Assembly (NCBI RefSeq): GCF_024700885.2 | Contig: NZ_CP117016.1 | Length of the DNA stretch: 64,000 nt | Source of the DNA: Escherichia coli | GTDB taxonomy: Bacteria; Pseudomonadota; Gammaproteobacteria; Enterobacterales; Enterobacteriaceae | Direction: 5' to 3' (one strand) | Shown here: piece by piece, positions 1-64,000 of the stretch | Layout of the letters: every line of letters starts with the position of its first letter | Numbering within the stretch: the stretch's first letter is position 1 | The notes under the pieces: model-generated | The model's database searches: none | Told to the model about the DNA's origin: nothing | The model's input: only the letters and a program-made list of their open reading frames with translations | Made by a program: the position numbers and the translations under genes

Positions 1-1
1 T

Positions 2-109
2 ATCGACATGATCATTGTTGATGAAGGCATTCCTGCGGATAGTCTGGAAGGCTTGCGAAAGGCTGGGGTTGAAGTGATTCTGGTCGGGGAGCTCGCGTCT
101 TCGCTGTGA
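2..109 (+). CDS. C-terminal fragment of an unidentified CDS that starts left of the window
   Basis: Frame open from the window edge to TGA at 107-109 (...[14 protein letters not shown]); followed by a hairpin shared with the convergent gene. Confidence 0.3.
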
Positions 110-115
110 TTCACT

Positions 116-144
116 ATGCCCGATAAACAAGCGTTATCGGGCAT
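116..144. terminator. Hairpin between convergent genes, probable bidirectional terminator
   Basis: Perfect 11-bp inverted repeat ATGCCCGATAA-N7-TTATCGGGCAT immediately 3' of both converging reading frames. Confidence 0.45.
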
Positions 145-171
145 AATACAACTTAATGTATGAAGAGAATA

Positions 172-1422
172 TCAGGCCACCGGTGCCGGGTTAAACACTG
201 CCAGTTGGTTATGCAATCCCCATTGATCCGAGAGGGTTTTCTTCTTCCCGCTGGCGACGTCGAGAATAAAGTGGAACAACTTCCAGCCCACCTCTTCAAT
301 GGTTTCTTCGCCGGTAGCGATAGTGCCTGCGTTAATATCCATTAAATCAAACCAGTGGTTCGCCAGCCCGGTGCGGGTCGCCATTTTAATAACGGGTACC
401 TCCATCAGGCCGTACGGCGTACCACGGCCGGTCGTAAACACTTGCACGGTGATACCCGAAGCCACCTGTTGCGTGCCACAGACAAAATCGCTGGCTGGCG
501 TCGCGGCGTAAATTAATTCGCGTTTAGTCGGGTGTTGACCGGGCGACAGCACTTCAACAATTGCGGTTTTACCCGATTTAGCAATGGAGCCGAGTGCTTT
601 CTTTACCACGTTGGCGAGGCCGCCCTTTTAGTTGCCCGGCGAAGGGTTGGCGCTGCGGTCGGTTTTGCCCATATCGGGATAGTTATCGTATCAGGCCATC
701 TCTTCGAGCAGACGCCTGCCCACTTCTTCATTGATGGCGCGTGGCGTTAACAGATGAATGGCGTCGCGTACTTCAGTGACTTCGGAGAACATCACCGTTG
801 CGCCGCAGCGCACCAGCAGGTCAGAGTCGTAGCCGACAGCGGGGTTAGTGGTAACGCCGGAGAACGCGTCGCTGCCACCGCACTGCATGCCCACCACCAT
901 CACTTCGCCACCGAAGTTTGGGTTCAGCGCAATATTATGGATGGTGCGAATTGGCACCACGGCGGCCGGTACATTAATCGCTACGCCACAGCCGTAGAGG
1001 TGGTTCAAGTCGACCACGCCGTCGATGCTCAGGTATTTCGGCAGCAGGTCGCGTTCGATAATTTTAACCACGTAGTCCTCAACGTCTGCCATGCAGTGCA
1101 CGCTGGTGGTAATACCCAACAGGTTTTTGGTGCCCACGCTGCCGTCGGCGTTGCGGTAACCTTCAAAGGTGTAATCTTCCTGCGGCGGCTGCGGCTCCGG
1201 CACTTTGGTCGCCCGAGGCAGGGTGTTAAGCGGCGGCGCTTTCGGTAGCGTGACCGTGGATTCGTCGATCCAGCTGCCTTTGGCGACATCGCGTACCGTG
1301 TAACCGATAGCGAATGATTTCACCATTATGAGGAAGGTTGTTATCCCTTTTCTGGCGTATTCGTCATTCCATTCGTATCCCCGGTACCGGATGTTTATAT
1401 CGTACAGTGCCGGTGCTGGCAT
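172..1422 (-). pseudogene. UxaA/GarD-family sugar-acid dehydratase (altronate/galactarate dehydratase-like), interrupted by two in-frame stops
   Basis: Two collinear same-frame ORFs (1422->691 and 609->172) with UxaA-like C-terminal region (...ANPSPGN*KGG..., ...[10 protein letters not shown]...); in-frame TGA at 691-693 and TAA at 628-630; true N-terminus uncertain. Confidence 0.55.
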
Positions 1423-2533
1423 GCTTTCCTGCAGGTCTGCACCGGTTTAACAAACAAAACTTAACAGAGTCTGAAGGAGTAGTATTCCGTGCAAATAACC
1501 GAAGCGTTACTTTCAGAGCCGGGAGATATCTGGCGTTTTGTTCAGCAGGCGGTGGACCACTGGCCGCGTCTGCTGGCAGTCCACTTCACGCGTCATTCGA
1601 CCAGAGTAAATATTGATGATTACTAGATTCGTGTATTTTATCAGGCATTTTACTTGCGAATAAATCCCCTTGCTATCCAGCGAAACCACACAGGTAGCTA
1701 TTACCATATGTGGTAATACACTAGTTACAGGAAAAATATGCAAGTTCCGCAATACGTTGTGTGTTGCTCCTTAGCCAGGATCTTTTCTTCCATGCGAGAT
1801 ATGACAACAATTTTGAGGAAGGATGTTCGTAACTGGTAGAGTTACTACAACAAGCATGGGAGGCTCTGACTCTGACAGACATTGTACTGTGGAATGTTGT
1901 TACAGGTTGGGGCGGCAACCGTGCCAGGAGACCATGAGCCGTTCACGGCATTAAAGGCCACACTTCAGTCGTTTACATTCCCTATGGTGGCAGGCATCTT
2001 CCATTAAGGCGTCAGAGCGTTACCAACGTTATGTTGTCATGGCTCATCTTTCATAGTCGATGCTTATCTGGTGGCTGAAACTAGCCGCAGATAAAGAGTG
2101 TGAAGTTGATACCATGGAGTGGAGTGACGTGCAGGCAGGAGATTCGCTCTATGCAGGGTTGTGAGATGAATTCAAACCGGCTGGCAGCGCCAGTGATATT
2201 CGAAGATTCGTCCGGTTGTTACCCAGTATGCATTAAAAACCCAGACATTATGGACAATATAACGGCTTCTACAACAAGGAAGTGCCTGTTTACCATCCGG
2301 GTGTAATGACTCACCTTTGTGGGCTTTTGCCCGTCGCGCTCTTAACGTTGAAGACATTCTCTGCCTGCCGATTCAGGACTGCGACAAAAGCCATATCTGG
2401 CTACTGGTCAAGGATGACCAGCGTCTGGAGTAGGTGATAAGCCAAATAGATAAGCTGGAATATGTGGTGAAAGTGCAACGTAATCAGTCCAATCCGACGA
2501 TGTTTAACAAGATTGTGGTGTTTTTTCAGTAAG

Positions 2534-3319
2534 TCATTCGTCTTCTGAATCAGGTGTAATGATCTTTACAGAACCATTCCGGCAGTGCGTAACATAATCT
2601 GCCGGTAACGGACGATCGCTAATCAGAACGTCAAATGCAGAGATCGGTGCGAGGCTGGCAGAGGCCACTTCATCGAACAACGCGTGGCGGGCGAGCAAAA
2701 TTTTCCGTAGTCCACGGTTCATCGCTTTACGCTTAGTGGCAAGATCTTCAGGGTTAAACCAGCTGACGCCAAAGTGATTATGCACACCGCTGGCGGAAAT
2801 AAATATTTTTCGCGGATTGAGAGAGTCTAATGGCGAAGAGTTACTGGCATCGTAAAAAGCATCACTTCTGGCACGATACGTACCACCACAAAGTATTGCT
2901 GTTACATTAGGCTTTTCATTCAACGCAACAAAGACGCGATGTGAGTAACAGATACCGGTGAAGGTGATTGCATCCGGGATCATGCTTATAACGAGTGGTA
3001 TCTCCTGACCATTATCAAAGAAGATCAGATCATTTTCATTAACCATTCCGGCAGCCAGAATTGCAATAGGTAAGTCATCACGATGATTTTTTGGAACGTC
3101 ATGGATTACTGGCATGGATGGCGCGGGTTTATTCACCATTACAATATAGCCACCCAGTAGGGTCAGTGGCAGAGGTTCATCTTCCTGATGGAGATCGCGA
3201 CGAATAGTCATTACAGAAACTTCCAGCATTCGCGCTGCGTCTTTCAAATGGATTCTGTCGGTTTTCTTAAGCAGTTCCATCAAACGTCGGATACGCTCTT
3301 TTTGCTTCGTTTCCATCAA
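2534..3319 (-). CDS. deoQ: DeoR-family transcriptional regulator, deoxyribose operon regulator DeoQ-like
   Basis: 261-aa ORF with N-terminal DeoR-type HTH (…LEVSVMTIRRDL…) and sugar-binding C-domain; divergent from a kinase-permease-mutarotase operon as in the Salmonella/pathogenic E. coli deoQ-deoKPX locus. Confidence 0.65.
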   Translation of the reverse strand: MMETKQKERIRRLMELLKKTDRIHLKDAARMLEVSVMTIRRDLHQEDEPLPLTLLGGYIVMVNKPAPSMPVIHDVPKNHRDDLPIAILAAGMVNENDLIFFDNGQEIPLVISMIPDAITFTGICYSHRVFVALNEKPNVTAILCGGTYRARSDAFYDASNSSPLDSLNPRKIFISASGVHNHFGVSWFNPEDLATKRKAMNRGLRKILLARHALFDEVASASLAPISAFDVLISDRPLPADYVTHCRNGSVKIITPDSEDE

Positions 3320-3621
3320 CTCTCTCTCCGTAAGAATGTTATAAAAATAACATTTTGGCGTTAGTAAACATTGTTTTCATTACCATACTATACGACCGCC
3401 CCTTTGAAATGAAAAGGGTATAGGCTGCTGAGTTTTCGGTATTAATCCTGTTAGGTTGCTTATGATTAGATCGTGTTGGCCTGAGTGATGAGACTGGAAG
3501 TCTATTAAATAAACATCGGGTTGATGTGCTAATCGCGATCTCAGTCACAAATGATGCAAAAGTAACATGCTAATGTTATTTAAATACCATTGTTATGCGA
3601 AAGTTTATAAGAGGTAGTGAA

Positions 3622-4542
3622 ATGGACATTGCAGTTATTGGTTCCAATATGGTGGATCTCATTACTTACACTAATCAGATGCCTAAAGAAGGAGAAACTC
3701 TGGAAGCACCTGCCTTCAAAATCGGATGTGGTGGGAAAGGTGCTAATCAAGCGGTGGCGGCGGCTAAATTGAATTCAAAAGTCCTGATGCTGACTAAAGT
3801 AGGTGATGATATTTTTGCGGATAATACTATTCGTAATCTCGAATCATGGGGAATTAATACCACTTATGTTGAGAAGGTCCCCTGTACCAGCAGTGGTGTT
3901 GCACCGATCTTTGTTAATGCCAACTCGAGCAATAGTATATTAATAATTAAGGGAGCGAATAAATTTCTTTCCCCGGAAGATATCGATCGAGCTGCAGAAG
4001 ATCTGAAAAAATGCAAATTGATCGTTTTACAACTGGAAGTTCAACTGGAAACAGTTTACCACGCGATTGAGTTTGGTAAGAAAAATGGTATTGAAGTGTT
4101 ATTAAATCCGGCTCCGGCATTGCGTGAGTTAGATATGTCTTATGCCTGCAAATGTGATTTCTTTATCCCGAATGAAACAGAACTGGAAATATTAACCGGT
4201 ATGTCGGTTGATACTTATGATCATATTCGTTTGGCCGCACGTTCGTTAGTTGATAAAGGGCTGAACAATATTATTGTTACCATGAGCGAAAAAGGCGCAT
4301 TATGGATGACCCGCGATCAGGAAGTCCATGTTCCTGCATTCAAAGTAAATGCTGTTGATACTAGTGGCGCTGGTGACGCATTTATTGGTTGCTTTTCCCA
4401 TTATTATGTTCAAAGCGGTGATGTTGAAGCCGCTTTGAAAAAAGCCGCTCTCTTTGCCGCTTTCAGCGTCACAGGGAAAGGTACGCAATCATCTTATCCG
4501 AGTATTGAACAATTTAATGAATTTTTAACCTTAAACGAATAA
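3622..4542 (+). CDS. deoK: Deoxyribokinase (ribokinase/PfkB family)
   Basis: 306-aa product with PfkB motifs (N-terminal GG pair in …KIGCGGKGANQAV…, C-terminal DTSGAGDAF); SD-like GAGGTAG upstream of ATG 3622; first gene of deoKPX-like operon. Confidence 0.7.
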   Translation: MDIAVIGSNMVDLITYTNQMPKEGETLEAPAFKIGCGGKGANQAVAAAKLNSKVLMLTKVGDDIFADNTIRNLESWGINTTYVEKVPCTSSGVAPIFVNANSSNSILIIKGANKFLSPEDIDRAAEDLKKCKLIVLQLEVQLETVYHAIEFGKKNGIEVLLNPAPALRELDMSYACKCDFFIPNETELEILTGMSVDTYDHIRLAARSLVDKGLNNIIVTMSEKGALWMTRDQEVHVPAFKVNAVDTSGAGDAFIGCFSHYYVQSGDVEAALKKAALFAAFSVTGKGTQSSYPSIEQFNEFLTLNE

Positions 4543-4569
4543 TCATCCTGCACAGTTAAAGGTAGCACT

Positions 4570-5886
4570 ATGAACGATAAAAACATCATTCAGATGCCTG
4601 ATGGGTATCTGAATAAGACTCCCTTGTTCCAGTTTATTTTGTTATCGTGTTTATTCCCGCTATGGGGATGCGCAGCTGCATTAAATGACATATTAATCAC
4701 TCAATTCAAAAGTGTATTTTCGCTAAGTAACTTTGCTTCAGCATTGGTGCAGAGCGCATTTTATGGAGGTTATTTTTTAATTGCAATACCAGCATCCCTT
4801 GTGATTAAAAAGACCAGTTATAAGGTGGCAATTTTAATTGGCCTGACGCTGTATATTGGTGGTTGTACACTTTTTTTCCCTGCCTCGCATATGGCAACCT
4901 ACACTATGTTCCTTGCAGCTATTTTTGCGATTGCGATTGGCCTGAGTTTCCTTGAAACTGCAGCGAACACATACAGTTCAATGATCGGTCCAAAAGCCTA
5001 TGCCACATTGCGGCTCAATATCAGCCAGACCTTTTATCCGATTGGTGCTGCGTCTGGTATTTTATTGGGCAAATATCTGGTTTTCTCCGAGGGGGAAAGC
5101 CTTGAGAAGCAGATGTCCGGAATGAACGCCGAGCAAATTCACAACTTTAAGGTGCTGATGTTAGAGAACACCCTTGAACCGTATAAGTATATGATTATGA
5201 TTCTTGTTGTGGTCATGGTGTTGTTCCTTTTAACCCGCTTCCCAACCTGTAAAGTGGCACAGACAAGTCACCATAAATGCCCGTCAGCAATGGATACGCT
5301 GCGCTATCTGGCTAAAAATTCGCGCTTTCGTCGTGGTATTGTGGCTCAATTCCTTTATGTGGGTATGCAGGTCGCAGTATGGTCATTTACCATCCGTCTG
5401 GCACTGGAGTTGGGCGATATCAACGAACGTGATGCTTCAAACTTCATGGTCTACAGCTTTGCCTGCTTCTTTATTGGCAAGTTTATAGCCAACATCCTTA
5501 TGACACGTTTTAATCCGGAAAAAGTCCTAATTCTCTATTCCGTTATAGGGGCGCTGTTTCTGGCATATGTTGCACTGGCTCCAAGTTTCAGCGCGGTCTA
5601 TGTCGCCGTCCTGGTAAGTGTTTTGTTTGGCCCTTGCTGGGCGACGATCTATGCAGGAACACTGGATACAGTTGATAACCAACATACAGAAATGGCAGGA
5701 GCAGTCATTGTTATGGCTATTGTTGGCGCAGCGGTGGTTCCGGCAATTCAGGGGTATATTGCAGATATGTTCCACTCACTACAGCTTTCATTCCTGGTTT
5801 CTATGCTCTGTTTTGTCTATGTCGGTGTCTACTTCTGGCGTGAAAGCAAAGTACGTAATGCACTGGCTGAAGTCACAGAGTCCTGA
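4570..5886 (+). CDS. deoP: MFS sugar permease, FucP-like (deoxyribose permease DeoP-like)
   Basis: 438-aa polytopic membrane protein, hydrophobic throughout; position between deoK-like and deoX-like genes. Confidence 0.65.
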   Translation: MNDKNIIQMPDGYLNKTPLFQFILLSCLFPLWGCAAALNDILITQFKSVFSLSNFASALVQSAFYGGYFLIAIPASLVIKKTSYKVAILIGLTLYIGGCTLFFPASHMATYTMFLAAIFAIAIGLSFLETAANTYSSMIGPKAYATLRLNISQTFYPIGAASGILLGKYLVFSEGESLEKQMSGMNAEQIHNFKVLMLENTLEPYKYMIMILVVVMVLFLLTRFPTCKVAQTSHHKCPSAMDTLRYLAKNSRFRRGIVAQFLYVGMQVAVWSFTIRLALELGDINERDASNFMVYSFACFFIGKFIANILMTRFNPEKVLILYSVIGALFLAYVALAPSFSAVYVAVLVSVLFGPCWATIYAGTLDTVDNQHTEMAGAVIVMAIVGAAVVPAIQGYIADMFHSLQLSFLVSMLCFVYVGVYFWRESKVRNALAEVTES

Positions 5887-5897
5887 GGAGAATCGTT

Positions 5898-6911
5898 ATG
5901 AGTACGCGTATTTATTTGTGGCGGGCGCTTTTTGGCGAAAAACCTCGTATCTTGCTGGAAAATAGTGATTTTACTGTCACGTCTTTTCGCTATGACAGTG
6001 GTGTCGAGGGGCTTAAAATTGCAAACAGTCGTGGACATTTAATTATTCTTCCCTGGATGGGGCAGATGATTTGGGATGCGCAATTTGATGGACACAGTCT
6101 CACCATGTGCAATATGTTTCGCCAGCCTAAACCGGCGACAGAGGTGATAGAGACCTATGGCTGTTTTGCCTTTCATTCAGGTTTGCTGGCTAATGGCTGC
6201 CCATCTGCGGAAGATACTCATCTGCTACACGGTGAAATGGCCTGTGCCGCGATGGATGAAGCATGGATGGAATTAGAGGGAGATATGTTACGCCTTACCG
6301 GGCGTTACGAGTATGTAATGGGGTTCGGGCATCATTATCTGGCTCAGCCAACAGTGGTCCTTCACAAATCCTCTACATTGTTCGATATTAAGATGGCCGT
6401 AACCAATCTGGCTTCTGTAGATATGCCACTACAATATATGTGCCACATGAATTATGCATATATACCAAATGCTACGTTCAGCCAGAATATACCGGACGAA
6501 ATATTAAGGTTGCGTGAATCAGTACCTTCGCATGTTAATCCCACCGCCCAGTGGCTGGCGTTTAATCAACGAATTATGCAGGGAGAAGCCTCTCTGTCGA
6601 CGCTGAATCAACCGGAATTTTATGATCCAGAAATAGTCTTCTTTGCAGACAAACTGGACGCTTACACAGATCAGCCAGAGTTTCGCATGATCGCTCCCGA
6701 TGGCACTACGTTTGTTACTCGTTTCTCCAGTGCTGAACTAAATTATGTGACACGCTGGATCCTTTATAACGGCGAGCAACAGGTAGCCGCCTTTGCATTA
6801 CCAGCAACCTGTCGACCTGAGGGGTATCTTGCCGCGCAACGTAATGGCACGCTGATTCAGGTTGCACCGCAGCAAACGCGCACTTTTACAGTCACCACAG
6901 GTATTGAATAA
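5898..6911 (+). CDS. deoX: DeoX-like protein (putative deoxyribose mutarotase / aldose-epimerase-like)
   Basis: 337-aa ORF immediately after the permease, same strand, 11-bp spacing; operon context. Confidence 0.55.
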   Translation: MSTRIYLWRALFGEKPRILLENSDFTVTSFRYDSGVEGLKIANSRGHLIILPWMGQMIWDAQFDGHSLTMCNMFRQPKPATEVIETYGCFAFHSGLLANGCPSAEDTHLLHGEMACAAMDEAWMELEGDMLRLTGRYEYVMGFGHHYLAQPTVVLHKSSTLFDIKMAVTNLASVDMPLQYMCHMNYAYIPNATFSQNIPDEILRLRESVPSHVNPTAQWLAFNQRIMQGEASLSTLNQPEFYDPEIVFFADKLDAYTDQPEFRMIAPDGTTFVTRFSSAELNYVTRWILYNGEQQVAAFALPATCRPEGYLAAQRNGTLIQVAPQQTRTFTVTTGIE

Positions 6912-6934
6912 CCACATTTACGCGCTTATCGCTA

Positions 6935-7160
6935 AGGTAAGCGCCATTCTGCCTGCAGAAATCTACCTGCCGAAGTGATGCTTCAGTGGTAAGCGGCTCA
7001 CCAAAACCGTATTGATATTTACTGAGAGGCCAGCTCAACTATTTAGAGCAACAGATCGTGTACCCGGTTTGCCGGCCAGTCCTAGATATGCTCAATGACA
7101 TAACGCATCCATTTTTCTGGCTCCACATCGTTCAGACGGCATGTGCACAATACCAAAACG
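6935..7160 (-). mobile_element. IS66-family remnant (transposase C-terminal fragment plus terminal-repeat-like GTAAGCG motifs)
   Basis: Minus-strand translation gives …LAVLVLCTCRLNDVEPEKWMRYVIEHI*, closely paralleling the IS66 TnpC C-terminus seen at 28776-28982; two GGTAAGCG motifs at about 6937 and 6988. Confidence 0.4.
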
Positions 7161-7677
7161 GCAAGCGTTTGAGGCGAAGCACATATATACAGGACAGCTT
7201 TATCGTCATTGCATTACCGAAACGGCTTTCATCGCTGCAAGGTTTTTCTTTGCCGGAATGTATCCGGTCAGCTTATAACCTGCTGATAACCTGCGCCCTT
7301 AAACATGCGGGCTGCAGCCTGTTGAGCCTGCCTGAAATGAGCTAGGATTAGGTGAAACACCTATCCATCTTGGTGTACTGTACATATGAAGCATGTGCCT
7401 TGATGCAGCTTGTAGCGATTTGTATGCAACCGATGACATTAATCCGTAAGACATGGGAAAAGATAGCAACTGAGATCCTAAGTTTGAATGTTATCACGCC
7501 TGCGTTTGAGAAACTTCGTTGGAAAAGTAACCTCGGTAAACCCCCGTGCCCTGAGCTCATTCCGGAGATGCTGTCATAGTGACCGTCTTGCTATTGGTGG
7601 GAATTGGAGACTGAATGTTTTGACAAGACAGTCCGGGAAATTCTGGGTGTAATCATATAAGACAGGTGATATTGCGT

Positions 7678-7753
7678 TCTCCAACCCTTTAGCTCAGTGG
7701 TAAGAGGACTCATAATCGCTTGGTCGCTGGTTCAAATCCAGTAAGGGCCACCA
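7678..7753 (+). pseudogene. Degenerate tRNA-Ile(CAU)-like sequence (ileX/ileY-like), probably non-functional
   Basis: Recognisable D-arm (TAGCTCAGTGG), CAU-containing anticodon loop (CTCATAA), variable loop, T-arm (GCTGGTTCAAATCCAG) and CCA end, but the 5' strand of the anticodon stem is missing and two acceptor-stem positions are mismatched. Confidence 0.45.
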
Positions 7754-8633
7754 TCACACACTGCCACTGGCCCATTGCGCCATGCCCGGCACATATCAGT
7801 CACAGAGCCTTTCGGGGATAATTTGCAGAGTGGTCTGGCTGACTTTCTCTGTAGGCAGATCGTTCCCGCTTGATAGCTCATCCCCCAAAGAAACGTCACG
7901 ATATTTGGTATTTTCAAAATTCAAAAAGAAAACCCGCAGAGTGGCAACAGAGATTAAAAAGTTTGAGAAACGCGATCTGGCACAGGCGGTGATTGGTGTT
8001 GGAGTGATGGTAGATTTTATCAGCCGGATAATGTCGGTTCTGGCTGATAGCTGGGGTTGTTGGTGTGGTCTTCCTATTGATGAAAAAACAAGCAATTACT
8101 TGGCATATTATCTGTAACACTTTAAAACTGTTAAGAAGATCACAATTCATTATGTTTATTATTGTCTGGCCGGAGGGATATTTGTTAAAAAGTGCGCCGT
8201 GTGGTGAATCCCCCTGTGCGGTGGGGCGACTGGTGTACATAGCATTTATTATGTTATGAGCGAAGCCTACGCGGGTTCAGTGACACCGACTGAATTCACC
8301 GGGAGGCACCCGGCACCATGCAACAGACGCAAGTTAGGCTAAGCCTTATACCCCTGTAAGTTTTTTACAGGGTTTTTTTGTGCACAGAAAACCCCCAGCT
8401 AGGCTGGGGGGGCCGGAAAGCTTTCAGCTTTGAGCCAGTTATTAAAACTCTGAACCGGTTCCTGGCACGAATATCATTCCCGGCCTGCGCTTTGATTATC
8501 TCAGCGACTCCGGCGGGAACTTCAGCCGCAGTCTGAATCTTTCGCAGGAATTGGGCGATTATTTCAAAGTCAAAGCAGGGGTTGCCCGAACCTTTAAAGC
8601 CCCAAACTGTACTGACCCCAAAAAGTTGGACAG

Positions 8634-9486
8634 TTAAACACGAGGCATATAGGTCTGATTCCGATATTCAATTGGAGTCAGACCTTTTAATTTCAGGCTA
8701 ATTCTTCTGCTGTTGTAGTATTCAATATATTCCGTAACAGCATCCTTCAGTTCGCTTATATTACTGAACTCATCAAGATAAAAACACTCCGACTTTAAGG
8801 TTCCAAAGAAACACTCCACCACAGCATTATCCAGACAATTGCCTTTTCTGGACATGCTTTGTTTAATACCATGTTCTTTAAGGATATTTTGATATCTTCT
8901 CATACGATACTGCCATCCCTGGTCAGAGTGCAGAACAGGATGCTCGTGAGGATTAAGCATTTTTGAATGCCTGATCGAGCATATTCTCAACCATGTTCAT
9001 CACTGGTCTTTCCGAAAGGCTGTAAGAAATAACATCATTGTTGAAGAGATCTATTACTGGAGACAAATACAGCTTGCGCCCATTGACTGCAAATTCAGTA
9101 ACATCGGTAACCCACTTCTCGTTTGGCCGCGTAGCCTTGAAATCTCTTTGGAGAACATTGGGGGCGGTTTGCCCTACCTCTCCTCTGTAAGAGCGGTATC
9201 GCTTGACCTTAATCGCTGCCTTAAGTGAGAGGGTTCCCATCAGGCGCTGAACAGCTTTATGGTTAATCTGTTTCCCTTCTCGATGAAGAGACAGCGTTAC
9301 CCTACGGTATCCGTATCGGCCTCTATTCTCATGATAAATCTCACCAATACGCTTTTTAACGTCCGCATACTTGTCAGGCTTGCTGAGAGCCTTTAGATGG
9401 TAATAAAACGTACTGCGCGGTATCTCCGCAGCCCTGAGAAGCTCATCAAGAGGATAAAACTGCCTTAGCTCGTTGAGTACTTTCAC
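8634..9486 (-). pseudogene. insK: IS150 OrfB transposase (InsK-like), apparently frameshifted
   Basis: Two overlapping ORFs in different frames (9486->8953 and 8990->8634) covering DDE integrase-core sequence; total span 853 nt, one more than an intact 852-nt orfB would need. Confidence 0.5.
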
Positions 9487-10004
9487 TTTTTCGTGGAATG
9501 AGCTAAGGCTTTCAGCTTTTTTAGATACACAAGCCGCGTTTCAAGAAATCGAACTTGCCTTTCAAGATCCTCAATGCGTCGGTCTTTTGACAGCTCCAAT
9601 GCTGATGCCGCTTTTTCTGGATCAACTGATATTGCAATGTTTCTTTTGGTGCCAATCTTGAGCGCGCGTAAACCAGCTTCTCCGCGCTCTTCATAAACCT
9701 TCAGCCACCTGGCTACAGAACCACTACCAGCAAGCATAAAGTGAGCAGCAGCCTGATTAAGGGACATGTGCTGCTCGATCACAGCTTTCACGACCTTAAT
9801 ACGCAACTCTGGATCAGCACTAACACCTTTAGGTTTGGGAATTAAACCTTTTTCTCCATGTTTTTCATAGAGGGCAACCCATGTCCTGACCTGGATTCGG
9901 GGGGCACCAAAACGTGCCGAGATGATCCTGTAACCATCATCAGTAGTGAAGTAGTGATTCACGACTTCAAGGCGCTTTTCAAAAGGGTATTTTGGCTTTG
10001 ACAT
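9483..10004 (-). CDS. insJ: IS150 OrfA (InsJ-like, HTH protein)
   Basis: 173-aa ORF MSKPKYPFEKRLEVVNHYF…; ATGA overlap with orfB start. Confidence 0.7.
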   Translation of the reverse strand: MSKPKYPFEKRLEVVNHYFTTDDGYRIISARFGAPRIQVRTWVALYEKHGEKGLIPKPKGVSADPELRIKVVKAVIEQHMSLNQAAAHFMLAGSGSVARWLKVYEERGEAGLRALKIGTKRNIAISVDPEKAASALELSKDRRIEDLERQVRFLETRLVYLKKLKALAHSTKK

Positions 10005-10966
10005 ATCAGGGGCTATTCCATTTCATCGTCCAACAAAATGGGTGCAGTACAAACCTGTATCAATCCAGTGAAGGCTATCTGCTCTACTCGAAAGGCAATG
10101 GCTGTCCAAAAGATATTACATCAGGCGGGTGCTACCTGATCGGTAATAAAGATCTCGATCCGGAAATCAGTGTCAATAAAGAAATTGGGCTGGAGTTCAC
10201 CTGGGAAGATTACCACGCAAGTGTGACCTACTTCCGCAATGATTACCAGAATAAGATCGTGGCCGGGGATAACGTTATCGGGCAAACCGCTTCAGGCGCA
10301 TATATCCTCAAGTGGCAGAATGGCGGGAAAGCTCTGGTGGACGGTATCGAAGCCAGTATGTCTTTCCCACTGGTGAAAGATCGTCTGAACTGGAATACCA
10401 ATGCCACATGGATGATCACTTCGGAGCAAAAAGACACCGGTAATCCTCTGTCGGTCATCCCGAAATATACTATTAATAACTCGCTTAACTGGATCATCAC
10501 CCAGGCGTTTTCTGCCAGCGTCAACTGGACGTTATATGGCAGACAAAAACCGCGTACTCATGCGGAAACCCGCAGTGAAGATACTGGCGGTCTGTCAAGT
10601 AAAGAGCTGGGCGCTTATTCACTGGTGGGGACGAACTTCAATTACGATATTAATAAAAATCTGCGTCTTAATGTCGGCGTCAGTAATATCCTCAATAAAC
10701 AGATCTTCCGATCTTCTGAAGGGGCGAATACCTATAACGAGCCAGGCCGGGCTTATTATGCCGGAGTTACCGCATCATTCTGATCGTAGTGTTTCAGGCG
10801 CACTGCCCGTGTAAAAGCGGGCAGTGTTTAGTGGCTTAACTCATGACAACCTGCTGTGTAATTTGCGTTTTCACCACTGATATCTAACAGTGCCTGGCGA
10901 AAGGAGGCATTAAACATTGGCCCGTGTCCCAGGTTGGGGAAATCCCAAAATACGGCATTGACGCCT

Positions 10967-11785
10967 TTATCTTTCAGTATAGTGAGGGGGGGGATAAATT
11001 TTCGACAGCACCCCGACAGCATGCGTTTCCCGGTTATCACCCTGTGTCGCCGAGCCTTCCATTATCGCCAGGTGTTTGGCGAAGAATTGCAGAGGCTCAA
11101 CCGCCGTAACGCGGCTTAGCAAAGCATCATAACCTCTGCCCAACGACGGGCTGGCGCTGTAGTACGACCGGAAGTAAGAGGAGGACAGCCAGGAATCCAG
11201 CACGAAGAGGCCGCCGTAGGAGTGCCCCCATAAGCCGCGGCGTTGCCGATCGATATTCAGTCCCTGTTCCACTTTTGGGGCAATACGCGTTTCCAGTAAC
11301 TGGCGGAAGTTGTTGCTGCCACCACTCTTACGGCTAAAACGCCCTGAGTGGAGATCTGTTTTTCTGCTTTCTGTTGCTGGCATATAGTCGTAAGCCCTGC
11401 TGTTGAGATCGAAAGGGAGGTTGGTCTGATACCCGACAGCCACGATCACTGGCGGTGTTTTTTCTGACAATTGTTTGAGCAGTTCGTCATCCAGGCGGTC
11501 CATAACTGCGTTACCGTCAAGCATATATAAAATCGGGTAACCCGATGCCGGTGCGGTTGTATTCGGCACGGCCGTCCATACCCGATAATGGCGTGTGCCA
11601 TCGACAGAGTCGAAAGAGGTGGCGCTGAAATGGTAAAACACGGAGCCTTTATCGGCTATATTCGGCCCCAGTGGCCGCATATCCGGCTTCGCATAAACTT
11701 GCGCACTACAGATAAGGGTGAGGCAAGAAAGATGAAAGAAAATCGCTTTATGCGGGCGTGTTGAGCGATACTCGCGGGCATACAT
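10967..11785 (-). CDS. iroE: Salmochelin periplasmic esterase IroE-like (alpha/beta hydrolase)
   Basis: ORF with signal-like N-terminus and GHSYGG serine-hydrolase motif; between iroD-like gene and convergent iroN; real start may lie upstream of first ATG. Confidence 0.6.
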   Translation of the reverse strand: MYAREYRSTRPHKAIFFHLSCLTLICSAQVYAKPDMRPLGPNIADKGSVFYHFSATSFDSVDGTRHYRVWTAVPNTTAPASGYPILYMLDGNAVMDRLDDELLKQLSEKTPPVIVAVGYQTNLPFDLNSRAYDYMPATESRKTDLHSGRFSRKSGGSNNFRQLLETRIAPKVEQGLNIDRQRRGLWGHSYGGLFVLDSWLSSSYFRSYYSASPSLGRGYDALLSRVTAVEPLQFFAKHLAIMEGSATQGDNRETHAVGVLSKIYPPPHYTER

Positions 11786-11869
11786 CTGATGATTATTCCT
11801 TTTCCGCAGGTGACAATTTGATTTATTCAGGAAGTCTGTACCGTTTCCTGAAAGTGTTTGTGGGTCAAC

Positions 11870-13099
11870 TCAACCCTGTAGTAAACCAATCCCGTCAATC
11901 AGTGCACCGCGCCACCATGCGTAATCGTGACCACCGGTGTAGATTGCGCAATGGCTTTCGACGCCAGCGGTAATCAGCCGCTGGTGAAGTTGCTGAACGT
12001 GAGGCACTGTCGAACCTTCCAGCGATCCCACGCACAGGCTGATACGCACGCCCTGCGGTGGGGCAGAAAGCAGATGCTCACTCACCCATGAGGTATCGGT
12101 TTCGCTGAACAAGCCTGGTCGACTGGTTCTTTCTGGCGTCCACCACATTGAAGGAGAGTGGCTGAGCACCAGACCGAACGTTTCCGGTGCGTAACGAGCC
12201 CCCATTAGCGCACTGATCCCGCCGAGGCTCTGCCCGGCCAGCACTGTGCGCGAACGGTCTGCCCACTGACGCTGCGGTTGTTCAGCGCGGATCATCGGCA
12301 GCAGATGTCCTGCGATATCCTTTATCAGCTTGCTGCGCCCGCCGAGTATCTCAGTGCGTTCATGTTCATTAATGTTGTCAATGCCCAGTACAGCCACGGG
12401 CACGATGCGCCTGTTATTTATGGCGGCGTCAATTGCCGCGCATACGCCAAGGTGATCAAACCAGGTTTCACCATCGGGCAGCACGACCAGCCCGAGGGGC
12501 TGAGAAATATCAATGTCCGGAATATAGAGCCGAACCTGGCGAGATTTCCCGGCGATAATGCGCATGGAGGTAAGCAGTTGTCCGGTGTGGAAGCCGCCGT
12601 TCCATTCCGACAGGGCGGGAGCTTTATCAAGTGTCAGCACTGATTCCTTTGCGTTTCCCCGAACGTTGATCTCCGGCATTTTGTTTAGCGGATCGGCCTT
12701 TCCGGCGAGGGTGGCAAAACGGCCTCCGGACAGTGCAATCGTCTCAGCCGTAGTGCCGGGGGGGATTTCCAGCAGCGAATAGGAGCCGCAGTAACTTGCG
12801 GGTAAACGCAGTGTCAGTGTCCAGATATCCGTTTCGGGAAGGGCGCTCATCATTCCTTTTTCTACGTGCTCTTTATCCGTCACCCGGTTCAGACGCTGAC
12901 AAACGCCCTGCAGAGGATGTCGGGCGCGCCACAGAAAGGTCACTTCTCGCTCATCTTCCGCTCCTTCGACTGGCGTCACAAGAGGAACATTCAGCGACTC
13001 AGCTTCGCGCCAGAAGTCAGTAAGGTTAGCAATGTGGCCCGCTGCCAGTTGGTTGCGCAGGCTGGCGATAGCAGAGGGATGTTGTTGCATGTTCAGCAT
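11870..13099 (-). CDS. iroD: Enterochelin/salmochelin esterase IroD-like (Fes family)
   Basis: 409-aa ORF with esterase motif GQSLGG; position between iroC remnant and iroE. Confidence 0.6.
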   Translation of the reverse strand: MLNMQQHPSAIASLRNQLAAGHIANLTDFWREAESLNVPLVTPVEGAEDEREVTFLWRARHPLQGVCQRLNRVTDKEHVEKGMMSALPETDIWTLTLRLPASYCGSYSLLEIPPGTTAETIALSGGRFATLAGKADPLNKMPEINVRGNAKESVLTLDKAPALSEWNGGFHTGQLLTSMRIIAGKSRQVRLYIPDIDISQPLGLVVLPDGETWFDHLGVCAAIDAAINNRRIVPVAVLGIDNINEHERTEILGGRSKLIKDIAGHLLPMIRAEQPQRQWADRSRTVLAGQSLGGISALMGARYAPETFGLVLSHSPSMWWTPERTSRPGLFSETDTSWVSEHLLSAPPQGVRISLCVGSLEGSTVPHVQQLHQRLITAGVESHCAIYTGGHDYAWWRGALIDGIGLLQG

Positions 13100-13202
13100 T
13101 CATACTCTTTAAAAATTAAGGATGTCAGTATAAATAATTAAAGCGGCTATTCACGGTACCGCCGCTTCTGACTGTGTTTTTAATACATTACGTGTCCAGT
13201 AA

Positions 13203-14396
13203 CTATCCCGGGGTTTCCTCCTTCATGTTGTGCTGGCGATGGAGCGCAGTACTGCTGACGTTGTCATGCCATAAGCGGGTATAGAGGCCGCCTGCAGATA
13301 ACAGCTGTTCGTGGGTTCCGTATTCCGCAAGTAACCCCTTATCAATAACGGCAATCAGATCGCAGCGTTGCGCGGTGGTCAGACGATGTGCAACAATCAG
13401 CGCCGAGTGCTTCCCGGCATGCACGACATCTGTTAACGATGACATCAGTCGTTCTTCGGATGTGCGATCCAGACATGACGTGGCTTCGTCGAGCAGCAGG
13501 ATGTGAGCATTCGCCAGTTGCGCGCGGGCCAGCGCAATCAACTGGCGCTGACCTGCGGACAGATCGGCTCCGCCGTTATTCACCGGTGTCCGGAATCCCT
13601 GCGGCAGATTGCACACCATCTCATACAGCCCTGCCCGCTGTGAGGCAATTTCAACGTCTTCATTGGTGGCGGATGCCGTGAATAACGAATGTTTTCTGCA
13701 ATATCACTACTAAACAGTGCTACATCCTGATCGACAAGCCCAATCTGGCGACGATACTCAGTGAGCGAGGCATCATCGAGCATTTGCACACCGATTCTGA
13801 TGTTGCCGTGCGTGGGGAAATACAACCCGGCAATCAGCTTAATCAGCGTCGACTTACCCGCACCGCTGCGACCGACGACCGCGACAACCATTCCCTCAGG
13901 GATCGTCAGGGTAAGTTTGTTCAGAGCTGGCTCGTGACTGGCGGGATAACTGAACGTGACCTCATCAAGATGCAGTGCACCGGTGACGGGGAGGAGCGAA
14001 GAGGACCCGAGGTCCTCAGTGCCTTCTGTCGCCAGTAGTTCATCAATATGTTTGCCGCTGGCTGTCGCCTGCTGCCAGGCGTTGACAATCCTTGATAACT
14101 GCTGCCAATCCTCGATCGAATAGAGCGGAATACGCAGTTGCGCGGAAGCGCTCCGATAACGCGCGCAGCGGGACGCCCTCCAGTTCCTGCTGATTATGCG
14201 ATTGCACGACGCGCAGGCCGGAGACTTTCTCCTGCAGGGTGCTTGTTGACTTTGCCCGTGCCTGTGCATAAGAAGGGGTACTGAGGCGGCGATAAATCAT
14301 GGTTGCCATTGCGGCCACTGGCACTGTGCTTAATGCCGTCAGCGCCAGGAACGGGTCGAGCCAGAACATGGTGGCGGCGATTGCGAACATTGTCAC
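13203..14396 (-). pseudogene. iroC: ABC exporter IroC, 3' remnant, frameshifted
   Basis: Three consecutive ORFs in alternating frames carrying Walker A (GRSGAGKST), ABC signature (LSAGQRQ) and Walker B (ILLLDEATS); only about 400 C-terminal codons of a much longer exporter; no iroB-like gene upstream. Confidence 0.55.
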
Positions 14397-14922
14397 CAGA
14401 CTGGTGGCCGCACCGGTAAGGCCGTTTTGCAGAAAGCGGGCGAGAGAGTCTACATCCCCATTTACCGTCTTATATCACTGGTGCTGGCAGACAGGAGTTT
14501 CATGAAACAATAACCCGAAATCACCAGTGTCGTTCAATGTGGCAACTGTTGGAAAAGGTTCGTCACTTTATGGTTACCGTCAGCCTATTCCCCGGTGGAA
14601 TGCATGGGCTAGCTAAAGTGTAGCAGTATTAGGATCTGTTATTTAGATTCGCAGGTGGGGGAGTGGGTAACGGATAATTCTACCGTAGCTAAACACAATC
14701 CGATAAATAAATAGCCCTATTGAGTTGTGGGTGGATGTAGTGATAATTGATGGATAAAAATATTATTTTTTTTGATGCTGATACCTTAATGGTTAATGAA
14801 CCAAATGGAATAATCTTAGTGTGTTGCTTTTTTATCTGACGTTAATTCCGCACTTGCTTATTATGCACAGAAAACATGGCGATAGTTTGCTAGGGTTATT
14901 TTGAGGAAAGTAAAGTATAATT

Positions 14923-15690
14923 ATGAAATGTATGAAATGGATGTGGATTGTGTCATCAAAAATACTTTTATCCCTTAGTTTTTTTTCATTTGCAAATGAA
15001 CAAGTGTTTGGAAATGTTGAAAACAATTCAAAGGTATTTTCTTTGCGTTTAGATACAACCCGTGTTGTCTATAACCAAGGTTCGTCTGGAGAAACATTGG
15101 CAGTCATTAATGAGCATGATTATCCGATATTAGTTCAGGCAGAGGTGCTGCTTGAAGACCAAAGAACTCCAGCGCCTTTTGTAATAACGCCACCACTGTT
15201 TCGGCTTGATGCTCTACAATCTAGTCGTCTTCGTATTATTCAAACTGGAGGTGATTTCCCGACAGATCGTGAAACTCTACAGTGGGTTTGTATAAAGGGG
15301 ATCCCGCCGAAAGTTGATGATAAGTGGGCTGAGGAAAATAGTAAGAATAAAGATGGTACAGATAAAGTAGCTCTAGACATACAAGTTTCTGTTAAAAGTT
15401 GCATTAAATTATTTGTCCGTCCGAAAATGGTGAAAGGTCATCCAGATGACGTTGCCGAAAATGTAAAATGGCAGAAGGTTGGTAATAGGTTGAAAGGAGT
15501 AAACCCAACACCGTTCTATATAAATCTTGCGGAATTGAAAGTGGGCGAAAAAGAAATACTGGAGCGTCATTATATAGCGCCATTTGGCTCTTATGAATAT
15601 CCTATCGATATGAATTGGAAGGGGGGGGTTACATGGAGAATAGTGACCGATTATGGTGGGATCAGTAACCAATTTGAAGCAAAGCTTTAA
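14923..15690 (+). CDS. Fimbrial periplasmic chaperone (PapD-like; AggD/AfaB class)
   Basis: 255-aa, signal peptide, chaperone-like fold sequence; first gene of chaperone-usher-invasin-pilin operon; very AT-rich. Confidence 0.65.
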   Translation: MKCMKWMWIVSSKILLSLSFFSFANEQVFGNVENNSKVFSLRLDTTRVVYNQGSSGETLAVINEHDYPILVQAEVLLEDQRTPAPFVITPPLFRLDALQSSRLRIIQTGGDFPTDRETLQWVCIKGIPPKVDDKWAEENSKNKDGTDKVALDIQVSVKSCIKLFVRPKMVKGHPDDVAENVKWQKVGNRLKGVNPTPFYINLAELKVGEKEILERHYIAPFGSYEYPIDMNWKGGVTWRIVTDYGGISNQFEAKL

Positions 15691-15708
15691 GCTTGATGAA
15701 TTTTTTTT

Positions 15709-18315
15709 GTGAATAAAATTATGAAAGAATACATCTGTAATGCCTCTCTATGCAGTACATCTTTGTGTACTCAAAAAAATAAGCTCTCATATACAACATT
15801 ATTTATAATAATTATATCTTCATTTTTTTATGTGGGGGATGTGGCAGCACGTTCGTATTCGTTTGACGCATCATTATTAAACGGAGGTGGTAAAGGGGTA
15901 GATTTGAGGTTACTTGAAAATGGAGGACAACTACCTGGTATCTATCCAGTTGATATTATTTTGAATGGTGCCCATGTTGAATCAAGAGATATGTTTTTTC
16001 ATACAGGGAGAGATATACATGGAAAAGATTATCTAAAGGCCTGTTTGACCAAGGAAATGTTAATACGTTATGGAGTAAAAGTTGAAGAATATCCCGGTCT
16101 TTTTCGAATTGATAGTGAAAAGGAACGAGGTAGAGATATTTGTGCTGACTTATCAGTAATACCTCAAGCTACAGAATATTATCGATTCCTATCACAGCAA
16201 TTAATAATTGGAATTCCGCAGGTGGCAATTCGTCCATCATTGACAGGAATTGCACCTGAAGTAATGTGGGATGATGGTATCGATGCATTTGTAGTGAATT
16301 GGCAGGCGGAAGCGAGTCGTTTTGACTATAGAGGCTACGGCAGGAATTCTTCAGATAATTTTTGGTCCAGTTTTGAACCGGGGATTAATATAGGCGCTTG
16401 GCGCCTCAGAAATCTAACTACTTGGAATAAATCATCTGGACAATCGGGTAAATGGGATAGTTCATATATACGGGCTGAACGTGGATTGAACAGCATTAGA
16501 AGTCGTTTGACTTTAGGTGAAGGCTATTCTCCTGCGGATATTTTTGACAGTGTTCCTTTCCGGGGAGGAATGTTAGGAACTGATGAATATATGATTCCAT
16601 ATAATCAGCGGGAGTTTGCGCCAGTGGTAAGAGGAATAGCTCGAACTCAAGCCCGAATTGAAGTACGTCAAAATGGGTATCTGATACATAGTCAGATAGT
16701 TGCACCGGGGGCTTTTGCTTTGAACGACCTTCCGGTGACAGGCTCCAGTGATGATTTACAAGTGGCAATTCTGGAATCAGATGGCACTATACAGTCCTTT
16801 AAAATACCCTTCACTTTGCCGGCTATTGCTCTACGTGAAGGATATCTAAAGTATAATGTAACCGTAGGGCAATATCGGCCATCGGATAGTGGGGGGGAAA
16901 AAGCATACTTGGCGCAATCGACTGTTATGTATGGTTTACCATGGGGGGTGACGGCATTTGCTGGAGTTCAGGGGGCCGAACATTATCGGGCTGGTGCACT
17001 GGGGTTAGGATTGTCGCTGGGGAATTTCGGTGCTATGTCACTAGATACCATTTATTCTCGAGGGCAACAAAAGGGATATGATTATGAAACAGGACAAACT
17101 TGGCGTATTCGTTACGACAAGTCCTTTGGACTGACAGGAACCAGTTTTGCGGCTGCGAGTTATCAATATTCAGGTGAAAATTATCACACATTAGCGGATG
17201 TTTTGAATACTTATAATAATGTCACTAGCCTCATAGACAGGAATTTTGATAACAAAACTCGTCGGATTACTATGAATATAAACCAGCCTCTTGGCCGTTG
17301 GGGGTATGTGGGGTTGAATGGAGGACGTGATGTATATCGTAGTAAACCAAATCAAGATTATATTGGAGCGTCTTATAGTACTTCATGGAAAAATATTTCC
17401 CTTTCATTAAATTGGTCACGGAATCTTAATCTTGGGAACTGCAACGGTAGACGTTTCTGTACAGAGGATAATTTCAACATGTGGATAAGTGTTCCTCTGC
17501 AGCGCTGGTGGGGGGGATATGATAATGATATCTATGCCACGGCACAGATGCAGCGTTCAACCAGACAAAACTCCAGTTATGAAGTAGGCTTGAGTGGACG
17601 CGCTTTTGAAAGAAAATTGAACTGGGATGTTAGTGAGCAGATAGTACCAGGTAGCAAATATGATGCAGATACAGGTCGGTTAAAGTTACGTTGGTCTGGA
17701 ACCTATGGCGAATTGGCGGGAATGTATAGTTATAATACTAACACCCGTCAGATGAACCTAGGGATGTCTGGAAGTATGGTTATGCATAGCGAAGGTCTAA
17801 CTTTCGGTCAGAGAACTGGAGACACGATAGGCTTGATTGTTGCTCCGGATGTAGCAGGGGCTTCAGTCAGCGGCTGGCCTGGTGTAAGTACAGGCTCCCG
17901 TGGATATGGGGTGGTAGGTTATGTATCACCATACCAGGAAAATGTCCTCACACTGGATCCGACGACTTTCCCTGAAAATGTAGAAGTCCCACAGACAGAT
18001 AGTCGTGTTGTTCCGACGAAAGGAGCAGTTGTCCGGGCTGAATTTAAGACCCGAGTGGGAAAACGTGCTGTGCTGAATCTGATCCGTAAAGATGGAACGC
18101 GTTTACCATTCGGTACAGTGATAACCTTGGAAGGAAAAGTATCCGGTTCTGTAGGGGTGGTAGATGACAAGGGGGCTGTGTATCTGAGTGGCCTGTCTGA
18201 AACAGGAAAACTAAAGGCACAGTGGGGAAGGAATAGTCAATGCTATGCAGACTACATTCTTCCAAAAGAAAAGGGGCCAGCCGGAGTTTTTTTAACAAAT
18301 GCGGTATGCATATGA
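15709..18315 (+). CDS. Fimbrial outer-membrane usher (AggC/AfaC class)
   Basis: 868-aa ORF typical usher size, C-terminal cysteine pair; operon context. Confidence 0.7.
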   Translation: MNKIMKEYICNASLCSTSLCTQKNKLSYTTLFIIIISSFFYVGDVAARSYSFDASLLNGGGKGVDLRLLENGGQLPGIYPVDIILNGAHVESRDMFFHTGRDIHGKDYLKACLTKEMLIRYGVKVEEYPGLFRIDSEKERGRDICADLSVIPQATEYYRFLSQQLIIGIPQVAIRPSLTGIAPEVMWDDGIDAFVVNWQAEASRFDYRGYGRNSSDNFWSSFEPGINIGAWRLRNLTTWNKSSGQSGKWDSSYIRAERGLNSIRSRLTLGEGYSPADIFDSVPFRGGMLGTDEYMIPYNQREFAPVVRGIARTQARIEVRQNGYLIHSQIVAPGAFALNDLPVTGSSDDLQVAILESDGTIQSFKIPFTLPAIALREGYLKYNVTVGQYRPSDSGGEKAYLAQSTVMYGLPWGVTAFAGVQGAEHYRAGALGLGLSLGNFGAMSLDTIYSRGQQKGYDYETGQTWRIRYDKSFGLTGTSFAAASYQYSGENYHTLADVLNTYNNVTSLIDRNFDNKTRRITMNINQPLGRWGYVGLNGGRDVYRSKPNQDYIGASYSTSWKNISLSLNWSRNLNLGNCNGRRFCTEDNFNMWISVPLQRWWGGYDNDIYATAQMQRSTRQNSSYEVGLSGRAFERKLNWDVSEQIVPGSKYDADTGRLKLRWSGTYGELAGMYSYNTNTRQMNLGMSGSMVMHSEGLTFGQRTGDTIGLIVAPDVAGASVSGWPGVSTGSRGYGVVGYVSPYQENVLTLDPTTFPENVEVPQTDSRVVPTKGAVVRAEFKTRVGKRAVLNLIRKDGTRLPFGTVITLEGKVSGSVGVVDDKGAVYLSGLSETGKLKAQWGRNSQCYADYILPKEKGPAGVFLTNAVCI

Positions 18316-18330
18316 CTGGAGTAAGAAATA

Positions 18331-18765
18331 ATGAGATACCGTATAATGTCTTTATCCTGTGTAGTGTTTCTGATGATAGGAGGACTGTCTCAGGCTGCAG
18401 AGATTACGTTAGTAAGCCACAGGAGTACGGGAAGTCAGTTACGTGATGGCATGATACTGGCGACAGGACGAATTATCTGTCGGGAAATACATACAGGGTT
18501 TCAGATATGGATGAATGATCGTCAAGAGGGAGGACATCCGAGGCATTATGTTATACAAAATAGTAAAGGAAACCAAGGCGAGTTACGGGTCAGGATAGGC
18601 GGTAATAGCTGGTTTTCTTCTTTGGATGAAGAATGGCAGGGGTGGATCAGGCTAGGAAAGGAAAAACAAGTTAATTTTGATGTGATAGTCGATGGAGAAC
18701 AGTATATTCCTCCAGGTAAATATATATTCTCAGTAAGTGGTAAATGTATGGCATCAGAGATATAA
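18331..18765 (+). CDS. AfaD/AggB-like invasin subunit
   Basis: 144-aa secreted protein with …ATGRIICREIHTGFQIWMNDRQ… region resembling AfaD-family invasins. Confidence 0.55.
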   Translation: MRYRIMSLSCVVFLMIGGLSQAAEITLVSHRSTGSQLRDGMILATGRIICREIHTGFQIWMNDRQEGGHPRHYVIQNSKGNQGELRVRIGGNSWFSSLDEEWQGWIRLGKEKQVNFDVIVDGEQYIPPGKYIFSVSGKCMASEI

Positions 18766-18875
18766 GAGTATGTGTCTACTGATACTATTTTGATTTTTAT
18801 AATATTTCATATTAATTGTATGGAAAATATTATTTCTATTTAAGTAGTAGTTAATGTTATTTAAGAGAGGTTTAT

Positions 18876-19391
18876 ATGAAAAAGAGTATCTATTTCATTA
18901 TATGTCCAGTTCTTTCTCTATATTGTGGAATGACGATGGCTAAAACATCACCACCGTCAACTACTATTTCTAGTGATAGCACTGCATTTGCGCAAGGTAC
19001 GATCGTAATAACTAACAATTGTAAGGTTAGTATCACCACCCCTACAAAAATTGAACGTCCTGCTACAGAGGCCACAAAAACTGATTACGTGACTTTTAAT
19101 ATTACTCAAACTCCGTCTTGTGCAAATATAGGCTCCAGAATTGCTTATTGGTCTGAAGGAAGTCAGTCAGCTTTTCGTATGGTCAATACAAGTAATCCTA
19201 CTTCATTTTACACTTTTCAAACCGTTAGCGAATCTCCTGCAACAGATACAAGATATGGGGGGGGTAAAATGTATGGGCTAGCTCGTGCAGGGGTTCGGAG
19301 CCTAAATGTAAGTATCCAAATTCCCCAAGCAAATAATTATCTTCCTGGTCAATATACAATTGGTCTTAACGCAGGCTTGGTCATAAACTAA
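18876..19391 (+). CDS. Fimbrial major subunit / adhesin (AAF/Afa-Dr-like pilin)
   Basis: 171-aa signal-peptide protein, Ser/Thr-rich, last gene of the chaperone-usher operon. Confidence 0.55.
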   Translation: MKKSIYFIICPVLSLYCGMTMAKTSPPSTTISSDSTAFAQGTIVITNNCKVSITTPTKIERPATEATKTDYVTFNITQTPSCANIGSRIAYWSEGSQSAFRMVNTSNPTSFYTFQTVSESPATDTRYGGGKMYGLARAGVRSLNVSIQIPQANNYLPGQYTIGLNAGLVIN

Positions 19392-19916
19392 ATAATAATC
19401 AGAGTGTAAGCAGCAAATGTAGGGATGTATTAGTTATAAAGGAATATATCTAGTATAGAATATATAATTCTTTCTACAAATATTGCTGCTAAATCCTCGT
19501 TGTCTATTCAGAGGAAAGGACATAGTATATATCGCAAGATTATAGGATGAAAGGCCTCGGGGCTGCTTTATCCAACGAGGTCAGTCCTTTCCTCTCTATT
19601 TGTTCAAATTCCAGAATATGTGTTAGATCGTATTCTTTTCAAAAAGAGGAGAGATTCCCGTTTGGCGGAAATTTCAGAACAATATCCATTAGTTAGAATT
19701 GATAAAATTGAATTTAAAAATTATGCTATAGTCAGTATTGCATTTAATTGTCAGTTGCATCTTTTGTTGGGTAGAAAAGCAGGATCTAACTGTGAAGTTT
19801 TATTATCTATCTGCTAATATTTTAAAGTGTAGTATTAAGGAAAAACATTTTTAGTATATCATCCATCAACTCCTATTCAGGAGTTGTTTAACTACAAAAG
19901 AAGCTAGGAGATTATT

Positions 19917-20264
19917 ATGAAAAAACTTAATGTGTCAATTTTTTCTATTGCGGCTTGTTTTAGTCTTAATGTATTTGCTGGTGGAGGAGGATGGAATTCG
20001 GATCTTGTAGATCCGCAACAATGTGTAAAATTGTCAGGTGCACAGTATACATATAATAGCTCTTCTAATAAATGTATGCAAGGTATCAACGAAGGGAAAG
20101 TCCATGGTGTTTCATTATTTGGAACATTCTATTATGGCGATGGCAGCCAAGGGACTTTTAAAGGAAGAGTTTCCCCGGGGACAACACTGAATACAAATCA
20201 AGATATGAACAAAACTAATAAATATGGCGTGAAATATAAGGTTATTACTGAGTGGGTTAGATAA
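19917..20264 (+). CDS. aap: Dispersin-like secreted protein (Aap/CexE family)
   Basis: 115-aa ORF MKKLNVSIFSIAACFSLNVFA|GGGGWNSD…QYTYNSS…CMQGINEGKVHGVS…NTNQDMNKTNK; signal peptide followed by Gly-rich mature N-terminus as in dispersin. Confidence 0.65.
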   Translation: MKKLNVSIFSIAACFSLNVFAGGGGWNSDLVDPQQCVKLSGAQYTYNSSSNKCMQGINEGKVHGVSLFGTFYYGDGSQGTFKGRVSPGTTLNTNQDMNKTNKYGVKYKVITEWVR

Positions 20265-20458
20265 CTAGTCCAAGTCGTTACCGCCAAGTTTTCTTGGCGG
20301 TTAGATAGTAGATTTCGGATATGGTGGTCTTTTTCACAATTATTATAACATATATTTATCTGAGTCAGTAGATTATTGAATTCGATATCTGAAGCTAATA
20401 TGTATTAGTTCAGACCTGATCTGACAGTTACCGGTTATTTATACAGGTATCTGTCAGA

Positions 20459-21307
20459 TTACATCTGGCTTAAATTTTTCTCGGCCCAGATGCGCTTTCC
20501 ATCAAGTAACGTTTCCATTGGCGTCCGCCCATTGCTCATTTTTCCCTCATGGGGTCGCTCATTATTATAGTGAGCCAGCCATTCATCAAGATCCGACTGT
20601 AATGTATCAAGATCGCCGTACAGTTTTTTACGGAACGTTACCTGATAAAATTCGTTCAGGATTGTTTTATGGAACCGCTCGCAGGTGCCGTTGGTCTGCG
20701 GGGGCATCGCCTTTGTTTTCGTGTGTTCTATATCGTTTATTGCCAGATAAAGCTGATAATCATGCTGCTCTACTTTGCCACAGAACTCCGTGCCTCTGTC
20801 GGTCAGTATTCTCAGCATCGGCAGGCCCTGAGACGAATAAAACGGCAGTACACGATCATTCAGTAAGTCAGCCGCGCTAATCGGTGTTTTGGTGACGTAA
20901 AGCTTACAGTGAGCCACTTTCGAGTACGTATCAACGAACGTCTGCTGATAAATACGCCCGACACCTTTCAGGTTGCCTACATAGAACGTGTCCTGCGAAC
21001 CCAGATATCCCGGATGAGTCGTTTCGATTTCGCCACAGGCCTCGTAATCACTGGCTTTACGCTCCAGTGCTGCGATCTGGCTGTCAGTTAGCTCAATGCC
21101 ATCACGGGCTACTTTTTCTTCCAGTGCTTTCAGACGTTTTTTGAAATTCTCAAGGTTATGGCGTAACCAGACAGAACGGACACCACTGCCGGAGATAAAA
21201 ACGCCCTGTTTACGCAGCTCGTTGCTGGTCCGGTGCTGACCGTGTGCCGGGAAAGCGACGGCGTAATCAACAACAGCCTGTTCAGTTGCCTCATCGGTAT
21301 GGTTCAA
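20459..21307 (-). mobile_element. DDE transposase (integrase-core domain), apparently 5'-truncated IS remnant
   Basis: 282-aa ORF with integrase-core-like region (…LTDRGTEFCGK…QTNGTCERFHKTILNEF…); abuts an IS66-family fragment. Confidence 0.45.
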
Positions 21308-21332
21308 TACCCTGGTGCACTAGGTATCAGAA

Positions 21333-41023: not shown

Positions 41024-43455
41024 TCCAGCCCCATCGCCCGCAAATGCTCGGCCACTTTCTCGCTCAACGCCTCAACGGAGGCTTCAAGCGCTAGCAACGG
41101 TTCAGCATAACGCTCTTCCAGCTCCTTTACGCGCGACGCCAGTTGCTGGGTAATACGCTCAATCTCCGCCTTGATCCCTGCCTGCAACGTTGCCAGCCAC
41201 TTATCCTGCACTACCAGCGTTTTAATCGCTGCTTCATCCAGCGTGGGATAATGTTTAAACACCGCCCGATCCAGCGCTTCTTGTGCGGCTTTCAGCGCTT
41301 TTTTCGCACTGGCTTCGGCCTTAATTAGCGCCAGGCAGCGGTTCAGCACTGCCAGCTCATCTGGGCCGGCAGTGGTTTTCTTTAACTGTGCTAGACGGGC
41401 ATTCACCAGCTTTTGCGTCACCTTATCTTTATCGTTCTTCGCCTCGGCCAGCAGATCCTCTTCACCTGCCTGCTCCTCGATGAATTCCACTAGCTGACGA
41501 CTGGCTTCTTCACTGCGCTCCTGCGCGCGGTTCAGCGCATCCAGCAGTTCCGGGAAACAGCGAATTTCCACCAGCGAACGGGGCAGCACATCGGCCTTGT
41601 AGCGCCGTTTGGTAAACTCGAAATCGTGCGTTTCTTTCCAGATGTTTTTGCCATCTTTGCCTTTCACCGGCTGAAGCTCGCGGATTTGCGCGGCGGCTTG
41701 CCAGCCATCCTGCATAATCGCATACACATCGTCTTGCATGACATCAGTCCAGTAATCCATCAGGATCTGGTACACGCTGTATTTGTTCAGCAACTCACTG
41801 TTGGCGTACTGCGCCAATAGCATTTCGCTGATATCGTGGATTAGCGCTTTGGGTTTATCACCTTTGCGAATCTCTTCCAGACTTGCCTCTTTCACCCACG
41901 CTTTAAACGGTAGCAGGCTGCGGGTGGCAAAATCCTTAAACTCCTGATGCGCCAGAATGGTCGGTTTCACCTGTTGCGCGTTCACCTGCGCCCGACAGTA
42001 ACCGGGACGGTCGTCAGCAAACAGCACGTTGCGCAGGGCAGGGAATACCCGCCAGTAATCTTGCAAAGCATCCACATCGCGTGCCGGAATACCGCCCTGT
42101 AAGTGCGCGGTCAGATCGTGTAAATCTTCCGGCTCGCCGCTCTCGATATAGCGAGGAATATTCAGGTTGTAATCATTTCCGGCGATCTCGCTGGAGGGCA
42201 CCATCCGGCTGTAGCCAGGTACCGTTCGCTGATGGTTGAACACGTCCACAATGCGGTGAATATCTCGGCTACGCAGGCGGTTCTTGTTGCCATCTTTGAT
42301 AAAGCCCCGGCTGGCGTCGATCATAAAAATGCCTTTGCGGCTGTGGGCGTGCTCTTTATCAATCACAATGATGCACGCCGGGATGCCGGTGCCGTAAAAC
42401 AGGTTGGCTGGCAAACCAATAACGCCTTTGATATAGCCCTGCTTGATTAGATTTTCACGGATATTCGCTTCGGCGTTACCGCGAAACAGTACGCCGTGGG
42501 GCAGGATCACCGCGCCTTTGCCGGTACTTTTCAGGCTTTTAATGATATGCAACAAAAAAGCATAATCGCCGTTTTTTTCCGGCGGAATACCCCAGCCGAA
42601 GCGTTCAAACGGATCTTTTTTCGGCGTCAGCCCGTTGGTCCAGTTTTTATTGGAAAAAGGCGGGTTCGCCACGGCAAAATCGAAGGCTTTCAGTTTGCCG
42701 TTCGCCTCTTTCCACTGCGGATCGCTCAGCGTATTGCCCTGCCAGATTTTCGCGGTGGCATTGTTATGCAGAATCATGTTCATCCGCGCCAGCGCACTGG
42801 TAGCGTTATCCATCTCCTGGCCGAAAATCGACAGTCCGCGCCGGGCTTCATCATTCACTTTCAACAGCAGCGAACCAGAGCCACAGGTTGGGTCATAAAC
42901 CGTTGCATCTTGCGGAGTATCGGGAGTAATACCAATCACCTTCGCCAGAATACGTGACACCTCCGCTGGAGTGTAAAACTGCCCTTTACTCTTACCGGAT
43001 TCGGTTGCGAAGTGACGCATCAGATATTCATAGGCATCGCCCAGCAGATCGTCGCCTTCGGCCCGGTTGCTGGAGAGATTTAACCCTTCAAAGATACCGA
43101 CAAGCTTGCTCAGGCGGTCAATCATTTCCTTGCCTTTGCCGAGCTTATCTTCGTCGTTAAAGTCGGCTTCGTCGATGACGCCCTTCAGGCCGTTCTCTTC
43201 CGCCAGCTTGTGGATGATTTTGTTGATTTTGTCGCCGATCTCTTTGTCATTTTTCAGCGCAACCATATCGTCAAAGCTGGCTCCTTTGGGTATCACGATC
43301 ATCCCGTAAGGATCGCCTTTATACTTATCGGAAACGTACTTCATAAACAGCAGGGTCAGTACATAGTCTTTGTACTGGCTGGCGTCCATCCCGCCACGCA
43401 GTTCGTCGCAGCTTGCCCACAGGGAAGAATAGAGTTCGGTTTTTTTGATAGCCAT
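41017..43455 (-). CDS. hsdM: Type I restriction-modification DNA methyltransferase (HsdM) with long C-terminal coiled-coil-rich extension
   Basis: 812-aa; N6-adenine MTase motifs YDPTCGSGSLL (motif I) and VANPPFS (motif IV); C-terminal ~300 aa Ala/Glu/Lys/Leu-rich. Confidence 0.8.
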   Translation of the reverse strand: MAIKKTELYSSLWASCDELRGGMDASQYKDYVLTLLFMKYVSDKYKGDPYGMIVIPKGASFDDMVALKNDKEIGDKINKIIHKLAEENGLKGVIDEADFNDEDKLGKGKEMIDRLSKLVGIFEGLNLSSNRAEGDDLLGDAYEYLMRHFATESGKSKGQFYTPAEVSRILAKVIGITPDTPQDATVYDPTCGSGSLLLKVNDEARRGLSIFGQEMDNATSALARMNMILHNNATAKIWQGNTLSDPQWKEANGKLKAFDFAVANPPFSNKNWTNGLTPKKDPFERFGWGIPPEKNGDYAFLLHIIKSLKSTGKGAVILPHGVLFRGNAEANIRENLIKQGYIKGVIGLPANLFYGTGIPACIIVIDKEHAHSRKGIFMIDASRGFIKDGNKNRLRSRDIHRIVDVFNHQRTVPGYSRMVPSSEIAGNDYNLNIPRYIESGEPEDLHDLTAHLQGGIPARDVDALQDYWRVFPALRNVLFADDRPGYCRAQVNAQQVKPTILAHQEFKDFATRSLLPFKAWVKEASLEEIRKGDKPKALIHDISEMLLAQYANSELLNKYSVYQILMDYWTDVMQDDVYAIMQDGWQAAAQIRELQPVKGKDGKNIWKETHDFEFTKRRYKADVLPRSLVEIRCFPELLDALNRAQERSEEASRQLVEFIEEQAGEEDLLAEAKNDKDKVTQKLVNARLAQLKKTTAGPDELAVLNRCLALIKAEASAKKALKAAQEALDRAVFKHYPTLDEAAIKTLVVQDKWLATLQAGIKAEIERITQQLASRVKELEERYAEPLLALEASVEALSEKVAEHLRAMGLEW

Positions 43456-43494
43456 TAAATATCTCGTTTTGCGCGATAATGTGCCGTAAGTCGG

Positions 43495-43800
43495 TTACAG
43501 CAGATCGGTATTCAGACCGGCGGCCTTTAACCGATGGGTTAAGTTACGCATTTTGCTGAATTCGGTACCGAGGCTCTGGTTCAGACCAGTGCCTTCGCAA
43601 AAGGCTTTTGCCGTAATGTGTTCCAGTTTGTCGGCATATTTAATCATTTGCAGGTGCAGCTCGACGGTGTACTGGTTACGAGGCGCACTGGAAAGTGCCT
43701 GCCGGATATGGCGATAAATCTCGTCTTCATTCATATTCATGGCAACCACTGGTATAATAGATAAGTTAGCTAAATTAGCTAAATGTGGTATCAGGTTCAA
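43495..43800 (-). CDS. Small hypothetical protein directly upstream of hsdM (possible regulator)
   Basis: 81-101 codon ORF, same strand, 40 bp upstream of hsdM; tandem TTAGCTAAA repeats just upstream of it. Confidence 0.35.
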   Translation of the reverse strand: MNLIPHLANLANLSIIPVVAMNMNEDEIYRHIRQALSSAPRNQYTVELHLQMIKYADKLEHITAKAFCEGTGLNQSLGTEFSKMRNLTHRLKAAGLNTDLL

Positions 43801-44732
43801 GAACTACAGTGGGAGTCGGATTTGACTGCGCGATTTATGCACGTAAATGCCTTGTGGCGGATTAATGGCCGCAGTATCTTCTCCTTCCGCGCCTGCAAAA
43901 TCAGGCGTCGGGATTAGCTTCCTGAAAACCGTTACAGGAGACTTCTCTATGACTACAATCCTTGTCCCTGACTGCGATTTACTCGATCTATTGTTCGTTT
44001 CCTTATAATGTCACTATGGATTTCACCGCCTTGGTCGACAACTGCGCCCACTTCGTCGAATCCCTGATAGAAACCGAGGATCCCGCGCTGTGGCTTACCC
44101 TCTGCGGGCGACATTGTACTGCTGCAACCCACGCCGACCTCATCCCGCCGCATTTTACCGAAAGCCTGCTCAGTGATACTCTCCCCACCATGCCAGATCA
44201 GGTTATTTCTGAACCTGATTCTTGTGCGAATATTGCCTCGTGCGGGCTGTGCATCATCGCCGCTCTTTGATAAGAGGCGTCAAAGGTAAGGGGCGTAGCG
44301 TTATTAGTTTGGGCTATACACTTGCGCTACAACTCTTCAAATAGCTATATATCAACAATATTTAGCCATAAACCGTCTACTTCCGTCTCAATTATACTCA
44401 AATTAAGGCATGCGGCATCTTTGTGACACATTTGTTTTTTTGATACAGGTTAGAGTTGACCTGCTCTCCGTTGATTAACTCACATTGTTGTTAACCACGT
44501 CTACTTTTAGCACGACACTGATGCGTTAACTGAGCGAATGGTCTGCTTTGAGCGAGGAACGGACATTACTAACAGCATTCTGTGTGAATCACCAGGGAGC
44601 AGGTCAGCGCCACTACTCTATATAATCGCTAACGATGACAAGTATAATTATATAAGTCTTTGCCCTTAGCTTTTGGATAAAATTGTTGAAGTTTCACGAA
44701 AATAATGATAAACAAAAACAGTAGCAATAATT

Positions 44733-45677
44733 ATGGATTTAATTATGGAATGGAGATTTTTAGGTTCTCTATCAGAGGCCAGGAAATCTGGCTGTAGCGG
44801 AGTTTATCTTATTGTCCATAAAGGACTTTTCAGTCGTGTGGTTTACGTTGGGGTAAGTTGTAATGTAGGTAGAAGGATAACCGAACATTACGACGGTTAT
44901 CTTAGAGGAAATCGAACAATTTACGACGCTGGTCACGACGAAGACGTTTATCGCTTCATGTCAGCTTATAAAATTCATAACCACACAAAATACTATCAAG
45001 CCTTGGCGAATGATTATAAGATATGGGCATCTACCACAATGTATTCTGATTTGCCGAAAAACATGCTAGCAAAAAGCCAAACCTTTGATACTGATTGGCA
45101 GAGCATTGCATTAGAAAAATATATTCCTCAACTGGTAGTATGGGCCCTTCCAATGGCAAAGTACTGTTATTCAAATGCAAGCAGGATTGAAAGTGTAATC
45201 CAATCAAAGCTCATTAAATCTTTTGATTTGAGAGGTTTTTTTAATATAAAGCAATTAAGCATATTGGGTAAAATTGAATATCCCTATATGGAAAAGGTCA
45301 AAGTTTTCATTATTAACACACCTGATTTAGACCCGGCATCCCAGCTTATTTTTAGCAATCTATATAACAAAAAAACTGATAACAACTTCTGTAAAGAGTT
45401 CCGTTCACAATTTAAAAGCGAGATTTTTCAGAGGGAAAGTGAAACTCAGAGAAAGCGAACTATCAGGGAGCATAAGGTATCTCTTTATGAAAATTATGGC
45501 AAGCCTTGGACTTTAAAGGAAATGGAAAAACTTAGAGTCATGCTTGTCGATTTTGATTTGTCCCCGATAGAAATATCTGAGTATCTAGGAAGAGAGCCGC
45601 GCTCTATATCTAAAAAAATAAGCGAAAATGATAAAGTTACTAATTATAAATGGCGAGAGAGCGTCGGCTGGTTGTGA
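44733..45677 (+). CDS. Hypothetical protein with N-terminal GIY-YIG-like nuclease motif and C-terminal HTH-like region
   Basis: 314-aa AT-rich ORF; GVY-x12-YVG-x5-GRRITEH pattern near N-terminus; C-terminal …WTLKEMEKLRVMLVDFDLSPIEISEYLGREPRSISKKI… resembles a sigma-r4/LuxR-type HTH. Confidence 0.5.
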   Translation: MDLIMEWRFLGSLSEARKSGCSGVYLIVHKGLFSRVVYVGVSCNVGRRITEHYDGYLRGNRTIYDAGHDEDVYRFMSAYKIHNHTKYYQALANDYKIWASTTMYSDLPKNMLAKSQTFDTDWQSIALEKYIPQLVVWALPMAKYCYSNASRIESVIQSKLIKSFDLRGFFNIKQLSILGKIEYPYMEKVKVFIINTPDLDPASQLIFSNLYNKKTDNNFCKEFRSQFKSEIFQRESETQRKRTIREHKVSLYENYGKPWTLKEMEKLRVMLVDFDLSPIEISEYLGREPRSISKKISENDKVTNYKWRESVGWL

Positions 45678-45892
45678 CGTTACGTTTTGATTGAAATAAC
45701 CCCCATTTTGCAAAGTCCGCTCTTGGCACAGAGCGGACTGTCAGATGAGGTTTAGTTCTGTACTAATGAGCCGATACAAATTAGCTGCATATACCTGCAT
45801 TCCAAATAATTTTAGGCAGATATTATCTCCGTGAGTCCCCCGCCACTTTTCCGGTGCGCGGGGTTTTGTCTTTTTTCACCGGGAATACATGT

Positions 45893-46765
45893 ATGAATCC
45901 GTCTGATGCCATTGAGGCAATTGAAAAACCGCTCTCCTCCCTGCCTTACTCACTTTCCCGTCACATCCAGGAACATCTGCGCAAACTCACCAGTCACGAA
46001 CCCGTGATTGGCATTATGGGTAAAAGCGGGGCCGGTAAATCCTCACTCTGTAATGCACTGTTTCAGGGGGAGGTCACCCCGGTCAGTGATGTTCACGCCG
46101 GCACCCGGGAAGTGCGGCGCTTCCGTCTGAGTGGCCACGGTCACAGCATGATTATCACTGACCTGCCCGGGGTGGGCGAGAGCCGGGACAGGGATGCAGA
46201 GTATGAAGCCCTGTACCGTGACATTCTGCCTGAACTTGACCTGGTACTGTGGCTGATTAAAGCCGATGACCGTGCCCTGTCTGTGGATGAGTATTTCTGG
46301 CGACACATACTGCACCGGGGACATCAGCAGGTGCTGTTTGTGGTGACGCAGGCCGACAAAACGGAGCCCTGCCATGAATGGGATATGGCCGGCATTCAGC
46401 CTTCTCCCGCACAGGCACAGAACATTCGGGAGAAAACGGAGGCGGTATTCCGTCTGTTCCGGCCCGTACATCCGGTTGTTGCCGTATCGGCCCGCACCGG
46501 CTGGGAACTGGATACGCTGGTCAGTGCGCTAATGACAGCACTTCCCGACCATGCCGCCAGTCCCCTGATGACCCGCCTGCAGGACGAGCTGCGCACGGAA
46601 TCTGTCCGCGCTCAGGCCCGTGAACAGTTTACCGGTGCGGTGGACCGGATATTTGACACGGCGGAGAGCGTCTGTGTTGCCTCTGTTGCCCGTACGGTTC
46701 TGCGTGCCGTCCGTGACACGGTGGTCTCTGTTGCCCGCGCTGTATGGAACTGGATTTTCTTCTGA
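45893..46765 (+). CDS. YeeP/YkfA/YfjP-family GTPase (CP4-like island protein)
   Basis: P-loop GKSGAGKSSL and G-domain motifs; immediately upstream of Ag43 as in CP4-44-like modules. Confidence 0.65.
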   Translation: MNPSDAIEAIEKPLSSLPYSLSRHIQEHLRKLTSHEPVIGIMGKSGAGKSSLCNALFQGEVTPVSDVHAGTREVRRFRLSGHGHSMIITDLPGVGESRDRDAEYEALYRDILPELDLVLWLIKADDRALSVDEYFWRHILHRGHQQVLFVVTQADKTEPCHEWDMAGIQPSPAQAQNIREKTEAVFRLFRPVHPVVAVSARTGWELDTLVSALMTALPDHAASPLMTRLQDELRTESVRAQAREQFTGAVDRIFDTAESVCVASVARTVLRAVRDTVVSVARAVWNWIFF

Positions 46766-47137
46766 ACACTCTGCCAGGGGAAATGCCTGATTACATTGCG
46801 TTAACCAACTGAAAACATGATACAAACACTCCATCCCCCTCCTGTTTCTCTTGCGTGACTGCCCTGCTGTTAATAGAATAAAACGATCGATAAAACAGGT
46901 ATCGATCGTTACCATCGATCGTTTATAGTGGTTAATGGTCTGCGAAAAGGCAGCTGAATCTCTTCATCATGCAGAACGGAATTGCACACAACGGACTGAT
47001 ACTTCTCTGGCGGATGAGAGAGGGGAAGCATTTATGTCCGGGAAAAACCACTTTATCTGACCATGCTGTTTTGTACCTGCCGGTATCCACATTTGTGGGT
47101 ACCGGCTTTTTTATTCACCCTCTGTAAGGAAAAGCTG

Positions 47138-49984
47138 ATGAAACGACATCTGAACACCAGCTACAGGCTGGTATGGAATCACATTACGGGCACCCTGGTG
47201 GTGGCTTCCGAACTGGCGCGCTCACGGGGAAAACGCACCGGTGTGGCGATTGCGCTGTCTCTTGCTGCTGTCACATCAGTTCCGGCACTGGCTGCTGACA
47301 CGGTTGTACAGGCGGGAGAAACCGTGAGCGGCGGAACACTGACAAATCATGACAACCAGATTGTTCTCGGTACGGCCAACGGAATGACCATCAGTACCGG
47401 TCTGGAGTATGGGCCGGATAACGAGGCCAATACCGGCGGGCAATGGATACAAAATGGCGGTATCGCCAACAACACTACTGTCACCGGTGGTGGTCTTCAG
47501 AGAGTGAATGCCGGAGGAAGCGTTTCAGACACGGTTATCAGTGCCGGAGGCGGACAGAGCCTTCAGGGGCAGGCAGTGAATACCACTCTGAACGGCGGTG
47601 AGCAGTGGGTACATGAAGGCGGGATTGCAACGGGTACCGTCATTAATGAGAAGGGCTGGCAGGCCGTCAAATCCGGCGCAATGGCAACCGACACGGTTGT
47701 GAATACCGGCGCGGAAGGGGGACCAGATGCAGAAAATGGTGATACCGGGCAGTTTGTTCGCGGAAATGCCGTACGTACCACCATCAATAAAAATGGTCGT
47801 CAGATTGTGGCTGTTGAAGGAACAGCAAATACCACTGTGGTTTATGCCGGCGGCGACCAGACGGTACACGGGCATGCGCTGGATACCACACTGAATGGCG
47901 GTTACCAGTATGTGCACAACGGAGGCACAGCCTCTGACACGGTTGTAAACAGTGACGGCTGGCAGATTGTCAAGGAAGGTGGTCTGGCGGATTTCACCAC
48001 CGTTAACCAGAAAGGCAAACTGCAGGTGAACGCCGGTGGTACAGCCACGAATGTCACCCTGAAACAGGGTGGAGCACTGGTCACCAGTACTGCGGCAACG
48101 GTTCTTGGCAGCAACCGTCTGGGCAATTTCACGGTGGAAAACGGTAAGGCTGACGGCGTTGTTCTGGAGTCCGGCGGTCGCCTGGATGTACTGGAAGGCC
48201 ATTCAGCGCAGAAAACACGGGTGGATGACGGCGGAACCCTGGCAGTGTCTGCCGGTGGTAAGGCAACAGATGTCACCATGACATCCGGTAGTGCCCTGAT
48301 TGCAGACAGTGGTGCCACTGTTGAGGGGACCAATGCCAGCGGTAAGTTCAGTATTGATGGCACATCCGGTCAGGCCAGCGGACTGCTGCTGGAAAATGGC
48401 GGCAGCTTTACGGTTAATGCCGGGGGACAGGCCAGCAACACCACTGTCGGACATCGTGGAACACTGATGCTGGCTGCCGGGGGAAGTCTGAGTGGCAGAA
48501 CACAGCTCAGTAAAGGCGCCAGCATGGTACTGAATGGTGATGTGGTCAGTACCGGCGATATTGTTAACGCAGGGGAGATTTACTTTGACAATCAGACAAC
48601 ACCGGATGCCGTACTGAGCCGTGCTGTTGCAAAAGGCGACTCCCCGGTAACGTTCCATAAACTGACAACCAGTAACCTCACCGGTCAGGGTGGCACCATC
48701 AATATGCGTGTTCGCCTTGATGGCAGCAATGCCTCTGACCAGCTGGTGATTAATGGTGGTCAGGCAACCGGCAAAACCTGGCTTGCGTTTACAAATGTCG
48801 GAAACAGCAACCTCGGGGTGGCAACCTCCGGACAGGGTATCCGGGTTGTGGATGCACAGAATGGCGCCACCACAGAAGAAGGTGCGTTTGCCCTGAGTCG
48901 CCCGCTTCAGGCCGGCGCCTTTAACTACACCCTGAACCGTGACAGCGATGAAGACTGGTACCTGCGCAGTGAAAATGCTTATCGTGCTGAAGTCCCCCTG
49001 TATACATCCATGCTGACACAGGCAATGGACTATGACCGGATTCTGGCAGGCTCCCGCAGCCATCAGACCGGTGTAAACGGTGAAAATAACAGCGTCCGTC
49101 TCAGCATTCAGGGCGGTCATCTCGGTCACGATAACAACGGCGGTATTGCCCGTGGAGCCACGCCGGAAAGCAGCGGCAGCTATGGCTTCGTCCGTCTGGA
49201 GGGTGACCTGCTCAGAACAGAGGTTGCCGGTATGTCTCTGACGACAGGGGTGTATGGTGCTGCAGGCCATTCTTCCGTTGATGTTAAGGATGATGACGGT
49301 TCCCGCGCCGGCACGGTCCGGGATGATGCCGGCAGCCTGGGCGGATACCTGAATCTGACACACACGTCCTCCGGCCTGTGGGCTGACATTGTGGCACAGG
49401 GAACCCGCCACAGCATGAAAGCGTCATCGGACAATAACGACTTCCGCGCCCGGGGCTGGGGCTGGCTGGGCTCACTGGAAACCGGTCTGCCCTTCAGTAT
49501 CACTGACAACCTGATGCTGGAGCCACAACTGCAGTACACCTGGCAGGGGCTCTCCCTGGATGACGGCCAGGATAACGCCGGTTATGTGAAGTTCGGGCAT
49601 GGCAGTACACAACATGTGCGTGCCGGCTTCCGTCTGGGCAGCCACAACGATATGACCTTTGGCGAAGGCACCTCATCCCGTGACACTCTGCGCGACAGTG
49701 CAAAACACCGTGTGAGTGAACTGCCGGTGAACTGGTGGGTACAGCCTTCTGTTATCCGCACTTTCAGCTCCCGGGGTGACATGAGCATGGGTACAGCCGC
49801 AGCCGGCAGTAACATGACGTTCTCACCCTCACAGAATGGCACATCACTGGACCTGCAGGCCGGACTGGAAGCCCGTGTCCGGGAAAATATCACCCTGGGC
49901 GTTCAGGCCGGTTATGCCCACAGCATCAACGGCAGCAGCGCTGAAGGTTATAGCAGTCAGGCCACGCTGAATGTGACCTTCTGA
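47138..49984 (+). CDS. flu: Antigen 43-family self-associating autotransporter adhesin
   Basis: About 949-aa; signal peptide MKRHLNTSYRLVWNHITGTLVVASELAR…, repetitive passenger, C-terminal beta-barrel ending …QATLNVTF. Confidence 0.8.
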   Translation: MKRHLNTSYRLVWNHITGTLVVASELARSRGKRTGVAIALSLAAVTSVPALAADTVVQAGETVSGGTLTNHDNQIVLGTANGMTISTGLEYGPDNEANTGGQWIQNGGIANNTTVTGGGLQRVNAGGSVSDTVISAGGGQSLQGQAVNTTLNGGEQWVHEGGIATGTVINEKGWQAVKSGAMATDTVVNTGAEGGPDAENGDTGQFVRGNAVRTTINKNGRQIVAVEGTANTTVVYAGGDQTVHGHALDTTLNGGYQYVHNGGTASDTVVNSDGWQIVKEGGLADFTTVNQKGKLQVNAGGTATNVTLKQGGALVTSTAATVLGSNRLGNFTVENGKADGVVLESGGRLDVLEGHSAQKTRVDDGGTLAVSAGGKATDVTMTSGSALIADSGATVEGTNASGKFSIDGTSGQASGLLLENGGSFTVNAGGQASNTTVGHRGTLMLAAGGSLSGRTQLSKGASMVLNGDVVSTGDIVNAGEIYFDNQTTPDAVLSRAVAKGDSPVTFHKLTTSNLTGQGGTINMRVRLDGSNASDQLVINGGQATGKTWLAFTNVGNSNLGVATSGQGIRVVDAQNGATTEEGAFALSRPLQAGAFNYTLNRDSDEDWYLRSENAYRAEVPLYTSMLTQAMDYDRILAGSRSHQTGVNGENNSVRLSIQGGHLGHDNNGGIARGATPESSGSYGFVRLEGDLLRTEVAGMSLTTGVYGAAGHSSVDVKDDDGSRAGTVRDDAGSLGGYLNLTHTSSGLWADIVAQGTRHSMKASSDNNDFRARGWGWLGSLETGLPFSITDNLMLEPQLQYTWQGLSLDDGQDNAGYVKFGHGSTQHVRAGFRLGSHNDMTFGEGTSSRDTLRDSAKHRVSELPVNWWVQPSVIRTFSSRGDMSMGTAAAGSNMTFSPSQNGTSLDLQAGLEARVRENITLGVQAGYAHSINGSSAEGYSSQATLNVTF

Positions 49985-50104
49985 TAATTCTGCATTGCCT
50001 CTCTGTGGTCCCGGTCATCATGACCGGGACCCGGACGGGGGAAAACGTTTCAGTGCCACATTCACTGGCATTCACAATAACATGATATTCATCACGGAGT
50101 GACT

Positions 50105-52621
50105 ATGTTACAGATAGTCGGCGCGCTGATTCTGCTGATCGCAGGATTTGCCATTCTTCGCCTTTTGTTCAGAGCATTAACCAGCACAGCGTCTGCGCTG
50201 GCAGGGTTCGTATTGCTGTGTCTGTTCGGCCCGGCTTTACTGGCTGGCTATATCACTGAACGCATAACCCGGTTATTCCATATTCGCTGGCTGGCAGGCG
50301 TATTTCTGACGATTGCCGGAATGATTATCAGCTTCATGTGGGGACTTGATGGTAAACATATCGCACTGGAGGCTCATACTTTTGACTCTGTAAAATTTAT
50401 TCTGACCACCGCTCTCGCCGCTGGTCTGCTGGCTCTTCCCGTGCAGATAAGAACCATTCAGCAGAACGGGCTCACACCTGAAGATATCAGCAAGGAAATT
50501 AACGGGTATTACTGCTGTTTTTATACTGCTTTTTTCCTTATGGCGTGTTCTGCATACGCACCATTGATCGCATTGCAGTTCGATATTTCACCCTCACTGA
50601 TGTGGTGGGGCGGGTTGTTGTACTGGCTGGCTGCATTAGTGGCGCTGCTATGGGCGGCCAGCCAGATCCAGGCGCTGAAAAGACTGACCAGTGCCATCCG
50701 CCAGACACTGGAAGAACAACCGGTGCTCAACAGTAAATCGTGGCTGAGCAGTTTGCAAAACGATTACAGCCTTCCTGAAACGCTGACGGAGCGCATCTGG
50801 CTGACACTCATTTCACAACGGATTTCCCGGGGAGAACTGAGGGAATTTGAACTGGCAGACGGAAACTGGCTACTGGACAATGCCTGGTATGAAAGAAACA
50901 TGGCGGGTTTCAACGAAAAGCTGAGAGAGAGCCTGTCATTTACCCCTGATGAACTGAAAACCCTCTTCCGGAACCGCCTGAATTTATCACCGGAAGCGAA
51001 TGACGATTTTCTCGATCGTTGCCTGGACGGCGGTGACTGGTACCCCTTTTCAGAAGGCCGCCGTTTTGTATCATTCCACCACGTGGATGAGCTTCGTATC
51101 TGTGCCTCCTGCGGGCTGACAGAAGTACATCATGCCCCGGAAAATCATAAGCCGGATCCGGAATGGTACTGCTCCTCTCTTTGTCGCGAAACAGAAACAC
51201 TGTGTCAGGACATTTATGAACGTTCTTACACCGGTTTTATTTCCGATGCAACGGCGAATGGTCTGATTCTCATGAAACTGCCGGAAACCTGGAGTACAAA
51301 TGAGAAAATGTTTGCTTCCGGAGGGCAGGGACATGGGTTTGCCGCTGAACGGGGAAACCATATTGTCGACAGAGTCCGTCTGAAAAACGCACGGATCCTC
51401 GGTGATAATAATGCCAGAAATGGAGCAGACAGACTGGTCAGCGGAACAGAAATCCAGACGAAATATTGTTCAACTGCAGCCCGTAGCGTCGGTGCGGCAT
51501 TCGACGGACAAAACGGACAGTATCGTTACATGGGAAATCATGGTCCCATGCAACTGGAAGTCCCCCGTGATCAGTATGCCGGCGCTGTGGAAACCATGAA
51601 GAATAAGATCCGCGAAGGTAAAGTACCCGGTGTAACCGATCCCGCAGAAGCGTCCCGGCTGATTCGTCGGGGACATCTGACTTATACCCAGGCCCGTAAT
51701 ATCACCCGGTTCGGGACCATCGAATCGGTCACTTATGATATTGCCGAGGGGTCGGTTGTCAGTCTGGCGGCCGGAGGGATCAGTTTTGCCCTGACGGCAT
51801 CGGTCTTCTGGCTCAGCACCGGCGATCGCGATGCTGCCCTGCAGACAGCTGCTGTCCAGGCAGGAAAAACCTTCACCCGCACACTGGCTGTCTACGTCAC
51901 AACCCAGCAACTTCACCGGCTCAGTGTTGTTCAGGGTATGCTGAAGCATATTGATTTTTCGACGGCCAGCCCGACTGTCCGGCAGGCGCTTCAGAAGGGG
52001 ACCGGTGCAGGAAATATCAGTGCCCTGAACAAAGTGATGAAGGGTACGCTGGTGACATCTCTGGCACTGGTAGCTGTCACAACCGGCCCTGACATGATCA
52101 AAATGTTGCGGGGACGGATCTCCGGTGCGCAGTTCATCAGGAATCTTGCCGTGGCATCTTCCGGTGTGGCAGGTGGTGCTGTCGGGTCAGTGGCGGGCGG
52201 GATATTGTTCAGTCCACTGGGACCATTTGGTGCACTGACAGGGCGTGTGGTTGGCGGTGTTCTGGGGGGAATGATTGCCTCCGCTGTATCAGGAAAAATT
52301 GCCGGAGCGCTGGTTGAAGAAGATCGCGTCAAAATTCTGGCAATGATTCAGGAGCAGGTGACATGGCTTGCCGGCAGTTTCCTGCTGACCGGACATGAGA
52401 TTGAAAATCTGAACGAGAATCTGGCCCGTGTTATCGATCAGAATGCTCTGGAGATCATTTTCGCCGCCGGTATACAACAACGGGCCGCGACCAATATGTT
52501 AATCAAACCACTGGTGGTCAGTATCATCAGGCAACGCCCCGTCATGGAATATGATGCATCCCATCTCGGCAATATGGTTAACCGACTGGAAGAAGCATTA
52601 CCCCCGGAGTTACCGGCATAA
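50105..52621 (+). CDS. Large inner-membrane protein of unknown function (YeeR-like position downstream of Ag43)
   Basis: 838-aa with N-terminal TM helices and Gly-rich C-terminal hydrophobic segment; GGAG SD upstream. Confidence 0.55.
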   Translation: MLQIVGALILLIAGFAILRLLFRALTSTASALAGFVLLCLFGPALLAGYITERITRLFHIRWLAGVFLTIAGMIISFMWGLDGKHIALEAHTFDSVKFILTTALAAGLLALPVQIRTIQQNGLTPEDISKEINGYYCCFYTAFFLMACSAYAPLIALQFDISPSLMWWGGLLYWLAALVALLWAASQIQALKRLTSAIRQTLEEQPVLNSKSWLSSLQNDYSLPETLTERIWLTLISQRISRGELREFELADGNWLLDNAWYERNMAGFNEKLRESLSFTPDELKTLFRNRLNLSPEANDDFLDRCLDGGDWYPFSEGRRFVSFHHVDELRICASCGLTEVHHAPENHKPDPEWYCSSLCRETETLCQDIYERSYTGFISDATANGLILMKLPETWSTNEKMFASGGQGHGFAAERGNHIVDRVRLKNARILGDNNARNGADRLVSGTEIQTKYCSTAARSVGAAFDGQNGQYRYMGNHGPMQLEVPRDQYAGAVETMKNKIREGKVPGVTDPAEASRLIRRGHLTYTQARNITRFGTIESVTYDIAEGSVVSLAAGGISFALTASVFWLSTGDRDAALQTAAVQAGKTFTRTLAVYVTTQQLHRLSVVQGMLKHIDFSTASPTVRQALQKGTGAGNISALNKVMKGTLVTSLALVAVTTGPDMIKMLRGRISGAQFIRNLAVASSGVAGGAVGSVAGGILFSPLGPFGALTGRVVGGVLGGMIASAVSGKIAGALVEEDRVKILAMIQEQVTWLAGSFLLTGHEIENLNENLARVIDQNALEIIFAAGIQQRAATNMLIKPLVVSIIRQRPVMEYDASHLGNMVNRLEEALPPELPA

Positions 52622-52696
52622 CGGCTATTCTGCGCCTTTTACGCTTTATCACCTGATTTGTCAGTGTCATCGTCATGACTCAGAGAGGTAAATACC

Positions 52697-53152
52697 ATGA
52701 TTCACCTGTTCAAAACCTGCATGATTACCGCCTTCATTCTGGGGTTAACGTGGTCTGCCCCACTCCGGGCACAGGATCAACGTTACATCAGTATACGCAA
52801 TACAGATACGATATGGCTCCCGGGAAATATTTGTGCCTACCAGTTCCGGCTGGATAATGGCGGAAACGATGAAGGATTTGGCCCCCTCACCATCACTCTG
52901 CAACTCAAAGACAAATATGGTCAGACGCTGGTGACCAGAAAAATGGAAACGGAAGCCTTTGGTGACAGTAATGCCACGCGAACCACAGACGCATTTATGG
53001 AAACGGAGTGCGTGGAAAATGTCGCCACAACCGAAATCATTAAAGCAACTGAAGAAAGTAACGGCCATCGTGTCAGTCTGCCGTTATCGGTTTTTGATCC
53101 CCAGGACTACCATCCACTGCTGATTACCGTTTCCGGAAAAAATGTTAACTGA
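52697..53152 (+). CDS. Hypothetical secreted protein
   Basis: 151-aa with signal peptide MIHLFKTCMITAFILGLTWSAPLRA. Confidence 0.45.
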   Translation: MIHLFKTCMITAFILGLTWSAPLRAQDQRYISIRNTDTIWLPGNICAYQFRLDNGGNDEGFGPLTITLQLKDKYGQTLVTRKMETEAFGDSNATRTTDAFMETECVENVATTEIIKATEESNGHRVSLPLSVFDPQDYHPLLITVSGKNVN

Positions 53153-53561
53153 TCCCTGAAGTCAGTTTCATGCTTCAGCCTCTGCCACAACGTATGGCAG
53201 AGGCTATTTATCAGGAGAAACCAGATATGCCGGGTTACACACAGAGTATGTCCTGGCTGAAGGATCTTTCTCATACGGGCAGACGGTGGCTGTCACAACA
53301 GCTTACCTTAATGTGCTTATTGAAGATGACCAGGTGCGCACTTCCGGCTGGTTATCCGCAACGCGGAAGGTCAGCGACGCTGGCGCTGCCGGAATACTGA
53401 ACCCTGTGCCGGAAAGCAGCTTAATGCGTGGCTCGCCAGTGAAGGGCTTCTCAGACAATAAACGTCATTGATTTCGTCCATCAGGCCGCGTCTTCTCCGG
53501 GAGACGCGGCTTTTTTCATTTATTACACCAGTAAATCTTAACCACCGATAAGGAGCAAAGT

Positions 53562-54383
53562 ATGCGATTAGCCAGTCGTTTTGGTTATGCTGCAAACCAG
53601 ATACGCCGTGACCGTCCACTGACACATGAAGAGCTGATGCACCATGTGCCGGGGATTTTCGGGGAAGATAAACACACGTCCCGAAGCCAGAACTATACGT
53701 ACATCCCCACCATCACCGTGCTGGAAAGTCTGCAGCGGGAAGGCTTCCAGCCATTCTTCGCCTGCCAGACCCGTGTGCGCGACCCGGGCCGTCGGGGATA
53801 CACAAAACACATGCTGCGTCTGCGGCGGGCCGGAGAGATAAACGGAGAACATGTCCCTGAAATTATTCTGCTCAACTCTCATGACGGTACCTCCAGCTAC
53901 CAGATGCTGCCGGGTTACTTCAGGTTCGTCTGCCAGAACGGGTGCGTCTGTGGTCAGTCTCTGGGGGAAGTGCGTGTTCCGCACCGGGGAAATGTAGTGG
54001 AGAAAGTTATCGAAGGGGCTTACGAGGTGGTGGGGGTTTTTGACCGGATAGAGGAGAAGCGTGATGCCATGCAGTCGCTGGTCCTGCCGCCACCGGCACG
54101 CCAGGCGCTGGCACAGGCGGCACTGACTTACCGTTATGGTGACGAACATCAGCCCGTCACCACCGCCGACATTCTGACGCCACGACGCCGGGAGGATTAC
54201 GGAAAGGACCTGTGGAGTGCTTATCAGACCATCCAGGAGAATATGCTGAAAGGGGGGATTTCCGGTCGCAGTGCCAGAGGAAAACGTATCCACACCCGTG
54301 CCATTCACAGCATCGACACCGACATTAAGCTCAACCGCGCATTGTGGGTGATGGCTGAAACGCTGCTGGAGAGTATGCGCTGA
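53562..54383 (+). CDS. DUF932-family protein (YfjQ/YafZ-like)
   Basis: 273-aa; size and position typical of CP4-like island modules. Confidence 0.5.
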   Translation: MRLASRFGYAANQIRRDRPLTHEELMHHVPGIFGEDKHTSRSQNYTYIPTITVLESLQREGFQPFFACQTRVRDPGRRGYTKHMLRLRRAGEINGEHVPEIILLNSHDGTSSYQMLPGYFRFVCQNGCVCGQSLGEVRVPHRGNVVEKVIEGAYEVVGVFDRIEEKRDAMQSLVLPPPARQALAQAALTYRYGDEHQPVTTADILTPRRREDYGKDLWSAYQTIQENMLKGGISGRSARGKRIHTRAIHSIDTDIKLNRALWVMAETLLESMR

Positions 54384-54474
54384 TGCCGTTTCCCTGAAAG
54401 CGCAGTTCTGACTCACGTCTGTCCCTTCCCCCGGGATTTCTTCCATTCATTTACTTTTTATAAGGAATAATCTC

Positions 54475-54960
54475 ATGACAACCGTCTTGCATAATTCCAC
54501 CACTCCTTCTGTTTCCGTAACCGCTGCATCAGGGAATGACCAGCCTCAGCTGGTTGCCACCATAGTCCCTGATGAACAGCGCATCAGCTTCTGGCCGCAG
54601 CACTTTGGCCTCATTCCACAGTGGGTGGCCCTGGAGCCCCGTGTCTTCGGCTGGATGGACCGTCTGTGTGAAGACTACTGCGGTGGTATCTGGAATCTGT
54701 ACACCCTGAACAACGGCGGGGCATTTATGGCACCCGAACCGGATGACGATGATGACGAAACATGGGTACTGTTCAATGCCATGAACGGTAACCGCGCTGA
54801 AATGAGCCCGGAAGCCGCCGGCATTGCTGCCTGTCTGATGACGTACAGCCATCATGCCTGTCGTACGGAGTGTTATGCCATGACGGTCCATTATTACCGG
54901 TTGCGGGATTACGCCCTGCAGCATCCGGAATGCAGCGCCATTATGCGCATCATCGACTGA
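54475..54960 (+). CDS. Antirestriction protein, KlcA/ArdB-like (YfjX/YafX class)
   Basis: 161-aa, acidic stretch PEPDDDDDETW; position upstream of RadC-like gene. Confidence 0.55.
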   Translation: MTTVLHNSTTPSVSVTAASGNDQPQLVATIVPDEQRISFWPQHFGLIPQWVALEPRVFGWMDRLCEDYCGGIWNLYTLNNGGAFMAPEPDDDDDETWVLFNAMNGNRAEMSPEAAGIAACLMTYSHHACRTECYAMTVHYYRLRDYALQHPECSAIMRIID

Positions 54961-54975
54961 ATGGAGAGAAGCACA

Positions 54976-55452
54976 ATGCAACAGCTTTCCTTTCTGCCCG
55001 GAGAGATGACGCCCGGCGAGCGCAGTCTCATTCTGCGGGCCCTGAAAACTCTGGACCGCCATCTTCATGAACCCGGCGTGGCCTTCACCTCCACCCGTGC
55101 GGCACGGGAATGGCTGATTCTGAACATGGCGGGACTGGAGCGTGAAGAATTCCGGGTGCTGTATCTGAATAACCAGAATCAACTGATTGCCGGTGAAACC
55201 CTCTTCACCGGCACCATCAACCGCACGGAAGTCCATCCCCGGGAAGTGATTAAACGCGCCCTGTACCACAATGCCGCTGCCGTGGTGCTGGCGCACAATC
55301 ACCCGTCCGGTGAAGTCACACCCAGCAAGGCAGACCGCCTTATCACGGAACGTCTGGTACAGGCACTGGGCCTGGTGGATATCCGGGTGCCGGACCATCT
55401 GATAGTCGGTGGCAACCAGGTTTTCTCCTTTGCCGAACATGGTCTGCTTTAA
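54976..55452 (+). CDS. RadC-like JAB-domain protein (YeeS/YkfG class)
   Basis: JAMM motif region …VLAHNHPSGEVTPSKADRLIT…. Confidence 0.65.
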   Translation: MQQLSFLPGEMTPGERSLILRALKTLDRHLHEPGVAFTSTRAAREWLILNMAGLEREEFRVLYLNNQNQLIAGETLFTGTINRTEVHPREVIKRALYHNAAAVVLAHNHPSGEVTPSKADRLITERLVQALGLVDIRVPDHLIVGGNQVFSFAEHGLL

Positions 55453-55514
55453 CCCGTCACAACCACATCACACCTGTTTTCACTTTTATCTTCTGTCTTC
55501 AGAGGTATCACATC

Positions 55515-55736
55515 ATGAGAATCATCACCCGTGGTGAAGCCATGCGTATTCACCAACAGCATCCTGCATCCCGTCTTTTTCCGTTCTGTACCGGTAAGTA
55601 TCGCTGGCACGGCAGTGCTGAAGCGTATACTGGTCGTGAAGTGCAGGATATTCCCGGCGTTCTTGCCGTGTTTGCAGAACGCCGTAAGGACAGTTTTGGC
55701 CCGTATGTCCGGCTGATGAGTGTCACCCTGAACTGA
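55515..55736 (+). CDS. DUF987-family small protein (YeeT-like)
   Basis: 73-aa ORF in canonical position before the CbeA/CbtA pair. Confidence 0.5.
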   Translation: MRIITRGEAMRIHQQHPASRLFPFCTGKYRWHGSAEAYTGREVQDIPGVLAVFAERRKDSFGPYVRLMSVTLN

Positions 55737-55898
55737 TGTTCCGTCACCCGGGAAACGAGTACGACCAGATGACCTCAGACGCCGCTGTGGATGAGGCCAT
55801 TCTCATCAATGCATACATCTTCACCGAAACCGGTCAGCGCGCCGGCTGACCTGTCATCGTTAAACCATTCTTAACCACTTTTCAGAGAGGATTTTATC

Positions 55899-56273
55899 GT
55901 GTCAGACAAACTCTCCGGGATAACTCATCCCGATGACAATCACGACCGCCCCTGGTGGGGGCTTCCCTGCACAGTGAGGCCCTGTTTTGGCGCTCGTCTG
56001 GTGCAAGAGGGTAACCGCCTGCATTACCTTGCCGACCGCGCCGGTATCAGAGGCCGCTTCAGCGACGCAGATGCATACCATCTGGACCAGGCCTTTCCGC
56101 TGCTGATGAAACAACTGGAACTCATGCTCACCAGCGGTGAACTGAATCCCCGATATCAGCATACCGTCACGCTGTATGCAAAAGGGCTGACCTGCGAAGC
56201 CGACACCCTCGGCTCCTGTGGTTACGTTTATCTGGCTGTTTATCCGACACCAGCACCCGCAACCACCTCATAA
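55899..56273 (+). CDS. cbeA: Type IV antitoxin, CbeA/YeeU family
   Basis: 124-aa; immediately upstream of CbtA-like toxin gene. Confidence 0.6.
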
Positions 56274-56319
56274 CCCCGAAGCTCTCACCTTTAGCACTAC
56301 CAGTTACAGAGAACTTAAG

Positions 56320-56694
56320 ATGAAAACATTATCCGACACACATGTACGGGAGGTATCTCGCTGCCCGTCTCCCGTCACCATCTGGCAGACACTGCTCATC
56401 CGACTGCTGGACCAGCATTATGGCCTCACACTGAATGACACACCGTTTGCCGATGAACGTGTGATTGAGCAGCATATTGAGGCAGGCATTTCACTGTGTG
56501 ATGCAGTTAATTTTCTCGTGGAAAAATACGCGCTGGTGCGTACCGACCAGCCGGGATTCAGCACCTGTCCCCGCTCTCAGTTAATAAACAGTATTGATAT
56601 CCTCCGGGCTCGCCGGGCGACCGGCCTGATGACCCGCGACAATTACAGAACGGTAAATAACATTACCCTGGGTAAGTATCCGGAGGCGAAATGA
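56320..56694 (+). CDS. cbtA: Type IV toxin, CbtA/YeeV family (cytoskeleton-binding)
   Basis: 124-aa [43 protein letters not shown]…. Confidence 0.65.
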
Positions 56695-57182
56695 TGAAAC
56701 TGGCCCTGACACTGGAAGCCGACAGCGTTAACGTACAGGCACTGAACATGGGGCGCATTGTCGTTGACGTCGATGGTATTGAGCTCGCTGAACTGATTAA
56801 CATGGTCTGCGATAACGGCTACTCCCTTCGTGTTGTTGATGAATCTGACCAGACCTCAGCAGAATGCACGCCACCATTTGCTACCCTTACCGGCATACGC
56901 TGCAGTACCGCACATATCACGGAAACGGACAACGCCTGGTTGTACTCGCTGTCACACCAGACCAGTGACTTCGGTGAATCAGAATGGATTCATTTTACAG
57001 GTAGCGGATATCTGTTACGTACCGATGCGTGGTCATACCCGGTTCTGCGGCTTAAACGCCTGGGGCTGTCAAAAACGTTCCGTCGTCTGGTCGTCACACT
57101 CATCCGGCGTTATGGCGTCAGTCTCATTCATCTGGATGCCAGCGCTGAATGCCTGCCGGGTTTACCCACTTTCGACTGGTAA
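56691..57182 (+). CDS. YeeW-like protein
   Basis: 163-aa ORF overlapping cbtA stop, canonical position in CP4-like modules. Confidence 0.5.
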
Positions 57183-57193
57183 CCAGGAACAAC

Positions 57194-57391
57194 ATGAAAT
57201 CATTAACCACGGAAACAGCGCTGGATATTCTGATTGCGTGGCTGCAGGACAATATCGACTGCGGATCGGGAATTATCTTTGACAACGATGAGGATAAAAC
57301 GGATTCAGCAGCACTGTTGCCCTGTATCGAACAGGCCCGGGAGGATGTCCGTACCCTGCGTCATCTGCAGCTTCTGCACCAGAACCGGTGA
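57194..57391 (+). CDS. Small hypothetical protein
   Basis: 65-aa ORF between yeeW-like and DUF4942-like genes. Confidence 0.35.
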   Translation: MKSLTTETALDILIAWLQDNIDCGSGIIFDNDEDKTDSAALLPCIEQAREDVRTLRHLQLLHQNR

Positions 57392-57475
57392 AGCTCACTC
57401 ACCAGACTTCATTCCTCTGACGCCAGCCTGCACAGGGCTGGCGTTTTCATTTATCTGCAAAAAGGAATATCGATT

Positions 57476-58318
57476 ATGTCAGATATCACAATCTCCCGTC
57501 CGGAAGTGGTCAACGGGCATACGGACGTTATCTGCTCAACCAGCATTCGCCACATTCTGGCTGTACGAAAGAGTACACTGTTGCAAATCGACACACTTAT
57601 CCGACAACTGGCTGAAATCTCGGTGCTGACGGAAAGCATCGGAGGTAAAACTGCCCCGGACTGGGCCATGAAACAGGATTTTCGCTGCGGCTGCTGGCTG
57701 ATGGAGAAACCCGAAACAGCAATGAAAGCCATTACCCGGAATCTTGATCGCGAAATCTGGCGTGACCTGATGCAACGTTCCGGGATGCTGTCATTAATGG
57801 ATACGCAGGCCCGTGATACATGGTACCGGTCACTGGAGTACGATAATTTTCCGGAAATCAGCGAAGCGAACATTCTGAGCACATTTGAACAACTGCACCA
57901 GAATAAGGATGAGGTGTTTGAGCGAGGGGTGATCAACGTCTTCAGAGGGCTGAACTGGAATTACAAAACCAATTGCCCCTGTAAATTTGGCAGTAAAATT
58001 ATCGTCAACAATCTGGTGAGATGGGACCGGTGGGGATTTCATCTTATCACCGGACAACAGGCTGACCGACTCGCCGATCTGGAAAGAATGTTGCACCTGT
58101 TCAGCGGTAAACCAATCCCCGACAACCGGGGAAACATCACCCTTCGTCTGGATGATCACATTCAGTCTGTTCAGGGTAAAGAGAGCTATGAAGATGAGAT
58201 GTTCAGCATCAGATACTTTAAGAAGGGCTCCGCGCATATCACGTTCAGAAAACCAGAACTGGTTGACAGACTGAATGATATTATCGCAAAACACTATCCT
58301 GATATGCTGGCAGTATAG
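57476..58318 (+). CDS. DUF4942-family protein (terminal gene of CP4-like modules)
   Basis: 280-aa ORF, last island gene before serX. Confidence 0.5.
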   Translation: MSDITISRPEVVNGHTDVICSTSIRHILAVRKSTLLQIDTLIRQLAEISVLTESIGGKTAPDWAMKQDFRCGCWLMEKPETAMKAITRNLDREIWRDLMQRSGMLSLMDTQARDTWYRSLEYDNFPEISEANILSTFEQLHQNKDEVFERGVINVFRGLNWNYKTNCPCKFGSKIIVNNLVRWDRWGFHLITGQQADRLADLERMLHLFSGKPIPDNRGNITLRLDDHIQSVQGKESYEDEMFSIRYFKKGSAHITFRKPELVDRLNDIIAKHYPDMLAV

Positions 58319-58467
58319 CTTTGCCAGTATGCTCAAAGATCGGAAATTGTCCGATAAGATATAATCGCGGGGCATATAAACCGGTTTCAGATGGCATACC
58401 CGATGGCATACTGTCTGGAAGGAAAAATAAAAAAGCGCATGTTAAACAATAACATGCGCTTATAATC

Positions 58468-58555
58468 TGGCGGTGAGGGGGGGATTCGAACCCCCGATAC
58501 GTTGCCGTATACACACTTTCCAGGCGTGCTCCTTCAGCCACTCGGACACCTCACC
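58468..58555 (-). tRNA. serX: tRNA-Ser (anticodon GGA)
   Basis: 88-nt; reverse complement reads GGTGAGGTGTCCGAGTGGCTGAAGGAGCACGCCTGGAAAGTGTG…GGTTCGAATCCCCCCCTCACCGCCA with long variable arm; adjacent to ghrA as at the serX locus. Confidence 0.85.
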
Positions 58556-58749
58556 AAATTGTTGTTCCTGTCTTGCTGGAACGGGCGCTAATTTAGGGAA
58601 ATCATGACCTGAGGTCAACAAACTTTTTTAAAAAATCGCGCGTTTATTCAAACTTCAATCAATATGCAGTTTTAATAAGCGAAATCTGCTTTTTTTGCCA
58701 CCGACCACGGATTTGTTATGCTGGTGGCTTTTGTAGATCATAACGATAA

Positions 58750-59727
<978 letters not shown>

Positions 59728-59781
59728 TAAAGCATCAGGTTTCCTGCTATCCTTGGCGGGAATTGAATACAGGAGAGAGTT

Positions 59782-60519
59782 ATGTATCCCGTCGACCTTC
59801 ATATGCATACCGTTGCTAGCACGCATGCATATAGCACATTGAGTGATTACATTGCCCAGGCCAAACAAAAGGGCATTAAACTTTTTGCGATCACCGATCA
59901 TGGCCCGGATATGGAAGATGCGCCGCATCACTGGCACTTCATTAACATGCGTATCTGGCCGCGAGTGGTTGATGGAGTAGGGATCCTGCGCGGCATCGAA
60001 GCTAACATTAAAAATGTTGACGGTGAAATTGACTGCAGTGGCAAAATGTTTGATTCGCTGGATCTGATTATTGCCGGTTTTCATGAGCCGGTGTTTGCGC
60101 CGCATGACAAAGCGACCAATACGCAAGCGATGATCGCCACTATCGCCAGCGGCAATGTGCATATAATAAGCCATCCCGGAAATCCGAAATATGAAATAGA
60201 TGTTAAAGCCGTTGCTGAAGCAGCTGCGAAACATCAGGTGGCGCTGGAAATCAATAATTCCTCATTTTTACACTCACGTAAGGGCAGTGAAGACAACTGT
60301 CGTGCGGTAGCCGCAGCGGTACGTGACGCTGGAGGTTGGGTGGCATTAGGCTCGGATTCTCACACCGCGTTTACCATGGGTGAATTTGAAGAGTGTCTTA
60401 AAATCCTCGACGCGGTAGATTTTCCGCCAGAGCGCATTTTGAATGTTTCTCCGCGCCGCTTACTGAACTTCCTTGAATCTCGCGGTATGGCACCGATTGC
60501 GGAATTTGCAGACCTTTAA
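59782..60519 (+). CDS. ycdX: PHP-domain phosphatase YcdX
   Basis: 245-aa [18 protein letters not shown]… PHP metal-binding histidines. Confidence 0.8.
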
Positions 60520-60542
60520 TTACTAGTAATGGAAATATATTA

Positions 60543-61097
60543 ATGAACGAGTTTTCTATCCTCTGTCGTGTGCTGGGTTCGCTCTATTACCGCCAACCAC
60601 AAGATCCTTTACTGGTGCCGCTGTTTACCCTGATTCGTGAGGGGAAACTGGCTGCGAACTGGCCACTGGAGCAGGATGAGTTACTGACGCGTTTACAGAA
60701 AAGCTGTGATATGACGCAAGTCTCTGCCGATTACAATGCGTTGTTTATCGGCGATGAATGTGCTGTGCCGCCATATCGTAGTGCATGGGTTGAGGGCGCG
60801 ACGGAAGCGGAAGTGCGCACTTTTCTTTCCGAACGAGGGATGCCATTAGCGGATACGCCAGCCGATCACATCGGTACATTGCTGCTCGCGGCTTCCTGGC
60901 TGGAAGATCAGTCAACGGAAGATGAGAGCGAAGCACTGGAAACACTGTTCAGTGAGTATCTGTTACCCTGGTGTGGTGCGTTCCTCGGCAAAGTGGAGGC
61001 TCATGCAACCACGCCTTTCTGGCGCACCATGGCACCGCTAACCCGCGATGCCATTAGTGCAATGTGGGACGAGCTGGAAGAAGATTCTGAAGAGTAA
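60543..61097 (+). CDS. ycdY: TorD-family chaperone YcdY
   Basis: 184-aa; conserved order ghrA-ycdX-ycdY-ycdZ. Confidence 0.75.
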   Translation: MNEFSILCRVLGSLYYRQPQDPLLVPLFTLIREGKLAANWPLEQDELLTRLQKSCDMTQVSADYNALFIGDECAVPPYRSAWVEGATEAEVRTFLSERGMPLADTPADHIGTLLLAASWLEDQSTEDESEALETLFSEYLLPWCGAFLGKVEAHATTPFWRTMAPLTRDAISAMWDELEEDSEE

Positions 61098-61198
61098 ATG
61101 TGATCTGCATCACTCATAACTGCAACAGATAATTTGTTGTTGCATAAAATGTGTGCTCGATCTCATTCATGGCCGCGTTTTCTGCTATCATGCGCGGC

Positions 61199-61690
61199 AT
61201 GAACATACTTCTCTCTATTGCAATCACAACAGGCATTCTCTCCGGTATCTGGGGATGGGTGGCTGTTTCCCTGGGCTTACTAAGCTGGGCGGGCTTCCTG
61301 GGCTGTACGGCCTACTTTGCCTGCCCGAAAGGTGGGCTGAAAGGGCTGGCGATCTCCGCTGCAACCCTGCTTAGTGGCGTGGTGTGGGCGATGGTCATTA
61401 TTTACGGTAGTGCACTGGCACCACATCTGGAAATTCTCGGTTATGTCATAACCGGTATTGTCGCGTTTCTGATGTGTATTCAGGCCAAACAGCTGCTGCT
61501 TTCATTTGTTCCGGGAACGTTTATAGGCGCATGCGCGACGTTTGCCGGGCAGGGTGACTGGAAACTGGTGTTACCTTCGCTGGCGCTCGGGTTGATATTT
61601 GGTTACGCAATGAAAAACAGCGGCTTGTGGCTGGCGGCGCGTAGTACGAAGACCGCTCACCGTGAGCAGCAAATCAAAAATAAAGCGTGA
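61199..61690 (+). CDS. ycdZ: Inner-membrane protein YcdZ (DUF1097)
   Basis: 163-aa hydrophobic protein MNILLSIAITTGILSGIWGW…. Confidence 0.75.
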   Translation: MNILLSIAITTGILSGIWGWVAVSLGLLSWAGFLGCTAYFACPKGGLKGLAISAATLLSGVVWAMVIIYGSALAPHLEILGYVITGIVAFLMCIQAKQLLLSFVPGTFIGACATFAGQGDWKLVLPSLALGLIFGYAMKNSGLWLAARSTKTAHREQQIKNKA

Positions 61691-61720
61691 GGGGCACTCA
61701 CGCTTTCGCTTAAACAGTAA

Positions 61721-61750
61721 AATGCCGGATGATAATTCCGGCATTTTTAT
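61721..61750. terminator. Hairpin plus T-run between convergent ycdZ and csgG
   Basis: GCCGGAT-gataatt-CCGGC followed by ATTTTTAT; a second hairpin GCGTGAG-N-CTCACGC lies just upstream. Confidence 0.5.
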
Positions 61751-61753
61751 CTA

Positions 61754-64000: not shown

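What the first reader, a model, noticed from the sequence alone, without database searches (positions are those of the whole stretch)
2534..6911. deoQ-deoKPX-type deoxyribose utilisation module on the island
A divergent DeoR regulator plus kinase, FucP-like permease and mutarotase-like gene have the organisation of the accessory deoxyribose catabolic locus reported in Salmonella and in pathogenic E. coli. On the same island as the adhesin and colonisation genes, this suggests a combined metabolic and adhesion fitness package.
Basis: partly seen in the sequence, partly recalled or inferred. Interest (0 to 1): 0.35.

Follow-up and report, generated by a model that had tools for sequence, protein, structure and literature searches.

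The report
Known E. coli deoxyribose-utilisation operon (deoQKPX)
This is the already described four-gene deoxyribose-utilisation module (deoQ and deoK-deoP-deoX) that about 29% of complete E. coli genomes carry on genomic islands; it is intact here and ordinary, although its flank suggests it comes from an Escherichia-type chromosome rather than from Salmonella as usually stated.

Summary

The proteins are 84/95/96/83% identical to those of Salmonella enterica. The Q<->KPX order is kept in about 70 of 80 species-representative loci. DeoK is the same RefSeq protein as in CFT073, a strain whose DeoK is in the literature. The whole module is present at 97.3-100% identity in 1593 of 5426 complete E. 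coli genomes. The window is an island beside tRNA-Ser that also carries afa-type adhesin genes and Ag43, like the published afa-8 and deoK island of AL862. This is already known.

- **Extent.** The captured block is window 2292-6944: a 3' fragment of ilvN, deoQKPX and the native terminator hairpin.
- **Origin.** The ilvN fragment is 91% identical to E. coli ilvN but 73-83% to other genera. The deo genes are as diverged from Salmonella as E. coli core genes are. This argues against recent transfer from Salmonella.
- **DeoX.** It has a confident mutarotase fold, but Leu sits where canonical mutarotases have the catalytic Glu.

RefSeq names the kinase rbsK and the permease fucP.

The parts
2292..2532 (+). 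ilvN' pseudogene: the 3' part of acetolactate synthase I small subunit (ilvN nt 50-291), with an internal stop and a frameshift. It is a hitch-hiking flank of the native ilvN-deoQ junction.
   Evidence: RefSeq annotates a pseudogene at 2306-2532. tblastn matches IlvN residues 29-96. It is 90.9% identical to K-12 ilvN but 73-83% to Citrobacter, Pseudocitrobacter, Raoultella, Kosakonia, Superficieibacter and Klebsiella indica. Its junction with the deoQ 3' end is the same as in Salmonella.
2534..3316 (-). deoQ: DeoR-family repressor of the module (260 aa).
   Evidence: HTH_DeoR plus DeoRC domains. The DeoR equivalog model scores 229 bits against a cutoff of 244, so it is a paralogue of DeoR, not DeoR itself. 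It is 84% identical to Salmonella DeoQ and divergent from deoK in all Enterobacteriaceae loci examined.
3335..3354 (.). Operator-like perfect palindrome AATGTTAT-AAAA-ATAACATT (TGTTA-N6-TAACA core) in the predicted deoQ leader.
   Evidence: the repeat finder I4 and D1. ATGTT...AACAT is invariant in 12 genera and subspecies. It has the same TGTTA-N6-TAACA form as the K-12 deoC-promoter sequence TGTTAGAATACTAACA, which I identify from memory as the DeoR operator.
3387..3415 (-). Predicted deoQ promoter (-35 TTTTCA at 3415-3410; -10 TATAGT at 3392-3387).
   Evidence: Consensus scan, 9 of 12 matches. ACTATAC at 3387-3393 is invariant across genera. This is inferred, with no transcript data.
3531..3552 (.). 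CRP-like site AATCGCGATCTCAGTCACAAAT, centred about 41 bp upstream of the predicted deoK transcription start.
   Evidence: TCGCGATC...TCACAAATG is invariant in the 12-sequence alignment. It matches the CRP consensus at 13 of 22 positions by my own count. Catabolite repression of deoKPX was reported for Salmonella (recalled, paper not held).
3550..3591 (.). Two tandem operator-like 20-mers (3550-3569 and 3572-3591, 22 bp apart) overlapping the predicted deoK -10 (GCTAAT at 3569-3574).
   Evidence: Direct-repeat family D1, 75% and 85% identical to the 3335-3354 copy. AACATG.TAATGTTA and CATTGT are invariant across genera.
3622..4542 (+). deoK: deoxyribokinase (306 aa, PfkB/ribokinase family).
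   Evidence: 95-97% identical to Salmonella and Citrobacter DeoK. It clusters with proteins named 'Deoxyribokinase'. Met10 aligns with ribose-binding Asn14 of E. coli RbsK, and IGSNMVDL is invariant in 79 of 79 orthologues. The GAGD catalytic Asp is at position 252. The protein accession is the same as in CFT073.
4570..5886 (+). deoP: FucP-like MFS (FHS family) permease, the presumed deoxyribose:H+ symporter (438 aa).
   Evidence: TIGR00885 scores 322 bits, but the E. coli FucP model NF007524 scores 284 against a cutoff of 427. It is 96% identical to Salmonella DeoP and lies in the same 90% cluster.
5898..6911 (+). deoX: mutarotase-fold (DUF4432) protein (337 aa), presumed deoxyribose anomer or ring-form converter.
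   Evidence: Pfam DUF4432. AF2 model with pLDDT 96.7. The Foldseek top hit is 3ty1, a putative aldose 1-epimerase (TM 0.82), followed by GalM structures. H93, H111 and H183 are invariant in the family, and Leu301 sits at the canonical Glu position.
6922..6944 (+). Stem-loop GCGCTTATC-GCTAA-GGTAAGCGC, the native ilvN/deoX terminator hairpin. Its U-tract has been replaced by island DNA.
   Evidence: -17.4 kcal/mol for 6909-6965, which includes a second small stem; z = -3.5. It differs by one loop base from the K-12 ilvN-uhpA and Salmonella deoX-uhpA terminator hairpin. Homology to Salmonella ends at 6944.

Best explanation
Window 2534-6911 is the E. coli deoK operon, the orthologue of the Salmonella deoQKPX regulon. 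It is a self-contained module that lets the cell use free 2-deoxy-D-ribose.

Proposed pathway:
1. DeoP, a FucP-like proton symporter, imports deoxyribose.
2. DeoX, a mutarotase-fold protein, probably speeds interconversion of ring or anomeric forms so that the kinase gets its substrate.
3. DeoK phosphorylates C5 to give deoxyribose-5-phosphate.
4. The core-genome aldolase DeoC, outside the window, cleaves this to glyceraldehyde-3-phosphate and acetaldehyde.

Proposed regulation: DeoQ represses deoKPX and itself through three TGTTA-N6-TAACA-type operators in the 305-bp divergent promoter region. A CRP-like site next to the deoK promoter makes expression subject to catabolite control.

What is shown here: gene content, orthology, conservation of the regulatory footprints, the DeoX fold, purifying selection and prevalence. 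What is inferred or taken from the literature: substrates, binding and phenotype.

The block on the island is window 2292-6944. It was cut out of a chromosome in which deoQKPX sat between ilvN and uhpA, and it carries an Escherichia-type ilvN fragment and the native terminator hairpin.
For: Layout and family hits.

Orthology and synteny: DeoQ/K/P/X are 84/95/96/83% identical to S. enterica, and the Q<->KPX order is conserved in about 70 of 80 species loci. Cluster names include 'Deoxyribokinase'.

Link to studied strains: 97.6% DNA identity and the identical DeoK protein in CFT073. PMC6452873 cites DeoK of AL862, 55989, CFT073 and EC185.

Kinase specificity: DeoK Met10 aligns with RbsK Asn14 and is invariant in 79 of 79 orthologues. 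Asn14 mutations were selected when K-12 adapted to deoxyribose.

Pathway: deoK followed by deoC is the known deoxyribose route (PMC6365646). Deleting deoK abolishes growth of Salmonella on deoxyribose (PMC13432705). deoC is present in 5423 of 5426 E. coli genomes.

Regulatory region: three 20-nt operator-like repeats, with phylogenetic footprints for these, a TATAGT -10 and a CRP-like site across 12 genera and subspecies.

DeoX fold.

Selection: pN/pS is 0.11-0.12 within E. coli, and dN is 0.02-0.10 against saturated dS versus Salmonella.

Prevalence: 1593 of 5426 genomes.

Literature on function in E. coli.
Against: No phenotype, transcript or binding data exist for this strain. RefSeq/PGAP names the genes rbsK and fucP, because generic TIGRFAM equivalog cutoffs are passed. 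DeoK is not strictly specific, since it also phosphorylates ribose. DeoX has Leu301 where 3ty1 and GalM have the catalytic Glu, so simple mutarotase chemistry is not assured. The operator motif alone is not enriched in the window: 3 matches were found against about 1 expected, and 7 of 100 shuffles reached 3. The primary papers (Tourneux 2000, Christensen 2003, Bernier-Febreau 2004, Martinez-Jehanne 2009) are not in the held library, so details from them are recalled or second-hand.
Confidence: 0.95

Rival explanations
1. The locus is a ribose and/or fucose utilisation cluster, as the RefSeq names imply (rbsK ribokinase, fucP fucose permease, aldose 1-epimerase), not a deoxyribose module.
For: TIGR02152 ribokinase scores 369 bits against a cutoff of 300, and TIGR00885 fucP scores 322 against 280. 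PGAP uses these names in every genome listed. Salmonella DeoK does phosphorylate ribose and can support growth on it.
Against: The E. coli-specific RbsK and FucP models are failed: 252 against a cutoff of 341, and 284 against 427. The proteins are 95-96% identical to Salmonella DeoK and DeoP, and synteny with deoQ and deoX is conserved. Met replaces the 2'-OH-binding Asn14 of RbsK. There are no fucose catabolic genes (fucI, fucK, fucA) nearby. Deletion of deoK abolishes growth on deoxyribose in Salmonella.
Confidence: 0.03
2. The module in E. coli was acquired recently by horizontal transfer from Salmonella enterica. This is the origin stated in the literature, as relayed by PMC5382810.
For: Gene order and content are the same as in Salmonella, and DeoK and DeoP are 95-96% identical at the protein level. 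K-12 lacks the module at the ilvN-uhpA site. The module lies on mobile islands. The statement itself is in PMC5382810.
Against: DNA identity to Salmonella is only 76-82%, with pS of 0.68-0.79. That is at least as diverged as the K-12 versus Salmonella flanking core genes ilvB, ilvN and uhpABC (80-86%, pS 0.53-0.76). Citrobacter and Pseudocitrobacter are equally close or closer. The attached ilvN fragment is 91% identical to E. coli ilvN and E. coli-like along its whole length, whereas K-12 ilvN is 80% identical to Salmonella ilvN. GC3 is 42.5% against 62-63% in Salmonella. Diversity within E. coli (pS about 0.07) implies long residence.
Confidence: 0.07
3. The module is a decaying island passenger that is no longer functional in this strain.
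For: Its surroundings are heavily degraded: pseudogenes of ilvN, uxaA and iroN/E/C, and IS fragments. The terminator has lost its U-tract. GC3 is unusually low.
Against: All four ORFs are intact with good ribosome-binding sites. The four proteins carry the same RefSeq accessions in strains 2013C-4538 and MLI114, and their exact sequences are seen on at least 1000 contigs each. pN/pS is 0.11-0.12 within E. coli. Promoter and operator footprints are conserved.
Confidence: 0.05

Closest known systems
Salmonella enterica deoQKPX regulon (Tourneux et al. 2000, J Bacteriol 182:869; Christensen et al. 2003, J Bacteriol 185:6042; papers not held, details recalled)
   Same: The four genes, their order and their orientation are the same. 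Protein identity is 83-96%. The divergent intergenic region has a similar length (305 bp against 324 bp), with conserved operator-like, CRP-like and -10 footprints. DeoK is 306 aa with Met10.
   Different: In Salmonella and many other Enterobacteriaceae the module is chromosomal, between ilvBN and uhpABC. Here it is on a tRNA-Ser-associated island with only a 241-bp ilvN stub and no uhpA. DNA identity is only 76-82%, and GC3 is 42.5% against about 62%.
E. coli deoK operon of pathogenicity islands (AL862 island with afa-8; LAC PAI; NCTC 86 ROD 40; CFT073, 55989) - Bernier-Febreau et al. 2004; Martinez-Jehanne et al. 2009
   Same: The module is the same, at 97.3-100% DNA identity in 1593 complete genomes including CFT073. 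The ilvN stub is present too. It is linked to afa-type adhesin genes, as on the AL862 island.
   Different: The described islands are at pheV. This island abuts tRNA-Ser(GGA) next to ghrA/csg. The vpe PTS operon that follows deoX in CFT073 and EC06 is absent here.
E. coli rbs system (RbsK ribokinase, RbsD pyranase) and the DeoR/deoCABD regulon
   Same: DeoK shares the PfkB ribokinase fold, the catalytic GAGD Asp and the NETE motif. DeoQ is the nearest paralogue of DeoR and uses TGTTA-N6-TAACA-type sites, like the K-12 deoC-promoter sequence TGTTAGAATACTAACA, which I identify from memory as the DeoR operator. The DeoX step plausibly parallels the RbsD step.
   Different: DeoK has Met where RbsK has the 2'-OH-binding Asn14. 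It fails the RbsK-specific model. DeoX has a mutarotase beta-sandwich fold, not the RbsD fold. Uptake is by an MFS symporter, not an ABC system.
Galactose mutarotase / aldose 1-epimerase family (GalM; PDB 1l7j, 3ty1)
   Same: The DeoX model superposes on 3ty1 (TM 0.82) and on GalM structures (E from 1e-9 to 1e-11). The two catalytic-site His motifs are kept: LHG at H111, matching GalM H104, and H-x-N/Y at H183, matching GalM H175.
   Different: There is no significant sequence match to Pfam Aldose_epim or to E. coli GalM. Position 301 is Leu in 50 of 60 family members, where 3ty1 (IEPGT) and GalM (ALESE, E309) have the catalytic Glu.

Membership tests
deoQKPX deoxyribose-utilisation module (Salmonella / E. 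coli deoK operon) | Four genes: a DeoR-family regulator transcribed divergently from kinase, permease and deoX. | tested here: met
   ORFs at 2534-3316 (-), 3622-4542, 4570-5886 and 5898-6911 (+). The same layout is seen in Salmonella L086 and L028 and in about 70 of 80 loci.
deoQKPX deoxyribose-utilisation module (Salmonella / E. coli deoK operon) | The kinase is orthologous to Salmonella deoxyribokinase DeoK (306 aa), not to RbsK. | tested here: met
   95% identity over 306 aa to S. enterica. It lies in a 90% cluster with proteins named 'Deoxyribokinase'. The RbsK-specific model NF008353 scores 252 against a cutoff of 341. The alignment to E. coli RbsK scores 170 bits.
deoQKPX deoxyribose-utilisation module (Salmonella / E. 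coli deoK operon) | Met10 in place of RbsK Asn14. This is the specificity determinant mutated by Tourneux et al. 2000 (recalled). | tested here: met
   The alignment pairs DeoK M10 with RbsK N14. The motif is invariant in 79 of 79 orthologues. The role of Asn14 in ribose binding and in adaptation to deoxyribose is described in PMC6452873.
deoQKPX deoxyribose-utilisation module (Salmonella / E. coli deoK operon) | A divergent promoter region of about 300 bp with three DeoQ operators and CRP control (Christensen et al. 2003, recalled). | tested here: inconclusive
   Three operator-like 20-mers and a CRP-like site are present and conserved across genera. Binding and transcription starts cannot be tested here.
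deoQKPX deoxyribose-utilisation module (Salmonella / E. coli deoK operon) | Confers growth on 2-deoxy-D-ribose. Kinase activity on deoxyribose. | not testable with these tools
   Literature only.
deoQKPX deoxyribose-utilisation module (Salmonella / E. coli deoK operon) | The downstream aldolase DeoC is available in the host. | tested here: met
   deoC lies outside the window, but it is present in 5423 of 5426 complete E. coli genomes.
E. coli island-borne deoK operon (as in CFT073 and AL862) | Near-identity to the module of strains in which it was described. | tested here: met
   97.6% DNA identity to CFT073, with the same DeoK accession WP_000350265.1.
Aldose 1-epimerase (galactose mutarotase) family, for DeoX | Mutarotase beta-sandwich fold. 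| tested here: met
   AF2 pLDDT 96.7. Foldseek hits 3ty1 with TM 0.82 and E = 7e-16, and GalM structures with E about 1e-9 to 1e-11.
Aldose 1-epimerase (galactose mutarotase) family, for DeoX | Catalytic His/His/Glu set (E. coli GalM H104, H175, E309). | tested here: inconclusive
   H111 and H183 are conserved in matching motifs. The Glu position, mapped through the 3ty1 alignment and motif comparison, is Leu301 in 50 of 60 members. A direct profile alignment to GalM was not significant, and no residue-level structural superposition was available.
L-fucose:H+ symporter FucP (RefSeq name for DeoP) | Passes the E. coli FucP equivalog model and lies in a fuc regulon context. | tested here: not met
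   NF007524 scores 284 bits against a cutoff of 427. There are no fuc genes nearby. DeoP is a member of the FHS/FucP family only.

The most novel reading that the evidence does not exclude
The island-borne E. coli deoQKPX is not an import from Salmonella. It is a relic of a native Escherichia-lineage ilvN-deoQKPX-uhpA locus, lost from its chromosomal site and surviving only as a 4.65-kb excerpt (ilvN stub to terminator hairpin) that moves between tRNA-associated islands. Separately, DeoX would be a non-canonical mutarotase-fold enzyme that lacks the usual catalytic Glu and acts as the deoxyribose pyranose/furanose converter, the counterpart of RbsD.
Probability: 0.4. Interest if true: 0.35.

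Novelty: already known. Interest (0 to 1): 0.15.

Why it matters
The module is a documented fitness factor. It allows growth on deoxyribose released from DNA and improves gut colonisation by pathogenic E. coli, so recognising it helps in reading island content.

Practical value of this check:
- It shows that RefSeq systematically mislabels the genes as rbsK and fucP, which hides the trait in automated metabolic reconstructions.
- It defines the true captured unit as window 2292-6944.
- It gives sequence evidence that the accepted 'from Salmonella' origin is probably wrong.
- It flags DeoX (DUF4432) as a still uncharacterised enzyme with an unusual active site.

None of this changes the main picture.

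Tried and rejected
- **Primary papers.** Look-ups of the primary papers by PMC id failed (PMC517565, PMC2663165 and PMC94358, plus PMC225019, which was my guess for Christensen 2003). Details of Met10 mutagenesis, the three operators and CRP control are therefore recalled, not read.
- **DeoX against solved structures.** phmmer of DeoX against PDB sequences found nothing. Only the family profile reached 3ty1.
- **DeoX against GalM.** hhalign of the DeoX profile against single-sequence E. coli GalM was not significant. The mapping of the catalytic Glu therefore rests on the 3ty1 alignment and motif comparison.
- **Literature on deoX.** A search for 'deoX' was swamped by 'deoxy...' words.
- **Operator motif.** The pattern ATGTT-N(4-10)-AACAT is not significantly enriched in the window, so the operator argument rests on cross-genus conservation.
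- **Terminator scan.** The simple scan found no canonical terminator after deoX. The hairpin has lost its U-tract.
- **Native site in E. coli.** I looked for an E. coli genome with the module at the native ilvBN-uhp site. Of the divergent alleles, FMU073332 and EC06 were checked; like CFT073 and the window strain, they are island-borne with an ilvN stub. This was not exhaustive.
- **Start codons rejected.** The ATG at 3595 for deoK and the TTG at 3319 for deoQ were rejected on ribosome-binding-site and homology grounds.

Full report
**1. What is in the sequence**

The window differs at only 3 of 64000 positions from E. coli MLI114, NZ_CP117013.1 3184397-3248396 reverse complement. That RefSeq annotation therefore maps directly onto the window.

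The four genes are:
- deoQ, 2534-3316 (-), 260 aa
- deoK, 3622-4542 (+), 306 aa
- deoP, 4570-5886 (+), 438 aa
- deoX, 5898-6911 (+), 337 aa

The mechanical ORF list offers a TTG at 3319 for deoQ and an ATG at 3595 for deoK. The annotated starts are better supported. GGAGAGAGAG precedes the ATG at 3316, and AAGAGG lies 7 nt before the ATG at 3622. Homologues align from residue 1 of the 306-aa form.

**2. Family assignments**

- DeoQ has HTH_DeoR and DeoRC domains. Its best NCBIfam hit is the DeoR equivalog at 229 bits, below the cutoff of 244. It is the nearest paralogue of DeoR, not DeoR itself.
- DeoK is a PfkB kinase. It passes the generic ribokinase TIGRFAM (369 bits) but fails the E. coli RbsK model (252 against 341).
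- DeoP passes the generic fucP TIGRFAM (322 bits) but fails the E. coli FucP model (284 against 427).
- DeoX matches only Pfam DUF4432.

These generic hits explain why PGAP labels the genes 'rbsK' and 'fucP' in every E. coli genome listed.

**3. Orthology with Salmonella deoQKPX**

A scan of one genome per species returned 80 loci. tblastn of the four proteins shows the Q<->K-P-X layout in about 70 of them. These cover the Enterobacteriaceae, Providencia, Edwardsiella, Aeromonas and the Pasteurellaceae. Bacillus methanolicus has the order P-X-K.

Identity to S. enterica subsp. diarizonae is Q 84%, K 95%, P 96% and X 83%. A subsp. enterica contig has the same four genes. DeoK and DeoP share 90%-identity clusters with Salmonella and Citrobacter proteins, some of which sources name 'Deoxyribokinase'.

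In the alignment to E. coli RbsK (PDB 1gqt/1rkd), DeoK Met10 sits opposite RbsK Asn14. Asn14 is a ribose-binding residue, and it was mutated (N14D, N14S) when K-12 was evolved to grow on deoxyribose (PMC6452873). From memory, Tourneux et al. 2000 showed that M10N shifts DeoK towards ribose. The motif IGSNMVDL is invariant in 79 of 79 orthologues.

**4. It is the known E. coli deoK operon**

The module is present over at least 80% of its length in 1593 of 5426 complete E. coli genomes (29%). Identity is always 97.3-100%, and nearly all copies are chromosomal.

CFT073 carries it at 97.6% identity with the identical DeoK protein, WP_000350265.1. CFT073, AL862, 55989 and EC185 are the strains whose DeoK sequences were reported by Bernier-Febreau et al. 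2004, according to PMC6452873.

Reviews and genome papers describe the deoK operon on pathogenicity islands. It occurs together with afa-8 on the AL862 island and next to vpe on the LAC PAI and on NCTC 86 ROD 40. They state that it allows use of deoxyribose and promotes colonisation of the mouse intestine (PMC7545054, PMC6455142, PMC5382810).

The window's island also carries other colonisation genes:
- an afa-type chaperone, usher and AfaD (14932-18765)
- truncated iro genes
- Ag43 (47138-49984)

It ends at tRNA-Ser(GGA), 58468-58555.

**5. How it most likely works**

The known route is deoxyribose, then DeoK, then deoxyribose-5-phosphate, then DeoC, giving glyceraldehyde-3-phosphate and acetaldehyde (PMC6365646). 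Deleting deoK abolishes growth of Salmonella on deoxyribose (PMC13432705). deoC lies outside the window but is in 5423 of 5426 E. coli genomes.

The 305-bp intergenic region carries three copies of a 20-nt operator-like repeat:
- a perfect palindrome at 3335-3354, AATGTTAT-AAAA-ATAACATT
- two tandem copies at 3550-3569 and 3572-3591

Each has a TGTTA-N6-TAACA-type core. That is the form of the sequence TGTTAGAATACTAACA upstream of K-12 deoC, which I identify from memory as the DeoR operator.

An alignment of 12 genera and subspecies shows that several blocks are invariant while the centre of the region is free to vary:
- these operator-like blocks
- an ACTATAC block (the -10 TATAGT of a leftward promoter)
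- a CRP-like AATCGCGATC-N4-GTCACAAAT block at 3531-3552

The two tandem sites overlap the likely deoK -10 (GCTAAT, 3569-3574).

This fits what I recall of Christensen et al. 2003: divergent promoters, three DeoQ operators, repression by DeoQ and DeoR, and catabolite repression of deoKPX. Binding and transcription starts are inferred, not shown. The bare motif is not enriched in the window.

**6. DeoX**

A 60-sequence alignment gave an AlphaFold model with mean pLDDT 96.7. Foldseek places it in the galactose-mutarotase fold. The top hit is 3ty1, a putative aldose 1-epimerase, with TM 0.82 and E = 7e-16. B. subtilis, L. lactis, human and yeast mutarotases follow. The family profile hits 3ty1 by sequence at E = 1e-17.

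Two His motifs correspond to GalM H104 and H175: LHG at H111 and H-x-N at H183. Both are invariant. Where 3ty1 has IEPGT and E. coli GalM has ALESE (E309), DeoX has ALPAT. This position is Leu in 50 of 60 members.

'Mutarotase-like' is therefore right for the fold, but the canonical catalytic base seems absent. My inference is that DeoX converts deoxyribose ring or anomeric forms for the kinase, as RbsD does for ribose, using a different base. E113 and E245 are nearly invariant and are candidates. This is untested.

**7. Origin: a correction to the usual statement**

In Salmonella, Citrobacter, Raoultella, Leclercia and others, the module lies between ilvBN and uhpABC. K-12 has ilvN directly next to uhpA. 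The sequence after the K-12 ilvN stop equals the sequence after the Salmonella deoX stop, so the two differ by a clean 4.4-kb indel.

In the window, homology to those chromosomes runs from 2292 to 6944. This block consists of the last 241 bp of ilvN (now a pseudogene), deoQKPX and the native terminator hairpin at 6922-6944. The hairpin region has z = -3.5. Its U-tract has been replaced by island DNA.

The ilvN stub is 90.9% identical to K-12 ilvN, compared with 73-83% to six other genera. It is E. coli-like along its whole length, up to a junction with deoQ identical to that in Salmonella.

The deo genes are 76-82% identical to Salmonella at the DNA level, with pS of 0.68-0.79. They are thus at least as diverged as the flanking core genes of K-12 and Salmonella (80-86%, pS 0.53-0.76). 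Citrobacter and Pseudocitrobacter are as close or closer.

Within E. coli, pS is about 0.07 and pN/pS is 0.11-0.12. This indicates long residence under purifying selection.

CFT073, EC06 and FMU073332 all keep an ilvN stub, which is longer (277 nt) in FMU073332.

A recent transfer from Salmonella, as relayed in PMC5382810, is therefore unlikely. The simplest reading is capture from an Escherichia-type chromosome that had the native arrangement.

One feature is unexplained. GC3 is 42.5% in the E. coli module but 50-76% in all other Enterobacteriaceae versions examined.

**8. Verdict**

The system is already known.

DeoK also phosphorylates ribose, and over-expressed RbsK supports growth on deoxyribose, so 'ribokinase activity' would not refute the reading. 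Loss of growth on deoxyribose in a deoK mutant is the proper test.

Interest is low. The origin argument and the atypical DeoX active site are small additions.

Noticed in passing
window 7683-7756 (+): A degenerate tRNA-like element about 770 bp downstream of deoX. Rfam tRNA scores 30.7 bits against a gathering score of 29. It has a CAT anticodon loop and ends in GGGCCACCA. ARAGORN does not call it. From memory it resembles tRNA-Ile2 (ileX/ileY) with a deletion in the D-arm and anticodon stem, so it may be a relic of an attachment site.
   Followed up: partly
window 8169-8476 (+): A strong match to the sRNA family STnc100 (136 bits) at 8169-8383. It is followed immediately by a sub-threshold STnc490-like match (52 bits against a gathering score of 56) at 8390-8476, just before an IS150 copy.
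   Followed up: no
window 58468-58555 and flanks; L003, L005: The island abuts tRNA-Ser(GGA) next to ghrA/csg. Its tRNA-proximal end is the CbtA/YeeU/DUF4942 end rather than an integrase. In strain 2013C-4538 a similar island with the identical deo module abuts the other tRNA-Ser(GGA), next to infA/aat/cydCD. This suggests exchange or inversion between the two tRNA-Ser sites.
   Followed up: no
window ~34836-43455 (-): A type I restriction-modification system (hsdM, hsdS, hsdR) with a darT/darG toxin-antitoxin pair between hsdS and hsdR, and an M48 peptidase gene after hsdR at about 34120-34836.
   Followed up: no
window 10052-19391: Truncated salmochelin genes (iroN, iroE and iroC as pseudogenes, iroD intact) sit next to an afa-type chaperone, usher and AfaD cluster and a small downstream ORF (18936-19391). 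IS630 and IS150 remnants surround them. The co-occurrence of afa-type genes and deoK resembles the published AL862 island.
   Followed up: partly
window 3622-5886; all E. coli RefSeq genomes listed: PGAP names DeoK 'rbsK: ribokinase' and DeoP 'fucP: L-fucose:H+ symporter permease', because generic TIGRFAM equivalog cutoffs are passed. This systematic mis-annotation affects roughly 1600 complete genomes.
   Followed up: yes
window 3622-4542 (DeoK): DeoK scores higher against mammalian ribokinases (PDB 6wjz, 5byc, 2fv7; 216 bits) than against E. coli RbsK (170 bits). The mammalian enzymes also have Met (GSCMTD) at the position of RbsK Asn14.
   Followed up: no
window 2534-6911 vs L089 (CFT073): Within E. 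coli the module is mosaic. Between the window and CFT073, deoK has pS of 0.010, while deoQ, deoP and deoX have pS of 0.08-0.11. GC3 of the module (42.5%) is far below that of every other Enterobacteriaceae version (50-76%).
   Followed up: partly
window 27235-27314 (-) and 28751-28830 (+): Two group II intron domain matches in inverted orientation (Rfam RF00029, 54 and 51 bits) flank an IS481-family transposase gene. A maturase-domain ORF overlaps the first match.
   Followed up: no

Follow-up and report, generated by a model that had tools for sequence, protein, structure and literature searches.

A decayed salmochelin (iroBCDEN) locus in a mosaic genomic island of Escherichia coli

Organization of the iro remnant

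Alignment of a 64-kb stretch of Escherichia coli DNA, referred to here in its entirety as the window, to the intact iro locus of E. coli Nissle 1917 identifies positions 8451–14456 as a remnant of an iroBCDEN cluster. The iroN-iroE-iroD-iroC segment is 98.7% identical to that of Nissle overall, and 99.2% identical within its main block of 4057 bp; identity to plasmid-borne iro loci is 98.2–98.4%, such that the remnant is nearer to the chromosomal Nissle type. An initial annotation had described a decayed salmochelin locus at 8445–14470 and asked for such an alignment to define the deletion endpoints. That description stands with respect to iroN, iroC, iroB and an IS150 insertion with its target duplication, and both edges are now located, the breakpoints lying at 8451 and 14456.

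The left deletion edge abuts iroN and consists of a left-end stub of an IS200 element (8375..8450, + strand; ∼74 bp), which includes the left-end hairpin AAACCCCCAGCTAGGCTGGGGG. The stub is 97% identical to Nissle coordinates 15932–16005 (record L002), 75–148 bp upstream of the tnpA gene of IS200C. We considered and rejected the idea that the two represent the same insertion; sequence to the left of the stub has no match to the Nissle IS200C flank, and these are therefore two separate insertions.

What is left of iroN lies in two pieces on the + strand. Codons 432–483 (8451..8607) form an ungapped match to L002 6847–7003, and the final codon, AAC at 8605–8607, is also the left copy of a target-site duplication. 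After a 1444-bp IS150 copy (8608..10051, − strand) and the right 3-bp AAC copy (10052..10054, + strand), codons 484–725 and the native stop follow (10055..10783), with 97.6% amino-acid identity to Nissle IroN 481–725. Both fragments have 98–99% nucleotide identity to Nissle iroN and translation runs on between them; removal in silico of IS150 and one AAC yields Nissle iroN exactly, as one frame to the native stop, which confirms the split and resumed frame originally proposed. Target duplications of IS150 are 3 bp long, in agreement with the AAC seen here. The initial annotation had iroN lacking its 5' half; the loss is real, but extends to codons 1–431 of 725 (59%), with the remainder split after codon 483. 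No full-length receptor, with its signal peptide, plug and entire barrel, is encoded, the remnant covering positions 434–727 of the 727 in a FepA-family TonB-dependent receptor model.

The IS150 copy is 99% identical to the 1443-bp IS150 of K-12, a member of the IS3 family, from which it differs by 15 substitutions and one 1-bp insertion. Its length, TGTACTG termini, 3-bp duplication and orfA/orfB content are those of IS150, and its open reading frame pieces match an IS3-family transposase model. The termini and the intact orfA (9483–10004) are shared with the K-12 element, whereas orfB is split into 8953–9486 and 8634–8990. Because the extra T at 8959 splits orfB, which carries the catalytic domain, the copy cannot encode its own transposase; PGAP labels this gene "frameshifted".

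At the other end of the locus, the iroC remnant (13203..14456, − strand) matches codons 752–1219 of 1219, the region of the second nucleotide-binding domain. It is 1254 nt long, or about 418 codons, in keeping with the roughly 400 frameshifted C-terminal codons first reported, and carries four lesions: a −1 at 13675, replacement of 174 bp by 31 bp at 14106–14136, an additional T at 14243, and a 10-bp deletion at 14256. The full-length IroC ABC exporter (1219 aa, two half-transporters) is thus reduced to this one stretch with its four indels.

The right deletion edge is a stub of the C-terminal part of an IS630-family transposase (14457..14623, + strand; coding fragment 14492–14623), as seen in the PGAP annotation of strain MLI114 and the junction sequence, and it has replaced the 5' portion of iroC together with iroB and the promoter region. 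An origin from ISEc40, which flanks iroN in Nissle, was rejected as there is no similarity. A tblastn search with Nissle IroB found no match in the 64-kb window, in accord with the earlier view that no iroB-like gene is present; the Nissle DNA match stops at L002 11557, and the iroB gene for the C-glucosyltransferase occupies 13950–15065. A scan with the Fur-box consensus, allowing up to 3 mismatches, found no site in the window, whereas in Nissle, the positive control, it found two overlapping sites upstream of iroB; by this consensus scan there is no Fur-regulated promoter region. We note that the IS150 frameshift, the 74-bp IS200 stub and the IS630-family stub had all been overlooked previously.

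The esterase genes iroE and iroD

Two esterase genes lie between iroN and iroC, both on the − strand. The first of these, iroE (10828..11785), had been thought to look intact and is in fact a pseudogene: an extra G in a run of eight (G8, 10986–10993) leaves an open reading frame (10967–11785) that stops at 272 aa, with its last 8 residues foreign. The frameshift falls after about residue 264–267, and the alignment to PDB 2GZR ends at residue 264. The catalytic dyad of IroE is Ser189/His287 (PMC10515146); Ser189 (GHSYGG) is kept and His287 is lost to the frameshift, such that no complete periplasmic esterase is encoded. The truncated product had no match in an NCBIfam scan, its identity coming instead from PDB 2GZR and the Pfam Esterase family. 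RefSeq marks iroE as "frameshifted" in MLI114, where the sequence is identical.

In contrast, iroD (11870..13099) is an intact open reading frame, as first annotated, and is the only iro gene in the window of which this is true. The 409-aa product is a Fes-like catecholate esterase with Pfam Enterochelin_N and Esterase matches, is 99.5% identical to Nissle IroD (differing by Y67C and L68Q), and has a GQSLGG motif that aligns to Fes structures, as expected of the cytoplasmic esterase. The initial suggestion of two orphan esterases therefore reduces to at most one in the window, iroE being broken, although sister haplotypes keep both reading frames (see below).

The glucosyltransferase, the exporter, the receptor and the periplasmic esterase are all missing or broken, and, judging from the published roles of the genes, the locus should be able neither to make nor to import salmochelin. 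We regard it, with high confidence, as a non-functional relic of the iroBCDEN salmochelin cluster; the mosaic genomic island that houses it runs up to tRNA-Ser (serX).

Genomic setting

The island ends at a tRNA-Ser(GGA) gene (58468–58555) that adjoins ghrA and csg. Its cargo includes Ag43, Afa/AAF-like fimbriae, toxin-antitoxin modules and many IS fragments, and GC content along it swings between 0.30 and 0.58. The term pathogenicity island, applied at the outset, may be roughly right as regards the mosaic structure, the tRNA-Ser end and the virulence-associated cargo, although the annotation of the near-identical MLI114 sequence contains no integrase gene across the 64 kb. The far boundary would lie next to agaR.

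Distribution and age of the decayed locus

The closest complete genome, MLI114, is identical to the window over 24 kb and has 3 mismatches over 49.6 kb. PGAP/RefSeq annotates iroN, iroE, iroC and the IS150 transposase as pseudogenes in its identical sequence. The initial annotation had asked whether iroB and an intact iroN are present elsewhere in the genome; with MLI114 as a proxy, nothing points to a second iro locus, its chromosome having one iroE place and its two plasmids no iro gene.

About 51 complete E. coli chromosomes have the same architecture; chromosomal places number 305 for iroE and 254 for iroB. We sampled nine haplotypes (MLI114, TW01221, RIVM_C029670, ECONIH1, SW4848, GPEC874, FDAARGOS_1289, SK0832 and NCTC86). 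The breakpoints, the IS150 copy, the IS200 stub and the IS630-family stub are identical in all nine, which share 99.4–100% identity.

This recurrence bears on the possibility, raised for iroC with the initial annotation, that sequencing or assembly mistakes account for the frameshifts in iroE, iroC and IS150 and that the genes are really intact at these points. The iroE lesion does lie in an 8-G homopolymer, a classic site of long-read error, and seven related records have G7 at this run. However, the same G8 is seen in 35 records that come from many projects, three of them of NCTC86 type; the iroC lesions include a net loss of 143 bp and a 10-bp deletion, unlike homopolymer errors; the lesions recur across the nine haplotypes; and the large truncations would be left untouched by errors of this kind. 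Since the frameshifts are common to about 51 independent complete assemblies, we reject this explanation and give it next to no credence. The lesions are real features of a decayed locus.

The presence of the decayed locus in NCTC86, Escherich's isolate of 1885, shows that the large truncations were fixed before that date. The initial proposal of an intermediate stage of loss is thus not sustained in the sense of a recent process, as the same truncations occur in about 51 genomes, in diverged haplotypes and in NCTC86. Lineages differ only by small, later lesions: G7 or G8 and the stop codon Y87* in iroE, the −1 in iroC, and insertions of IS4 or IS100. The −1 frameshift of iroC is absent from RIVM_C029670 and SW4848; NCTC86 and SK0832 have an extra IS4 insertion and a deletion within IS150; and FDAARGOS_1289, SW4848 and GPEC874 have IS100 upstream.

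Both the iroE and iroD reading frames are kept in five of the nine haplotypes (TW01221, RIVM_C029670, ECONIH1, SW4848 and GPEC874), and among the remainder iroE has been lost in two distinct ways, through the G8 frameshift and, in FDAARGOS_1289, through Y87*. The homopolymer itself would have arisen from ACCACCC, turned into C7 by three substitutions in the lineage of the window, and the tract is not present in ECONIH1-type haplotypes or in Nissle. In the same lineage, slippage from C7 to C8 would then have removed the catalytic His287. One could instead view the poly-C tract as a contingency locus that switches iroE on and off by phase variation, and not as a site of decay. G7 and G8 are both present among close relatives: TW01221 (G7) is only 3 SNPs from the window over 6.3 kb, and the G8 carriers SK0832 and NCTC86 are 29 and 23 mismatches away across two aligned blocks, a pattern that therefore implies repeated length change or recombination. 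Nonetheless, no partner genes are left for iroE to work with, the tract arose only inside an already dead locus, and one lineage lost iroE through a stop codon and not through tract length. We consider such a switch very unlikely, and ordinary decay of iroE the better account.

Is iroD maintained?

The reading frame of iroD is undisrupted in all nine haplotypes, and that of iroE is open in five, while the flanking remnants gained stop codons and frameshifts; IroD also retains its catalytic GQSLGG motif and alignment to the full Fes-like fold. These features could reflect selection of iroD, and of iroE where open, as a stand-alone catecholate esterase, serving as a backup to Fes or processing siderophores imported through FepA, Cir or Fiu, with a promoter within what is left of iroC, or upstream of it, driving transcription.

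We therefore compared substitution counts across the nine haplotypes of the decayed clade with those between intact loci. Nonsynonymous and synonymous changes in the clade number 7:3 in what remains of iroN, 12:6 in iroE, 14:10 in iroD and 7:4 in what remains of iroC. The omega of iroD comes to about 0.47, several times the 0.06–0.11 between intact loci (14:10 versus 4:15; Fisher's test, p = 0.028), and this rise indicates relaxed constraint. The iroD ratio is no different from that of the flanking pseudogenes (Fisher p = 0.59) and lies marginally below what neutrality predicts (binomial p = 0.095). The clade has also acquired three stop codons and two frameshifts, none of them in iroD, but survival of its frame is not statistically surprising: given five disruptive mutations in its neighbours and equal rates, the probability of no event in iroD is 0.12. 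Radical changes (W213R, G254R, V154G and R69C) segregate in iroD, and iroE has been killed twice, by the G8 frameshift and by Y87*. The operon has lost its Fur-box region, and a consensus promoter scan of the 103 bp upstream of iroD found nothing convincing.

Selective retention of a stand-alone esterase is accordingly improbable in our estimation, and we think it no less doubtful that iroD (and iroE where open) is maintained as a working esterase by read-through transcription from the side of the IS630 stub or a fimbrial promoter. Were it so, mostly commensal lineages would gain additional iron release from their own or their neighbours' enterobactin-type siderophores. It is more likely that iroD is a relic that has not yet been broken than that its function has been retained.

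A proposed history of decay

A plausible history begins with an ancestral cluster closest to the chromosomal B2 type of Nissle. A deletion ending in the IS200 left-end stub would have taken the iroN promoter and codons 1–431, IS150 would then have entered iroN at codon 483, and a deletion ending at the IS630-family stub would have taken iroB along with the Fur-box region and codons 1–751 of iroC. We infer the order of these events from the anatomy of the locus; all three are presumably older than the split of the haplotypes seen here, and the smaller lesions probably came later, at different times in each lineage. This would leave iroD as an open frame that is drifting, with the operon's known Fur-box region gone.

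The locus provides a dated series of pseudogene decay, with truncations before 1885 and later lesions lineage by lineage, including a homopolymer built by substitution that appears to have slipped. It is a textbook example of an accessory operon wrecked by IS-mediated deletions and then eroded by point lesions, and as such carries little biological weight. The decay is already marked in public annotation, with pseudogenes in about 50 genomes, and is ordinary gene decay. Our literature search, in which "iroN" is indistinguishable from "iron" as a term, found no paper describing this structure, and the iro locus goes unmentioned in the NCTC86 literature searched.

Comparison with known iro loci

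Screens that score the presence or absence of virulence genes will call iroN, iroC, iroD and iroE "present" in strains of this type that can neither make nor use salmochelin. In a strain table of ST38 O86:H18 isolates with no plasmid replicon detected, iroC, iroD, iroE and iroN were scored and iroB was not (PMC10654095). This is the pattern that such a screen would return for a locus like that in the window, and these isolates may carry one, although the published table gives the gene set and not the locus structure.

The closest intact counterpart is iroBCDEN of Nissle 1917, with a locus of the same type in ABU 83972. Gene order and orientation are the same, iroN(+), iroE(−), iroD(−) and iroC(−), but iroB, the Fur-box region and codons 1–751 of iroC and 1–431 of iroN are missing from the window, which has IS150 within iroN and a frameshifted iroE. 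The neighbours also differ, with Afa/AAF-like fimbriae in the window and foc/sfa fimbriae and ISEc40 in Nissle.

Anatomy of the salmochelin remnant

The window locus is a relic of the salmochelin gene cluster; it is old, occurs widely and has been annotated before. Alignment to the intact iroBCDEN locus of Nissle 1917, our reference for its anatomy, gives 99.2% identity with two 1-bp indels over window positions 10050–14105 and 92% over 14137–14456, and the initial annotation was correct in reading a decayed salmochelin locus here. Positions 8451–8607 are an ungapped match to iroN nucleotides 1293–1449, and iroN therefore lacks codons 1–431 of its 725. The codons kept, 432–483 and 484–725, are separated by a 1444-bp IS150 on the minus strand (8608–10051), which is flanked by AAC at 8605–8607 and 10052–10054. 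Removal of IS150 and one AAC in silico yields the exact Nissle sequence across the junction and a single open frame that runs to the native stop, in agreement with the proposed insertion with AAC duplication and exact resumption of frame. This IS150 is itself defective: relative to the K-12 element it has 15 substitutions and one additional T at 8959, and that insertion breaks orfB into pieces of 177 and 118 aa.

The iroC gene is, as previously described, a frameshifted C-terminal remnant, and relative to Nissle it carries four lesions: a 1-bp deletion at 13675, an unrelated 31 bp (14106–14136) replacing 174 bp, an extra T at 14243, and a 10-bp deletion at 14256. Homology to iroC ends at 14456, codon 752 of 1219, and a C-terminal fragment of an IS630-family transposase (14492–14623) lies just beyond. 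At the left edge, iroN codon 432 abuts a 74-bp piece (8375–8448) that matches the left end of the Nissle IS200C at 97% identity; in Nissle the matching segment sits 75–148 bp upstream of tnpA. Both large deletions therefore end in insertion sequence debris. The IS630-family fragment is unrelated to ISEc40, the element that flanks iroN in Nissle. Positions 8169–8383 (plus strand) strongly match the Rfam sRNA family STnc100, scoring 136 bits where the gathering score is 47, and the terminator T-run of this match adjoins the IS200 stub.

In agreement with the initial annotation, no iroB was found anywhere in the 64-kb window. Nissle has a Fur-box-like site upstream of iroB (15503–15527 of the reference locus, L002); at a stringency that detects it, no such site was found in the whole window.

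Window positions 1–24000 are 100% identical to the chromosome of E. coli MLI114 (NZ_CP117013.1), and 14397–64000 match it with 3 mismatches. In RefSeq, the corresponding identical part of MLI114 is already annotated with most of the features that the initial annotation described: an IS150-family transposase labelled 'frameshifted', iroN 'missing N-terminus', iroE 'frameshifted', an intact iroD, iroC 'frameshifted; missing N-terminus', and an IS630-family transposase fragment. The MLI114 chromosome has a single iroE place, and its two plasmids (an 80.8-kb IncI1 and one of 8.3 kb) carry no iro genes.

Disruption of iroE

The sole error of observation in the initial annotation concerns iroE, which was taken to be intact and is broken in the window. 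Where Nissle has GTGAGGGTGGTATGAA, the window has GTGAGGGGGGGGATAAA, with one base in excess in a run of eight Gs (10986–10993; G8). The frame reads ...SKIYPPPHYTER and ends at 272 aa rather than 318, and alignment of the product to the crystal structure 2GZR ends at residue 264. PMC10515146, with reference to Larsen et al. 2006, names Ser189/His287 as the catalytic dyad of IroE; the truncated product therefore keeps the nucleophile motif and loses His287. The suggestion of two orphan esterases is thus not supported in the window.

The run was built stepwise, from CAT ACC ACC CTC in Nissle through CAT CCC CCT CTC in ECONIH1-type haplotypes and TAT CCC CCC CTC in TW01221-type haplotypes, a C7 state that keeps the frame, to C8 in the window. 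Among complete genomes, 35 records have G8 and seven have G7. Only 3 SNPs distinguish the G7 haplotype TW01221 from the window, against 23 and 29 mismatches across the two aligned blocks for NCTC86 and SK0832, which carry G8; the run must therefore have changed length more than once, or been transferred by recombination.

Constraint on iroD

The claim that iroD is intact holds: it is a clean 409-aa frame, differing from Nissle by the adjacent replacements Y67C and L68Q and three synonymous changes, with Enterochelin_N and Esterase domains and a GQSLGG motif that aligns to Fes structures. Within the decayed clade we counted nonsynonymous and synonymous changes of 14 and 10 in iroD, with no disruptive event; 7 and 3 in the iroN remnant (one stop); 12 and 6 in iroE (one stop and the frameshift); and 7 and 4 in the iroC remnant (one stop and one frameshift). 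The iroD ratio does not differ from that of the other three regions (Fisher p = 0.59). It does differ from the 4:15 counted between the intact loci of Nissle, pFY26-1 and pEC244_2 (p = 0.028), and omega is ∼0.47 as against 0.06–0.11 between those loci. The neighbouring 2.9 kb has five disruptive events, and on that basis iroD would have none with a probability of 0.12. On these counts iroD appears to be under relaxed constraint and simply to have escaped disruption so far. A consensus scan of the 103 bp upstream of iroD found no promoter.

Distribution and age of the decayed locus

A 7-kb query around the remnant is recovered almost in full from 52 complete E. coli genomes. The collection has 305 chromosomal places for iroE and 254 for iroB; the difference of 51 equals the 42 + 3 + 6 top-ranked records of the iroE search, and every one of these that was opened has the decayed architecture. 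Genome counts (905 with iroE, 875 with iroB) imply at least 30 genomes with iroE and iroB nowhere.

All breakpoints are common to nine haplotypes of 99.4–99.9% identity (the window, TW01221, SK0832, NCTC86, RIVM_C029670, FDAARGOS_1289, ECONIH1, SW4848 and GPEC874). NCTC86 is Escherich's 1885 isolate, of phylogroup A and ST10 (PMC5793043); its locus has the G8 frameshift, and both its IS4 insertion and its deletion within IS150 recur in the modern isolate SK0832. The truncations are therefore old and stable and are not artefacts of assembly; the locus is not a fresh intermediate of loss. Later lesions differ between lineages. Five haplotypes have an open iroE. In FDAARGOS_1289, iroE has Y87* and the iroN and iroC remnants have stop codons as well. 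The iroC −1 deletion is missing from RIVM_C029670 and SW4848.

Some carriers of the decayed locus, such as RIVM strains, have a second iroE place. In RIVM_C029670 and records HG994850 and HG994851 it is chromosomal, and these carriers keep a less decayed state, with G7 in iroE and, in RIVM_C029670, no iroC −1 deletion; gene conversion from a second, intact copy might account for this.

Island context and comparison with known loci

The remnant lies within an apparent mosaic island ending at tRNA-Ser(GGA) (58468–58555), which adjoins ghrA and csg genes. Its cargo includes Ag43, a type I restriction-modification system with DarTG, CbtA/YeeU-type modules, group II intron pieces and many IS fragments; no integrase gene is annotated in the near-identical 64 kb of MLI114. 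A tRNA-model match at 7683–7750 (plus strand), which ARAGORN does not call, is marginal at 30.7 bits (gathering score 29); it could represent a degenerate tRNA or what is left of an old island attachment site. At 34232–41054 (3207380–3214277 in the MLI114 record) a DarT/DarG DNA ADP-ribosyltransferase toxin-antitoxin pair is flanked by the S and R subunit genes of the type I system, and an M48 peptidase gene follows; together they seem to form a composite defence island. Two group II intron domain matches in opposite orientation (27235–27314, minus; 28751–28830, plus) enclose an IS481-family transposase gene and an orphan maturase-domain frame, and are fragmented intron copies.

The window opens with the end of agaR adjoining a truncated UxaA-family hydrolase pseudogene (1–1339) and closes with tRNA-Ser, ghrA and csgDEFG (58468–64000). 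In K-12, agaR and csg lie ∼2 Mb apart. Either a large rearrangement may have had one of its endpoints in the island, or this lineage may have its own native gene order.

An Afa/AAF-like chaperone-usher operon (chaperone, usher, AfaD-family invasin and putative pilin) immediately adjoins the iroC stub. It is followed, in this order, by genes for an FtsX-like ABC permease, a TolC-like outer-membrane protein, a weakly HlyD-like protein, an ABC ATPase and a 348-aa protein of unknown type; an AraC-family regulator comes further on (14923–27135 and 30541–31338 in all). These five genes and the regulator resemble the aatPABCD dispersin/CexE export module with its AggR/Rns-type regulator. A dispersin-clade CexE homologue is reported in NCTC86 (preprint 10.1101/375527).

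Our literature search found no published description of the remnant's structure. A published table of ST38 strains lists iroC, iroD, iroE and iroN without iroB in isolates without a plasmid replicon, and a gene screen of a window-type locus would give the same pattern.

Follow-up and report, generated by a model that had tools for sequence, protein, structure and literature searches.

The window analysed here, a stretch of 64,000 nt of Escherichia coli DNA, carries the following features between a tRNA pseudogene and an interrupted iroN gene (positions are those of the window):

7683–7753, + strand: decayed phage ileZ-type tRNA-Ile(CAU) pseudogene (Rfam tRNA model, 30.7 bits with a gathering score of 29)
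7908–8117, + strand: tciA′-′tciB remnant ORF, a partial DUF3927 pseudogene in RefSeq (tblastn, ORF list)
8162–8191, + strand: candidate sigma-70 promoter of the sRNA (conservation in close relatives only)
8169–8383, + strand: full-length gene of an STnc100-family sRNA (RF02076; Rfam cmscan)
8352–8379, + strand: hairpin 1 and T7, the intrinsic terminator of STnc100 (aligned to the terminal hairpin and U-run of the Rfam model)
8379–8448, + strand: left-end remnant of an IS200 of the IS200C type, about nt 1–70 of 707 (alignment with three IS200C copies)
8392–8410, no strand assigned: hairpin 2, the inverted repeat at nt 12–34 in the left end of IS200 (alignment, exact 19-mer)
8449–8450, no strand assigned: deletion junction that joins about nt 70 of IS200 to the inside of iroN (last position with IS200 homology 8448, first with iroN homology 8451)
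8451–8607, + strand: internal iroN fragment, from about nt 1293 of 2175 (iroN homology)
8608–10051, − strand: IS150-like element of the IS3 family, 1444 bp, inserted in iroN (sequence, ORFs, RefSeq)
10052–10783, + strand: 3′ part of iroN (ORFs, RefSeq)

The segment 8270–8420 had been singled out in an original prediction for two strong stem-loops, described as orphan terminators upstream of the iroN remnant. Both stem-loops are indeed present there. As read directly from the sequence, hairpin 1 is made up of CCCCTGTAA (8351–8359), the loop GTTTT, TTACAGGG (8365–8372) and T7 (8373–8379), its paired arms being CCCTGTAA (8352–8359) and TTACAGGG. Hairpin 2, which had been placed at about 8391–8414, spans exactly 8392–8410 (CCCCCAGC-TAG-GCTGGGGG), and 19 nt separate it from hairpin 1. 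The fold of hairpin 1 reached −11.0 kcal/mol, compared with −4.6 ± 1.8 kcal/mol for dinucleotide shuffles (z = −3.5; none of 200 shuffles was as good). For hairpin 2, a value of −17.0 kcal/mol was obtained (z = −1.9; 8 of 200 shuffles as good); its stability is very high, yet ordinary for its G+C-rich composition and hence not exceptional.

With regard to termination, hairpin 1 has the make-up of a Rho-independent terminator on the + strand, with 4 G–C among 9 pairs followed by T7, and was called on that strand by a generic terminator scan. Hairpin 2 has such a make-up on the − strand (7 G–C among 8 pairs, followed by TTTTCTGT), where the same scan called it with the tail TTTTCTGTGC. On the + strand, no U-tract follows hairpin 2 and the scan made no call, contrary to the original framing. 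Since the three terminator-like sites found in 7000–10000 represent no excess over the 2.9 found in shuffles, the case rests on homology and not on motif counts. The exact 19-mer of hairpin 2, for which 0.00 chance occurrences are expected in the window, recurs unchanged as the left-end hairpin of IS200 in more than 120 other loci. The Rfam scan that had been suggested as a check settled the identification, returning a full-length STnc100 and a partial STnc490. Homology thus assigns each hairpin, the first to a full-length STnc100 gene and the second to the left end of IS200, and neither of them is an orphan.

The STnc100 gene in a lambdoid prophage remnant

The STnc100 match obtained with cmscan scored 136.4 bits, compared with a gathering score of 47 (E 2.6e-31), covered positions 1–206 of the 206 in the model, was not truncated and was repeated in an Rfam scan of the whole window. 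By means of the conserved box CACCGGGAGGCACCCGGCACCA, 109 unique STnc100 relatives were drawn from viral contigs, and a hairpin followed by a T-run was found at the equivalent place in 74 of them, with 18 distinct stem sequences. So many different stems at one conserved position indicate that the terminator has been kept as a structure and not as a sequence. Over the whole 215-nt STnc100 sequence, the fold was not markedly better than those of shuffles (z = −1.7).

A distant BLAST search against phage genomes revealed that 7650–8390 matches lambdoid phages over the tRNA genes, tciA/tciB and the sRNA. The gene order of phages JLK-2012 and Evi is Q, three tRNAs, tciA, tciB and STnc100, followed by esterase and/or holin–lysin genes. 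The upstream half of this order is kept in the window (the ileZ-like pseudo-tRNA, tciA′-′tciB and STnc100), the downstream half being replaced by IS200 and iroN, and this upstream synteny gives STnc100 the location in a lambdoid late/moron region.

The ileZ-like pseudo-tRNA, when judged by eye against the intact tRNA of phage Evi (locus positions 2999–3075), has lost 5 nt from the anticodon stem and reads AACCC instead of GGCCC at the 5′ end of the acceptor; its phage matches are annotated as ileZ or tRNA-Met. ARAGORN found no tRNA at 7683–7753 when 6000–10000 and the whole window were scanned, and this result, combined with the borderline Rfam score, led us to class the segment as a pseudogene. 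It is left unannotated in RefSeq. Within the neighbouring remnant ORF, 7908–8048 fuses the N-terminus of TciA (aa 1–37) in frame to the middle of TciB (aa 18–32), with tblastn identities to phage JLK-2012 of 62% (E 3e-12) and 93% (E 2e-6), respectively. A tblastn and blastn comparison with phages JLK-2012 and Evi detected no remnant of the Q antiterminator or of RusA in the upstream sequence. Given the decayed tRNA and tci order and the absence of Q, the left side is regarded as a scrap of a lambdoid late region, in which the sRNA gene is the sole intact feature. A further stretch, 7309–7565, which RefSeq lists as a partial hypothetical protein with a frameshift, shares about 78% DNA identity with a portion of a gene for a replication protein in Klebsiella phages of 33 kb; it too is a prophage scrap, lying beside the late-region remnant.

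STnc100, a multi-copy sRNA family of Salmonella and E. coli, is described in a 2026 preprint as carried by prophages and as a relative of PasD, with a relation to Stx-type lambdoid phages as well (bioRxiv 10.64898/2026.05.13.724894). EHEC EDL933 carries 11 copies, which are transcribed and one of which was shown by Northern blot (PMC5331693). STnc100 also overlaps EcOnc27/sRNA103 downstream of stx2B (PMC12711010, PMC12370729), and EcOnc27 was reported in the former paper as an Hfq-binding sRNA. Because the prophage Q/pR′ region is gone, expression of STnc100 at this locus would depend on a putative internal promoter. The candidate consists of a −35 element, TTGTCT (8162–8167), and an extended −10 element, TGtTAAAAA (8183–8191), blocks that are conserved in the alignment of close relatives; a consensus promoter scan called no + strand promoter upstream of the sRNA. 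Judging from the known behaviour of the family, the gene may still be transcribed in this strain, perhaps from about this position, and its transcripts would be expected to terminate at hairpin 1 and possibly at hairpin 2.

A different origin for the sRNA, rather unlikely in our judgement, would make hairpin 1 primarily the terminator of the phage moron operon that lies upstream, which is tciAB here and stx2AB in Stx phages, and STnc100 a 3′-UTR-derived or processed RNA; the copy in the window would then be what is left of the 3′ UTR of the disrupted tciA′-′tciB. Such an origin agrees with the missing consensus promoter call and with the short distances involved, as STnc100 begins only about 5–65 nt past the tciB stop in the phages and 52 nt past the remnant ORF in the window, and sits 75 nt after stx2B in Stx2 phages (PMC12370729). 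However, EHEC cultures do transcribe STnc100 copies without induction (PMC5331693), “promoter regions of STnc100” were figured with RpoD and RpoN binding in a Salmonella ChIP-exo study (PMC10794520), and the TTGTCT...TGtTAAAAA block is conserved at the 5′ edge of the family. The choice between this origin and the preferred one, an sRNA gene with a putative promoter of its own, alters where the 5′ end comes from and not the role of hairpin 1.

The IS200 left end at hairpin 2

When 8169–8476 was compared by BLAST with complete E. coli genomes, 8368–8448 emerged as a multi-copy repeat present at up to 20 places per record, and at the three loci examined the repeat continues straight into the tnpA gene of IS200C. 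Three IS200C copies, complete or partial, aligned with the window from about 8379/8380 to 8448 and were unrelated beyond either side. IS200 is 707 bp long, with a terminator inverted repeat at nt 12–34 and a tnpA transcription start near nt 40 (PMC4513863). In the window, the first ~70 nt of the element are about 96% identical to IS200C and the 19-nt hairpin is identical; in the hairpin flanks, AA is kept and the stem-extending TT is changed to GG. The 23-nt left-end inverted repeat at nt 12–34 is therefore present with this TT→GG change.

The gene tnpA (Y1/HUH transposase) is absent, as IS200C homology stops at 8448 and iroN sequence comes next. Missing beyond nt 70 of IS200 are the SD-sequestering stem-loop, art200, tnpA and the right end. 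For lack of tnpA, the segment is classed as an IS200 remnant and not as an element, and with neither tnpA nor a right end the stump is taken to be immobile. STnc490 is the old name of art200, an antisense RNA of the 5′ UTR of the IS200 transposase gene (PMC4513863). Against the Rfam model STnc490 (RF01405), 8390–8476 fell short of the gathering score of 56 with 52.3 bits and matched only the first ~60 model positions; intact IS200 copies scored 143–146 bits. We attribute the score under the gathering threshold to the truncation of IS200, and by this score the IS200 5′ UTR/art200 (STnc490) region does not count as present in the window. In the window, in WCHEC000837 and in S1-SRL-01-C, the model matches the tnpA-bearing (sense) strand, whereas the literature speaks of an antisense RNA; what the model describes thus seems to be the left end and 5′ UTR of IS200 and not the antisense RNA itself.

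Two kinds of candidates were discarded. An ORF of 52 aa with a TTG start (8378–8536), which spans hairpin 2, was dismissed because it crosses the IS200/iroN junction, and weak Rfam matches to Hrs1, anti-hemB, Plastid-ycf2, sR42 and WT1-AS_2 were regarded as chance (E 0.3–5, far below gathering scores).

According to published accounts, the left-end repeat of IS200 is a strong Rho-independent terminator that works in both directions, protects tnpA from transcription arriving from outside and halts about 85% of the transcripts coming from upstream (PMC4513863, PMC5435999), both publications crediting the bidirectional terminator to Beuzon et al. 1999. Without a + strand U-tract, and with TT changed to GG, the terminator activity of this copy of hairpin 2 is uncertain. 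The original suggestion that the stem-loops terminate a small transcript suits hairpin 1, the 3′ terminator of STnc100, and its second suggestion, relics of a deleted gene, suits hairpin 2, whose IS200 has lost tnpA. Nor do the two form a functional pair of one gene upstream of iroN, each of them mapping to a different mobile element.

It is accordingly highly improbable that both hairpins are one tandem or back-to-back terminator unit of a single chromosomal gene deleted upstream of iroN. Their 19-nt spacing and the scan calls on the + strand for hairpin 1 and on the − strand for hairpin 2 do resemble a bidirectional insulator, yet the elements concerned are independently mobile, homology breaks sharply at about 8379, more than 100 loci carry hairpin 2 behind unrelated sequence, and hairpin 1 occurs without hairpin 2 in phage STnc100 copies. 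The further idea of a REP/BIME-type or other palindromic repeat of the host, in place of an IS200 end, is in keeping with a short, G+C-rich perfect palindrome with many copies per genome, yet for hairpin 2 it deserves practically no credence. The homology extends over about 70 nt and includes IS200C-specific sequence to the left and right of the hairpin, the segment runs directly into tnpA at other loci, and it matches the STnc490/IS200 5′ region model.

IS200 insertion sites and intrinsic terminators

All three independent IS200C insertion sites in the alignment have a hairpin and a T-run immediately upstream. A wider survey was based on a search for the exact 19-mer hairpin with one genome per species, which yielded at least 120 matches, very distant taxa included. 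Flanks were scored as terminator-like when a perfect-stem, G+C-rich hairpin was followed by a T-run abutting the IS, and 3000 random positions in the same loci served as controls. Among the matches listed, such a flank was present at 83 of 101 unique IS200-type left ends, compared with 40 of the 3000 controls (1.3%). In these listed matches, the last 8 nt of the flank contained a mean of 5.9 T (1.9 in controls), and the mean fold of the 36 nt before the T-run was −18.1 kcal/mol (−6.1 kcal/mol in controls). The position is also fixed: among the matches listed, the distance from the end of the upstream stem to the IS hairpin was 14–19 nt for 69 of 93 cases, and T(T/G)GT was nearly invariant at −14 to −11. 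On the basis of these flank statistics, IS200 appears to land just after intrinsic terminators, that of STnc100 being one such site.

In E. coli WCHEC000837, IS200C lies directly behind the DsrA terminator (DsrA at 2920–3006 and the IS200 5′ region from 3021 onward, within 2920–3144 in locus coordinates), and this is a second case of an IS200 abutting an sRNA terminator. In Yersinia, IS1541 has been described between pheL and pheA (PMC3082878). No explicit statement of a terminator preference of IS200 or IS1541 was found in the literature searched, which covered part of the literature.

Survival of harmless insertions could account for part of the terminator excess beside IS200, and the fixed register argues for targeting rather than such survival alone. 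We put forward, as a tentative possibility, that IS200-group insertion sequences home near-nucleotide-precisely to the 3′ edge of the T-tract of Rho-independent terminators, in Proteobacteria, Bacillota, Desulfovibrionales, Elusimicrobia and Saccharibacteria, with the sRNA terminators of STnc100 and DsrA among their targets. If the Y1 transposase reads a single-stranded hairpin and T-run, and if this is undescribed, the long-unclear target rule of IS200 would be defined. Real targeting would also account for IS200 being harmless and silent in so many cases, and would mean that IS200 can occupy the 3′ ends of sRNA genes.

The survey also provided two observations on the hairpin itself. Among the matches listed, Oxalobacter, Vibrio, Mailhella/Desulfovibrio, Bacillota, Saccharibacteria and Elusimicrobia all carry the left-end hairpin of IS200 without a single base change, while the surrounding IS sequence diverges; such conservation across phyla suggests either a strong constraint on the hairpin or a recent horizontal spread. 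Moreover, the 19-nt hairpin, CCCCCAGCTAGGCTGGGGG, also ends a different repeated element in Firmicutes-type MAGs, with the flanks ...AATAAGCAT, hairpin and TATTTCTTTAACGGGCGAAGCCC..., and this may be another end of the IS200/IS605 family.

The iroN junction, the history of the locus and known systems

The end of IS200 homology at 8448 and the start of iroN at 8451 point to a deletion from inside IS200 into the middle of iroN, which took the promoter and the first ~430 codons (about 1292 nt) of this gene. The IS150-like element within iroN is flanked by a 3-bp target duplication, AAC (8605–8607 and 10052–10054), and the salmochelin receptor gene is thus inactivated twice, by the deletion starting inside IS200 and by the IS150-like insertion. 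Of the other iro genes, iroE is frameshifted and iroC is frameshifted and truncated beside an IS630 fragment in this lineage (RefSeq; 10967–11785 in the window and 12179–15807 in locus coordinates), and with the rest of the cluster decayed the salmochelin system appears to be non-functional overall.

The island contains a tRNA-Ser(GGA) gene at 58468–58555. Rfam matches elsewhere in the window include two to group II introns (RF00029), in opposite orientation and about 1.4 kb apart (27235–27314, − strand, 53.8 bits; 28751–28830, + strand, 50.9 bits), and one to IS102 RNA (RF00124; 46883–47119, + strand, 72.3 bits with a gathering score of 46).

The exact arrangement of the window was found in 151 of 5,426 complete E. 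coli genomes, and FDAARGOS_1276 is one strain with the identical locus (NZ_CP070157.1, about 4,990,264–4,990,478). In the sister strain S1-SRL-01-C, the same STnc100 is followed by a complete but frameshifted IS200 and then by hypT, and the complete IS200 suggests that the insertion of IS200 preceded its truncation. In one further strain, the IS200 stump is itself interrupted by an IS4.

Taken together, these results make it very probable that 8270–8420 is the seam of two decayed mobile elements, in which the terminator of STnc100 is followed by an IS200 stump fused to iroN. The order of events that we infer has three steps. A remnant of a lambdoid late region would have kept STnc100, at whose hairpin 1 and U7 the polymerase would halt (about 8376–8380), and read-through from the tci remnant would likewise be stopped there. 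The predicted RNA has about 185–215 nt and belongs to a family that is expressed, and reported as Hfq-bound, in EHEC. IS200 would then have inserted directly past the T-tract of STnc100, a position that seems habitual for IS200-type elements. In an intact IS200, its left-end repeat, here hairpin 2, blocks incoming transcription, reportedly in both directions. A later deletion would finally have removed IS200 past about nt 70, the intervening DNA and the first ~1292 nt of iroN, leaving a stump of about 70 nt joined to mid-iroN. In its present place, hairpin 2 might act as a back-up terminator on the + strand, 19 nt downstream of hairpin 1, and, with a UUUUCU tail, as a − strand terminator for transcripts from the IS150/iroN side.

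Both STnc100 and IS200 are already known, and only the target choice of IS200 is a point of wider note. As RefSeq leaves both unannotated, 8169–8383 should be annotated as an STnc100-family sRNA gene and 8379–8448 as an IS200 left-end remnant, which should not be labelled as unexplained terminators or as iroN upstream sequence.

Compared with the known STnc100 system, the locus shares the full-length match in sequence and structure, the 3′ intrinsic terminator and the place downstream of tRNA-tciA-tciB. It differs in being a decayed prophage scrap in a tRNA-Ser(GGA)-associated island, with no Q, esterase or lysis gene, and in its terminator stem (CCCTGTAA/TTACAGGG), which departs from the family consensus. 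An IS200 stump abuts the T-tract, and expression in such a context is a prediction from other family members. With IS200C, the window copy has in common its orientation and its place directly behind the T-run of a host terminator. Unlike IS200C, it is cut at about nt 70, lacks tnpA, art200/STnc490, the SD-sequestering stem-loop and the right end, and carries the TT→GG change.

Group IIC (class C) bacterial introns home just past intrinsic terminators. They offer a working analogy, in which a hairpin and T-run serve a mobile element as a safe landing site, and the homing of IS200, if true, would be the DNA-transposon counterpart of their terminator homing. The mechanisms are wholly different, since these introns are retroelements with a ribozyme and a reverse transcriptase, whereas IS200 uses a Y1 HUH transposase on single-stranded DNA, and the two share no sequence relationship.

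Follow-up and report, generated by a model that had tools for sequence, protein, structure and literature searches.

Upstream of the Type I RM and DarTG genes in a 64,000-nucleotide stretch of Escherichia coli DNA (the window) lies a small open reading frame on the same strand, preceded by a tandem repeat. The question raised by this locus is whether the frame and the repeat form a regulator and its operator and, if so, of what kind and by what mechanism they would act on the operon. The comparisons made here give a direct answer to the first part: the small gene is rptR, the upstream repeats are RptR binding sites, and the pair is already explained, since it was described experimentally in 2025 by Zhang et al. 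(Nucleic Acids Res 2025, gkaf645, PMC12255303), the source of PDB entry 9R2Z. In that work on E. coli O127:H6 E2348/69, RptR stands for RMS-proximal transcriptional regulator, and RRDM for RptR-RMS-DarTG2-M48, a seven-gene island of EPEC E2348/69 (PMC12255303).

The identity of the small protein was established by searches against solved structures and profiles. Its residues 1-79 matched PDB 9R2Z chain A ("Transcription factor", 79 aa, E 5.7e-47), which is RptR of EPEC E2348/69, with 76 of 79 residues identical (96%). The frame had been described as having no assignable family when only its letters were considered; the profile search assigns it to Pfam PF24718 (HTH_73), with an E value of 1.9e-28 and a score of 98.6 bits (cut-off 27), profile positions 1-70 of 71 being covered by residues 4-73 of the 81-aa frame. 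This was the sole significant Pfam match of the 79-aa protein. The NCBIfam search with the small protein gave nothing above noise, and none of the PADLOC models matched it. A further match, to PHROG family phrog_30666 of unknown function (E 5e-37; 43498-43734, minus strand), suggested a phage-encoded RptR acting as an anti-defence factor; this candidate was rejected, as tblastn found 0 homologues in 50,697 GenBank phage records. Homologues of rptR were found in 76 plasmid records.

The three substitutions that separate the window protein from EPEC RptR (N2 for D, N52 for S and H67 for R) spare all DNA-contact and dimer residues. H67 adjoins the dimer residue R68, and position 67 is occupied by R, H, Q, A or E among homologues. 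The roles of the contact and dimer residues are those given in the EPEC work, in which T57-K61 of alpha-4 contacts DNA and E58 and K61 are invariant (PMC12255303). In 12 full-length homologues, window included, both the contact residues T57-K61 and the dimer residues E25, L65, R68, L69, A72 and L74 were invariant.

The extent of the gene also had to be settled. In the ORF listing, the maximal frame (43495..43800, minus strand) is TTG-initiated and has 101 aa, with in-frame ATGs at 43740 (81 aa) and 43734 (79 aa) and a TAA stop at 43497-43495. The start of rptR is the second ATG, 43734, which gives 79 aa, because homologues mostly have 79 aa, the PGAP annotation of an identical E. coli locus is of this length (WP_001431807.1, "HTH-like domain-containing protein"), and the crystallised protein has 79 aa. 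The published distances confirm this start: counted from the second ATG, motif centres at 72, 51 and 42 bp and repeats from -58 to -31 fit the EPEC sequence. The TTG "start" of the 101-codon frame (43800) is part of the -35 hexamer and is spurious. The sequence-only reading was right that a small frame lies about 40 bp upstream of hsdM on the same strand (the distance is 39 nt) but too generous in giving it 81 to 101 codons.

The gene is the first of an operon in the order rptR-hsdM-hsdS-darT-darG-hsdR-M48, all on the minus strand (Table 1). The ATG of hsdM is at 43455, no terminator-like sites were found in 43300-44800, and rptR and hsdM are probably co-transcribed. In HsdM, Pfam assigns nothing to the roughly 370 C-terminal residues that follow the N6_Mtase domain, which ends near residue 441; PADLOC has an MTase_I model as long as this protein. 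The M48 accession WP_001122107.1 is common to the window-type locus and the EPEC island, and the DarG accession is likewise identical. Many E. coli chromosomes match this region at 100% identity, and GTPase, Ag43 and cbtA/cbeA genes neighbour the island within its CP4/P4-like element.

Table 1. Promoter elements, RptR sites and genes of the rptR-headed operon, in window positions
Feature	Coordinates	Strand	Basis or remarks
-35 hexamer TTGAAC	43795..43800	-	same sequence and position as EPEC -35
DR1 TTTAGCTAA, core palindrome TAGCTA, RptR site	43775..43783	-	identical EPEC repeat with EMSA and reporter data
-10 box AGCTAATTT	43772..43780	-	14 nt downstream of -35, across the DR1/DR2 junction; equivalent to EPEC 5' -10 box
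DR2 TTTAGCTAA, core TAGCTA, RptR site	43766..43774	-	EPEC data
Degenerate repeat 3 CTTATCTAT, core TATCTA, predicted RptR site	43757..43765	-	9-bp register with DR1 and DR2
rptR CDS, 79 aa plus stop	43495..43734	-	PF24718, 9R2Z identity, PGAP, homologue lengths
rptR-hsdM spacer, 39 nt	43456..43494	-	conserved in EPEC and Dickeya RRDM loci
hsdM, Type I methyltransferase, 812 aa	41017..43455	-	Pfam HsdM_N, N6_Mtase; PADLOC MTase_I, E 0
hsdS, specificity subunit	39683..41023	-	Pfam Methylase_S; PADLOC Specificity_I; PGAP start 41017 in identical locus
darT, ssDNA thymidine ADP-ribosyltransferase toxin	39014..39670	-	Pfam DarT, 3.1e-53; PADLOC DarT
darG, macrodomain antitoxin	37950..39029	-	Pfam Macro; PADLOC DarG, 1.5e-127
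hsdR, Type I restriction subunit	34836..37931	-	Pfam HSDR_N, SWI2_SNF2, T1R_D3-like; PADLOC REase_I
M48/YgjP-like metallopeptidase, RRDM gene 7 (last)	34120..34836	-	Pfam YgjP-like, 1.3e-61

The direct repeat reported at about 43765-43785 is present exactly as described: on the plus strand, 43764-43783 reads AGTTAGCTAAATTAGCTAAA, and within it TTAGCTAAA occurs twice in perfect tandem (43766-43783). A lone TTAGCTAA is not rare within the window, so that the signal lies in the tandem array, and when as many as 3 mismatches were allowed, the 18-mer TTAGCTAAATTAGCTAAA gave 3 overlapping matches, where shuffled sequence would give 0.07. Along the minus strand, the order is TTGAAC, a 14-nt spacer, TTTAGCTAA, TTTAGCTAA, CTTATCTAT, TATACCAGTGGTTGCC and ATGAAT-ATG, which places the 6-mers TAGCTA, TAGCTA and TATCTA at -47, -38 and -29 from the rptR start. 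The stretch that carries these sites, TATCTA included, reads TTTAGCTAATTTAGCTAACTTATCTAT.

The repeat had also been placed inside a TATAAT-containing stretch. TATAAT is indeed present (43753-43758) but on the plus strand, opposite to the operon, and it was rejected as the operon's -10, since the mapped EPEC -10 is AGCTAATTT. The sense-strand TATTAT (43759-43754) was rejected for the same role because it would leave nearly no leader and the paper's data favour the upstream box. What was noticed in the letters is explained by a promoter-like site on the plus strand (TTCATA, 17 nt, TGgTATAAT; 43730-43758), whose -35 overlaps the rptR start codons. One could argue that this site, which points away from the operon, is what matters and that the repeats serve mainly as an operator or roadblock for a divergent transcript reading through them. 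It agrees with the consensus at 10 of 12 positions, has an extended -10 and stands directly upstream of the repeat array on the plus strand; such a transcript would head for an isrK/c4-a1b1-like element, which follows on that strand after about 110 nt, and for plus-strand genes of the island. However, promoter-like sites in this region number 3 against 2.6 expected from shuffles, TATAAT is weakened to TATACT in O157-type alleles, and the V. cholerae, Aeromonas and Dickeya loci that retain the repeats have no equivalent. On these grounds, a conserved divergent plus-strand promoter was rejected, and we consider it very unlikely that the repeats belong to such a transcript rather than to the rptR operon.

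The experiments made on the EPEC locus provide the functional counterpart of these elements. The EPEC promoter has a -35 TTGAAC and, 14 bp downstream, a functional 5' -10 box, AGCTAATTT; scrambling the -35 or the -10 lowered GFP reporter activity, and the 5' -10 box proved necessary and sufficient (PMC12255303). RptR is a homodimer of four-helix subunits, with a structure at 1.3 Å for which the authors found no close structural homologue, and when supplied in trans it repressed the promoter of its operon by a factor of about 10, as measured with GFP (PMC12255303). In EMSA, its dimers bound cooperatively (KD ~185 nM, Hill coefficient 3.4) to three 9-bp direct repeats (TTTAGCTAA, each with the palindrome TAGCTA); these overlap the -10 box, and bound RptR represses the rptR-hsdM-hsdS-darT-darG-hsdR-M48 operon (PMC12255303). 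Full repression needs only two repeats, a single intact repeat having a partial effect, and the S60G substitution weakens both binding and repression (PMC12255303). Mutational data and models indicate that G5/T5 and C6/A6 are interchangeable, so that TAGATA, TATCTA and TATATA are also predicted binders (four variants in all; PMC12255303). Furthermore, over-expression of RptR abolished defence against phage Trib in a plaque assay, and hsdM rose more than 15-fold upon infection (PMC12255303). The sequence-only reading had linked such control to expression after horizontal transfer; the induction actually observed is this response of hsdM to phage infection.

Aligned with E2348/69, the window locus has the same seven genes, -35, 14-nt spacer, -10 box and TTTAGCTAA repeats. 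The repeat arrays differ: the window has two perfect repeats plus CTTATCTAT (TATCTA; 43757-43783), while EPEC has three perfect repeats plus CTTATCCAT (EPEC locus L011, 1530-1590). The window thus has one repeat fewer, which is the sole difference between the arrays, and a few base substitutions occur elsewhere in the region. The presence of two, not three, perfect repeats was counted against the explanation given here, although two suffice in EPEC; moreover, since TATCTA is a tolerated variant, both alleles have three predicted sites at 9-bp spacing. The surroundings are also dissimilar, the window island being CP4/P4-like and beside GTPase and Ag43 genes, and the EPEC island being flanked by IS elements.

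We regard it as very probable that RptR dimers on the repeat array over the -10 box auto-repress the whole island and that infection lifts this repression. The 79-aa four-helix RptR would act as a dimer, with the TTAGCTAA repeats as its operator and a promoter (TTGAAC-14 nt-AGCTAATTT) that would sit within and just 5' of the array. In the model, both alpha-4 helices of a dimer enter the same major groove, where they recognise one 6-bp palindrome, TAGCTA, in which T or A at the two central positions would be tolerated. Dimers on sites spaced by 9 bp would then cooperate and cover the -10 box. A covered -10 box would exclude RNA polymerase, so that expression of the seven-gene operon would stay low and self-limited until phage infection relieves repression by RptR. 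The single-groove geometry comes from an AlphaFold 3 model and mutagenesis, not from the structure of a complex (PMC12255303). The authors liken this arrangement to bZIP proteins, as the two splayed helices of the dimer each contact one half of a 6-bp palindrome from within a single major groove; unlike bZIP proteins, RptR has no long leucine-zipper coiled coil, and the resemblance is one of AlphaFold 3 geometry, not of homology. We infer binding and repression by the window RptR from its 96% identity and near-identical promoter, and the window allele, with two perfect repeats plus TATCTA and three amino acid differences, would be expected to behave like that of EPEC.

C proteins of Type II RM systems, such as C.PvuII, C.AhdI and C.Esp1396I, have an Xre/lambda-cI-like HTH, bind two C-boxes spanning about 35 bp and usually lie upstream of the endonuclease gene. 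They are activators first and then repressors, the C-box operator being made of paired inverted repeats that give activation at low and repression at high concentration. A controller of this type is a rival reading of the small protein; it would activate and repress from C-boxes and so delay restriction relative to methylation in a new host. There is a likeness: RptR is small, dimeric and DNA-binding, its gene opens an RM operon, and it autoregulates through an operator in its own promoter. The paper, too, describes it as "akin to" C proteins in that it adds a layer of regulation (PMC12255303). However, no HTH_3, HTH_31 or other Xre-type Pfam match was found at E ≤10, the operator consists of tandem 6-bp palindromes with a 9-bp period and not of paired C-boxes, and repression alone was observed in the EPEC work. 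In addition, RptR precedes hsdM, and elsewhere Gabija or Hma operons, and not specifically an endonuclease gene; in contrast to C proteins, it reads a 6-bp palindrome in one major groove and is known only as a repressor. Membership in the C-protein family was rejected for the missing Xre-HTH match and the differing operator architecture, and a C-protein-type controller is highly improbable here. RptR acts purely as a repressor and belongs to a new fold family. Thus, the proposal of a regulator and operator for the RM-DarTG operon is upheld by the experiments on the near-identical EPEC locus, but a C-protein-type version of it is not.

The distribution of rptR extends well beyond this operon. 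Protein relatives numbered 688 at E ≤0.001; the 120 of the 688 that were listed were mostly 79 aa long and 72-99% identical, and those named by source came from Dickeya, Pantoea, Methylomonas, Vibrio, Aeromonas, Shewanella, Nitrosomonas and others. In all loci fetched, the rptR homologue was the first gene, 30-150 bp upstream of a defence operon. It headed hsdR-hsdM-hsdS in V. cholerae (L004-L006); an hsdMS fusion followed by an SMC-like ATPase and a Schlafen-like protein in Methylomonas (L007); and genes for the HmaA helicase, PtuA and PtuB, then a DUF1156 gene, in Aeromonas (L008-L010). It also headed hsdM-hsdS-GmrSD in Tn7-like elements of Shewanella (L013) and of a TARA metagenome contig (L015), the full RM-DarTG island in Dickeya (L016, L017), GajA-GajB on an E. 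coli plasmid (IncF/N; L019) and a TrlF-type ATPase with an RNA-binding-domain protein on a Yersinia ruckeri plasmid (L021).

The operator accompanies the gene. Across 10 loci from 8 genera, the 110 nt 5' of rptR contained 26 RptR-type 6-mers, that is, 23.6 per kb against 0.69 elsewhere, a 34-fold enrichment, and these lay at -56 to -27 in a 9- or 18-bp register with unrelated flanks. The 3 plasmid loci had the same 6-mer array pattern. The sequence-only reading had suggested a comparison with related hsdM upstream regions, and in this comparison both the frame and the repeats were conserved in many genera; the outcome that it had named as refuting, a frame missing upstream of related hsdM genes, did not occur. 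The conservation claim of the paper is reproduced here with different data; the published survey covered 117 homologues, of which 54 adjoin Type I RM, 12 of these 54 also with darTG2 (PMC12255303).

RptR with the same operator array also heads systems other than RM, namely Gabija, Hma plus Septu, and a TrlF-ATPase/RNA-binding-domain module. Gabija was found on the E. coli plasmid (GajA E 3e-261, GajB E 1e-286; L019, 6741-10856), HmaA with PtuA and PtuB in Aeromonas (L008, 6001-12240) and the TrlF module on Y. ruckeri plasmids (L021, 7001-11459). The RptR-headed non-RM modules were described as "of unknown function" in the published study (PMC12255303).

This range of partners recalls BrxR/CapW (WYL) and CapH/CapP, which are repressors encoded at the 5' border of various kinds of defence system and released upon infection or damage. 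Like BrxR/CapW, RptR heads varied systems (Type I RM, Gabija, Hma plus Septu and a TrlF-ATPase/Schlafen-like module). Unlike these regulators, it is a 9-kDa single-domain protein with no WYL sensor and no demonstrated partner protease; the combination of wHTH and WYL was not found in it, HTH_73 alone being significant in Pfam.

The mobile settings of the cassettes were also recorded. RptR-headed RM cassettes appear as cargo directly after Tn7-like genes encoding TnsA/TnsB/TniB and TniQ (L013, 2392-5869; L015, 1-2070). In V. cholerae (L004, 679-5442), an RptR-headed RM cassette follows three consecutive tyrosine-recombinase genes.

Within E. coli, the upstream region of the island was present in 248 of 5,426 complete genomes. 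Two perfect repeats plus TATCTA form the common allele, with about 244 of 249 E. coli records, while the three-repeat operator allele of EPEC was found in at most 5 of the 249. A 69-bp in-frame deletion within rptR, between two GGTCTGAA repeats, was present in 36 of 249 records (~14%), mostly O157-type. It removes RptR residues 50-72 and with them all of alpha-4, that is, the recognition helix and dimer interface, and so amounts to a natural rptR knock-out. In strain 350, the one deletion strain examined and O157-type, hsdM, hsdS, darT, darG, hsdR and M48 are annotated intact. An rptR without alpha-4 beside an island otherwise annotated intact suggests that repression is not indispensable at single copy, a point that counts against the explanation given here. 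The coordinates of the deleted rptR in strain 350 are 6145-6309 in L003 and 13092-13256 in L018. There is no mention of O157, pseudogenes or DISARM in the published account (PMC12255303).

Another natural variant concerns the operator itself. In E. coli FXCREC123, an IS5 lies in the TTAG of DR1, the distal repeat, with TTAG as the target duplication (L002, 4102-5345), and separates the -35 from the -10 and operator. Each operator repeat contains an IS5-type target. This insertion in one E. coli strain, together with the position of the functional -10 (AGCTAATTT) within the repeats, could lead one to see in the repeats no operator but merely duplicated -10 elements or a target hotspot for IS5, and in the frame an unrelated hitch-hiker. 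Nevertheless, EMSA binding depends on the repeats, and a single intact repeat gives only partial repression (PMC12255303). Likewise, from genus to genus the 6-mer array varies together with the gene, whereas the flanks, including the -35/-10 context, diverge. We therefore regard the absence of an operator role as extremely improbable and treat the repeats as the operator of RptR.

The spread of one regulator over so many settings raises the question of whether RptR is a "public" repressor shared among mobile elements, so that any two RptR-headed systems in a cell would cross-repress. The recognition helix GTEFSKMRNLT and the operator are invariant across genera, and rptR-headed modules sit on chromosomal islands, Tn7-like transposons and conjugative plasmids. 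The biochemistry of such cross-silencing is plausible, since RptR in trans abolishes RRDM defence (PMC12255303). We nonetheless hold this generalization to be unlikely. If it were true, an incoming plasmid or island expressing rptR could transiently silence the resident restriction and DarTG defence under RptR control, and the alpha-4 deletion alleles of O157-type strains would leave the island constitutively on.

It is important to consider that the regulator, its structure, binding site, promoter and phylogenetic spread were already published in 2025 for another E. coli strain. The value of the present analysis lies in the corrected annotation of the window, with the true start codon, the promoter elements and three operator sites. 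The additions are modest: the rarity of the three-repeat EPEC allele, the natural rptR deletions, and RptR at the head of Gabija and Hma/Septu.

Several RNA elements were found near the locus and in the rest of the window. At gathering score, no Rfam family was detected in the rptR region. Sub-threshold matches to isrK (42.3 bits, gathering 50) and c4-a1b1 (40.9 bits, gathering 46.7) lie at 43876-43950 on the plus strand, about 110 nt upstream of the repeats, and correspond to a P1/P4-type immunity-RNA target-like element. These matches are unrelated to the repeats. About 773 other E. coli records contain a 73-bp piece of this region (43870-43942) at ~93% identity. In the two that were examined, the piece lies in P4-like remnants at a tRNA-Thr gene, close to a gene for an "ash family protein" and to other defence cargo, which is a 1069-aa reverse transcriptase in one record and, in the second, a Type I RM. 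Elsewhere in the window, matches at gathering score comprised group II intron domains at 27235-27314 (minus strand) and 28751-28830 (plus strand), in opposite orientation and 1.4 kb apart, the sRNA STnc100 at 8169-8383 (plus strand), and IS102 RNA at 46883-47119 (plus strand), which overlaps the 5' end of a 973-aa ORF (47063-49984).

What the first reader, a model, noticed from the sequence alone, without database searches (positions are those of the whole stretch)
43801..45677. Orphan GIY-YIG-like nuclease with C-terminal HTH-like tail, next to the defence operon
The 314-aa AT-rich gene at 44733-45677 starts with a GIY-YIG-type pattern (GVY…YVG…R…EH) and ends with a helix-turn-helix-like segment. 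It sits between the RM-DarTG operon and the CP4-like module after a ~930-bp coding-poor spacer. Its domain combination and location in a defence neighbourhood make it a candidate single-gene defence or homing-type nuclease that I cannot match to a named system.
Basis: partly seen in the sequence, partly recalled or inferred. Interest (0 to 1): 0.6.

Follow-up and report, generated by a model that had tools for sequence, protein, structure and literature searches.

The report
Solitary GIY-YIG nuclease with Myb-like tail
This is a real, intact, horizontally moving single gene for a DNA-cutting enzyme (GIY-YIG type) fused to a Myb-like DNA-binding tail; it often sits among anti-phage genes and is a good but untested candidate for a one-gene defence nuclease.

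Summary
The 314-aa ORF at 44733-45677 is real, AT-rich, and conserved at full length across Gammaproteobacteria. [quoted passage not shown] Y25, Y38, G40, R48, H52, E153 and N171 are invariant, and Y38/G40/R48/H52 align to I-TevI Y17/G19/R27/H31. A ~90-aa family-specific insertion, a helical linker and a C-terminal Myb/SANT/GcrA-like three-helix domain follow.

No partner gene is conserved. In Vibrio the gene is a one-gene integron cassette. In E. coli (289 of 5,426 complete genomes) the same 1.2-kb unit lies in two unrelated elements: this tRNA-Ser island, and a Qin/Rac-like prophage next to a PD-T7-1 homologue. Eight of 14 independent contexts have recognised defence genes within 10 kb.

It is absent from 50,697 phage genomes and matches no named defence family beyond the ~35-aa catalytic core. 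NCBI already names the family "GIY-YIG nuclease family protein".

Verdict: observation confirmed. The defence reading is plausible but unproven, and the homing reading is unlikely. It is a new variant of a known kind (nuclease plus DNA reader), of moderate interest.

Side finding: the module is bracketed by a conserved palindrome (R) and a motif (L). These border many other cargo modules and are REP-like, not defence-specific.

The parts
44733..45677 (+). CDS of the 314-aa GIY-YIG/Myb-like protein (stop included)
   Evidence: ORF list. Full-length homologues of 38-85% identity, with 49 invariant columns. Annotated as a CDS in RefSeq E. coli genomes.
44733..45332 (+). Residues 1-200: extended GIY-YIG nuclease domain. 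It has beta-strands 23-30 and 34-42, helix 45-57 carrying R48/H52, a family-specific insertion at ~58-133, strand 134-140, and helix 146-164 carrying E153, followed by N171.
45333..45485 (+). Residues 201-251: helical linker, including the long helix 228-251
   Evidence: AlphaFold model, pLDDT 88-95. This is the least conserved stretch of the alignment.
45486..45674 (+). Residues 252-314: Myb/SANT/GcrA-like three-helix DNA-binding domain (helices 261-273, 278-285, 289-303). W259 and R287 are invariant.
44565..44732 (+). Upstream non-coding DNA that moves with the gene (presumed promoter and 5' UTR)
   Evidence: Identical to the copy in the unrelated prophage context, and partly conserved in Serratia, Salmonella, Brenneria and Leclercia. 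The strict sigma-70 scan found no consensus promoter here, so the promoter role is inferred.
44541..44564 (+). L motif GTCTGCTTTGAGCGAGGAACGGAC: left boundary of the module
   Evidence: Homology to the prophage copy starts at 44529/44550. Homology to a strain with different cargo ends at ~44563. The same motif lies left of other cargo in L018, L020, L021, L022 and L027. It does not fold as a hairpin (z -0.05).
44499..44522 (+). Degenerate R-like palindrome (GTCTACTTTTAGCACGACACTGAT), 18 nt upstream of L
   Evidence: It aligns with the intact R site that precedes L in the prophage copy (L018 8971-8994) and in strain B1 and Serratia.
45715..45738 (+). R palindrome GTCCGCTCTTGGCACAGAGCGGAC: right boundary of the module, 38 nt after the stop codon
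   Evidence: Homology to the prophage copy ends at 45738. Islands that lack the gene begin to match at 45708-45717. It forms a stable DNA hairpin, dG -10.8 kcal/mol, z -3.7. It is kept, with compensatory stem changes, after the orthologues in Brenneria and Serratia. It occurs in 2,115 of 5,426 E. coli genomes and always lies in unannotated intergenic DNA.
43876..43950 (+). Sub-threshold match to Rfam c4-a1b1 / isrK, inside the 'spacer' (island backbone, not part of the module)
   Evidence: cmscan: c4-a1b1 40.9 bits (gathering 46.7), E 3.6e-8; isrK 42.3 bits (gathering 50), E 4.9e-7. This stretch is shared with strain B1, which carries different cargo.

Best explanation
The gene encodes an active, stand-alone DNA endonuclease. 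The N-terminal 200 residues are a GIY-YIG catalytic domain with a full set of catalytic residues and a large family-specific insertion. A helical linker ties it to a C-terminal Myb/SANT-like three-helix domain that binds DNA and positions or licenses the nuclease.

The gene travels as a self-contained 1.2-1.4-kb module, passive cargo in integrons, integrative elements, prophages and plasmids. Its most likely role is a one-gene nuclease defence that cuts incoming phage or other foreign DNA.

Shown: the gene is real and conserved; the two folds; invariant catalytic residues; solitary, mobile, patchy distribution; frequent defence neighbours; absence from phages.

Inferred: nuclease activity, DNA binding by the tail, the defence role, and how self DNA is spared. 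Because it survives as a lone integron cassette, it cannot need an antitoxin or a methylase partner. So discrimination must lie in the protein itself, through target modification, sequence or structure, or through autoinhibition.
For: Fold and residues:
- Pfam GIY-YIG in 19/31 members.
- The N-core profile hits only GIY-YIG nucleases in the PDB, and aligns Y38/G40/R48/H52 to I-TevI Y17/G19/R27/H31.
- Y25, Y38, G40, R48, H52, E153 and N171 are invariant over sequences down to 38% identity.
- Model pLDDT 93.1, pTM 0.84.
- Tail is Myb/SANT/GcrA-like.

Autonomy:
- Identical promoterless single-gene cassette, bounded by attC-type repeats, at three different positions in Vibrio arrays.
- No shared neighbour across contexts.

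Mobility:
- The same 1.2-kb unit at 99.3% identity in a CP4-like island (57 genomes) and a Qin/Rac-like prophage (180 genomes).

Defence association:
- Type I RM plus DarTG here.
- PD-T7-1 homologue in tandem, E 7e-157.
- Thoeris ThsA/ThsB in Salmonella.
- TIR protein in Yersinia.
- AbiH in Aeromonas.
- BrxR plus an MksE-containing operon in Thalassotalea.
- BrxC/TerB-N/DEAD in Brenneria.
- RES/HEPN-RES/HNH in Undibacterium.
- Alternative occupants of the same slots include an annotated anti-phage dGTPase and PDC-S33.

Precedents: the single-gene GIY-YIG defence CMoRE/PD-T4-3 (PMC12923530) and the wH-GIY-YIG type IV enzymes (PMC11037411).

Not a phage gene: 0 of 50,697 phage genomes, 7 of 2.9 million viral contigs, no BFVD match at E<=1e-3.
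Against: - No experiment exists for any family member.
- There is no match to any PADLOC family beyond the ~35-residue GIY-YIG core.
- Six of 14 contexts show no recognised defence gene: three solitary chromosomal insertions, the integron, and two plasmids.
- The slot in E. coli islands also carries plainly non-defence cargo such as MFS/hydrolase/LysR, so a hotspot argument is weak.
- I computed no background rate for defence neighbours.
- Assigning E153 and N171 as the catalytic Glu and structural Asn rests on invariance and position in the model, not on a residue-level structural alignment.
- No consensus sigma-70 promoter was found upstream, and the low GC suggests possible H-NS silencing.
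Confidence: 0.5

Rival explanations
1. A selfish, free-standing homing-type (or self-mobilising) endonuclease. The protein would cut a specific site in genomes that lack it, and its own gene would be copied in by repair, giving no benefit to the host.
For: The architecture (GIY-YIG, tether, HTH anchor) is that of I-TevI-type homing enzymes, and the best PDB sequence match is I-TevI. The gene moves as a compact 1.2-1.4-kb unit with its own flanks, and appears alone among housekeeping genes in Leclercia, Serratia and Kosakonia. Conserved palindromes lie at the unit's ends.
Against: - No conserved target flanks: left and right neighbours differ in every context.
- No intron association, and below the cut-off of the group I intron endonuclease model (15.1 against 56 bits).
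- No NUMOD, IENR1 or zinc-finger modules.
- Absent from 50,697 phages, and no viral structural relative.
- 291 places in 289 E. coli genomes, so essentially single copy.
- The flanking R/L elements also flank many unrelated genes that have no nuclease, so they are not this protein's private sites.
- In Vibrio it moves by the integron machinery.
Confidence: 0.12
2. A nuclease serving the mobile element that carries it rather than the cell. It might exclude or degrade competing elements (inter-MGE conflict), or process the element's own DNA during replication, excision or transfer.
For: It is always on or next to mobile DNA: ICE/IME with relaxase and T4SS genes, prophage early region, plasmids near partition and Hok genes, and a CP4-like island next to anti-restriction/RadC genes. 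A domesticated GIY-YIG-like nuclease is used in phage-satellite conflict in Vibrio (title and abstract of PMC8263062; I did not read the body).
Against: Element types are too diverse (integron, prophage, ICE, IME, plasmid, bare chromosome) for a role in any one element's life cycle. No element-specific partner is conserved. Exclusion of rival elements is mechanistically the same as defence and not separable with these data.
Confidence: 0.2
3. A DNA repair or structure-specific nuclease (UvrC/Cho/Slx1-like), or a DNA-binding regulator whose nuclease domain is secondary.
For: UvrC N-terminal domain is among the best structural and sequence matches. In Leclercia the gene lies next to dinI. Myb/GcrA-type domains are usually transcription factors.
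Against: Patchy accessory distribution (5% of E. coli), low GC and carriage on mobile elements are not what a repair gene shows. There are no UvrC-type downstream domains. All catalytic residues are invariant, so the nuclease is not vestigial. It was disrupted by IS903B in one strain without evident consequence.
Confidence: 0.08

Closest known systems
I-TevI and related GIY-YIG homing endonucleases (I-BmoI, phage Seg proteins)
   Different: No intron and no phage host. It has a ~90-aa insertion inside the catalytic domain, and a Myb/SANT-like tail instead of the zinc finger/minor-groove helix/HTH set. It scores far below the TIGR01453 cut-off. There is no conserved insertion target.
CMoRE (= PD-T4-3), single-gene GIY-YIG type IV restriction enzyme (PMC12923530)
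   Same: One polypeptide with an N-terminal GIY-YIG and a C-terminal DNA-sensing domain. It is found in E. coli accessory DNA and needs no partner.
   Different: CMoRE's hallmark GIYxY motif is absent (here GVYLI). There is no PADLOC PD-T4-3 hit and no sequence match to the deposited CMoRE chains. The C-terminal domain has a different fold class (Myb-like three-helix). I did not test for CMoRE's negatively charged autoinhibitory loop.
wH-GIY-YIG m6A-dependent type IV enzymes Ahi29725I/Apa233I (PMC11037411)
   Same: Fusion of a small DNA reader domain with a GIY-YIG nuclease, in a single gene.
   Different: The domain order is reversed (reader at the N-terminus there). Dam-dependent cutting would be lethal in Dam+ E. 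coli hosts, so the specificity cannot be the same.
GIY-YIG type II restriction enzymes Eco29kI and Hpy188I; T4 endonuclease II
   Different: No cognate methyltransferase travels with the gene. The neighbouring hsdM belongs to the type I operon and is absent in the other contexts.
PADLOC candidates PDC-S14 and Uzume (UzuA)
   Same: They share the GIY-YIG core. Weak HMM hits, E 1e-2 to 6e-6, limited to ~30-45 residues.
   Different: There is no alignment outside the core motif, so these are not the same family.

Membership tests
GIY-YIG nuclease superfamily (Pfam PF01541) | GIY and YIG motifs on two adjacent beta-strands | tested here: met
   G23-V-Y25 on strand 23-30 and Y38-V-G40 on strand 34-42. 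PF01541 is hit by 19/31 members at E<=1e-3.
GIY-YIG nuclease superfamily (Pfam PF01541) | Conserved Arg about 10 residues after YIG, then His/Tyr four residues later, on the first helix | tested here: met
   R48 and H52 are invariant and align to I-TevI R27 and H31 in the HMMER alignment.
GIY-YIG nuclease superfamily (Pfam PF01541) | Metal-binding Glu and structural Asn in the C-terminal half of the domain | tested here: inconclusive
   E153 (in the helix after strand 134-140) and N171 are invariant and have the expected order and spacing. Their equivalence to I-TevI E75/N90 is inferred, because no residue-level structural alignment was available.
GIY-YIG nuclease superfamily (Pfam PF01541) | Three-stranded alpha/beta GIY-YIG fold | tested here: met
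GIY-YIG nuclease superfamily (Pfam PF01541) | Metal-dependent phosphodiester cleavage | not testable with these tools
   Needs purified protein.
GIY-YIG homing endonucleases (I-TevI type; NCBIfam TIGR01453) | Reaches the curated family score | tested here: not met
   15.1 bits against a cut-off of 56.05.
GIY-YIG homing endonucleases (I-TevI type; NCBIfam TIGR01453) | Lies in a group I intron, or free-standing at a fixed place in a phage gene cluster, with a conserved target in gene-less relatives | tested here: not met
   0 of 50,697 phage genomes. There is no intron at the locus (for 43000-46500; one search finds only group II intron domains, far away at 27-29 kb). Flanks differ in all 14 contexts.
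GIY-YIG homing endonucleases (I-TevI type; NCBIfam TIGR01453) | Catalytic domain, flexible linker and C-terminal DNA-binding module | tested here: met
   Domain layout from the model. The DNA-binding module is of a different type, Myb-like.
CMoRE / PD-T4-3 | GIYxY-YIG motif with a third tyrosine | tested here: not met
   The sequence is GVYLIVH, and position +2 after Y25 is I27 in 90% or more of members. The motif definition is from PMC12923530.
CMoRE / PD-T4-3 | Match to the family model or the solved chains | tested here: not met
   No PD-T4-3 hit in PADLOC. No CMoRE chain appears among the PDB hits of the 2026 copy.
Type II GIY-YIG restriction-modification (Eco29kI/Hpy188I type) | Cognate methyltransferase gene adjacent to and co-inherited with the nuclease | tested here: not met
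   No methyltransferase lies within the 1.2-kb unit, and none is shared across contexts. As an integron cassette the gene is alone.
Integron gene cassette | Single promoterless ORF bounded by attC-type recombination sites, found at different array positions | tested here: met
   True for the Vibrio parahaemolyticus orthologue (61% identity): L011, L012 and L013. Not true for the copy in this window, which has its own upstream region and no attC.
Defence-island gene (guilt by association) | Homologues enriched next to known defence genes relative to background | tested here: inconclusive
   8 of 14 contexts have recognised defence genes within 10 kb. I computed no background rate, and the sample is small.

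The most novel reading that the evidence does not exclude
The family is a new single-gene immune nuclease in which a Myb/GcrA-like three-helix domain selects foreign DNA for a GIY-YIG cutter. It might recognise a phage-type base modification or a sequence rare in the host.

A still more novel reading of the context is not excluded. The R palindromes that bracket this and many other modules could be core sites of the 200-aa, catalytic-domain-only Xer-like recombinase found between R and L sites. If so, this would be an unrecognised cassette-exchange system in enterobacterial mobile elements. I put that second reading at roughly 0.1.
Probability: 0.35. Interest if true: 0.6.

Novelty: new variant of a known kind. 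Interest (0 to 1): 0.45.

Why it matters
If it defends, it adds a compact, partner-free nuclease to the immune repertoire: 314 aa, one gene, already circulating as an integron cassette and in 5% of E. coli genomes. Its DNA-reader domain has not yet been linked to restriction, and it would be a possible reagent if the specificity turns out to be modification- or sequence-dependent. It is cheap to test.

The flanking R/L elements may also help explain how single defence genes are swapped in and out of prophage and island hotspots. If it does not defend, it is simply one more uncharacterised accessory GIY-YIG nuclease.

Tried and rejected
1. Single-sequence searches. Pfam, NCBIfam, PADLOC, PHROGs and PDB phmmer gave only marginal or chance hits. 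The full-length family profile against the PDB returned antibody heavy chains by chance. Only domain-level profiles worked.

2. The hairpin after the stop codon as this nuclease's own recognition or homing site. Rejected: the same palindrome flanks unrelated cargo without any nuclease, and occurs in 2,115 E. coli genomes.

3. R/L sites as a defence-specific cassette system. Rejected: in Pantoea, Enterobacter and Pseudocitrobacter they bracket hydrolases, LysR regulators, permeases and ferrochelatase, with 0 of 17 such cargo proteins hitting PADLOC. In alphaproteobacterial MAGs they are REP-like intergenic repeats.

4. R-rich arrays in non-enteric MAGs as ordinary integron attC sites. No attC-type R boxes were seen, and the genes between sites are large transporters.

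5. E. coli ST38 island against the Leclercia chromosome as an empty/occupied pair. The MFS-hydrolase-LysR block is orthologous (71-77% identity), but homology stops at the LysR stop codon, so no junction could be read.

6. CMoRE/PD-T4-3, Uzume and PDC-S14 membership. Not met.

7. Consensus promoter upstream of the gene. None found by the strict scan.

8. Literature search for the R sequence. Only a chance primer match.
Full report
**1. Observation**

The ORF at 44733-45677 (+) exists, starts with ATG and encodes 314 aa. It lies in a low-GC patch: 0.35-0.39 over about 44250-45750, against 0.47-0.60 on both sides. The window is E. coli.

To the left are a type I RM operon with embedded darT/darG (HsdR, DarG, DarT, HsdS, HsdM) and a small HTH-like gene. 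To the right are a YeeP-like GTPase, Ag43 and a CP4-44-like module. That module holds anti-restriction, RadC/JAB and YeeU/CbtA genes and ends at tRNA-Ser(GGA), 58468-58555.

**2. The protein: the single sequence is weak, the family is strong**

Alone, the sequence gives only marginal GIY-YIG hits:
- Pfam E 0.017 over residues 22-62.
- TIGR01453 at 15 bits against a cut-off of 56.
- PDC-S14 at E 0.0075.
- Nothing in the PDB.

The protein belongs to a compact family. There are 72 clusters at 90% identity and 62 representatives at 50% identity among 1.84 billion proteins. Members are full length (~310 aa) in Enterobacterales, Aeromonas, Plesiomonas, Vibrio, Photobacterium, Pseudoalteromonas, Thalassotalea and Undibacterium. 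NCBI and JGI already call many members 'GIY-YIG nuclease family protein'.

In a 31-sequence alignment (38-85% identity) 49 columns are invariant. They include Y25, Y38, G40, R48, H52, E153 and N171. Scanned one by one, 19 of 31 members hit PF01541 at E<=1e-3 and all 31 at E<=0.1.

A profile of the first ~68 residues, built from 32 diverse members, returned eight PDB sequences. All eight are GIY-YIG nucleases: I-TevI (E 1e-4), UvrC, T4 endonuclease II and Hpy188I. In the alignment, 'YVGtstniakRlkeH' pairs with I-TevI 'YVGSAKDFEKRWKRH'. That maps Y38/G40/R48/H52 to I-TevI Y17/G19/R27/H31.

**3. Structure**

AlphaFold2 on the family alignment gave pLDDT 93.1 and pTM 0.84.

| Comparison | Result |
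|---|---|
| Foldseek vs AFDB50 | Only uncharacterised 'GIY-YIG domain-containing' proteins, including ~200-aa bacterial and archaeal forms without the tail |
| Tail-only profile vs PDB | Myb-like domains: DMTF1 E 0.006, Cdc5L, c-Myb |
| Tail members vs Pfam | Myb_DNA-bind_6 (10/30), HTH_38 (6), GcrA (5) |

The layout is:
- GIY-YIG domain, residues 1-200, with a ~90-aa insertion between the R/H helix and the third strand.
- Helical linker, residues 201-251.
- Myb/SANT-like domain, residues 252-314.

Relatives swap the tail. P0099 carries a different ~290-aa C-terminus, P0074 has an extra N-terminal domain, and P0133 is an array of the Myb-like repeat alone. That modularity is typical of nuclease-plus-reader proteins.

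**4. It is a solitary, mobile module**

No neighbour is conserved.

| Organism | Context |
|---|---|
| Vibrio parahaemolyticus | Promoterless one-gene integron cassette. An attC-type repeat ends just before the RBS and another starts 6 nt after the stop. The identical cassette sits at three different array positions. |
| Salmonella | Integrative mobilisable element with Thoeris (ThsA-Macro, ThsB-TIR) and another TIR gene |
| Yersinia | Integrative element, directly after a TIR-domain gene |
| Brenneria | ICE, near BrxC/TerB-N/DEAD-helicase genes |
| Aeromonas | Next to AbiH |
| Thalassotalea | 40 bp after a BrxR-headed operon that includes an MksE-like gene |
| Undibacterium | Among RES, HEPN-RES, HNH and AAA/S8 genes |
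| Leclercia, Serratia, Kosakonia | Alone among housekeeping genes |
| E. coli IncFIA plasmid, Photobacterium conjugative plasmid | Accessory regions, no obvious defence neighbours |

That makes 8 of 14 contexts with recognised defence genes within 10 kb. I computed no background rate.

**5. Within E. coli**

The gene is in 289 of 5,426 complete genomes, at >=99% identity in 286 of them, and essentially always as a single copy.
- 57 genomes share this window's context.
- 180 carry it in the early region of a Qin/Rac-like prophage at rspB. There it follows a 449-aa gene that matches the validated defence system PD-T7-1 at E 7e-157.

The two contexts share only window 44529/44550-45738, at 99.3% identity. 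So a 1.2-kb unit (upstream region, gene, downstream palindrome) has moved recently between unrelated elements. One strain has the gene split by IS903B.

The gene is absent from 50,697 phage genomes by tblastn. It is present in only 7 of 2.9 million IMG/VR contigs, six of them ~100% identical to the E. coli copy. It has no BFVD structural match at E<=1e-3.

**6. What it most likely does**

All catalytic residues are invariant, so the nuclease is under selection. The Myb-like tail on a helical tether should bind DNA and place or license the cutter. This is how I-TevI works (established knowledge).

The gene persists as a lone integron cassette and in bare chromosomal sites, so it needs neither methylase nor antitoxin. 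Self/non-self discrimination must therefore lie in the protein's own specificity or regulation.

My estimates:

| Explanation | Confidence |
|---|---|
| One-gene defence nuclease against incoming DNA | 0.5 |
| Element-serving or inter-MGE-conflict nuclease | 0.2 |
| Selfish homing-type enzyme | 0.12 |
| Repair or regulatory role | 0.08 |

The balance covers inactivity or something unforeseen.

**7. Comparison with known systems**

It is a member of the GIY-YIG superfamily: motifs, the R/H helix and the fold were tested and met. The Glu/Asn assignment is inferred.

It is not a member of any of these:
- The I-TevI homing family: below cut-off, no intron or phage, different DNA-binding modules.
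- CMoRE: it has GVYLI, not GIYxY, and no model or PDB match.
- Type II GIY-YIG RM: no methylase travels with it.
- Uzume or PDC-S14: only the ~35-aa core aligns.

I could not find the GIY-YIG plus Myb/SANT-like combination in the searchable literature.

**8. Side finding: the module's borders**

The unit is bracketed on the right by a perfect 9-6-9 palindrome, R (45715-45738, GTCCGCTCTTGGCACAGAGCGGAC; DNA hairpin z -3.7). On the left is a related motif, L (44541-44564), preceded by a decayed R-like copy.

The same L...cargo...R layout surrounds other cargo:
- The PD-T7-1 cassette in the prophage.
- A RelA/SpoT gene (PDC-S33) in another prophage.
- ParA plus two genes in strain B1, on the same hsdM backbone.
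- Sets that include an annotated anti-phage dGTPase (strain C311) or a DUF4365 gene (L025), and several genes in CFT073. In the ST38 island only the R site was found, next to MFS/hydrolase/LysR.

Islands that lack the nuclease begin to match exactly at R, and strain B1 stops matching exactly at L. In Yersinia the sites form a polar array across the TIR gene, the GIY-YIG gene and two further genes.

A 200-aa, catalytic-domain-only Xer-like tyrosine recombinase lies between an R and the next L in several loci. Sites are co-oriented in 63 of 72 multi-site loci.

However, R and L are not defence-specific. In Pantoea, Enterobacter and Pseudocitrobacter they bracket hydrolases, LysR regulators, permeases and ferrochelatase. 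The same 24-mer occurs as a REP-like intergenic repeat in alpha- and betaproteobacterial MAGs.

I therefore treat R/L as a REP/BIME-like repeat family that marks, and perhaps mediates, module exchange. It is not evidence about the nuclease's function. It has no Rfam family, and the sequence has no literature hit. What recognises it is open.

**9. Verdict**

This is a genuine, well-conserved, partner-free GIY-YIG nuclease with a Myb-like tail. It is already labelled at superfamily level, is functionally uncharacterised, and is a reasonable and easily testable defence candidate. It is a new variant of a known kind. Interest 0.45.

Noticed in passing
window 45715-45738 (R), 44541-44564 (L), 44499-44522 (decayed R); also L018 4800/8971/9013/10187, L020 1811/3504, L021 5126/7885, L022 1740/1782/2796/6008, L027 9697/9738/12825/12867: A conserved 24-nt palindrome, R (GTCCGCTnnTGGCACArAGCGGAC), and a related motif, L, bracket variable cargo modules in E. 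coli islands and prophages, sometimes as R-18 nt-L junctions in polar arrays. R is in 2,115 of 5,426 E. coli genomes, across Enterobacterales, and even in alpha- and betaproteobacterial MAGs. In other genera it flanks ordinary genes, so it behaves like a REP/BIME-type repeat. It has no Rfam family, and the sequence is not in the searchable literature.
   Followed up: partly
L018 6388-6990(-), L022 3864-4466(-), L023 4535-5137(-), L049 6116-6715(-), L138 2168-2767(-), L026 736-1335(-): A 200-aa tyrosine recombinase consisting only of the catalytic domain. It is Xer/integron-integrase-like (E 1e-15 to XerA) and has the R...HxxR...H...Y residues. It recurs inside the R/L-bounded slots, and in three loci it lies exactly between an R site and the next L site. 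Whether it acts on R is unknown.
   Followed up: partly
window about 44565-45714 (slot upstream of the YeeP-like GTPase gene 45854-46765); compare L021, L022, L023, L024, L025: The slot just upstream of the GTPase gene of CP4-like islands is a variable cargo site. In other strains it holds an annotated anti-phage dGTPase, ParA plus two unknown genes, a DUF4365 protein, or an MFS/hydrolase/LysR set.
   Followed up: partly
L018 7308-8657 (E. coli Qin/Rac-like prophage at rspB) and L020 2066-3091: The prophage slot between hokD and the DUF977 gene carries a PD-T7-1 homologue (E 7e-157) in tandem with the GIY-YIG module. In another strain it carries a RelA/SpoT-domain gene matching PADLOC candidate PDC-S33 (E 5e-119). 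This looks like a prophage defence hotspot.
   Followed up: partly
window 43876-43950 (+) and ORF 44016-44270 (+): The 'spacer' contains sub-threshold Rfam matches to c4-a1b1 (targets of the P1/P7 C4 antisense RNA) and isrK. An 84-aa ORF called by PGAP follows, with no family match. This resembles a phage-type antisense immunity region. It belongs to the island backbone, not to the nuclease module.
   Followed up: no
window 27235-27314 (-) and 28751-28830 (+), flanking ORF 27704-28675 (+): Two above-threshold Rfam group II intron domain matches, in opposite orientations, on either side of a 323-aa ORF.
   Followed up: no
window 46883-47119 (+) and 8169-8383 (+): Rfam gathering-level matches to IS102 RNA (just upstream of the Ag43 gene) and to sRNA STnc100.
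   Followed up: no
proteins P0074, P0099, P0133 (relatives): Relatives show domain shuffling. P0074 has a 127-aa N-terminal extension, P0099 replaces the Myb-like tail with an unrelated ~290-aa domain, and P0133 is a 471-aa array of the Myb-like repeat alone.
   Followed up: no
NZ_CM128586.1 4579675-4583341 (hit H1): In E. coli strain 300444 the gene is split by an IS903B insertion. PGAP then names both halves 'GIY-YIG nuclease family protein', while it calls the intact gene 'hypothetical protein' in most genomes.
   Followed up: no

Follow-up and report, generated by a model that had tools for sequence, protein, structure and literature searches.

A CP4-like gene block beside serX in Escherichia coli as the highly probable integrase-distal end of a complete genomic island

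In Escherichia coli, a block of genes resembling the CP4 elements of K-12 ends shortly before the tRNA gene serX, and no integrase gene accompanies it in the 64,000-nucleotide stretch of DNA analysed here (the window). The question raised by this locus is whether such a block represents the remnant of an immobilised element or one end of an island that carries its integrase elsewhere. As detailed below, the block at 45893-58467 very probably forms the right end, distal to the integrase, of a conventional and complete island of ~80.3 kb, a member of the SRL-PAI / OI-43/48 (SpLE1, TAI) / PAI-serX family inserted in the serX 3' end. Since serX islands run to 60-110 kb, the absence of an integrase from a 64-kb window is uninformative about the completeness of the element.

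The gene block adjoining serX

At the gene content level, a preliminary description of the locus had listed GTPase, Ag43, antirestriction, RadC-like, CbeA, CbtA, YeeW-like and DUF4942 genes, and Pfam searches establish that this CP4-like block is real, the YeeW-like gene encoding a DUF5983 protein. Six genes were missing from that list, namely those for an 840-aa ORF, IrmA, a frameshifted DUF905, DUF932, DUF987 and DUF957. The features of the block and its boundary are as follows.

1..58467, no strand: part of the serX island inside the window (MLI114 alignment and annotation)
45893..46765, plus: YeeP/YkfA/YfjP-like GTPase, which opens the conserved right-end module (Pfam MMR_HSR1, E=7.9e-15; RefSeq 'GTPase family protein')
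46883..47119, plus: Ag43 leader/regulatory region, Rfam IS102 RNA (RF00124, 72.3 bits)
47138..49984, plus: Ag43/Cah-family autotransporter adhesin (Pfam ESPR, AIDA x5, AC_1, Autotransporter)
50099..52621, plus: 840-aa ORF in a variable cargo slot (no Pfam or NCBIfam match)
52697..53152, plus: IrmA-family protein (Pfam PF18673, E=1.6e-37)
53227..53461, plus: DUF905 gene, frameshifted pseudogene (RefSeq annotation of MLI114, locus 12335-12569)
53562..54383, plus: DUF932 protein, YafZ/YfjQ-like (Pfam PF06067, E=3.4e-52)
54475..54960, plus: antirestriction protein, KlcA/ArdB-type, YafX/LfgA-like (Pfam PF03230, E=2.5e-37)
54976..55452, plus: RadC-like JAB-domain protein, YeeS/YkfG-like (Pfam PF04002, E=7.7e-45)
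55515..55736, plus: DUF987 protein, YeeT/YkfH-like (Pfam PF06174, E=7.8e-40)
55899..56273, plus: CbeA/YeeU type IV antitoxin (Pfam PF06154, E=9.8e-55)
56320..56694, plus: CbtA-family toxin (Pfam PF06755, E=5.7e-61)
56691..57182, plus: DUF5983 protein, YeeW-like (Pfam PF25638 and PF19419)
57194..57391, plus: DUF957 protein (RefSeq annotation WP_000839282.1; no match in Pfam or NCBIfam)
57476..58318, plus: DUF4942 protein, last gene of the island (Pfam PF13708, E=8.7e-69)
58468..58555, minus: serX, intact tRNA-Ser(GGA) (ARAGORN; Rfam tRNA, 53.8 bits)

Within this array, the GTPase, DUF932, antirestriction, RadC-like, DUF987, CbeA-type and CbtA-type genes constitute the conserved distal module of CP4-type elements such as CP4-6, CP4-44 and CP4-57 of K-12, all on one strand. 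Their order is that of CP4-6 and CP4-57, in keeping with the earlier view that the block is the standard distal end of such elements. The antitoxin gene comes first and the toxin gene is adjacent to it, so that Pfam predicts a type IV toxin-antitoxin pair of the CbeA/CbtA type, which probably stabilises the island. The Ag43 leader region contains three GATC sites (46885, 46904 and 46917). The cargo slot after Ag43 is occupied here by the 840-aa ORF and IrmA, whereas the island of O157 Xuzhou21 fills it with dynamin-like, RdcB and patatin genes. When the 840-aa ORF, a 314-aa ORF (44733-45677), DUF4942, DUF5983 and DUF932 were scanned with NCBIfam and PADLOC, the outcome was uninformative, the matches being limited to weak ones to PDC-M09B and LeoA/LeoBC. 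Because serX lies on the minus strand, its 3' end faces the island, and the DUF4942 ORF stops 149 nt before it, in agreement with the distance of about 150 bp previously given.

The integrase and the extent of the island

The preliminary description had also noted that the island DNA of the window is devoid of integrase genes, and two lines of evidence uphold this statement. Searching the window by tblastn with the serX-island integrase and K-12 IntF returned nothing below E=0.66, ruling out a hidden remnant of either type, and the RefSeq/PGAP annotation of strain MLI114 lists IS transposases, and no tyrosine recombinase, over 1-58467. The genome of E. coli MLI114 (NZ_CP117013.1) serves here as the reference for looking beyond the window edge: the window corresponds to 3184397-3248396 of its record, on the reverse strand, and a BLAST alignment over 64,000 bases shows no gaps, 99.995% identity and 3 SNPs, located at 47091, 52416 and 52644. 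An exact string match between the two failed, and these three substitutions are the sole cause. Island DNA extends throughout 1-58467, homology to K-12 restarts only at 58460, and the core chromosome from 58468 onwards comprises serX, ghrA, ycdX, ycdY, ycdZ and csgGFED.

In MLI114, an intact gene for a P4-type tyrosine integrase is found at record positions 3268901-3270103, equivalent to -21706..-20504 in window numbering, that is, 20.5-21.7 kb to the left of position 1. The 400-aa protein displays Arm-DNA-bind_3 (N-terminal), Phage_int_M and Phage_integrase domains and retains all the catalytic residues (R246, H337, R340, H363 and Y373). Its gene sits at the serX-distal end of the island and reads into it, followed by genes for an AlpA-family regulator (Phage_AlpA, E=5e-19) and a DUF3987/YfjI protein (DUF3987, E=5e-84), so that the proximal module of CP4-type elements is also present, outside the window. 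One of the two options originally considered, an integrase beyond the left edge, is thus the one that is borne out. An integrase with its attL immediately upstream of position 1 had been put forward as the observation that would make this a conventional complete island; both were found and the island looks conventional and complete, although they are located ~21 kb away and not immediately upstream. The presence in MLI114 of this integrase and of a 14-bp repeat beyond it argues for a complete island of ~80.3 kb, which appears to retain both att junctions intact. Judging from this 99.995% identical genome, the remaining 21.9 kb of the island, including integrase and attL, would lie to the left of position 1.

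The interior of the island is heavily decayed according to its annotation, with many IS elements and with iroC, iroE and iroN as pseudogenes. Among its cargo are malX/enterotoxin genes and iro remnants, together with an ABC/TolC cluster, an afa-like operon of the chaperone-usher type and a type I R-M system accompanied by DarTG; at 7683-7750 there is a degenerate ileX-like tRNA. This decay indicates that cargo has been gained and lost, and that the 80 kb are not a pristine single acquisition. It is also worth mentioning that the MLI114 chromosomal flank past attL lacks pgaABCD-dgcT-ycdU relative to K-12, a loss that points to a rearrangement near the island, attL itself being intact.

Attachment sites, polarity and relatives of the island

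The boundaries of the island can be defined by a short direct repeat. Its right-hand copy and the island arm next to it are located as follows.

58468..58481, no strand: att core TGGCGGTGAGGGGG, 14 bp, right-hand copy of the direct repeat, equal to the last 14 bp of serX
58319..58467, no strand: attR island arm, nearly identical to the attR of O157 Xuzhou21

The left copy of TGGCGGTGAGGGGG occupies window-equivalent -21880..-21867 in MLI114, and 160 bp separate it from the start codon of the integrase gene, which lies downstream. No copy of the core was found inside the island, a result that led to the rejection of a tandem or composite insertion, and the sole further copy in the region belongs to a chromosomal RtT repeat to the left. 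The attR arm contains ATTGTCCGATA at 58346-58356 and ATGGCATAC twice (58391-58399 and 58403-58411), and in the reconstructed 323-bp attP each arm bears ATGGCATAC twice and ATTGTCCGATA once. The two att arms share 15 direct 9-mer pairs, as compared with 0.33 expected in shuffles, and on these motif statistics the ATGGCATAC repeats may be considered candidate integrase arm sites. A terminator scan also predicts in the attR arm an island-borne hairpin for serX, running from 58461 to 58433 on the minus strand and followed by a T-run.

These elements suggest a model for the integration of the island. The P4-type integrase would recombine the 14-bp core TGGCGGTGAGGGGG, which in serX corresponds to its last 14 bp. 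Given the orientation of the core in attP, the integrase-proximal arm would end up on the far side, joined to the 14-bp serX fragment that has been displaced, and the arm with the toxin-antitoxin and DUF4942 genes would join the intact serX, supplying it with a replacement terminator. Starting from int, the island presents an AlpA-like regulator, DUF3987/YfjI, the cargo and then, in this order, GTPase, Ag43, DUF932, antirestriction, RadC, DUF987 and CbeA/CbtA.

The polarity of the island, with the toxin-antitoxin end at serX, had been implicitly regarded as an oddity, but it is the normal one for the serX island family and for CP4-6 of K-12. The latter, inserted at thrW, likewise presents an intact tRNA gene followed by the toxin-antitoxin end, with the integrase at the far end (thrW, ykfI/yafW, DUF987, RadC, antirestriction, DUF932, GTPase, cargo, intF). 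Its repeat, 49-60 bp from the 3' part of thrW, lies beyond the intF start codon at a distance of 110 bp and differs from that of the serX island, as does its target tRNA. Kinship between IntF (467 aa) and the serX integrase was considered as a possible cause of the shared polarity and discarded, since the two proteins have no significant similarity. CP4-57, inserted at ssrA, is arranged internally like the serX island, also as regards strand (int, alpA, yfjI (DUF3987), cargo, GTPase, DUF932, antirestriction, RadC-like, DUF987, antitoxin, toxin) but has the opposite polarity, with its integrase adjoining intact ssrA and the toxin-antitoxin end distal. Therefore, an integrase beside the tRNA gene is not universal, as the SRL/OI-48 family and CP4-6 place it by the displaced tRNA fragment, and island finders, automated or human, should seek it at either end. 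Genes for P4 structural hijacking are absent among the annotations, and the island is not classed as a P4 prophage, its P4-like features being limited to the integrase type and the DUF3987 protein.

Various islands of the serX family share this organization. In EHEC O157:H7 EDL933, OI-48 and OI-43 are inserted at serX and serW (SpLE1 in Sakai; also known as the tellurite-resistance and adherence island, TAI), and both are bounded by perfect 14-bp repeats, TGGCGGTGAGGGGG, with the same sequence as in the SRL PAI (PMC3064760). OI-48 carries its integrase, Z1559, at the ycdU end, and its last gene, Z1664, adjoins serX (PMC3064760). The OI-48-type island of O157:H7 Xuzhou21 and the one studied here have in common the layout ycdU, int, cargo, DUF4942, serX, ghrA, with DUF4942 as the last gene, adjoining serX, in both. 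Their integrases differ at 1 of 400 residues (MLI114 versus Xuzhou21), attL and attR are nearly identical, and the CbtA (WP_000854914.1), DUF987, DUF957 and DUF4942 (WP_001280481.1) proteins are identical. The main difference with OI-48/OI-43 resides in the cargo, where ter, ure and iha genes are absent here and the remaining content also diverges.

As far as can be compared from the literature, the SRL PAI of Shigella coincides with the present island in its serX site, its 14-bp repeats and the location of its integrase far from serX, but it differs in its size (66 kb) and in its resistance and fec genes. A nucleotide identity of 99% has been reported between the integrases of the SRL PAI and OI-43/48 (PMC3064760), and precise excision of the SRL PAI requires its integrase (reviewed in PMC7545054). 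The PAI-serX of ExPEC (CFT073, UTI89 and RS218), which encodes S pilus, salmochelin and Ag43, shares with the island described here the serX site and the Ag43 and iro genes (PMC7545054), and the integrase of ABU 83972 has 99.2% DNA identity to the one found here. In comparison with PAI-serX, the present island is devoid of the sfa/foc operon and its iroC, iroE and iroN are pseudogenes, a situation that makes it look like a decayed or reshuffled relative. As for the members of the SRL-PAI / OI-43/48 / PAI-serX group, serX is intact here and island DNA starts from its 3' end. The junction of module, serX and ghrA occurs in 1123 of 5426 complete E. coli genomes, and the integrase with its attL in 1259 of them; in SWHEFF_69 and PEC403, integrase and module are on the same strand, ~60 kb apart. 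The kind of island, its ends and its layout were hence already known, and the value of the present assignment is mainly that of a correct annotation, with little beyond it.

Three other explanations may be weighed against this reading. The upstream integrase might belong to another element, inserted next to an older CP4-like remnant without an integrase, so that the two ends would not form one recombination unit. This is very improbable: the mosaic cargo (malX/enterotoxin, iro remnants, afa-like operon, type I R-M with DarTG) fits it and the degenerate ileX-like tRNA could be a captured junction, but the integrase/attL and DUF4942/attR pair recurs together in O157 with other cargo, ATGGCATAC and ATTGTCCGATA are common to both arms, the core has no internal copy, and K-12 CP4-57 exhibits the same order from int to toxin within one element. 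Even less probable is an immobilised island, in which the module would be what is left of an element deprived of its integrase and its distal att site. This possibility, initially left open, would accommodate the lack of an integrase in the 58.5 kb of island DNA in the window, an interior rich in IS elements and pseudogenes and a left chromosomal flank rearranged relative to K-12, but it finds no support in the intact, catalytically complete integrase and perfect 14-bp repeat 21 kb upstream in MLI114, nor in the two junctions, which match those of an OI-48-type O157 island nearly base for base. In fact, complete excision of OI-48 has been measured at ~2e-4 per cell (PMC3064760), and by analogy the copy here probably still excises. 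The least probable of all is that the source genome and MLI114 diverge to the left of the window, for instance by a deletion removing the integrase, since the window, though not byte-identical (3 SNPs), aligns without gaps up to its edge and the integrase is found in 1259 genomes, even if O157 derivatives that have lost the upstream junction are on record (PMC3064760).

RtT repeats next to the insertion site

The complete serX island favoured above also affects the sequences that follow serX. In K-12, tandem 181-bp RtT-RNA repeats are located after serX on the same strand, each one containing a 19-bp stretch from the 3' end of serX that includes the full 14-bp core. In MLI114, a single RtT-like repeat lies beside attL and scores below the Rfam gathering score, which the K-12 copies reach. 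Integration has left the RtT repeats ~80 kb away from serX, with the island-borne predicted terminator in their place. It is conceivable, albeit rather improbable, that an island in serX switches off the co-transcription of RtT RNA and serX, and that RtT repeats provide secondary or decoy attB sites. Both consequences, if true, would be mildly new, and the use of RtT repeats as attB sites might explain the strain-variable RtT copy number beside attL.

The serX-proximal gene block

The only tRNA gene in the window is a tRNA-Ser(GGA) at 58468-58555 on the minus strand (called by ARAGORN, with which Rfam concurs) and, because ghrA, ycdX, ycdY, ycdZ and csgGFED lie to its right, it corresponds to serX at its usual chromosomal site. 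Its 3' end points left, towards a CP4-like block (45893-58467) whose final ORF lies 149 nt from serX. All gene families attributed to this block by the preliminary description were recovered with Pfam:

45893-46765, GTPase
47138-49984, Ag43/Cah autotransporter
54475-54960, antirestriction protein
54976-55452, RadC-like JAB protein
55899-56273, CbeA antitoxin
56320-56694, CbtA toxin
56691-57182, DUF5983, YeeW-like
57476-58318, DUF4942

The block additionally contains IrmA, a frameshifted DUF905, DUF932, DUF987, DUF957 and an ORF of 840 aa downstream of Ag43 (50099-52621, plus strand). This ORF has no family match in Pfam or NCBIfam, and only weak PDC-M09B matches were obtained in PADLOC. Since dynamin-like, RdcB and patatin genes take up the same slot in E. 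coli O157:H7 Xuzhou21, this is a variable cargo position inside a conserved module. Upstream of Ag43, an Rfam IS102 RNA match covers 46883-47119, and three GATC sites (46885, 46904 and 46917) presumably resemble the Dam/OxyR phase-variation switch of K-12 flu.

Integrase and attachment sites to the left of the window

The absence of an integrase from the window was corroborated, as RefSeq annotates only IS transposases, and no tyrosine recombinase, in the near-identical sequence of strain MLI114, and tblastn with two integrases found nothing in the window. This strain (NZ_CP117013.1) was matched at 100% when 45893-59800 was used as a megablast query against 5,426 complete E. coli genomes. Comparison with 111 kb of its record, reassembled from three stretches, revealed 3 mismatches and no gaps over the full window, which makes MLI114 a very close proxy for the sequence further left. 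The mismatches are SNPs at 47091, 52416 and 52644, which fall in the Ag43 leader, in the 840-aa ORF and in the spacer 3' of it, all within the module.

In MLI114, a tyrosine recombinase gene occupies positions 3268901-3270103 of the record, that is, -21706 to -20504 on the plus strand in window orientation, 20.5-21.7 kb left of position 1. It encodes a 400-aa protein that has the domain set of P4-type integrases (Arm-DNA-bind_3, Phage_int_M and Phage_integrase) and retains the catalytic residues R246, H337, R340, H363 and Y373; AlpA-family regulator and DUF3987/YfjI genes lie nearby. Of the two options originally proposed, an integrase beyond the left edge is thus borne out, and the upstream sequence of MLI114 also holds a direct repeat of the serX 3' end. 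The 14 bases at that end, TGGCGGTGAGGGGG, are found again 160 bp before the start codon of the integrase gene, with no copy inside the island; the sole other regional copy belongs to a chromosomal repeat further left. The core recurs near the integrase and is absent internally, so the island can be delimited to -21866 to 58467 (about 80,334 bp), with a perfect 14-bp direct repeat at both limits.

Joining both island arms in silico yields a 323-bp attP in which ATGGCATAC occurs twice per arm, spaced 12 bp, and ATTGTCCGATA once per arm; 15 direct 9-mer pairs are common to both arms, against 0.33 expected in shuffles. This is how the arm-type sites of an integrase that possesses an arm-binding domain are expected to be arranged, and the motifs are candidate sites of this kind. 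The serX-side arm also carries, on the serX strand and 6 nt past the tRNA end, a hairpin with a 12-bp stem followed by a T-run, and therefore the island supplies its own serX terminator. Recombination of the two cores by the integrase, perhaps assisted by the AlpA-like regulator, would release an 80-kb circle and leave serX vacant again. A stabilising role is possible for CbtA/CbeA, and establishment of the island after transfer may be aided by the antirestriction, RadC and DUF932 genes.

A family of islands with a common architecture

The integrase and attL region was found in 1,259 of the 5,426 genomes at a coverage of at least 80%; O157:H7 strains show 99.6% identity and ABU 83972 shows 99.2%. 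Xuzhou21 displays the order ycdU, int, cargo, GTPase, cah and cargo on the left, followed by DUF932, antirestriction, JAB, DUF987, YeeU, CbtA, DUF5983, DUF957, DUF4942, serX and ghrA. Its integrase differs from that of MLI114 by one residue (L276I), and both junctions are almost identical. In O157:H7 EDL933, perfect 14-bp repeats flank islands OI-43 and OI-48; their sequence, TGGCGGTGAGGGGG, corresponds to the final 14 bp of serW and serX, and the Shigella SRL island has the same repeats; in EDL933, integrase Z1559 lies at the ycdU end, the last gene, Z1664, adjoins serX, and about 2e-4 of cells undergo complete excision (Bielaszewska et al. 2011, PMC3064760). SRL excision is integrase-dependent, and ExPEC PAI-serX islands carry salmochelin and Ag43 (review PMC7545054). 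The present island has both ends in common with these elements and differs in cargo only.

The preliminary description had also implied that a distal end adjoining the tRNA gene is odd. The arrangement is real but not unusual, as both polarities exist in K-12. In CP4-57 the integrase adjoins an intact ssrA and the toxin-antitoxin module lies at the far end, whereas in CP4-6 thrW is directly followed by ykfI/yafW (toxin-antitoxin), DUF987, RadC, antirestriction, DUF932 and GTPase, with intF at the opposite end, next to a 49-60-bp repeat of the 3' portion of thrW. The integrase-to-toxin gene order is constant across these elements, and what varies is the orientation of the core in attP relative to the integrase gene. 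A toxin-antitoxin end next to serX is standard for islands of the OI-48/SRL type.

An assembly from unrelated elements is suggested by the clearly mosaic cargo (IS elements, iro pseudogenes and an ileX-like pseudo-tRNA at 7683-7750). However, both ends occur together in O157 with other cargo, the arm motifs are common to both ends and the island holds no internal core, which makes such a composite very improbable. Slightly less credible still is the immobilised remnant first offered as the second option, which the intact integrase and the two att sites contradict. Least probable is a source genome unlike MLI114 upstream of the window, since the two sequences are 99.995% identical as far as the window edge. 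The intact serX, the 14-bp repeat, the intact integrase with its arm-binding domain, the common arm motifs and the near identity to the OI-48-type elements of Xuzhou21 support a conventional island. It falls into a well-described family as an ordinary member; the att sites and geometry of that family are known, and excision has been measured in relatives. The finding is already known.

Flanking repeats and cargo

In K-12, tandem 181-bp RtT repeats come after serX on the same strand (14023-14566 of the K-12 stretch), each with 19 bp from the 3' end of serX that include the 14-bp core; two of them reach the Rfam RtT RNA threshold. There are three copies in K-12, about one and a half in the left flank of MLI114 (24265-24458 of its stretch L001) and no core-bearing copies in Xuzhou21. 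The island sets these repeats apart from serX. This separation might alter RtT expression, and the repeats could act as secondary att sites, two mildly new ideas that are jointly doubtful. Between phoH and attL, outside the window, MLI114 carries a single DUF2726 gene (L001 24549-25760) in place of the pgaDCBA, dgcT, IS3, ymdE and ycdU of K-12, and thus lacks the PGA biofilm operon at that locus.

Within the island, the pseudo-tRNA at 7683-7750 (plus strand) is degenerate and ileX/ileY-like, with a CAU anticodon context; it scores 30.7 bits with the Rfam tRNA model, marginally over the gathering score of 29, and is not called by ARAGORN. It could represent a tRNA that the island carried and that has decayed, or an att fragment captured from a different island. 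Shortly 3' of it and shortly 5' of an IS150 copy lie a full-length STnc100 sRNA match (8169-8383, plus strand, 136 bits) and, directly after, an STnc490-like match (8390-8476, plus strand) of 52.3 bits, under the gathering score of 56. At about 10000-18800, pseudogenes of iroC, iroE and iroN stand beside an intact iroD and adjoin a cluster encoding an AfaD invasin, an usher and a chaperone, which points to a relative of the ExPEC PAI-serX that has decayed or been reshuffled. Two oppositely oriented group II intron matches (27235-27314, minus; 28751-28830, plus) enclose a transposase gene of the IS481 family and a group II intron maturase domain gene, near a region of low G+C (29-35%, about 22-27 kb) with an ABC-transporter/TolC-family cluster. 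According to the RefSeq annotation of MLI114, a type I restriction-modification operon (hsdM, hsdS, hsdR; about 34836-43455, minus strand) is interrupted between hsdS and hsdR by darT-darG, a DNA ADP-ribosyltransferase toxin-antitoxin pair, and is followed by an M48 peptidase gene.

Follow-up and report, generated by a model that had tools for sequence, protein, structure and literature searches.

A probable backbone operon of CP4-type islands, encoding ArdB and the CbeA/CbtA pair, next to the RRDM defence island at serX of Escherichia coli

What keeps a broad type I antirestriction gene from disarming a type I restriction-modification (RM) system that is carried on the same element? This question is raised by a genomic island of E. 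coli, analysed here within a window of 64,000 nucleotides (the whole stretch of DNA under study), in which an operon combining type I RM genes with DarTG shares the island with a gene of the KlcA/ArdB family. The initial annotation had remarked that offensive and defensive functions of mobile elements are packaged together on this island, and had suggested that this is relevant to the island's tolerance of the restriction system it carries. Our analysis retains the packaging and leads to another view of the tolerance. Very probably, the antirestriction gene and its four companions are the conserved backbone operon of CP4-type islands integrated at tRNA genes, while the RM-DarTG block (RRDM) is cargo, whose tolerance relies on its own methylase and on its regulator RptR.

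The genes at stake form a compact unit of five open reading frames, which begins with the start codon of ardB at 54475 and ends with the stop codon of cbtA at 56694. The KlcA/ArdB-like, RadC-like and CbeA/CbtA genes had been placed between these two positions from the letters alone; the open reading frame listing and Pfam both locate them there, all on the + strand, and the family assignments are confirmed by the Pfam models, as each of the five proteins matches its own family far above the curated cut-off (Table 1). The unit also contains a DUF987 gene, absent from the initial annotation. The order ArdB-RadC-DUF987-CbeA-CbtA runs in one direction with tight spacing (gaps of 15, 62, 162 and 46 bp), and the RadC-like reading frame is open from 54961, where an alternative ATG is found. 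The PGAP annotation of identical DNA (NZ_CP117013.1, E. coli MLI114 chromosome) names the five genes alike. In an NCBIfam search, the RadC-like protein is the only one of the five to be given a name, and none of the five matches any of the 5,027 defence models of PADLOC; a known defence system was consequently dropped as a label for ArdB, RadC, CbeA and CbtA. An Rfam scan of 43000-59000 detects the tRNA, an IS102/isrC motif upstream of Ag43 and a sub-threshold isrK/c4 near rptR, and no RNA family within 54475-56694. A scan for promoter-like sites returns fewer sites than shuffled sequences do, with no convincing promoter for the five-gene operon.

Table 1. Positions of the features discussed in the text, numbered from the first nucleotide of the 64-kb window.
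Feature	Position	Strand	Evidence
M48 peptidase	34120-34836	-	Pfam, PADLOC, PGAP
HsdR	34836-37931	-	Pfam, PADLOC, PGAP
DarG, WP_000634203.1	37950-39017	-	Pfam, PADLOC, PGAP
DarT	39014-39670	-	Pfam, PADLOC, PGAP
HsdS	39683-41017	-	Pfam, PADLOC, PGAP
HsdM	41017-43455	-	Pfam, PADLOC, PGAP
RptR-like HTH	43495-43734	-	PGAP, sequence
TAGCTA operator repeats, upstream of rptR	43767-43781		sequence
Terminator-like hairpin, 13 pairs and T run, strong, just upstream of DUF932 gene	53483-53512	+	
DUF932 protein, YfjQ paralogue	53562-54383	+	PF06067 177.9 bits; 74.2% identical to YfjQ
ArdB/KlcA-family antirestriction protein, 161 aa, WP_000214307.1	54475-54960	+	PF03230 127.4 bits (cut-off 25)
RadC-like JAB/JAMM domain protein, 158 aa, YeeS/LfgB paralogue	54976-55452	+	PF04002 152 bits (cut-off 22.1)
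DUF987 protein, 73 aa, YeeT/YpjJ paralogue	55515-55736	+	PF06174 135 bits
CbeA/YeeU-family type IV antitoxin, 124 aa	55899-56273	+	PF06154 183.8 bits
CbtA/YeeV-family toxin, 124 aa	56320-56694	+	PF06755 202.8 bits
DUF5983, conserved downstream backbone	56691-57182	+	Pfam, PGAP; 4-nt overlap with cbtA stop
DUF957, conserved downstream backbone	57194-57391	+	Pfam, PGAP
Terminator-like hairpin, 11 pairs, after DUF957	57419-57445	+	
DUF4942, conserved downstream backbone	57476-58318	+	Pfam, PGAP
tRNA-Ser(GGA) serX, integration site	58468-58555	-	ARAGORN, Rfam

The match of ArdB to PF03230 spans the full model of 92 positions. Its C-terminal part, of about 136 residues, is about 98% identical to the solved structure of ArdB of CFT073 (PAI II, ORF14; PDB 2WJ9, E 2.5e-98), likewise encoded on a pathogenicity island, whereas the first 25 or so N-terminal residues differ between the two proteins. 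A weaker match is obtained with the KlcA structure 2KMG (E 7.8e-21), and the protein is a paralogue of YafX and of YfjX/LfgA, with 69.5% identity to K-12 YfjX. ArdB of CFT073, YafX and YfjX relieve restriction by type IA, IB, IC and ID systems 10- to 9,250-fold in vivo, the alleviation by ArdB of CFT073 being 54- to 1,174-fold (PMC2836571). Proteins of this family block restriction and barely touch modification, with a mostly negligible anti-modification effect (PMC2836571). The three proteins are not DNA mimics, and the action of ArdB is independent of the recognition site and leaves BREX and type III systems unaffected; an effect in vitro has been reported for one Bacillus system. By analogy with near-identical homologues, the ArdB of the island would relieve type I restriction and let modification proceed, through a mechanism other than DNA mimicry which is as yet poorly defined, and would benefit the element whenever its DNA enters a restricting host.

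The RadC-like protein belongs to the TIGR00608 subfamily (149 bits for a cut-off of 133.85), with 99.3% identity to K-12 YeeS and 77.9% to YfjY/LfgB, and matches the structure of a RadC homologue (PDB 2QLC, E 6e-26). Its JAMM metal-binding motif HxH...D is intact (HNHPSGEVTPSKAD at residues 107-120). The protein is likely a zinc-dependent hydrolase. It does not reach the cut-off of the housekeeping RadC/YicR equivalog NF000642 (160.3 bits for 180) and covers model positions 88-211 only, which indicates a short mobile-element form rather than the housekeeping RadC. Its biochemical role is disputed: protease activity against the antitoxin MqsA has been reported for the RadC-like paralogue LfgB (PMC10846083), and another proposal is a function in nucleic-acid processing.

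The toxin-antitoxin pair has the expected organisation, with cbeA directly upstream of cbtA on the same strand, a spacer of 46 bp and both family models matched. CbeA, whose Pfam family bears the name 'type IV, cytoskeleton bundling-enhancing factor', matches the structures 2INW (E 5e-78) and 2H28, which is YeeU (E 4.5e-74); the same search for CbtA gives no match among solved structures. CbtA of K-12, like its paralogues YpjF and YkfI, binds FtsZ and MreB independently. As the name of its family suggests, CbeA would neutralise the toxin through the targets and not by binding it. Residue F65 of CbtA, which contacts FtsZ and is required for FtsZ binding, is conserved in the island protein. Residue 15 is a cysteine, as it naturally is in YpjF and YkfI. 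As the R15C substitution in K-12 CbtA disrupts MreB binding, we considered Cys15 as the sign of a CbtA defective in MreB binding, and rejected this reading since YpjF and YkfI, with their natural Cys15, stay active. By analogy with the K-12 proteins, which are 88-92% identical, CbtA would stop cell division and elongation through FtsZ and MreB binding and CbeA would counteract it, and the pair could stabilise the island as an addiction module.

These five genes lie in a mosaic island at the tRNA-Ser gene serX, in which both the five-gene unit and the RM-DarTG operon are within non-core DNA. The island adjoins the 3' end of serX, with ghrA-ycdX-ycdY-ycdZ-csgGFED to the right (PGAP); its left part carries IS remnants, an Afa-type fimbrial operon, iro genes and sugar-utilisation genes. 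It runs past the left edge of the 64-kb window, within which no direct repeat of the tRNA 3' end, as would mark the other border of the island, is detected. Each copy of the five-gene unit that was sampled has the DUF932 gene upstream of ardB, and the order DUF5983-DUF957-DUF4942 that follows cbtA recurs in the sampled copies. The two hairpins listed in Table 1 may bound a transcription unit extending from DUF932 to DUF957, which is suggestive only, the total of terminator-like sites being no higher than in shuffled sequences.

When compared with K-12, the five-gene unit is a full-length paralogue of both yeeS-yeeT-cbeA-cbtA (88-99% protein identity) and lfgABCDE. [quoted passage not shown] The nearest relative in sequence is yeeS-yeeT-cbeA-cbtA-yeeW of CP4-44, likewise a cryptic prophage, with identities of 99.3% for YeeS, 97.3% for YeeT (the DUF987 protein), 91.5% for CbeA and 87.9% for CbtA. 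The similarity extends upstream, where yeeP-isrC-flu-yeeR of CP4-44 is matched by a GTPase gene, the IS102/isrC RNA motif, Ag43 and YeeR. In K-12, CP4-44 has lost its ArdB and DUF932 genes and has a yeeP pseudogene along with shorter yeeR and yeeW, whereas the island at serX keeps ArdB, DUF932, a full-length YeeR, DUF5983, DUF957 and DUF4942, all lost or truncated there.

The restriction genes are located upstream, in the opposite orientation. The RM-DarTG block, a long-HsdM system, is the published RRDM defence island (PMC12255303), with which it shares its seven open reading frames, their order (rptR-hsdM-hsdS-darT-darG-hsdR-M48), the TAGCTA promoter repeats and the very DarG accession, WP_000634203.1; the HsdM, HsdS, HsdR and DarT alleles differ in that they bear other accessions. 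RRDM has been functionally characterised, with RptR as its own regulator, and when cloned alone on pBR322 into DH5alpha it confers protection (PMC12255303). From the start codon of hsdM to that of ardB we count 11,019 bp, in keeping with the distance of about 11 kb given in the initial annotation, and Pfam, PADLOC and PGAP together bear out that anti-defence and defence genes are packaged on one island.

The two neighbours are of very unequal abundance. Of 5,426 complete E. coli genomes, 4,975 have matches to the five-gene DNA, for a total of 14,113 places (median 3, maximum 15 per genome); all but 7 of these places are chromosomal. The wider 5.2-kb region has a match in 5,425 of the 5,426 genomes (median of 4 places, and six in MLI114). 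The RM-DarTG block is present in 271 of the 5,426 genomes, at about 283 chromosomal places, and ArdB loci are about fifty times more numerous than RRDM loci. In a small sample of contexts (eight of RRDM and three other copies of the five-gene unit), RRDM lies 10-13 kb upstream of the ArdB-RadC-DUF987-CbeA-CbtA unit in seven of its eight contexts, at serX or serW, the eighth being a rearranged remnant. The three other copies, sampled so as to be spread, all have the GTPase-Ag43-DUF932 backbone with other cargo, and none has a type I RM system upstream. RRDM would fill a variable slot upstream of a GTPase-Ag43-YeeR-DUF932-ArdB backbone.

The linkage between the two was assessed by comparing the segment 43400-58600, by blastn, with four islands at serW in which the same RM-DarTG block is present (L004, L006, L007 and L009). 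From rptR to the stop codon of the DUF987 gene (55736), identity to the four islands is 98.5-99.4%; from 55737 (cbeA side) to the tRNA, it falls abruptly to about 90%. The serW islands also have, between DUF987 and the antitoxin gene, a segment of about 550 bp with an extra 'hypothetical protein' reading frame, which is missing here. There is thus a sharp recombination breakpoint at 55736/55737, located at the DUF987 stop codon. ArdB-RadC-DUF987 are co-inherited with RRDM, as a segment of 12.3 kb shared across serX and serW islands, and the toxin-antitoxin pair is not; homologous recombination has joined to them a toxin-antitoxin end from another paralogous lineage. With two halves of different histories, the five-gene unit is itself a mosaic.

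Does ArdB then bear on the island's tolerance of its own restriction system, as first suggested? Our results do not support it. The five-gene unit is generic whereas the RM block occurs in only 271 genomes, the latter has its own HsdM/HsdS methylase and an RptR with TAGCTA repeats, and the toxin-antitoxin half has a history different from that of the RM block. Moreover, as the ArdB family blocks restriction and barely affects modification, a constitutively active ArdB would disable the very defence that the island carries, and would not explain tolerance. A stronger version of the same idea holds that ArdB is functionally coupled to the type I system of the island, for example by transiently checking HsdR in an unmethylated host, and that the packaging is adaptive. 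An inhibitor of restriction that spares modification is indeed what an establishment helper needs, ArdB and RRDM are inherited together on a 12.3-kb segment that is near-identical between two tRNA sites, and they keep their spacing in seven of eight sampled RRDM contexts. Yet only about 2% of the five-gene copies can adjoin RRDM (about 283 against 14,113 places), the three other sampled copies lack an upstream type I system, and RRDM, equipped with RptR and its methylase, protects DH5alpha when cloned alone on pBR322. K-12 strains carry yafX and yfjX and still restrict phage normally. This normal restriction fits the vector-alone baselines (PMC2836571) and suggests that resident ArdB proteins are inactive at their native expression, which also argues against coupling. 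Finally, restriction alleviation when type I systems enter a new host has already been described (introduction of PMC12255303); methylase, RptR and alleviation being established routes to self-tolerance, a coupling to ArdB is unneeded. We therefore regard such a coupling as very unlikely, and nothing shows a functional tie between the five-gene unit and the restriction system 11 kb away.

Two other readings concern the operon itself. It could be a domesticated remnant serving host physiology, for example through an LfgB-like protease acting on MqsA in stress, with antirestriction and toxin functions being vestigial. [quoted passage not shown] The RadC-like protein is nevertheless just 77.9% identical to LfgB, contaminating proteases in the LfgB preparations were not strictly excluded by the authors (PMC10846083), and the copy number, with a median of 3 per genome and islands as the invariable location, suits selection at the level of the element better than a single host function. 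We find domestication unlikely, and it would in any case be compatible with a backbone operon. Alternatively, CbtA/CbeA could be an abortive-infection module directed against phage, so that the region would combine defence and anti-defence (ArdB) beside RRDM. Many toxin-antitoxin systems do defend against phage, as does DarTG on the same island (PMC12255303), but the five proteins are without match among the PADLOC models, and the papers that we consulted report no anti-phage activity of CbtA/CbeA; this reading is scarcely credible.

The backbone-operon explanation, which we favour, relies on components and an arrangement that are all already described, namely a textbook backbone operon and a published neighbour island. 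The operon could aid the element both in surviving entry, through ArdB, and in resisting loss, through CbtA/CbeA, and the self-tolerance of RRDM would depend on its methylase and on the repressor RptR, and not on ArdB. As to what keeps ArdB from disarming the co-resident type I system, differential regulation is the likely answer.

These results give the island a modest interest for the biology of CP4-type elements. It provides an intact reference copy of a cluster that has decayed in CP4-44 of K-12, and it shows that RRDM moves between serX and serW islands in company with ArdB-RadC-DUF987, whereas recombination exchanges the toxin-antitoxin end. We give very little credence to the possibility that ArdB acts as an establishment factor, checking HsdR while HsdM/HsdS methylate a naive chromosome; if this were true, the co-inheritance of ArdB and RRDM over about 12 kb would be selected and not incidental.

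The block running from the RRDM defence island to the tRNA gene is common to two distinct tRNA-Ser sites, serW adjoining infA (the compared E. coli loci L005, L006, L007 and L009) and serX adjoining ghrA (the window and loci L001 and L004). This distribution implies either that integration has taken place at both sites or that the block has been transferred by recombination from one island to another.

A sharp recombination junction lies at the DUF987 stop codon of the five-gene unit (window 55736/55737). To its left, the window and the serW islands share 98.5-99.4% identity, as against only ~90% to its right. The serW islands moreover differ from the window by an additional segment of ~550 bp, located in the interval from DUF987 to the antitoxin gene and holding a 'hypothetical protein' ORF.

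Features of the island backbone and of the RRDM region in the window
Feature	Position	Strand	Remark
HsdM	41017-43455	-	812 aa
RptR-like HTH gene	43495-43734	-	within 43495-43800
TAGCTA repeats	about 43758-43781	-	two perfect and one degenerate; beside the RptR-like gene
isrK	within 43876-43950	+	sub-threshold Rfam match, 42 bits vs 50
c4-a1b1	within 43876-43950	+	sub-threshold Rfam match, 41 bits vs 46.7
IS102/isrC small-RNA motif	46883-47119	+	72 bits vs gathering score 46
YeeR-family protein	50099-52621	+	840 aa
DUF905 gene	53227-53461	+	between IrmA and DUF932; annotated as frameshifted in MLI114

In the backbone upstream of the five-gene unit, the IS102/isrC motif directly precedes the Ag43 gene, as it does in CP4-44 of K-12. 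The YeeR-family protein, which has neither a Pfam nor an NCBIfam match, is longer than its K-12 counterpart (510 aa). The DUF905 gene is also annotated as frameshifted in several further strains, and is intact elsewhere, for example at loci L006 and L013.

On the RRDM side, the set of TAGCTA repeats agrees with the published RptR operator of this defence island. Both the isrK and the c4-a1b1 match lie in the region upstream of rptR, on the strand opposite to that gene. Pfam domains on HsdM are confined to residues 10-441, the C-terminal ~370 residues having no Pfam assignment, so that the protein is unusually long for a methylase subunit of a type I system.

Other defence systems are found at two of the compared loci. 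In strain AHB22 (L014, 26971-34992), a type II restriction-modification system of the Alw26I/Eco31I/Esp3I family and McrBC are separated by 4-12 kb from a copy of the five-gene unit, a further instance of restriction and antirestriction genes side by side. In the O157:H7 strain F7508 (L005, 1-6510), a type I Zorya system (zorA-D) and a CDI toxin locus accompany RRDM on its island, so that multiple defence systems are stacked upstream of the shared backbone.
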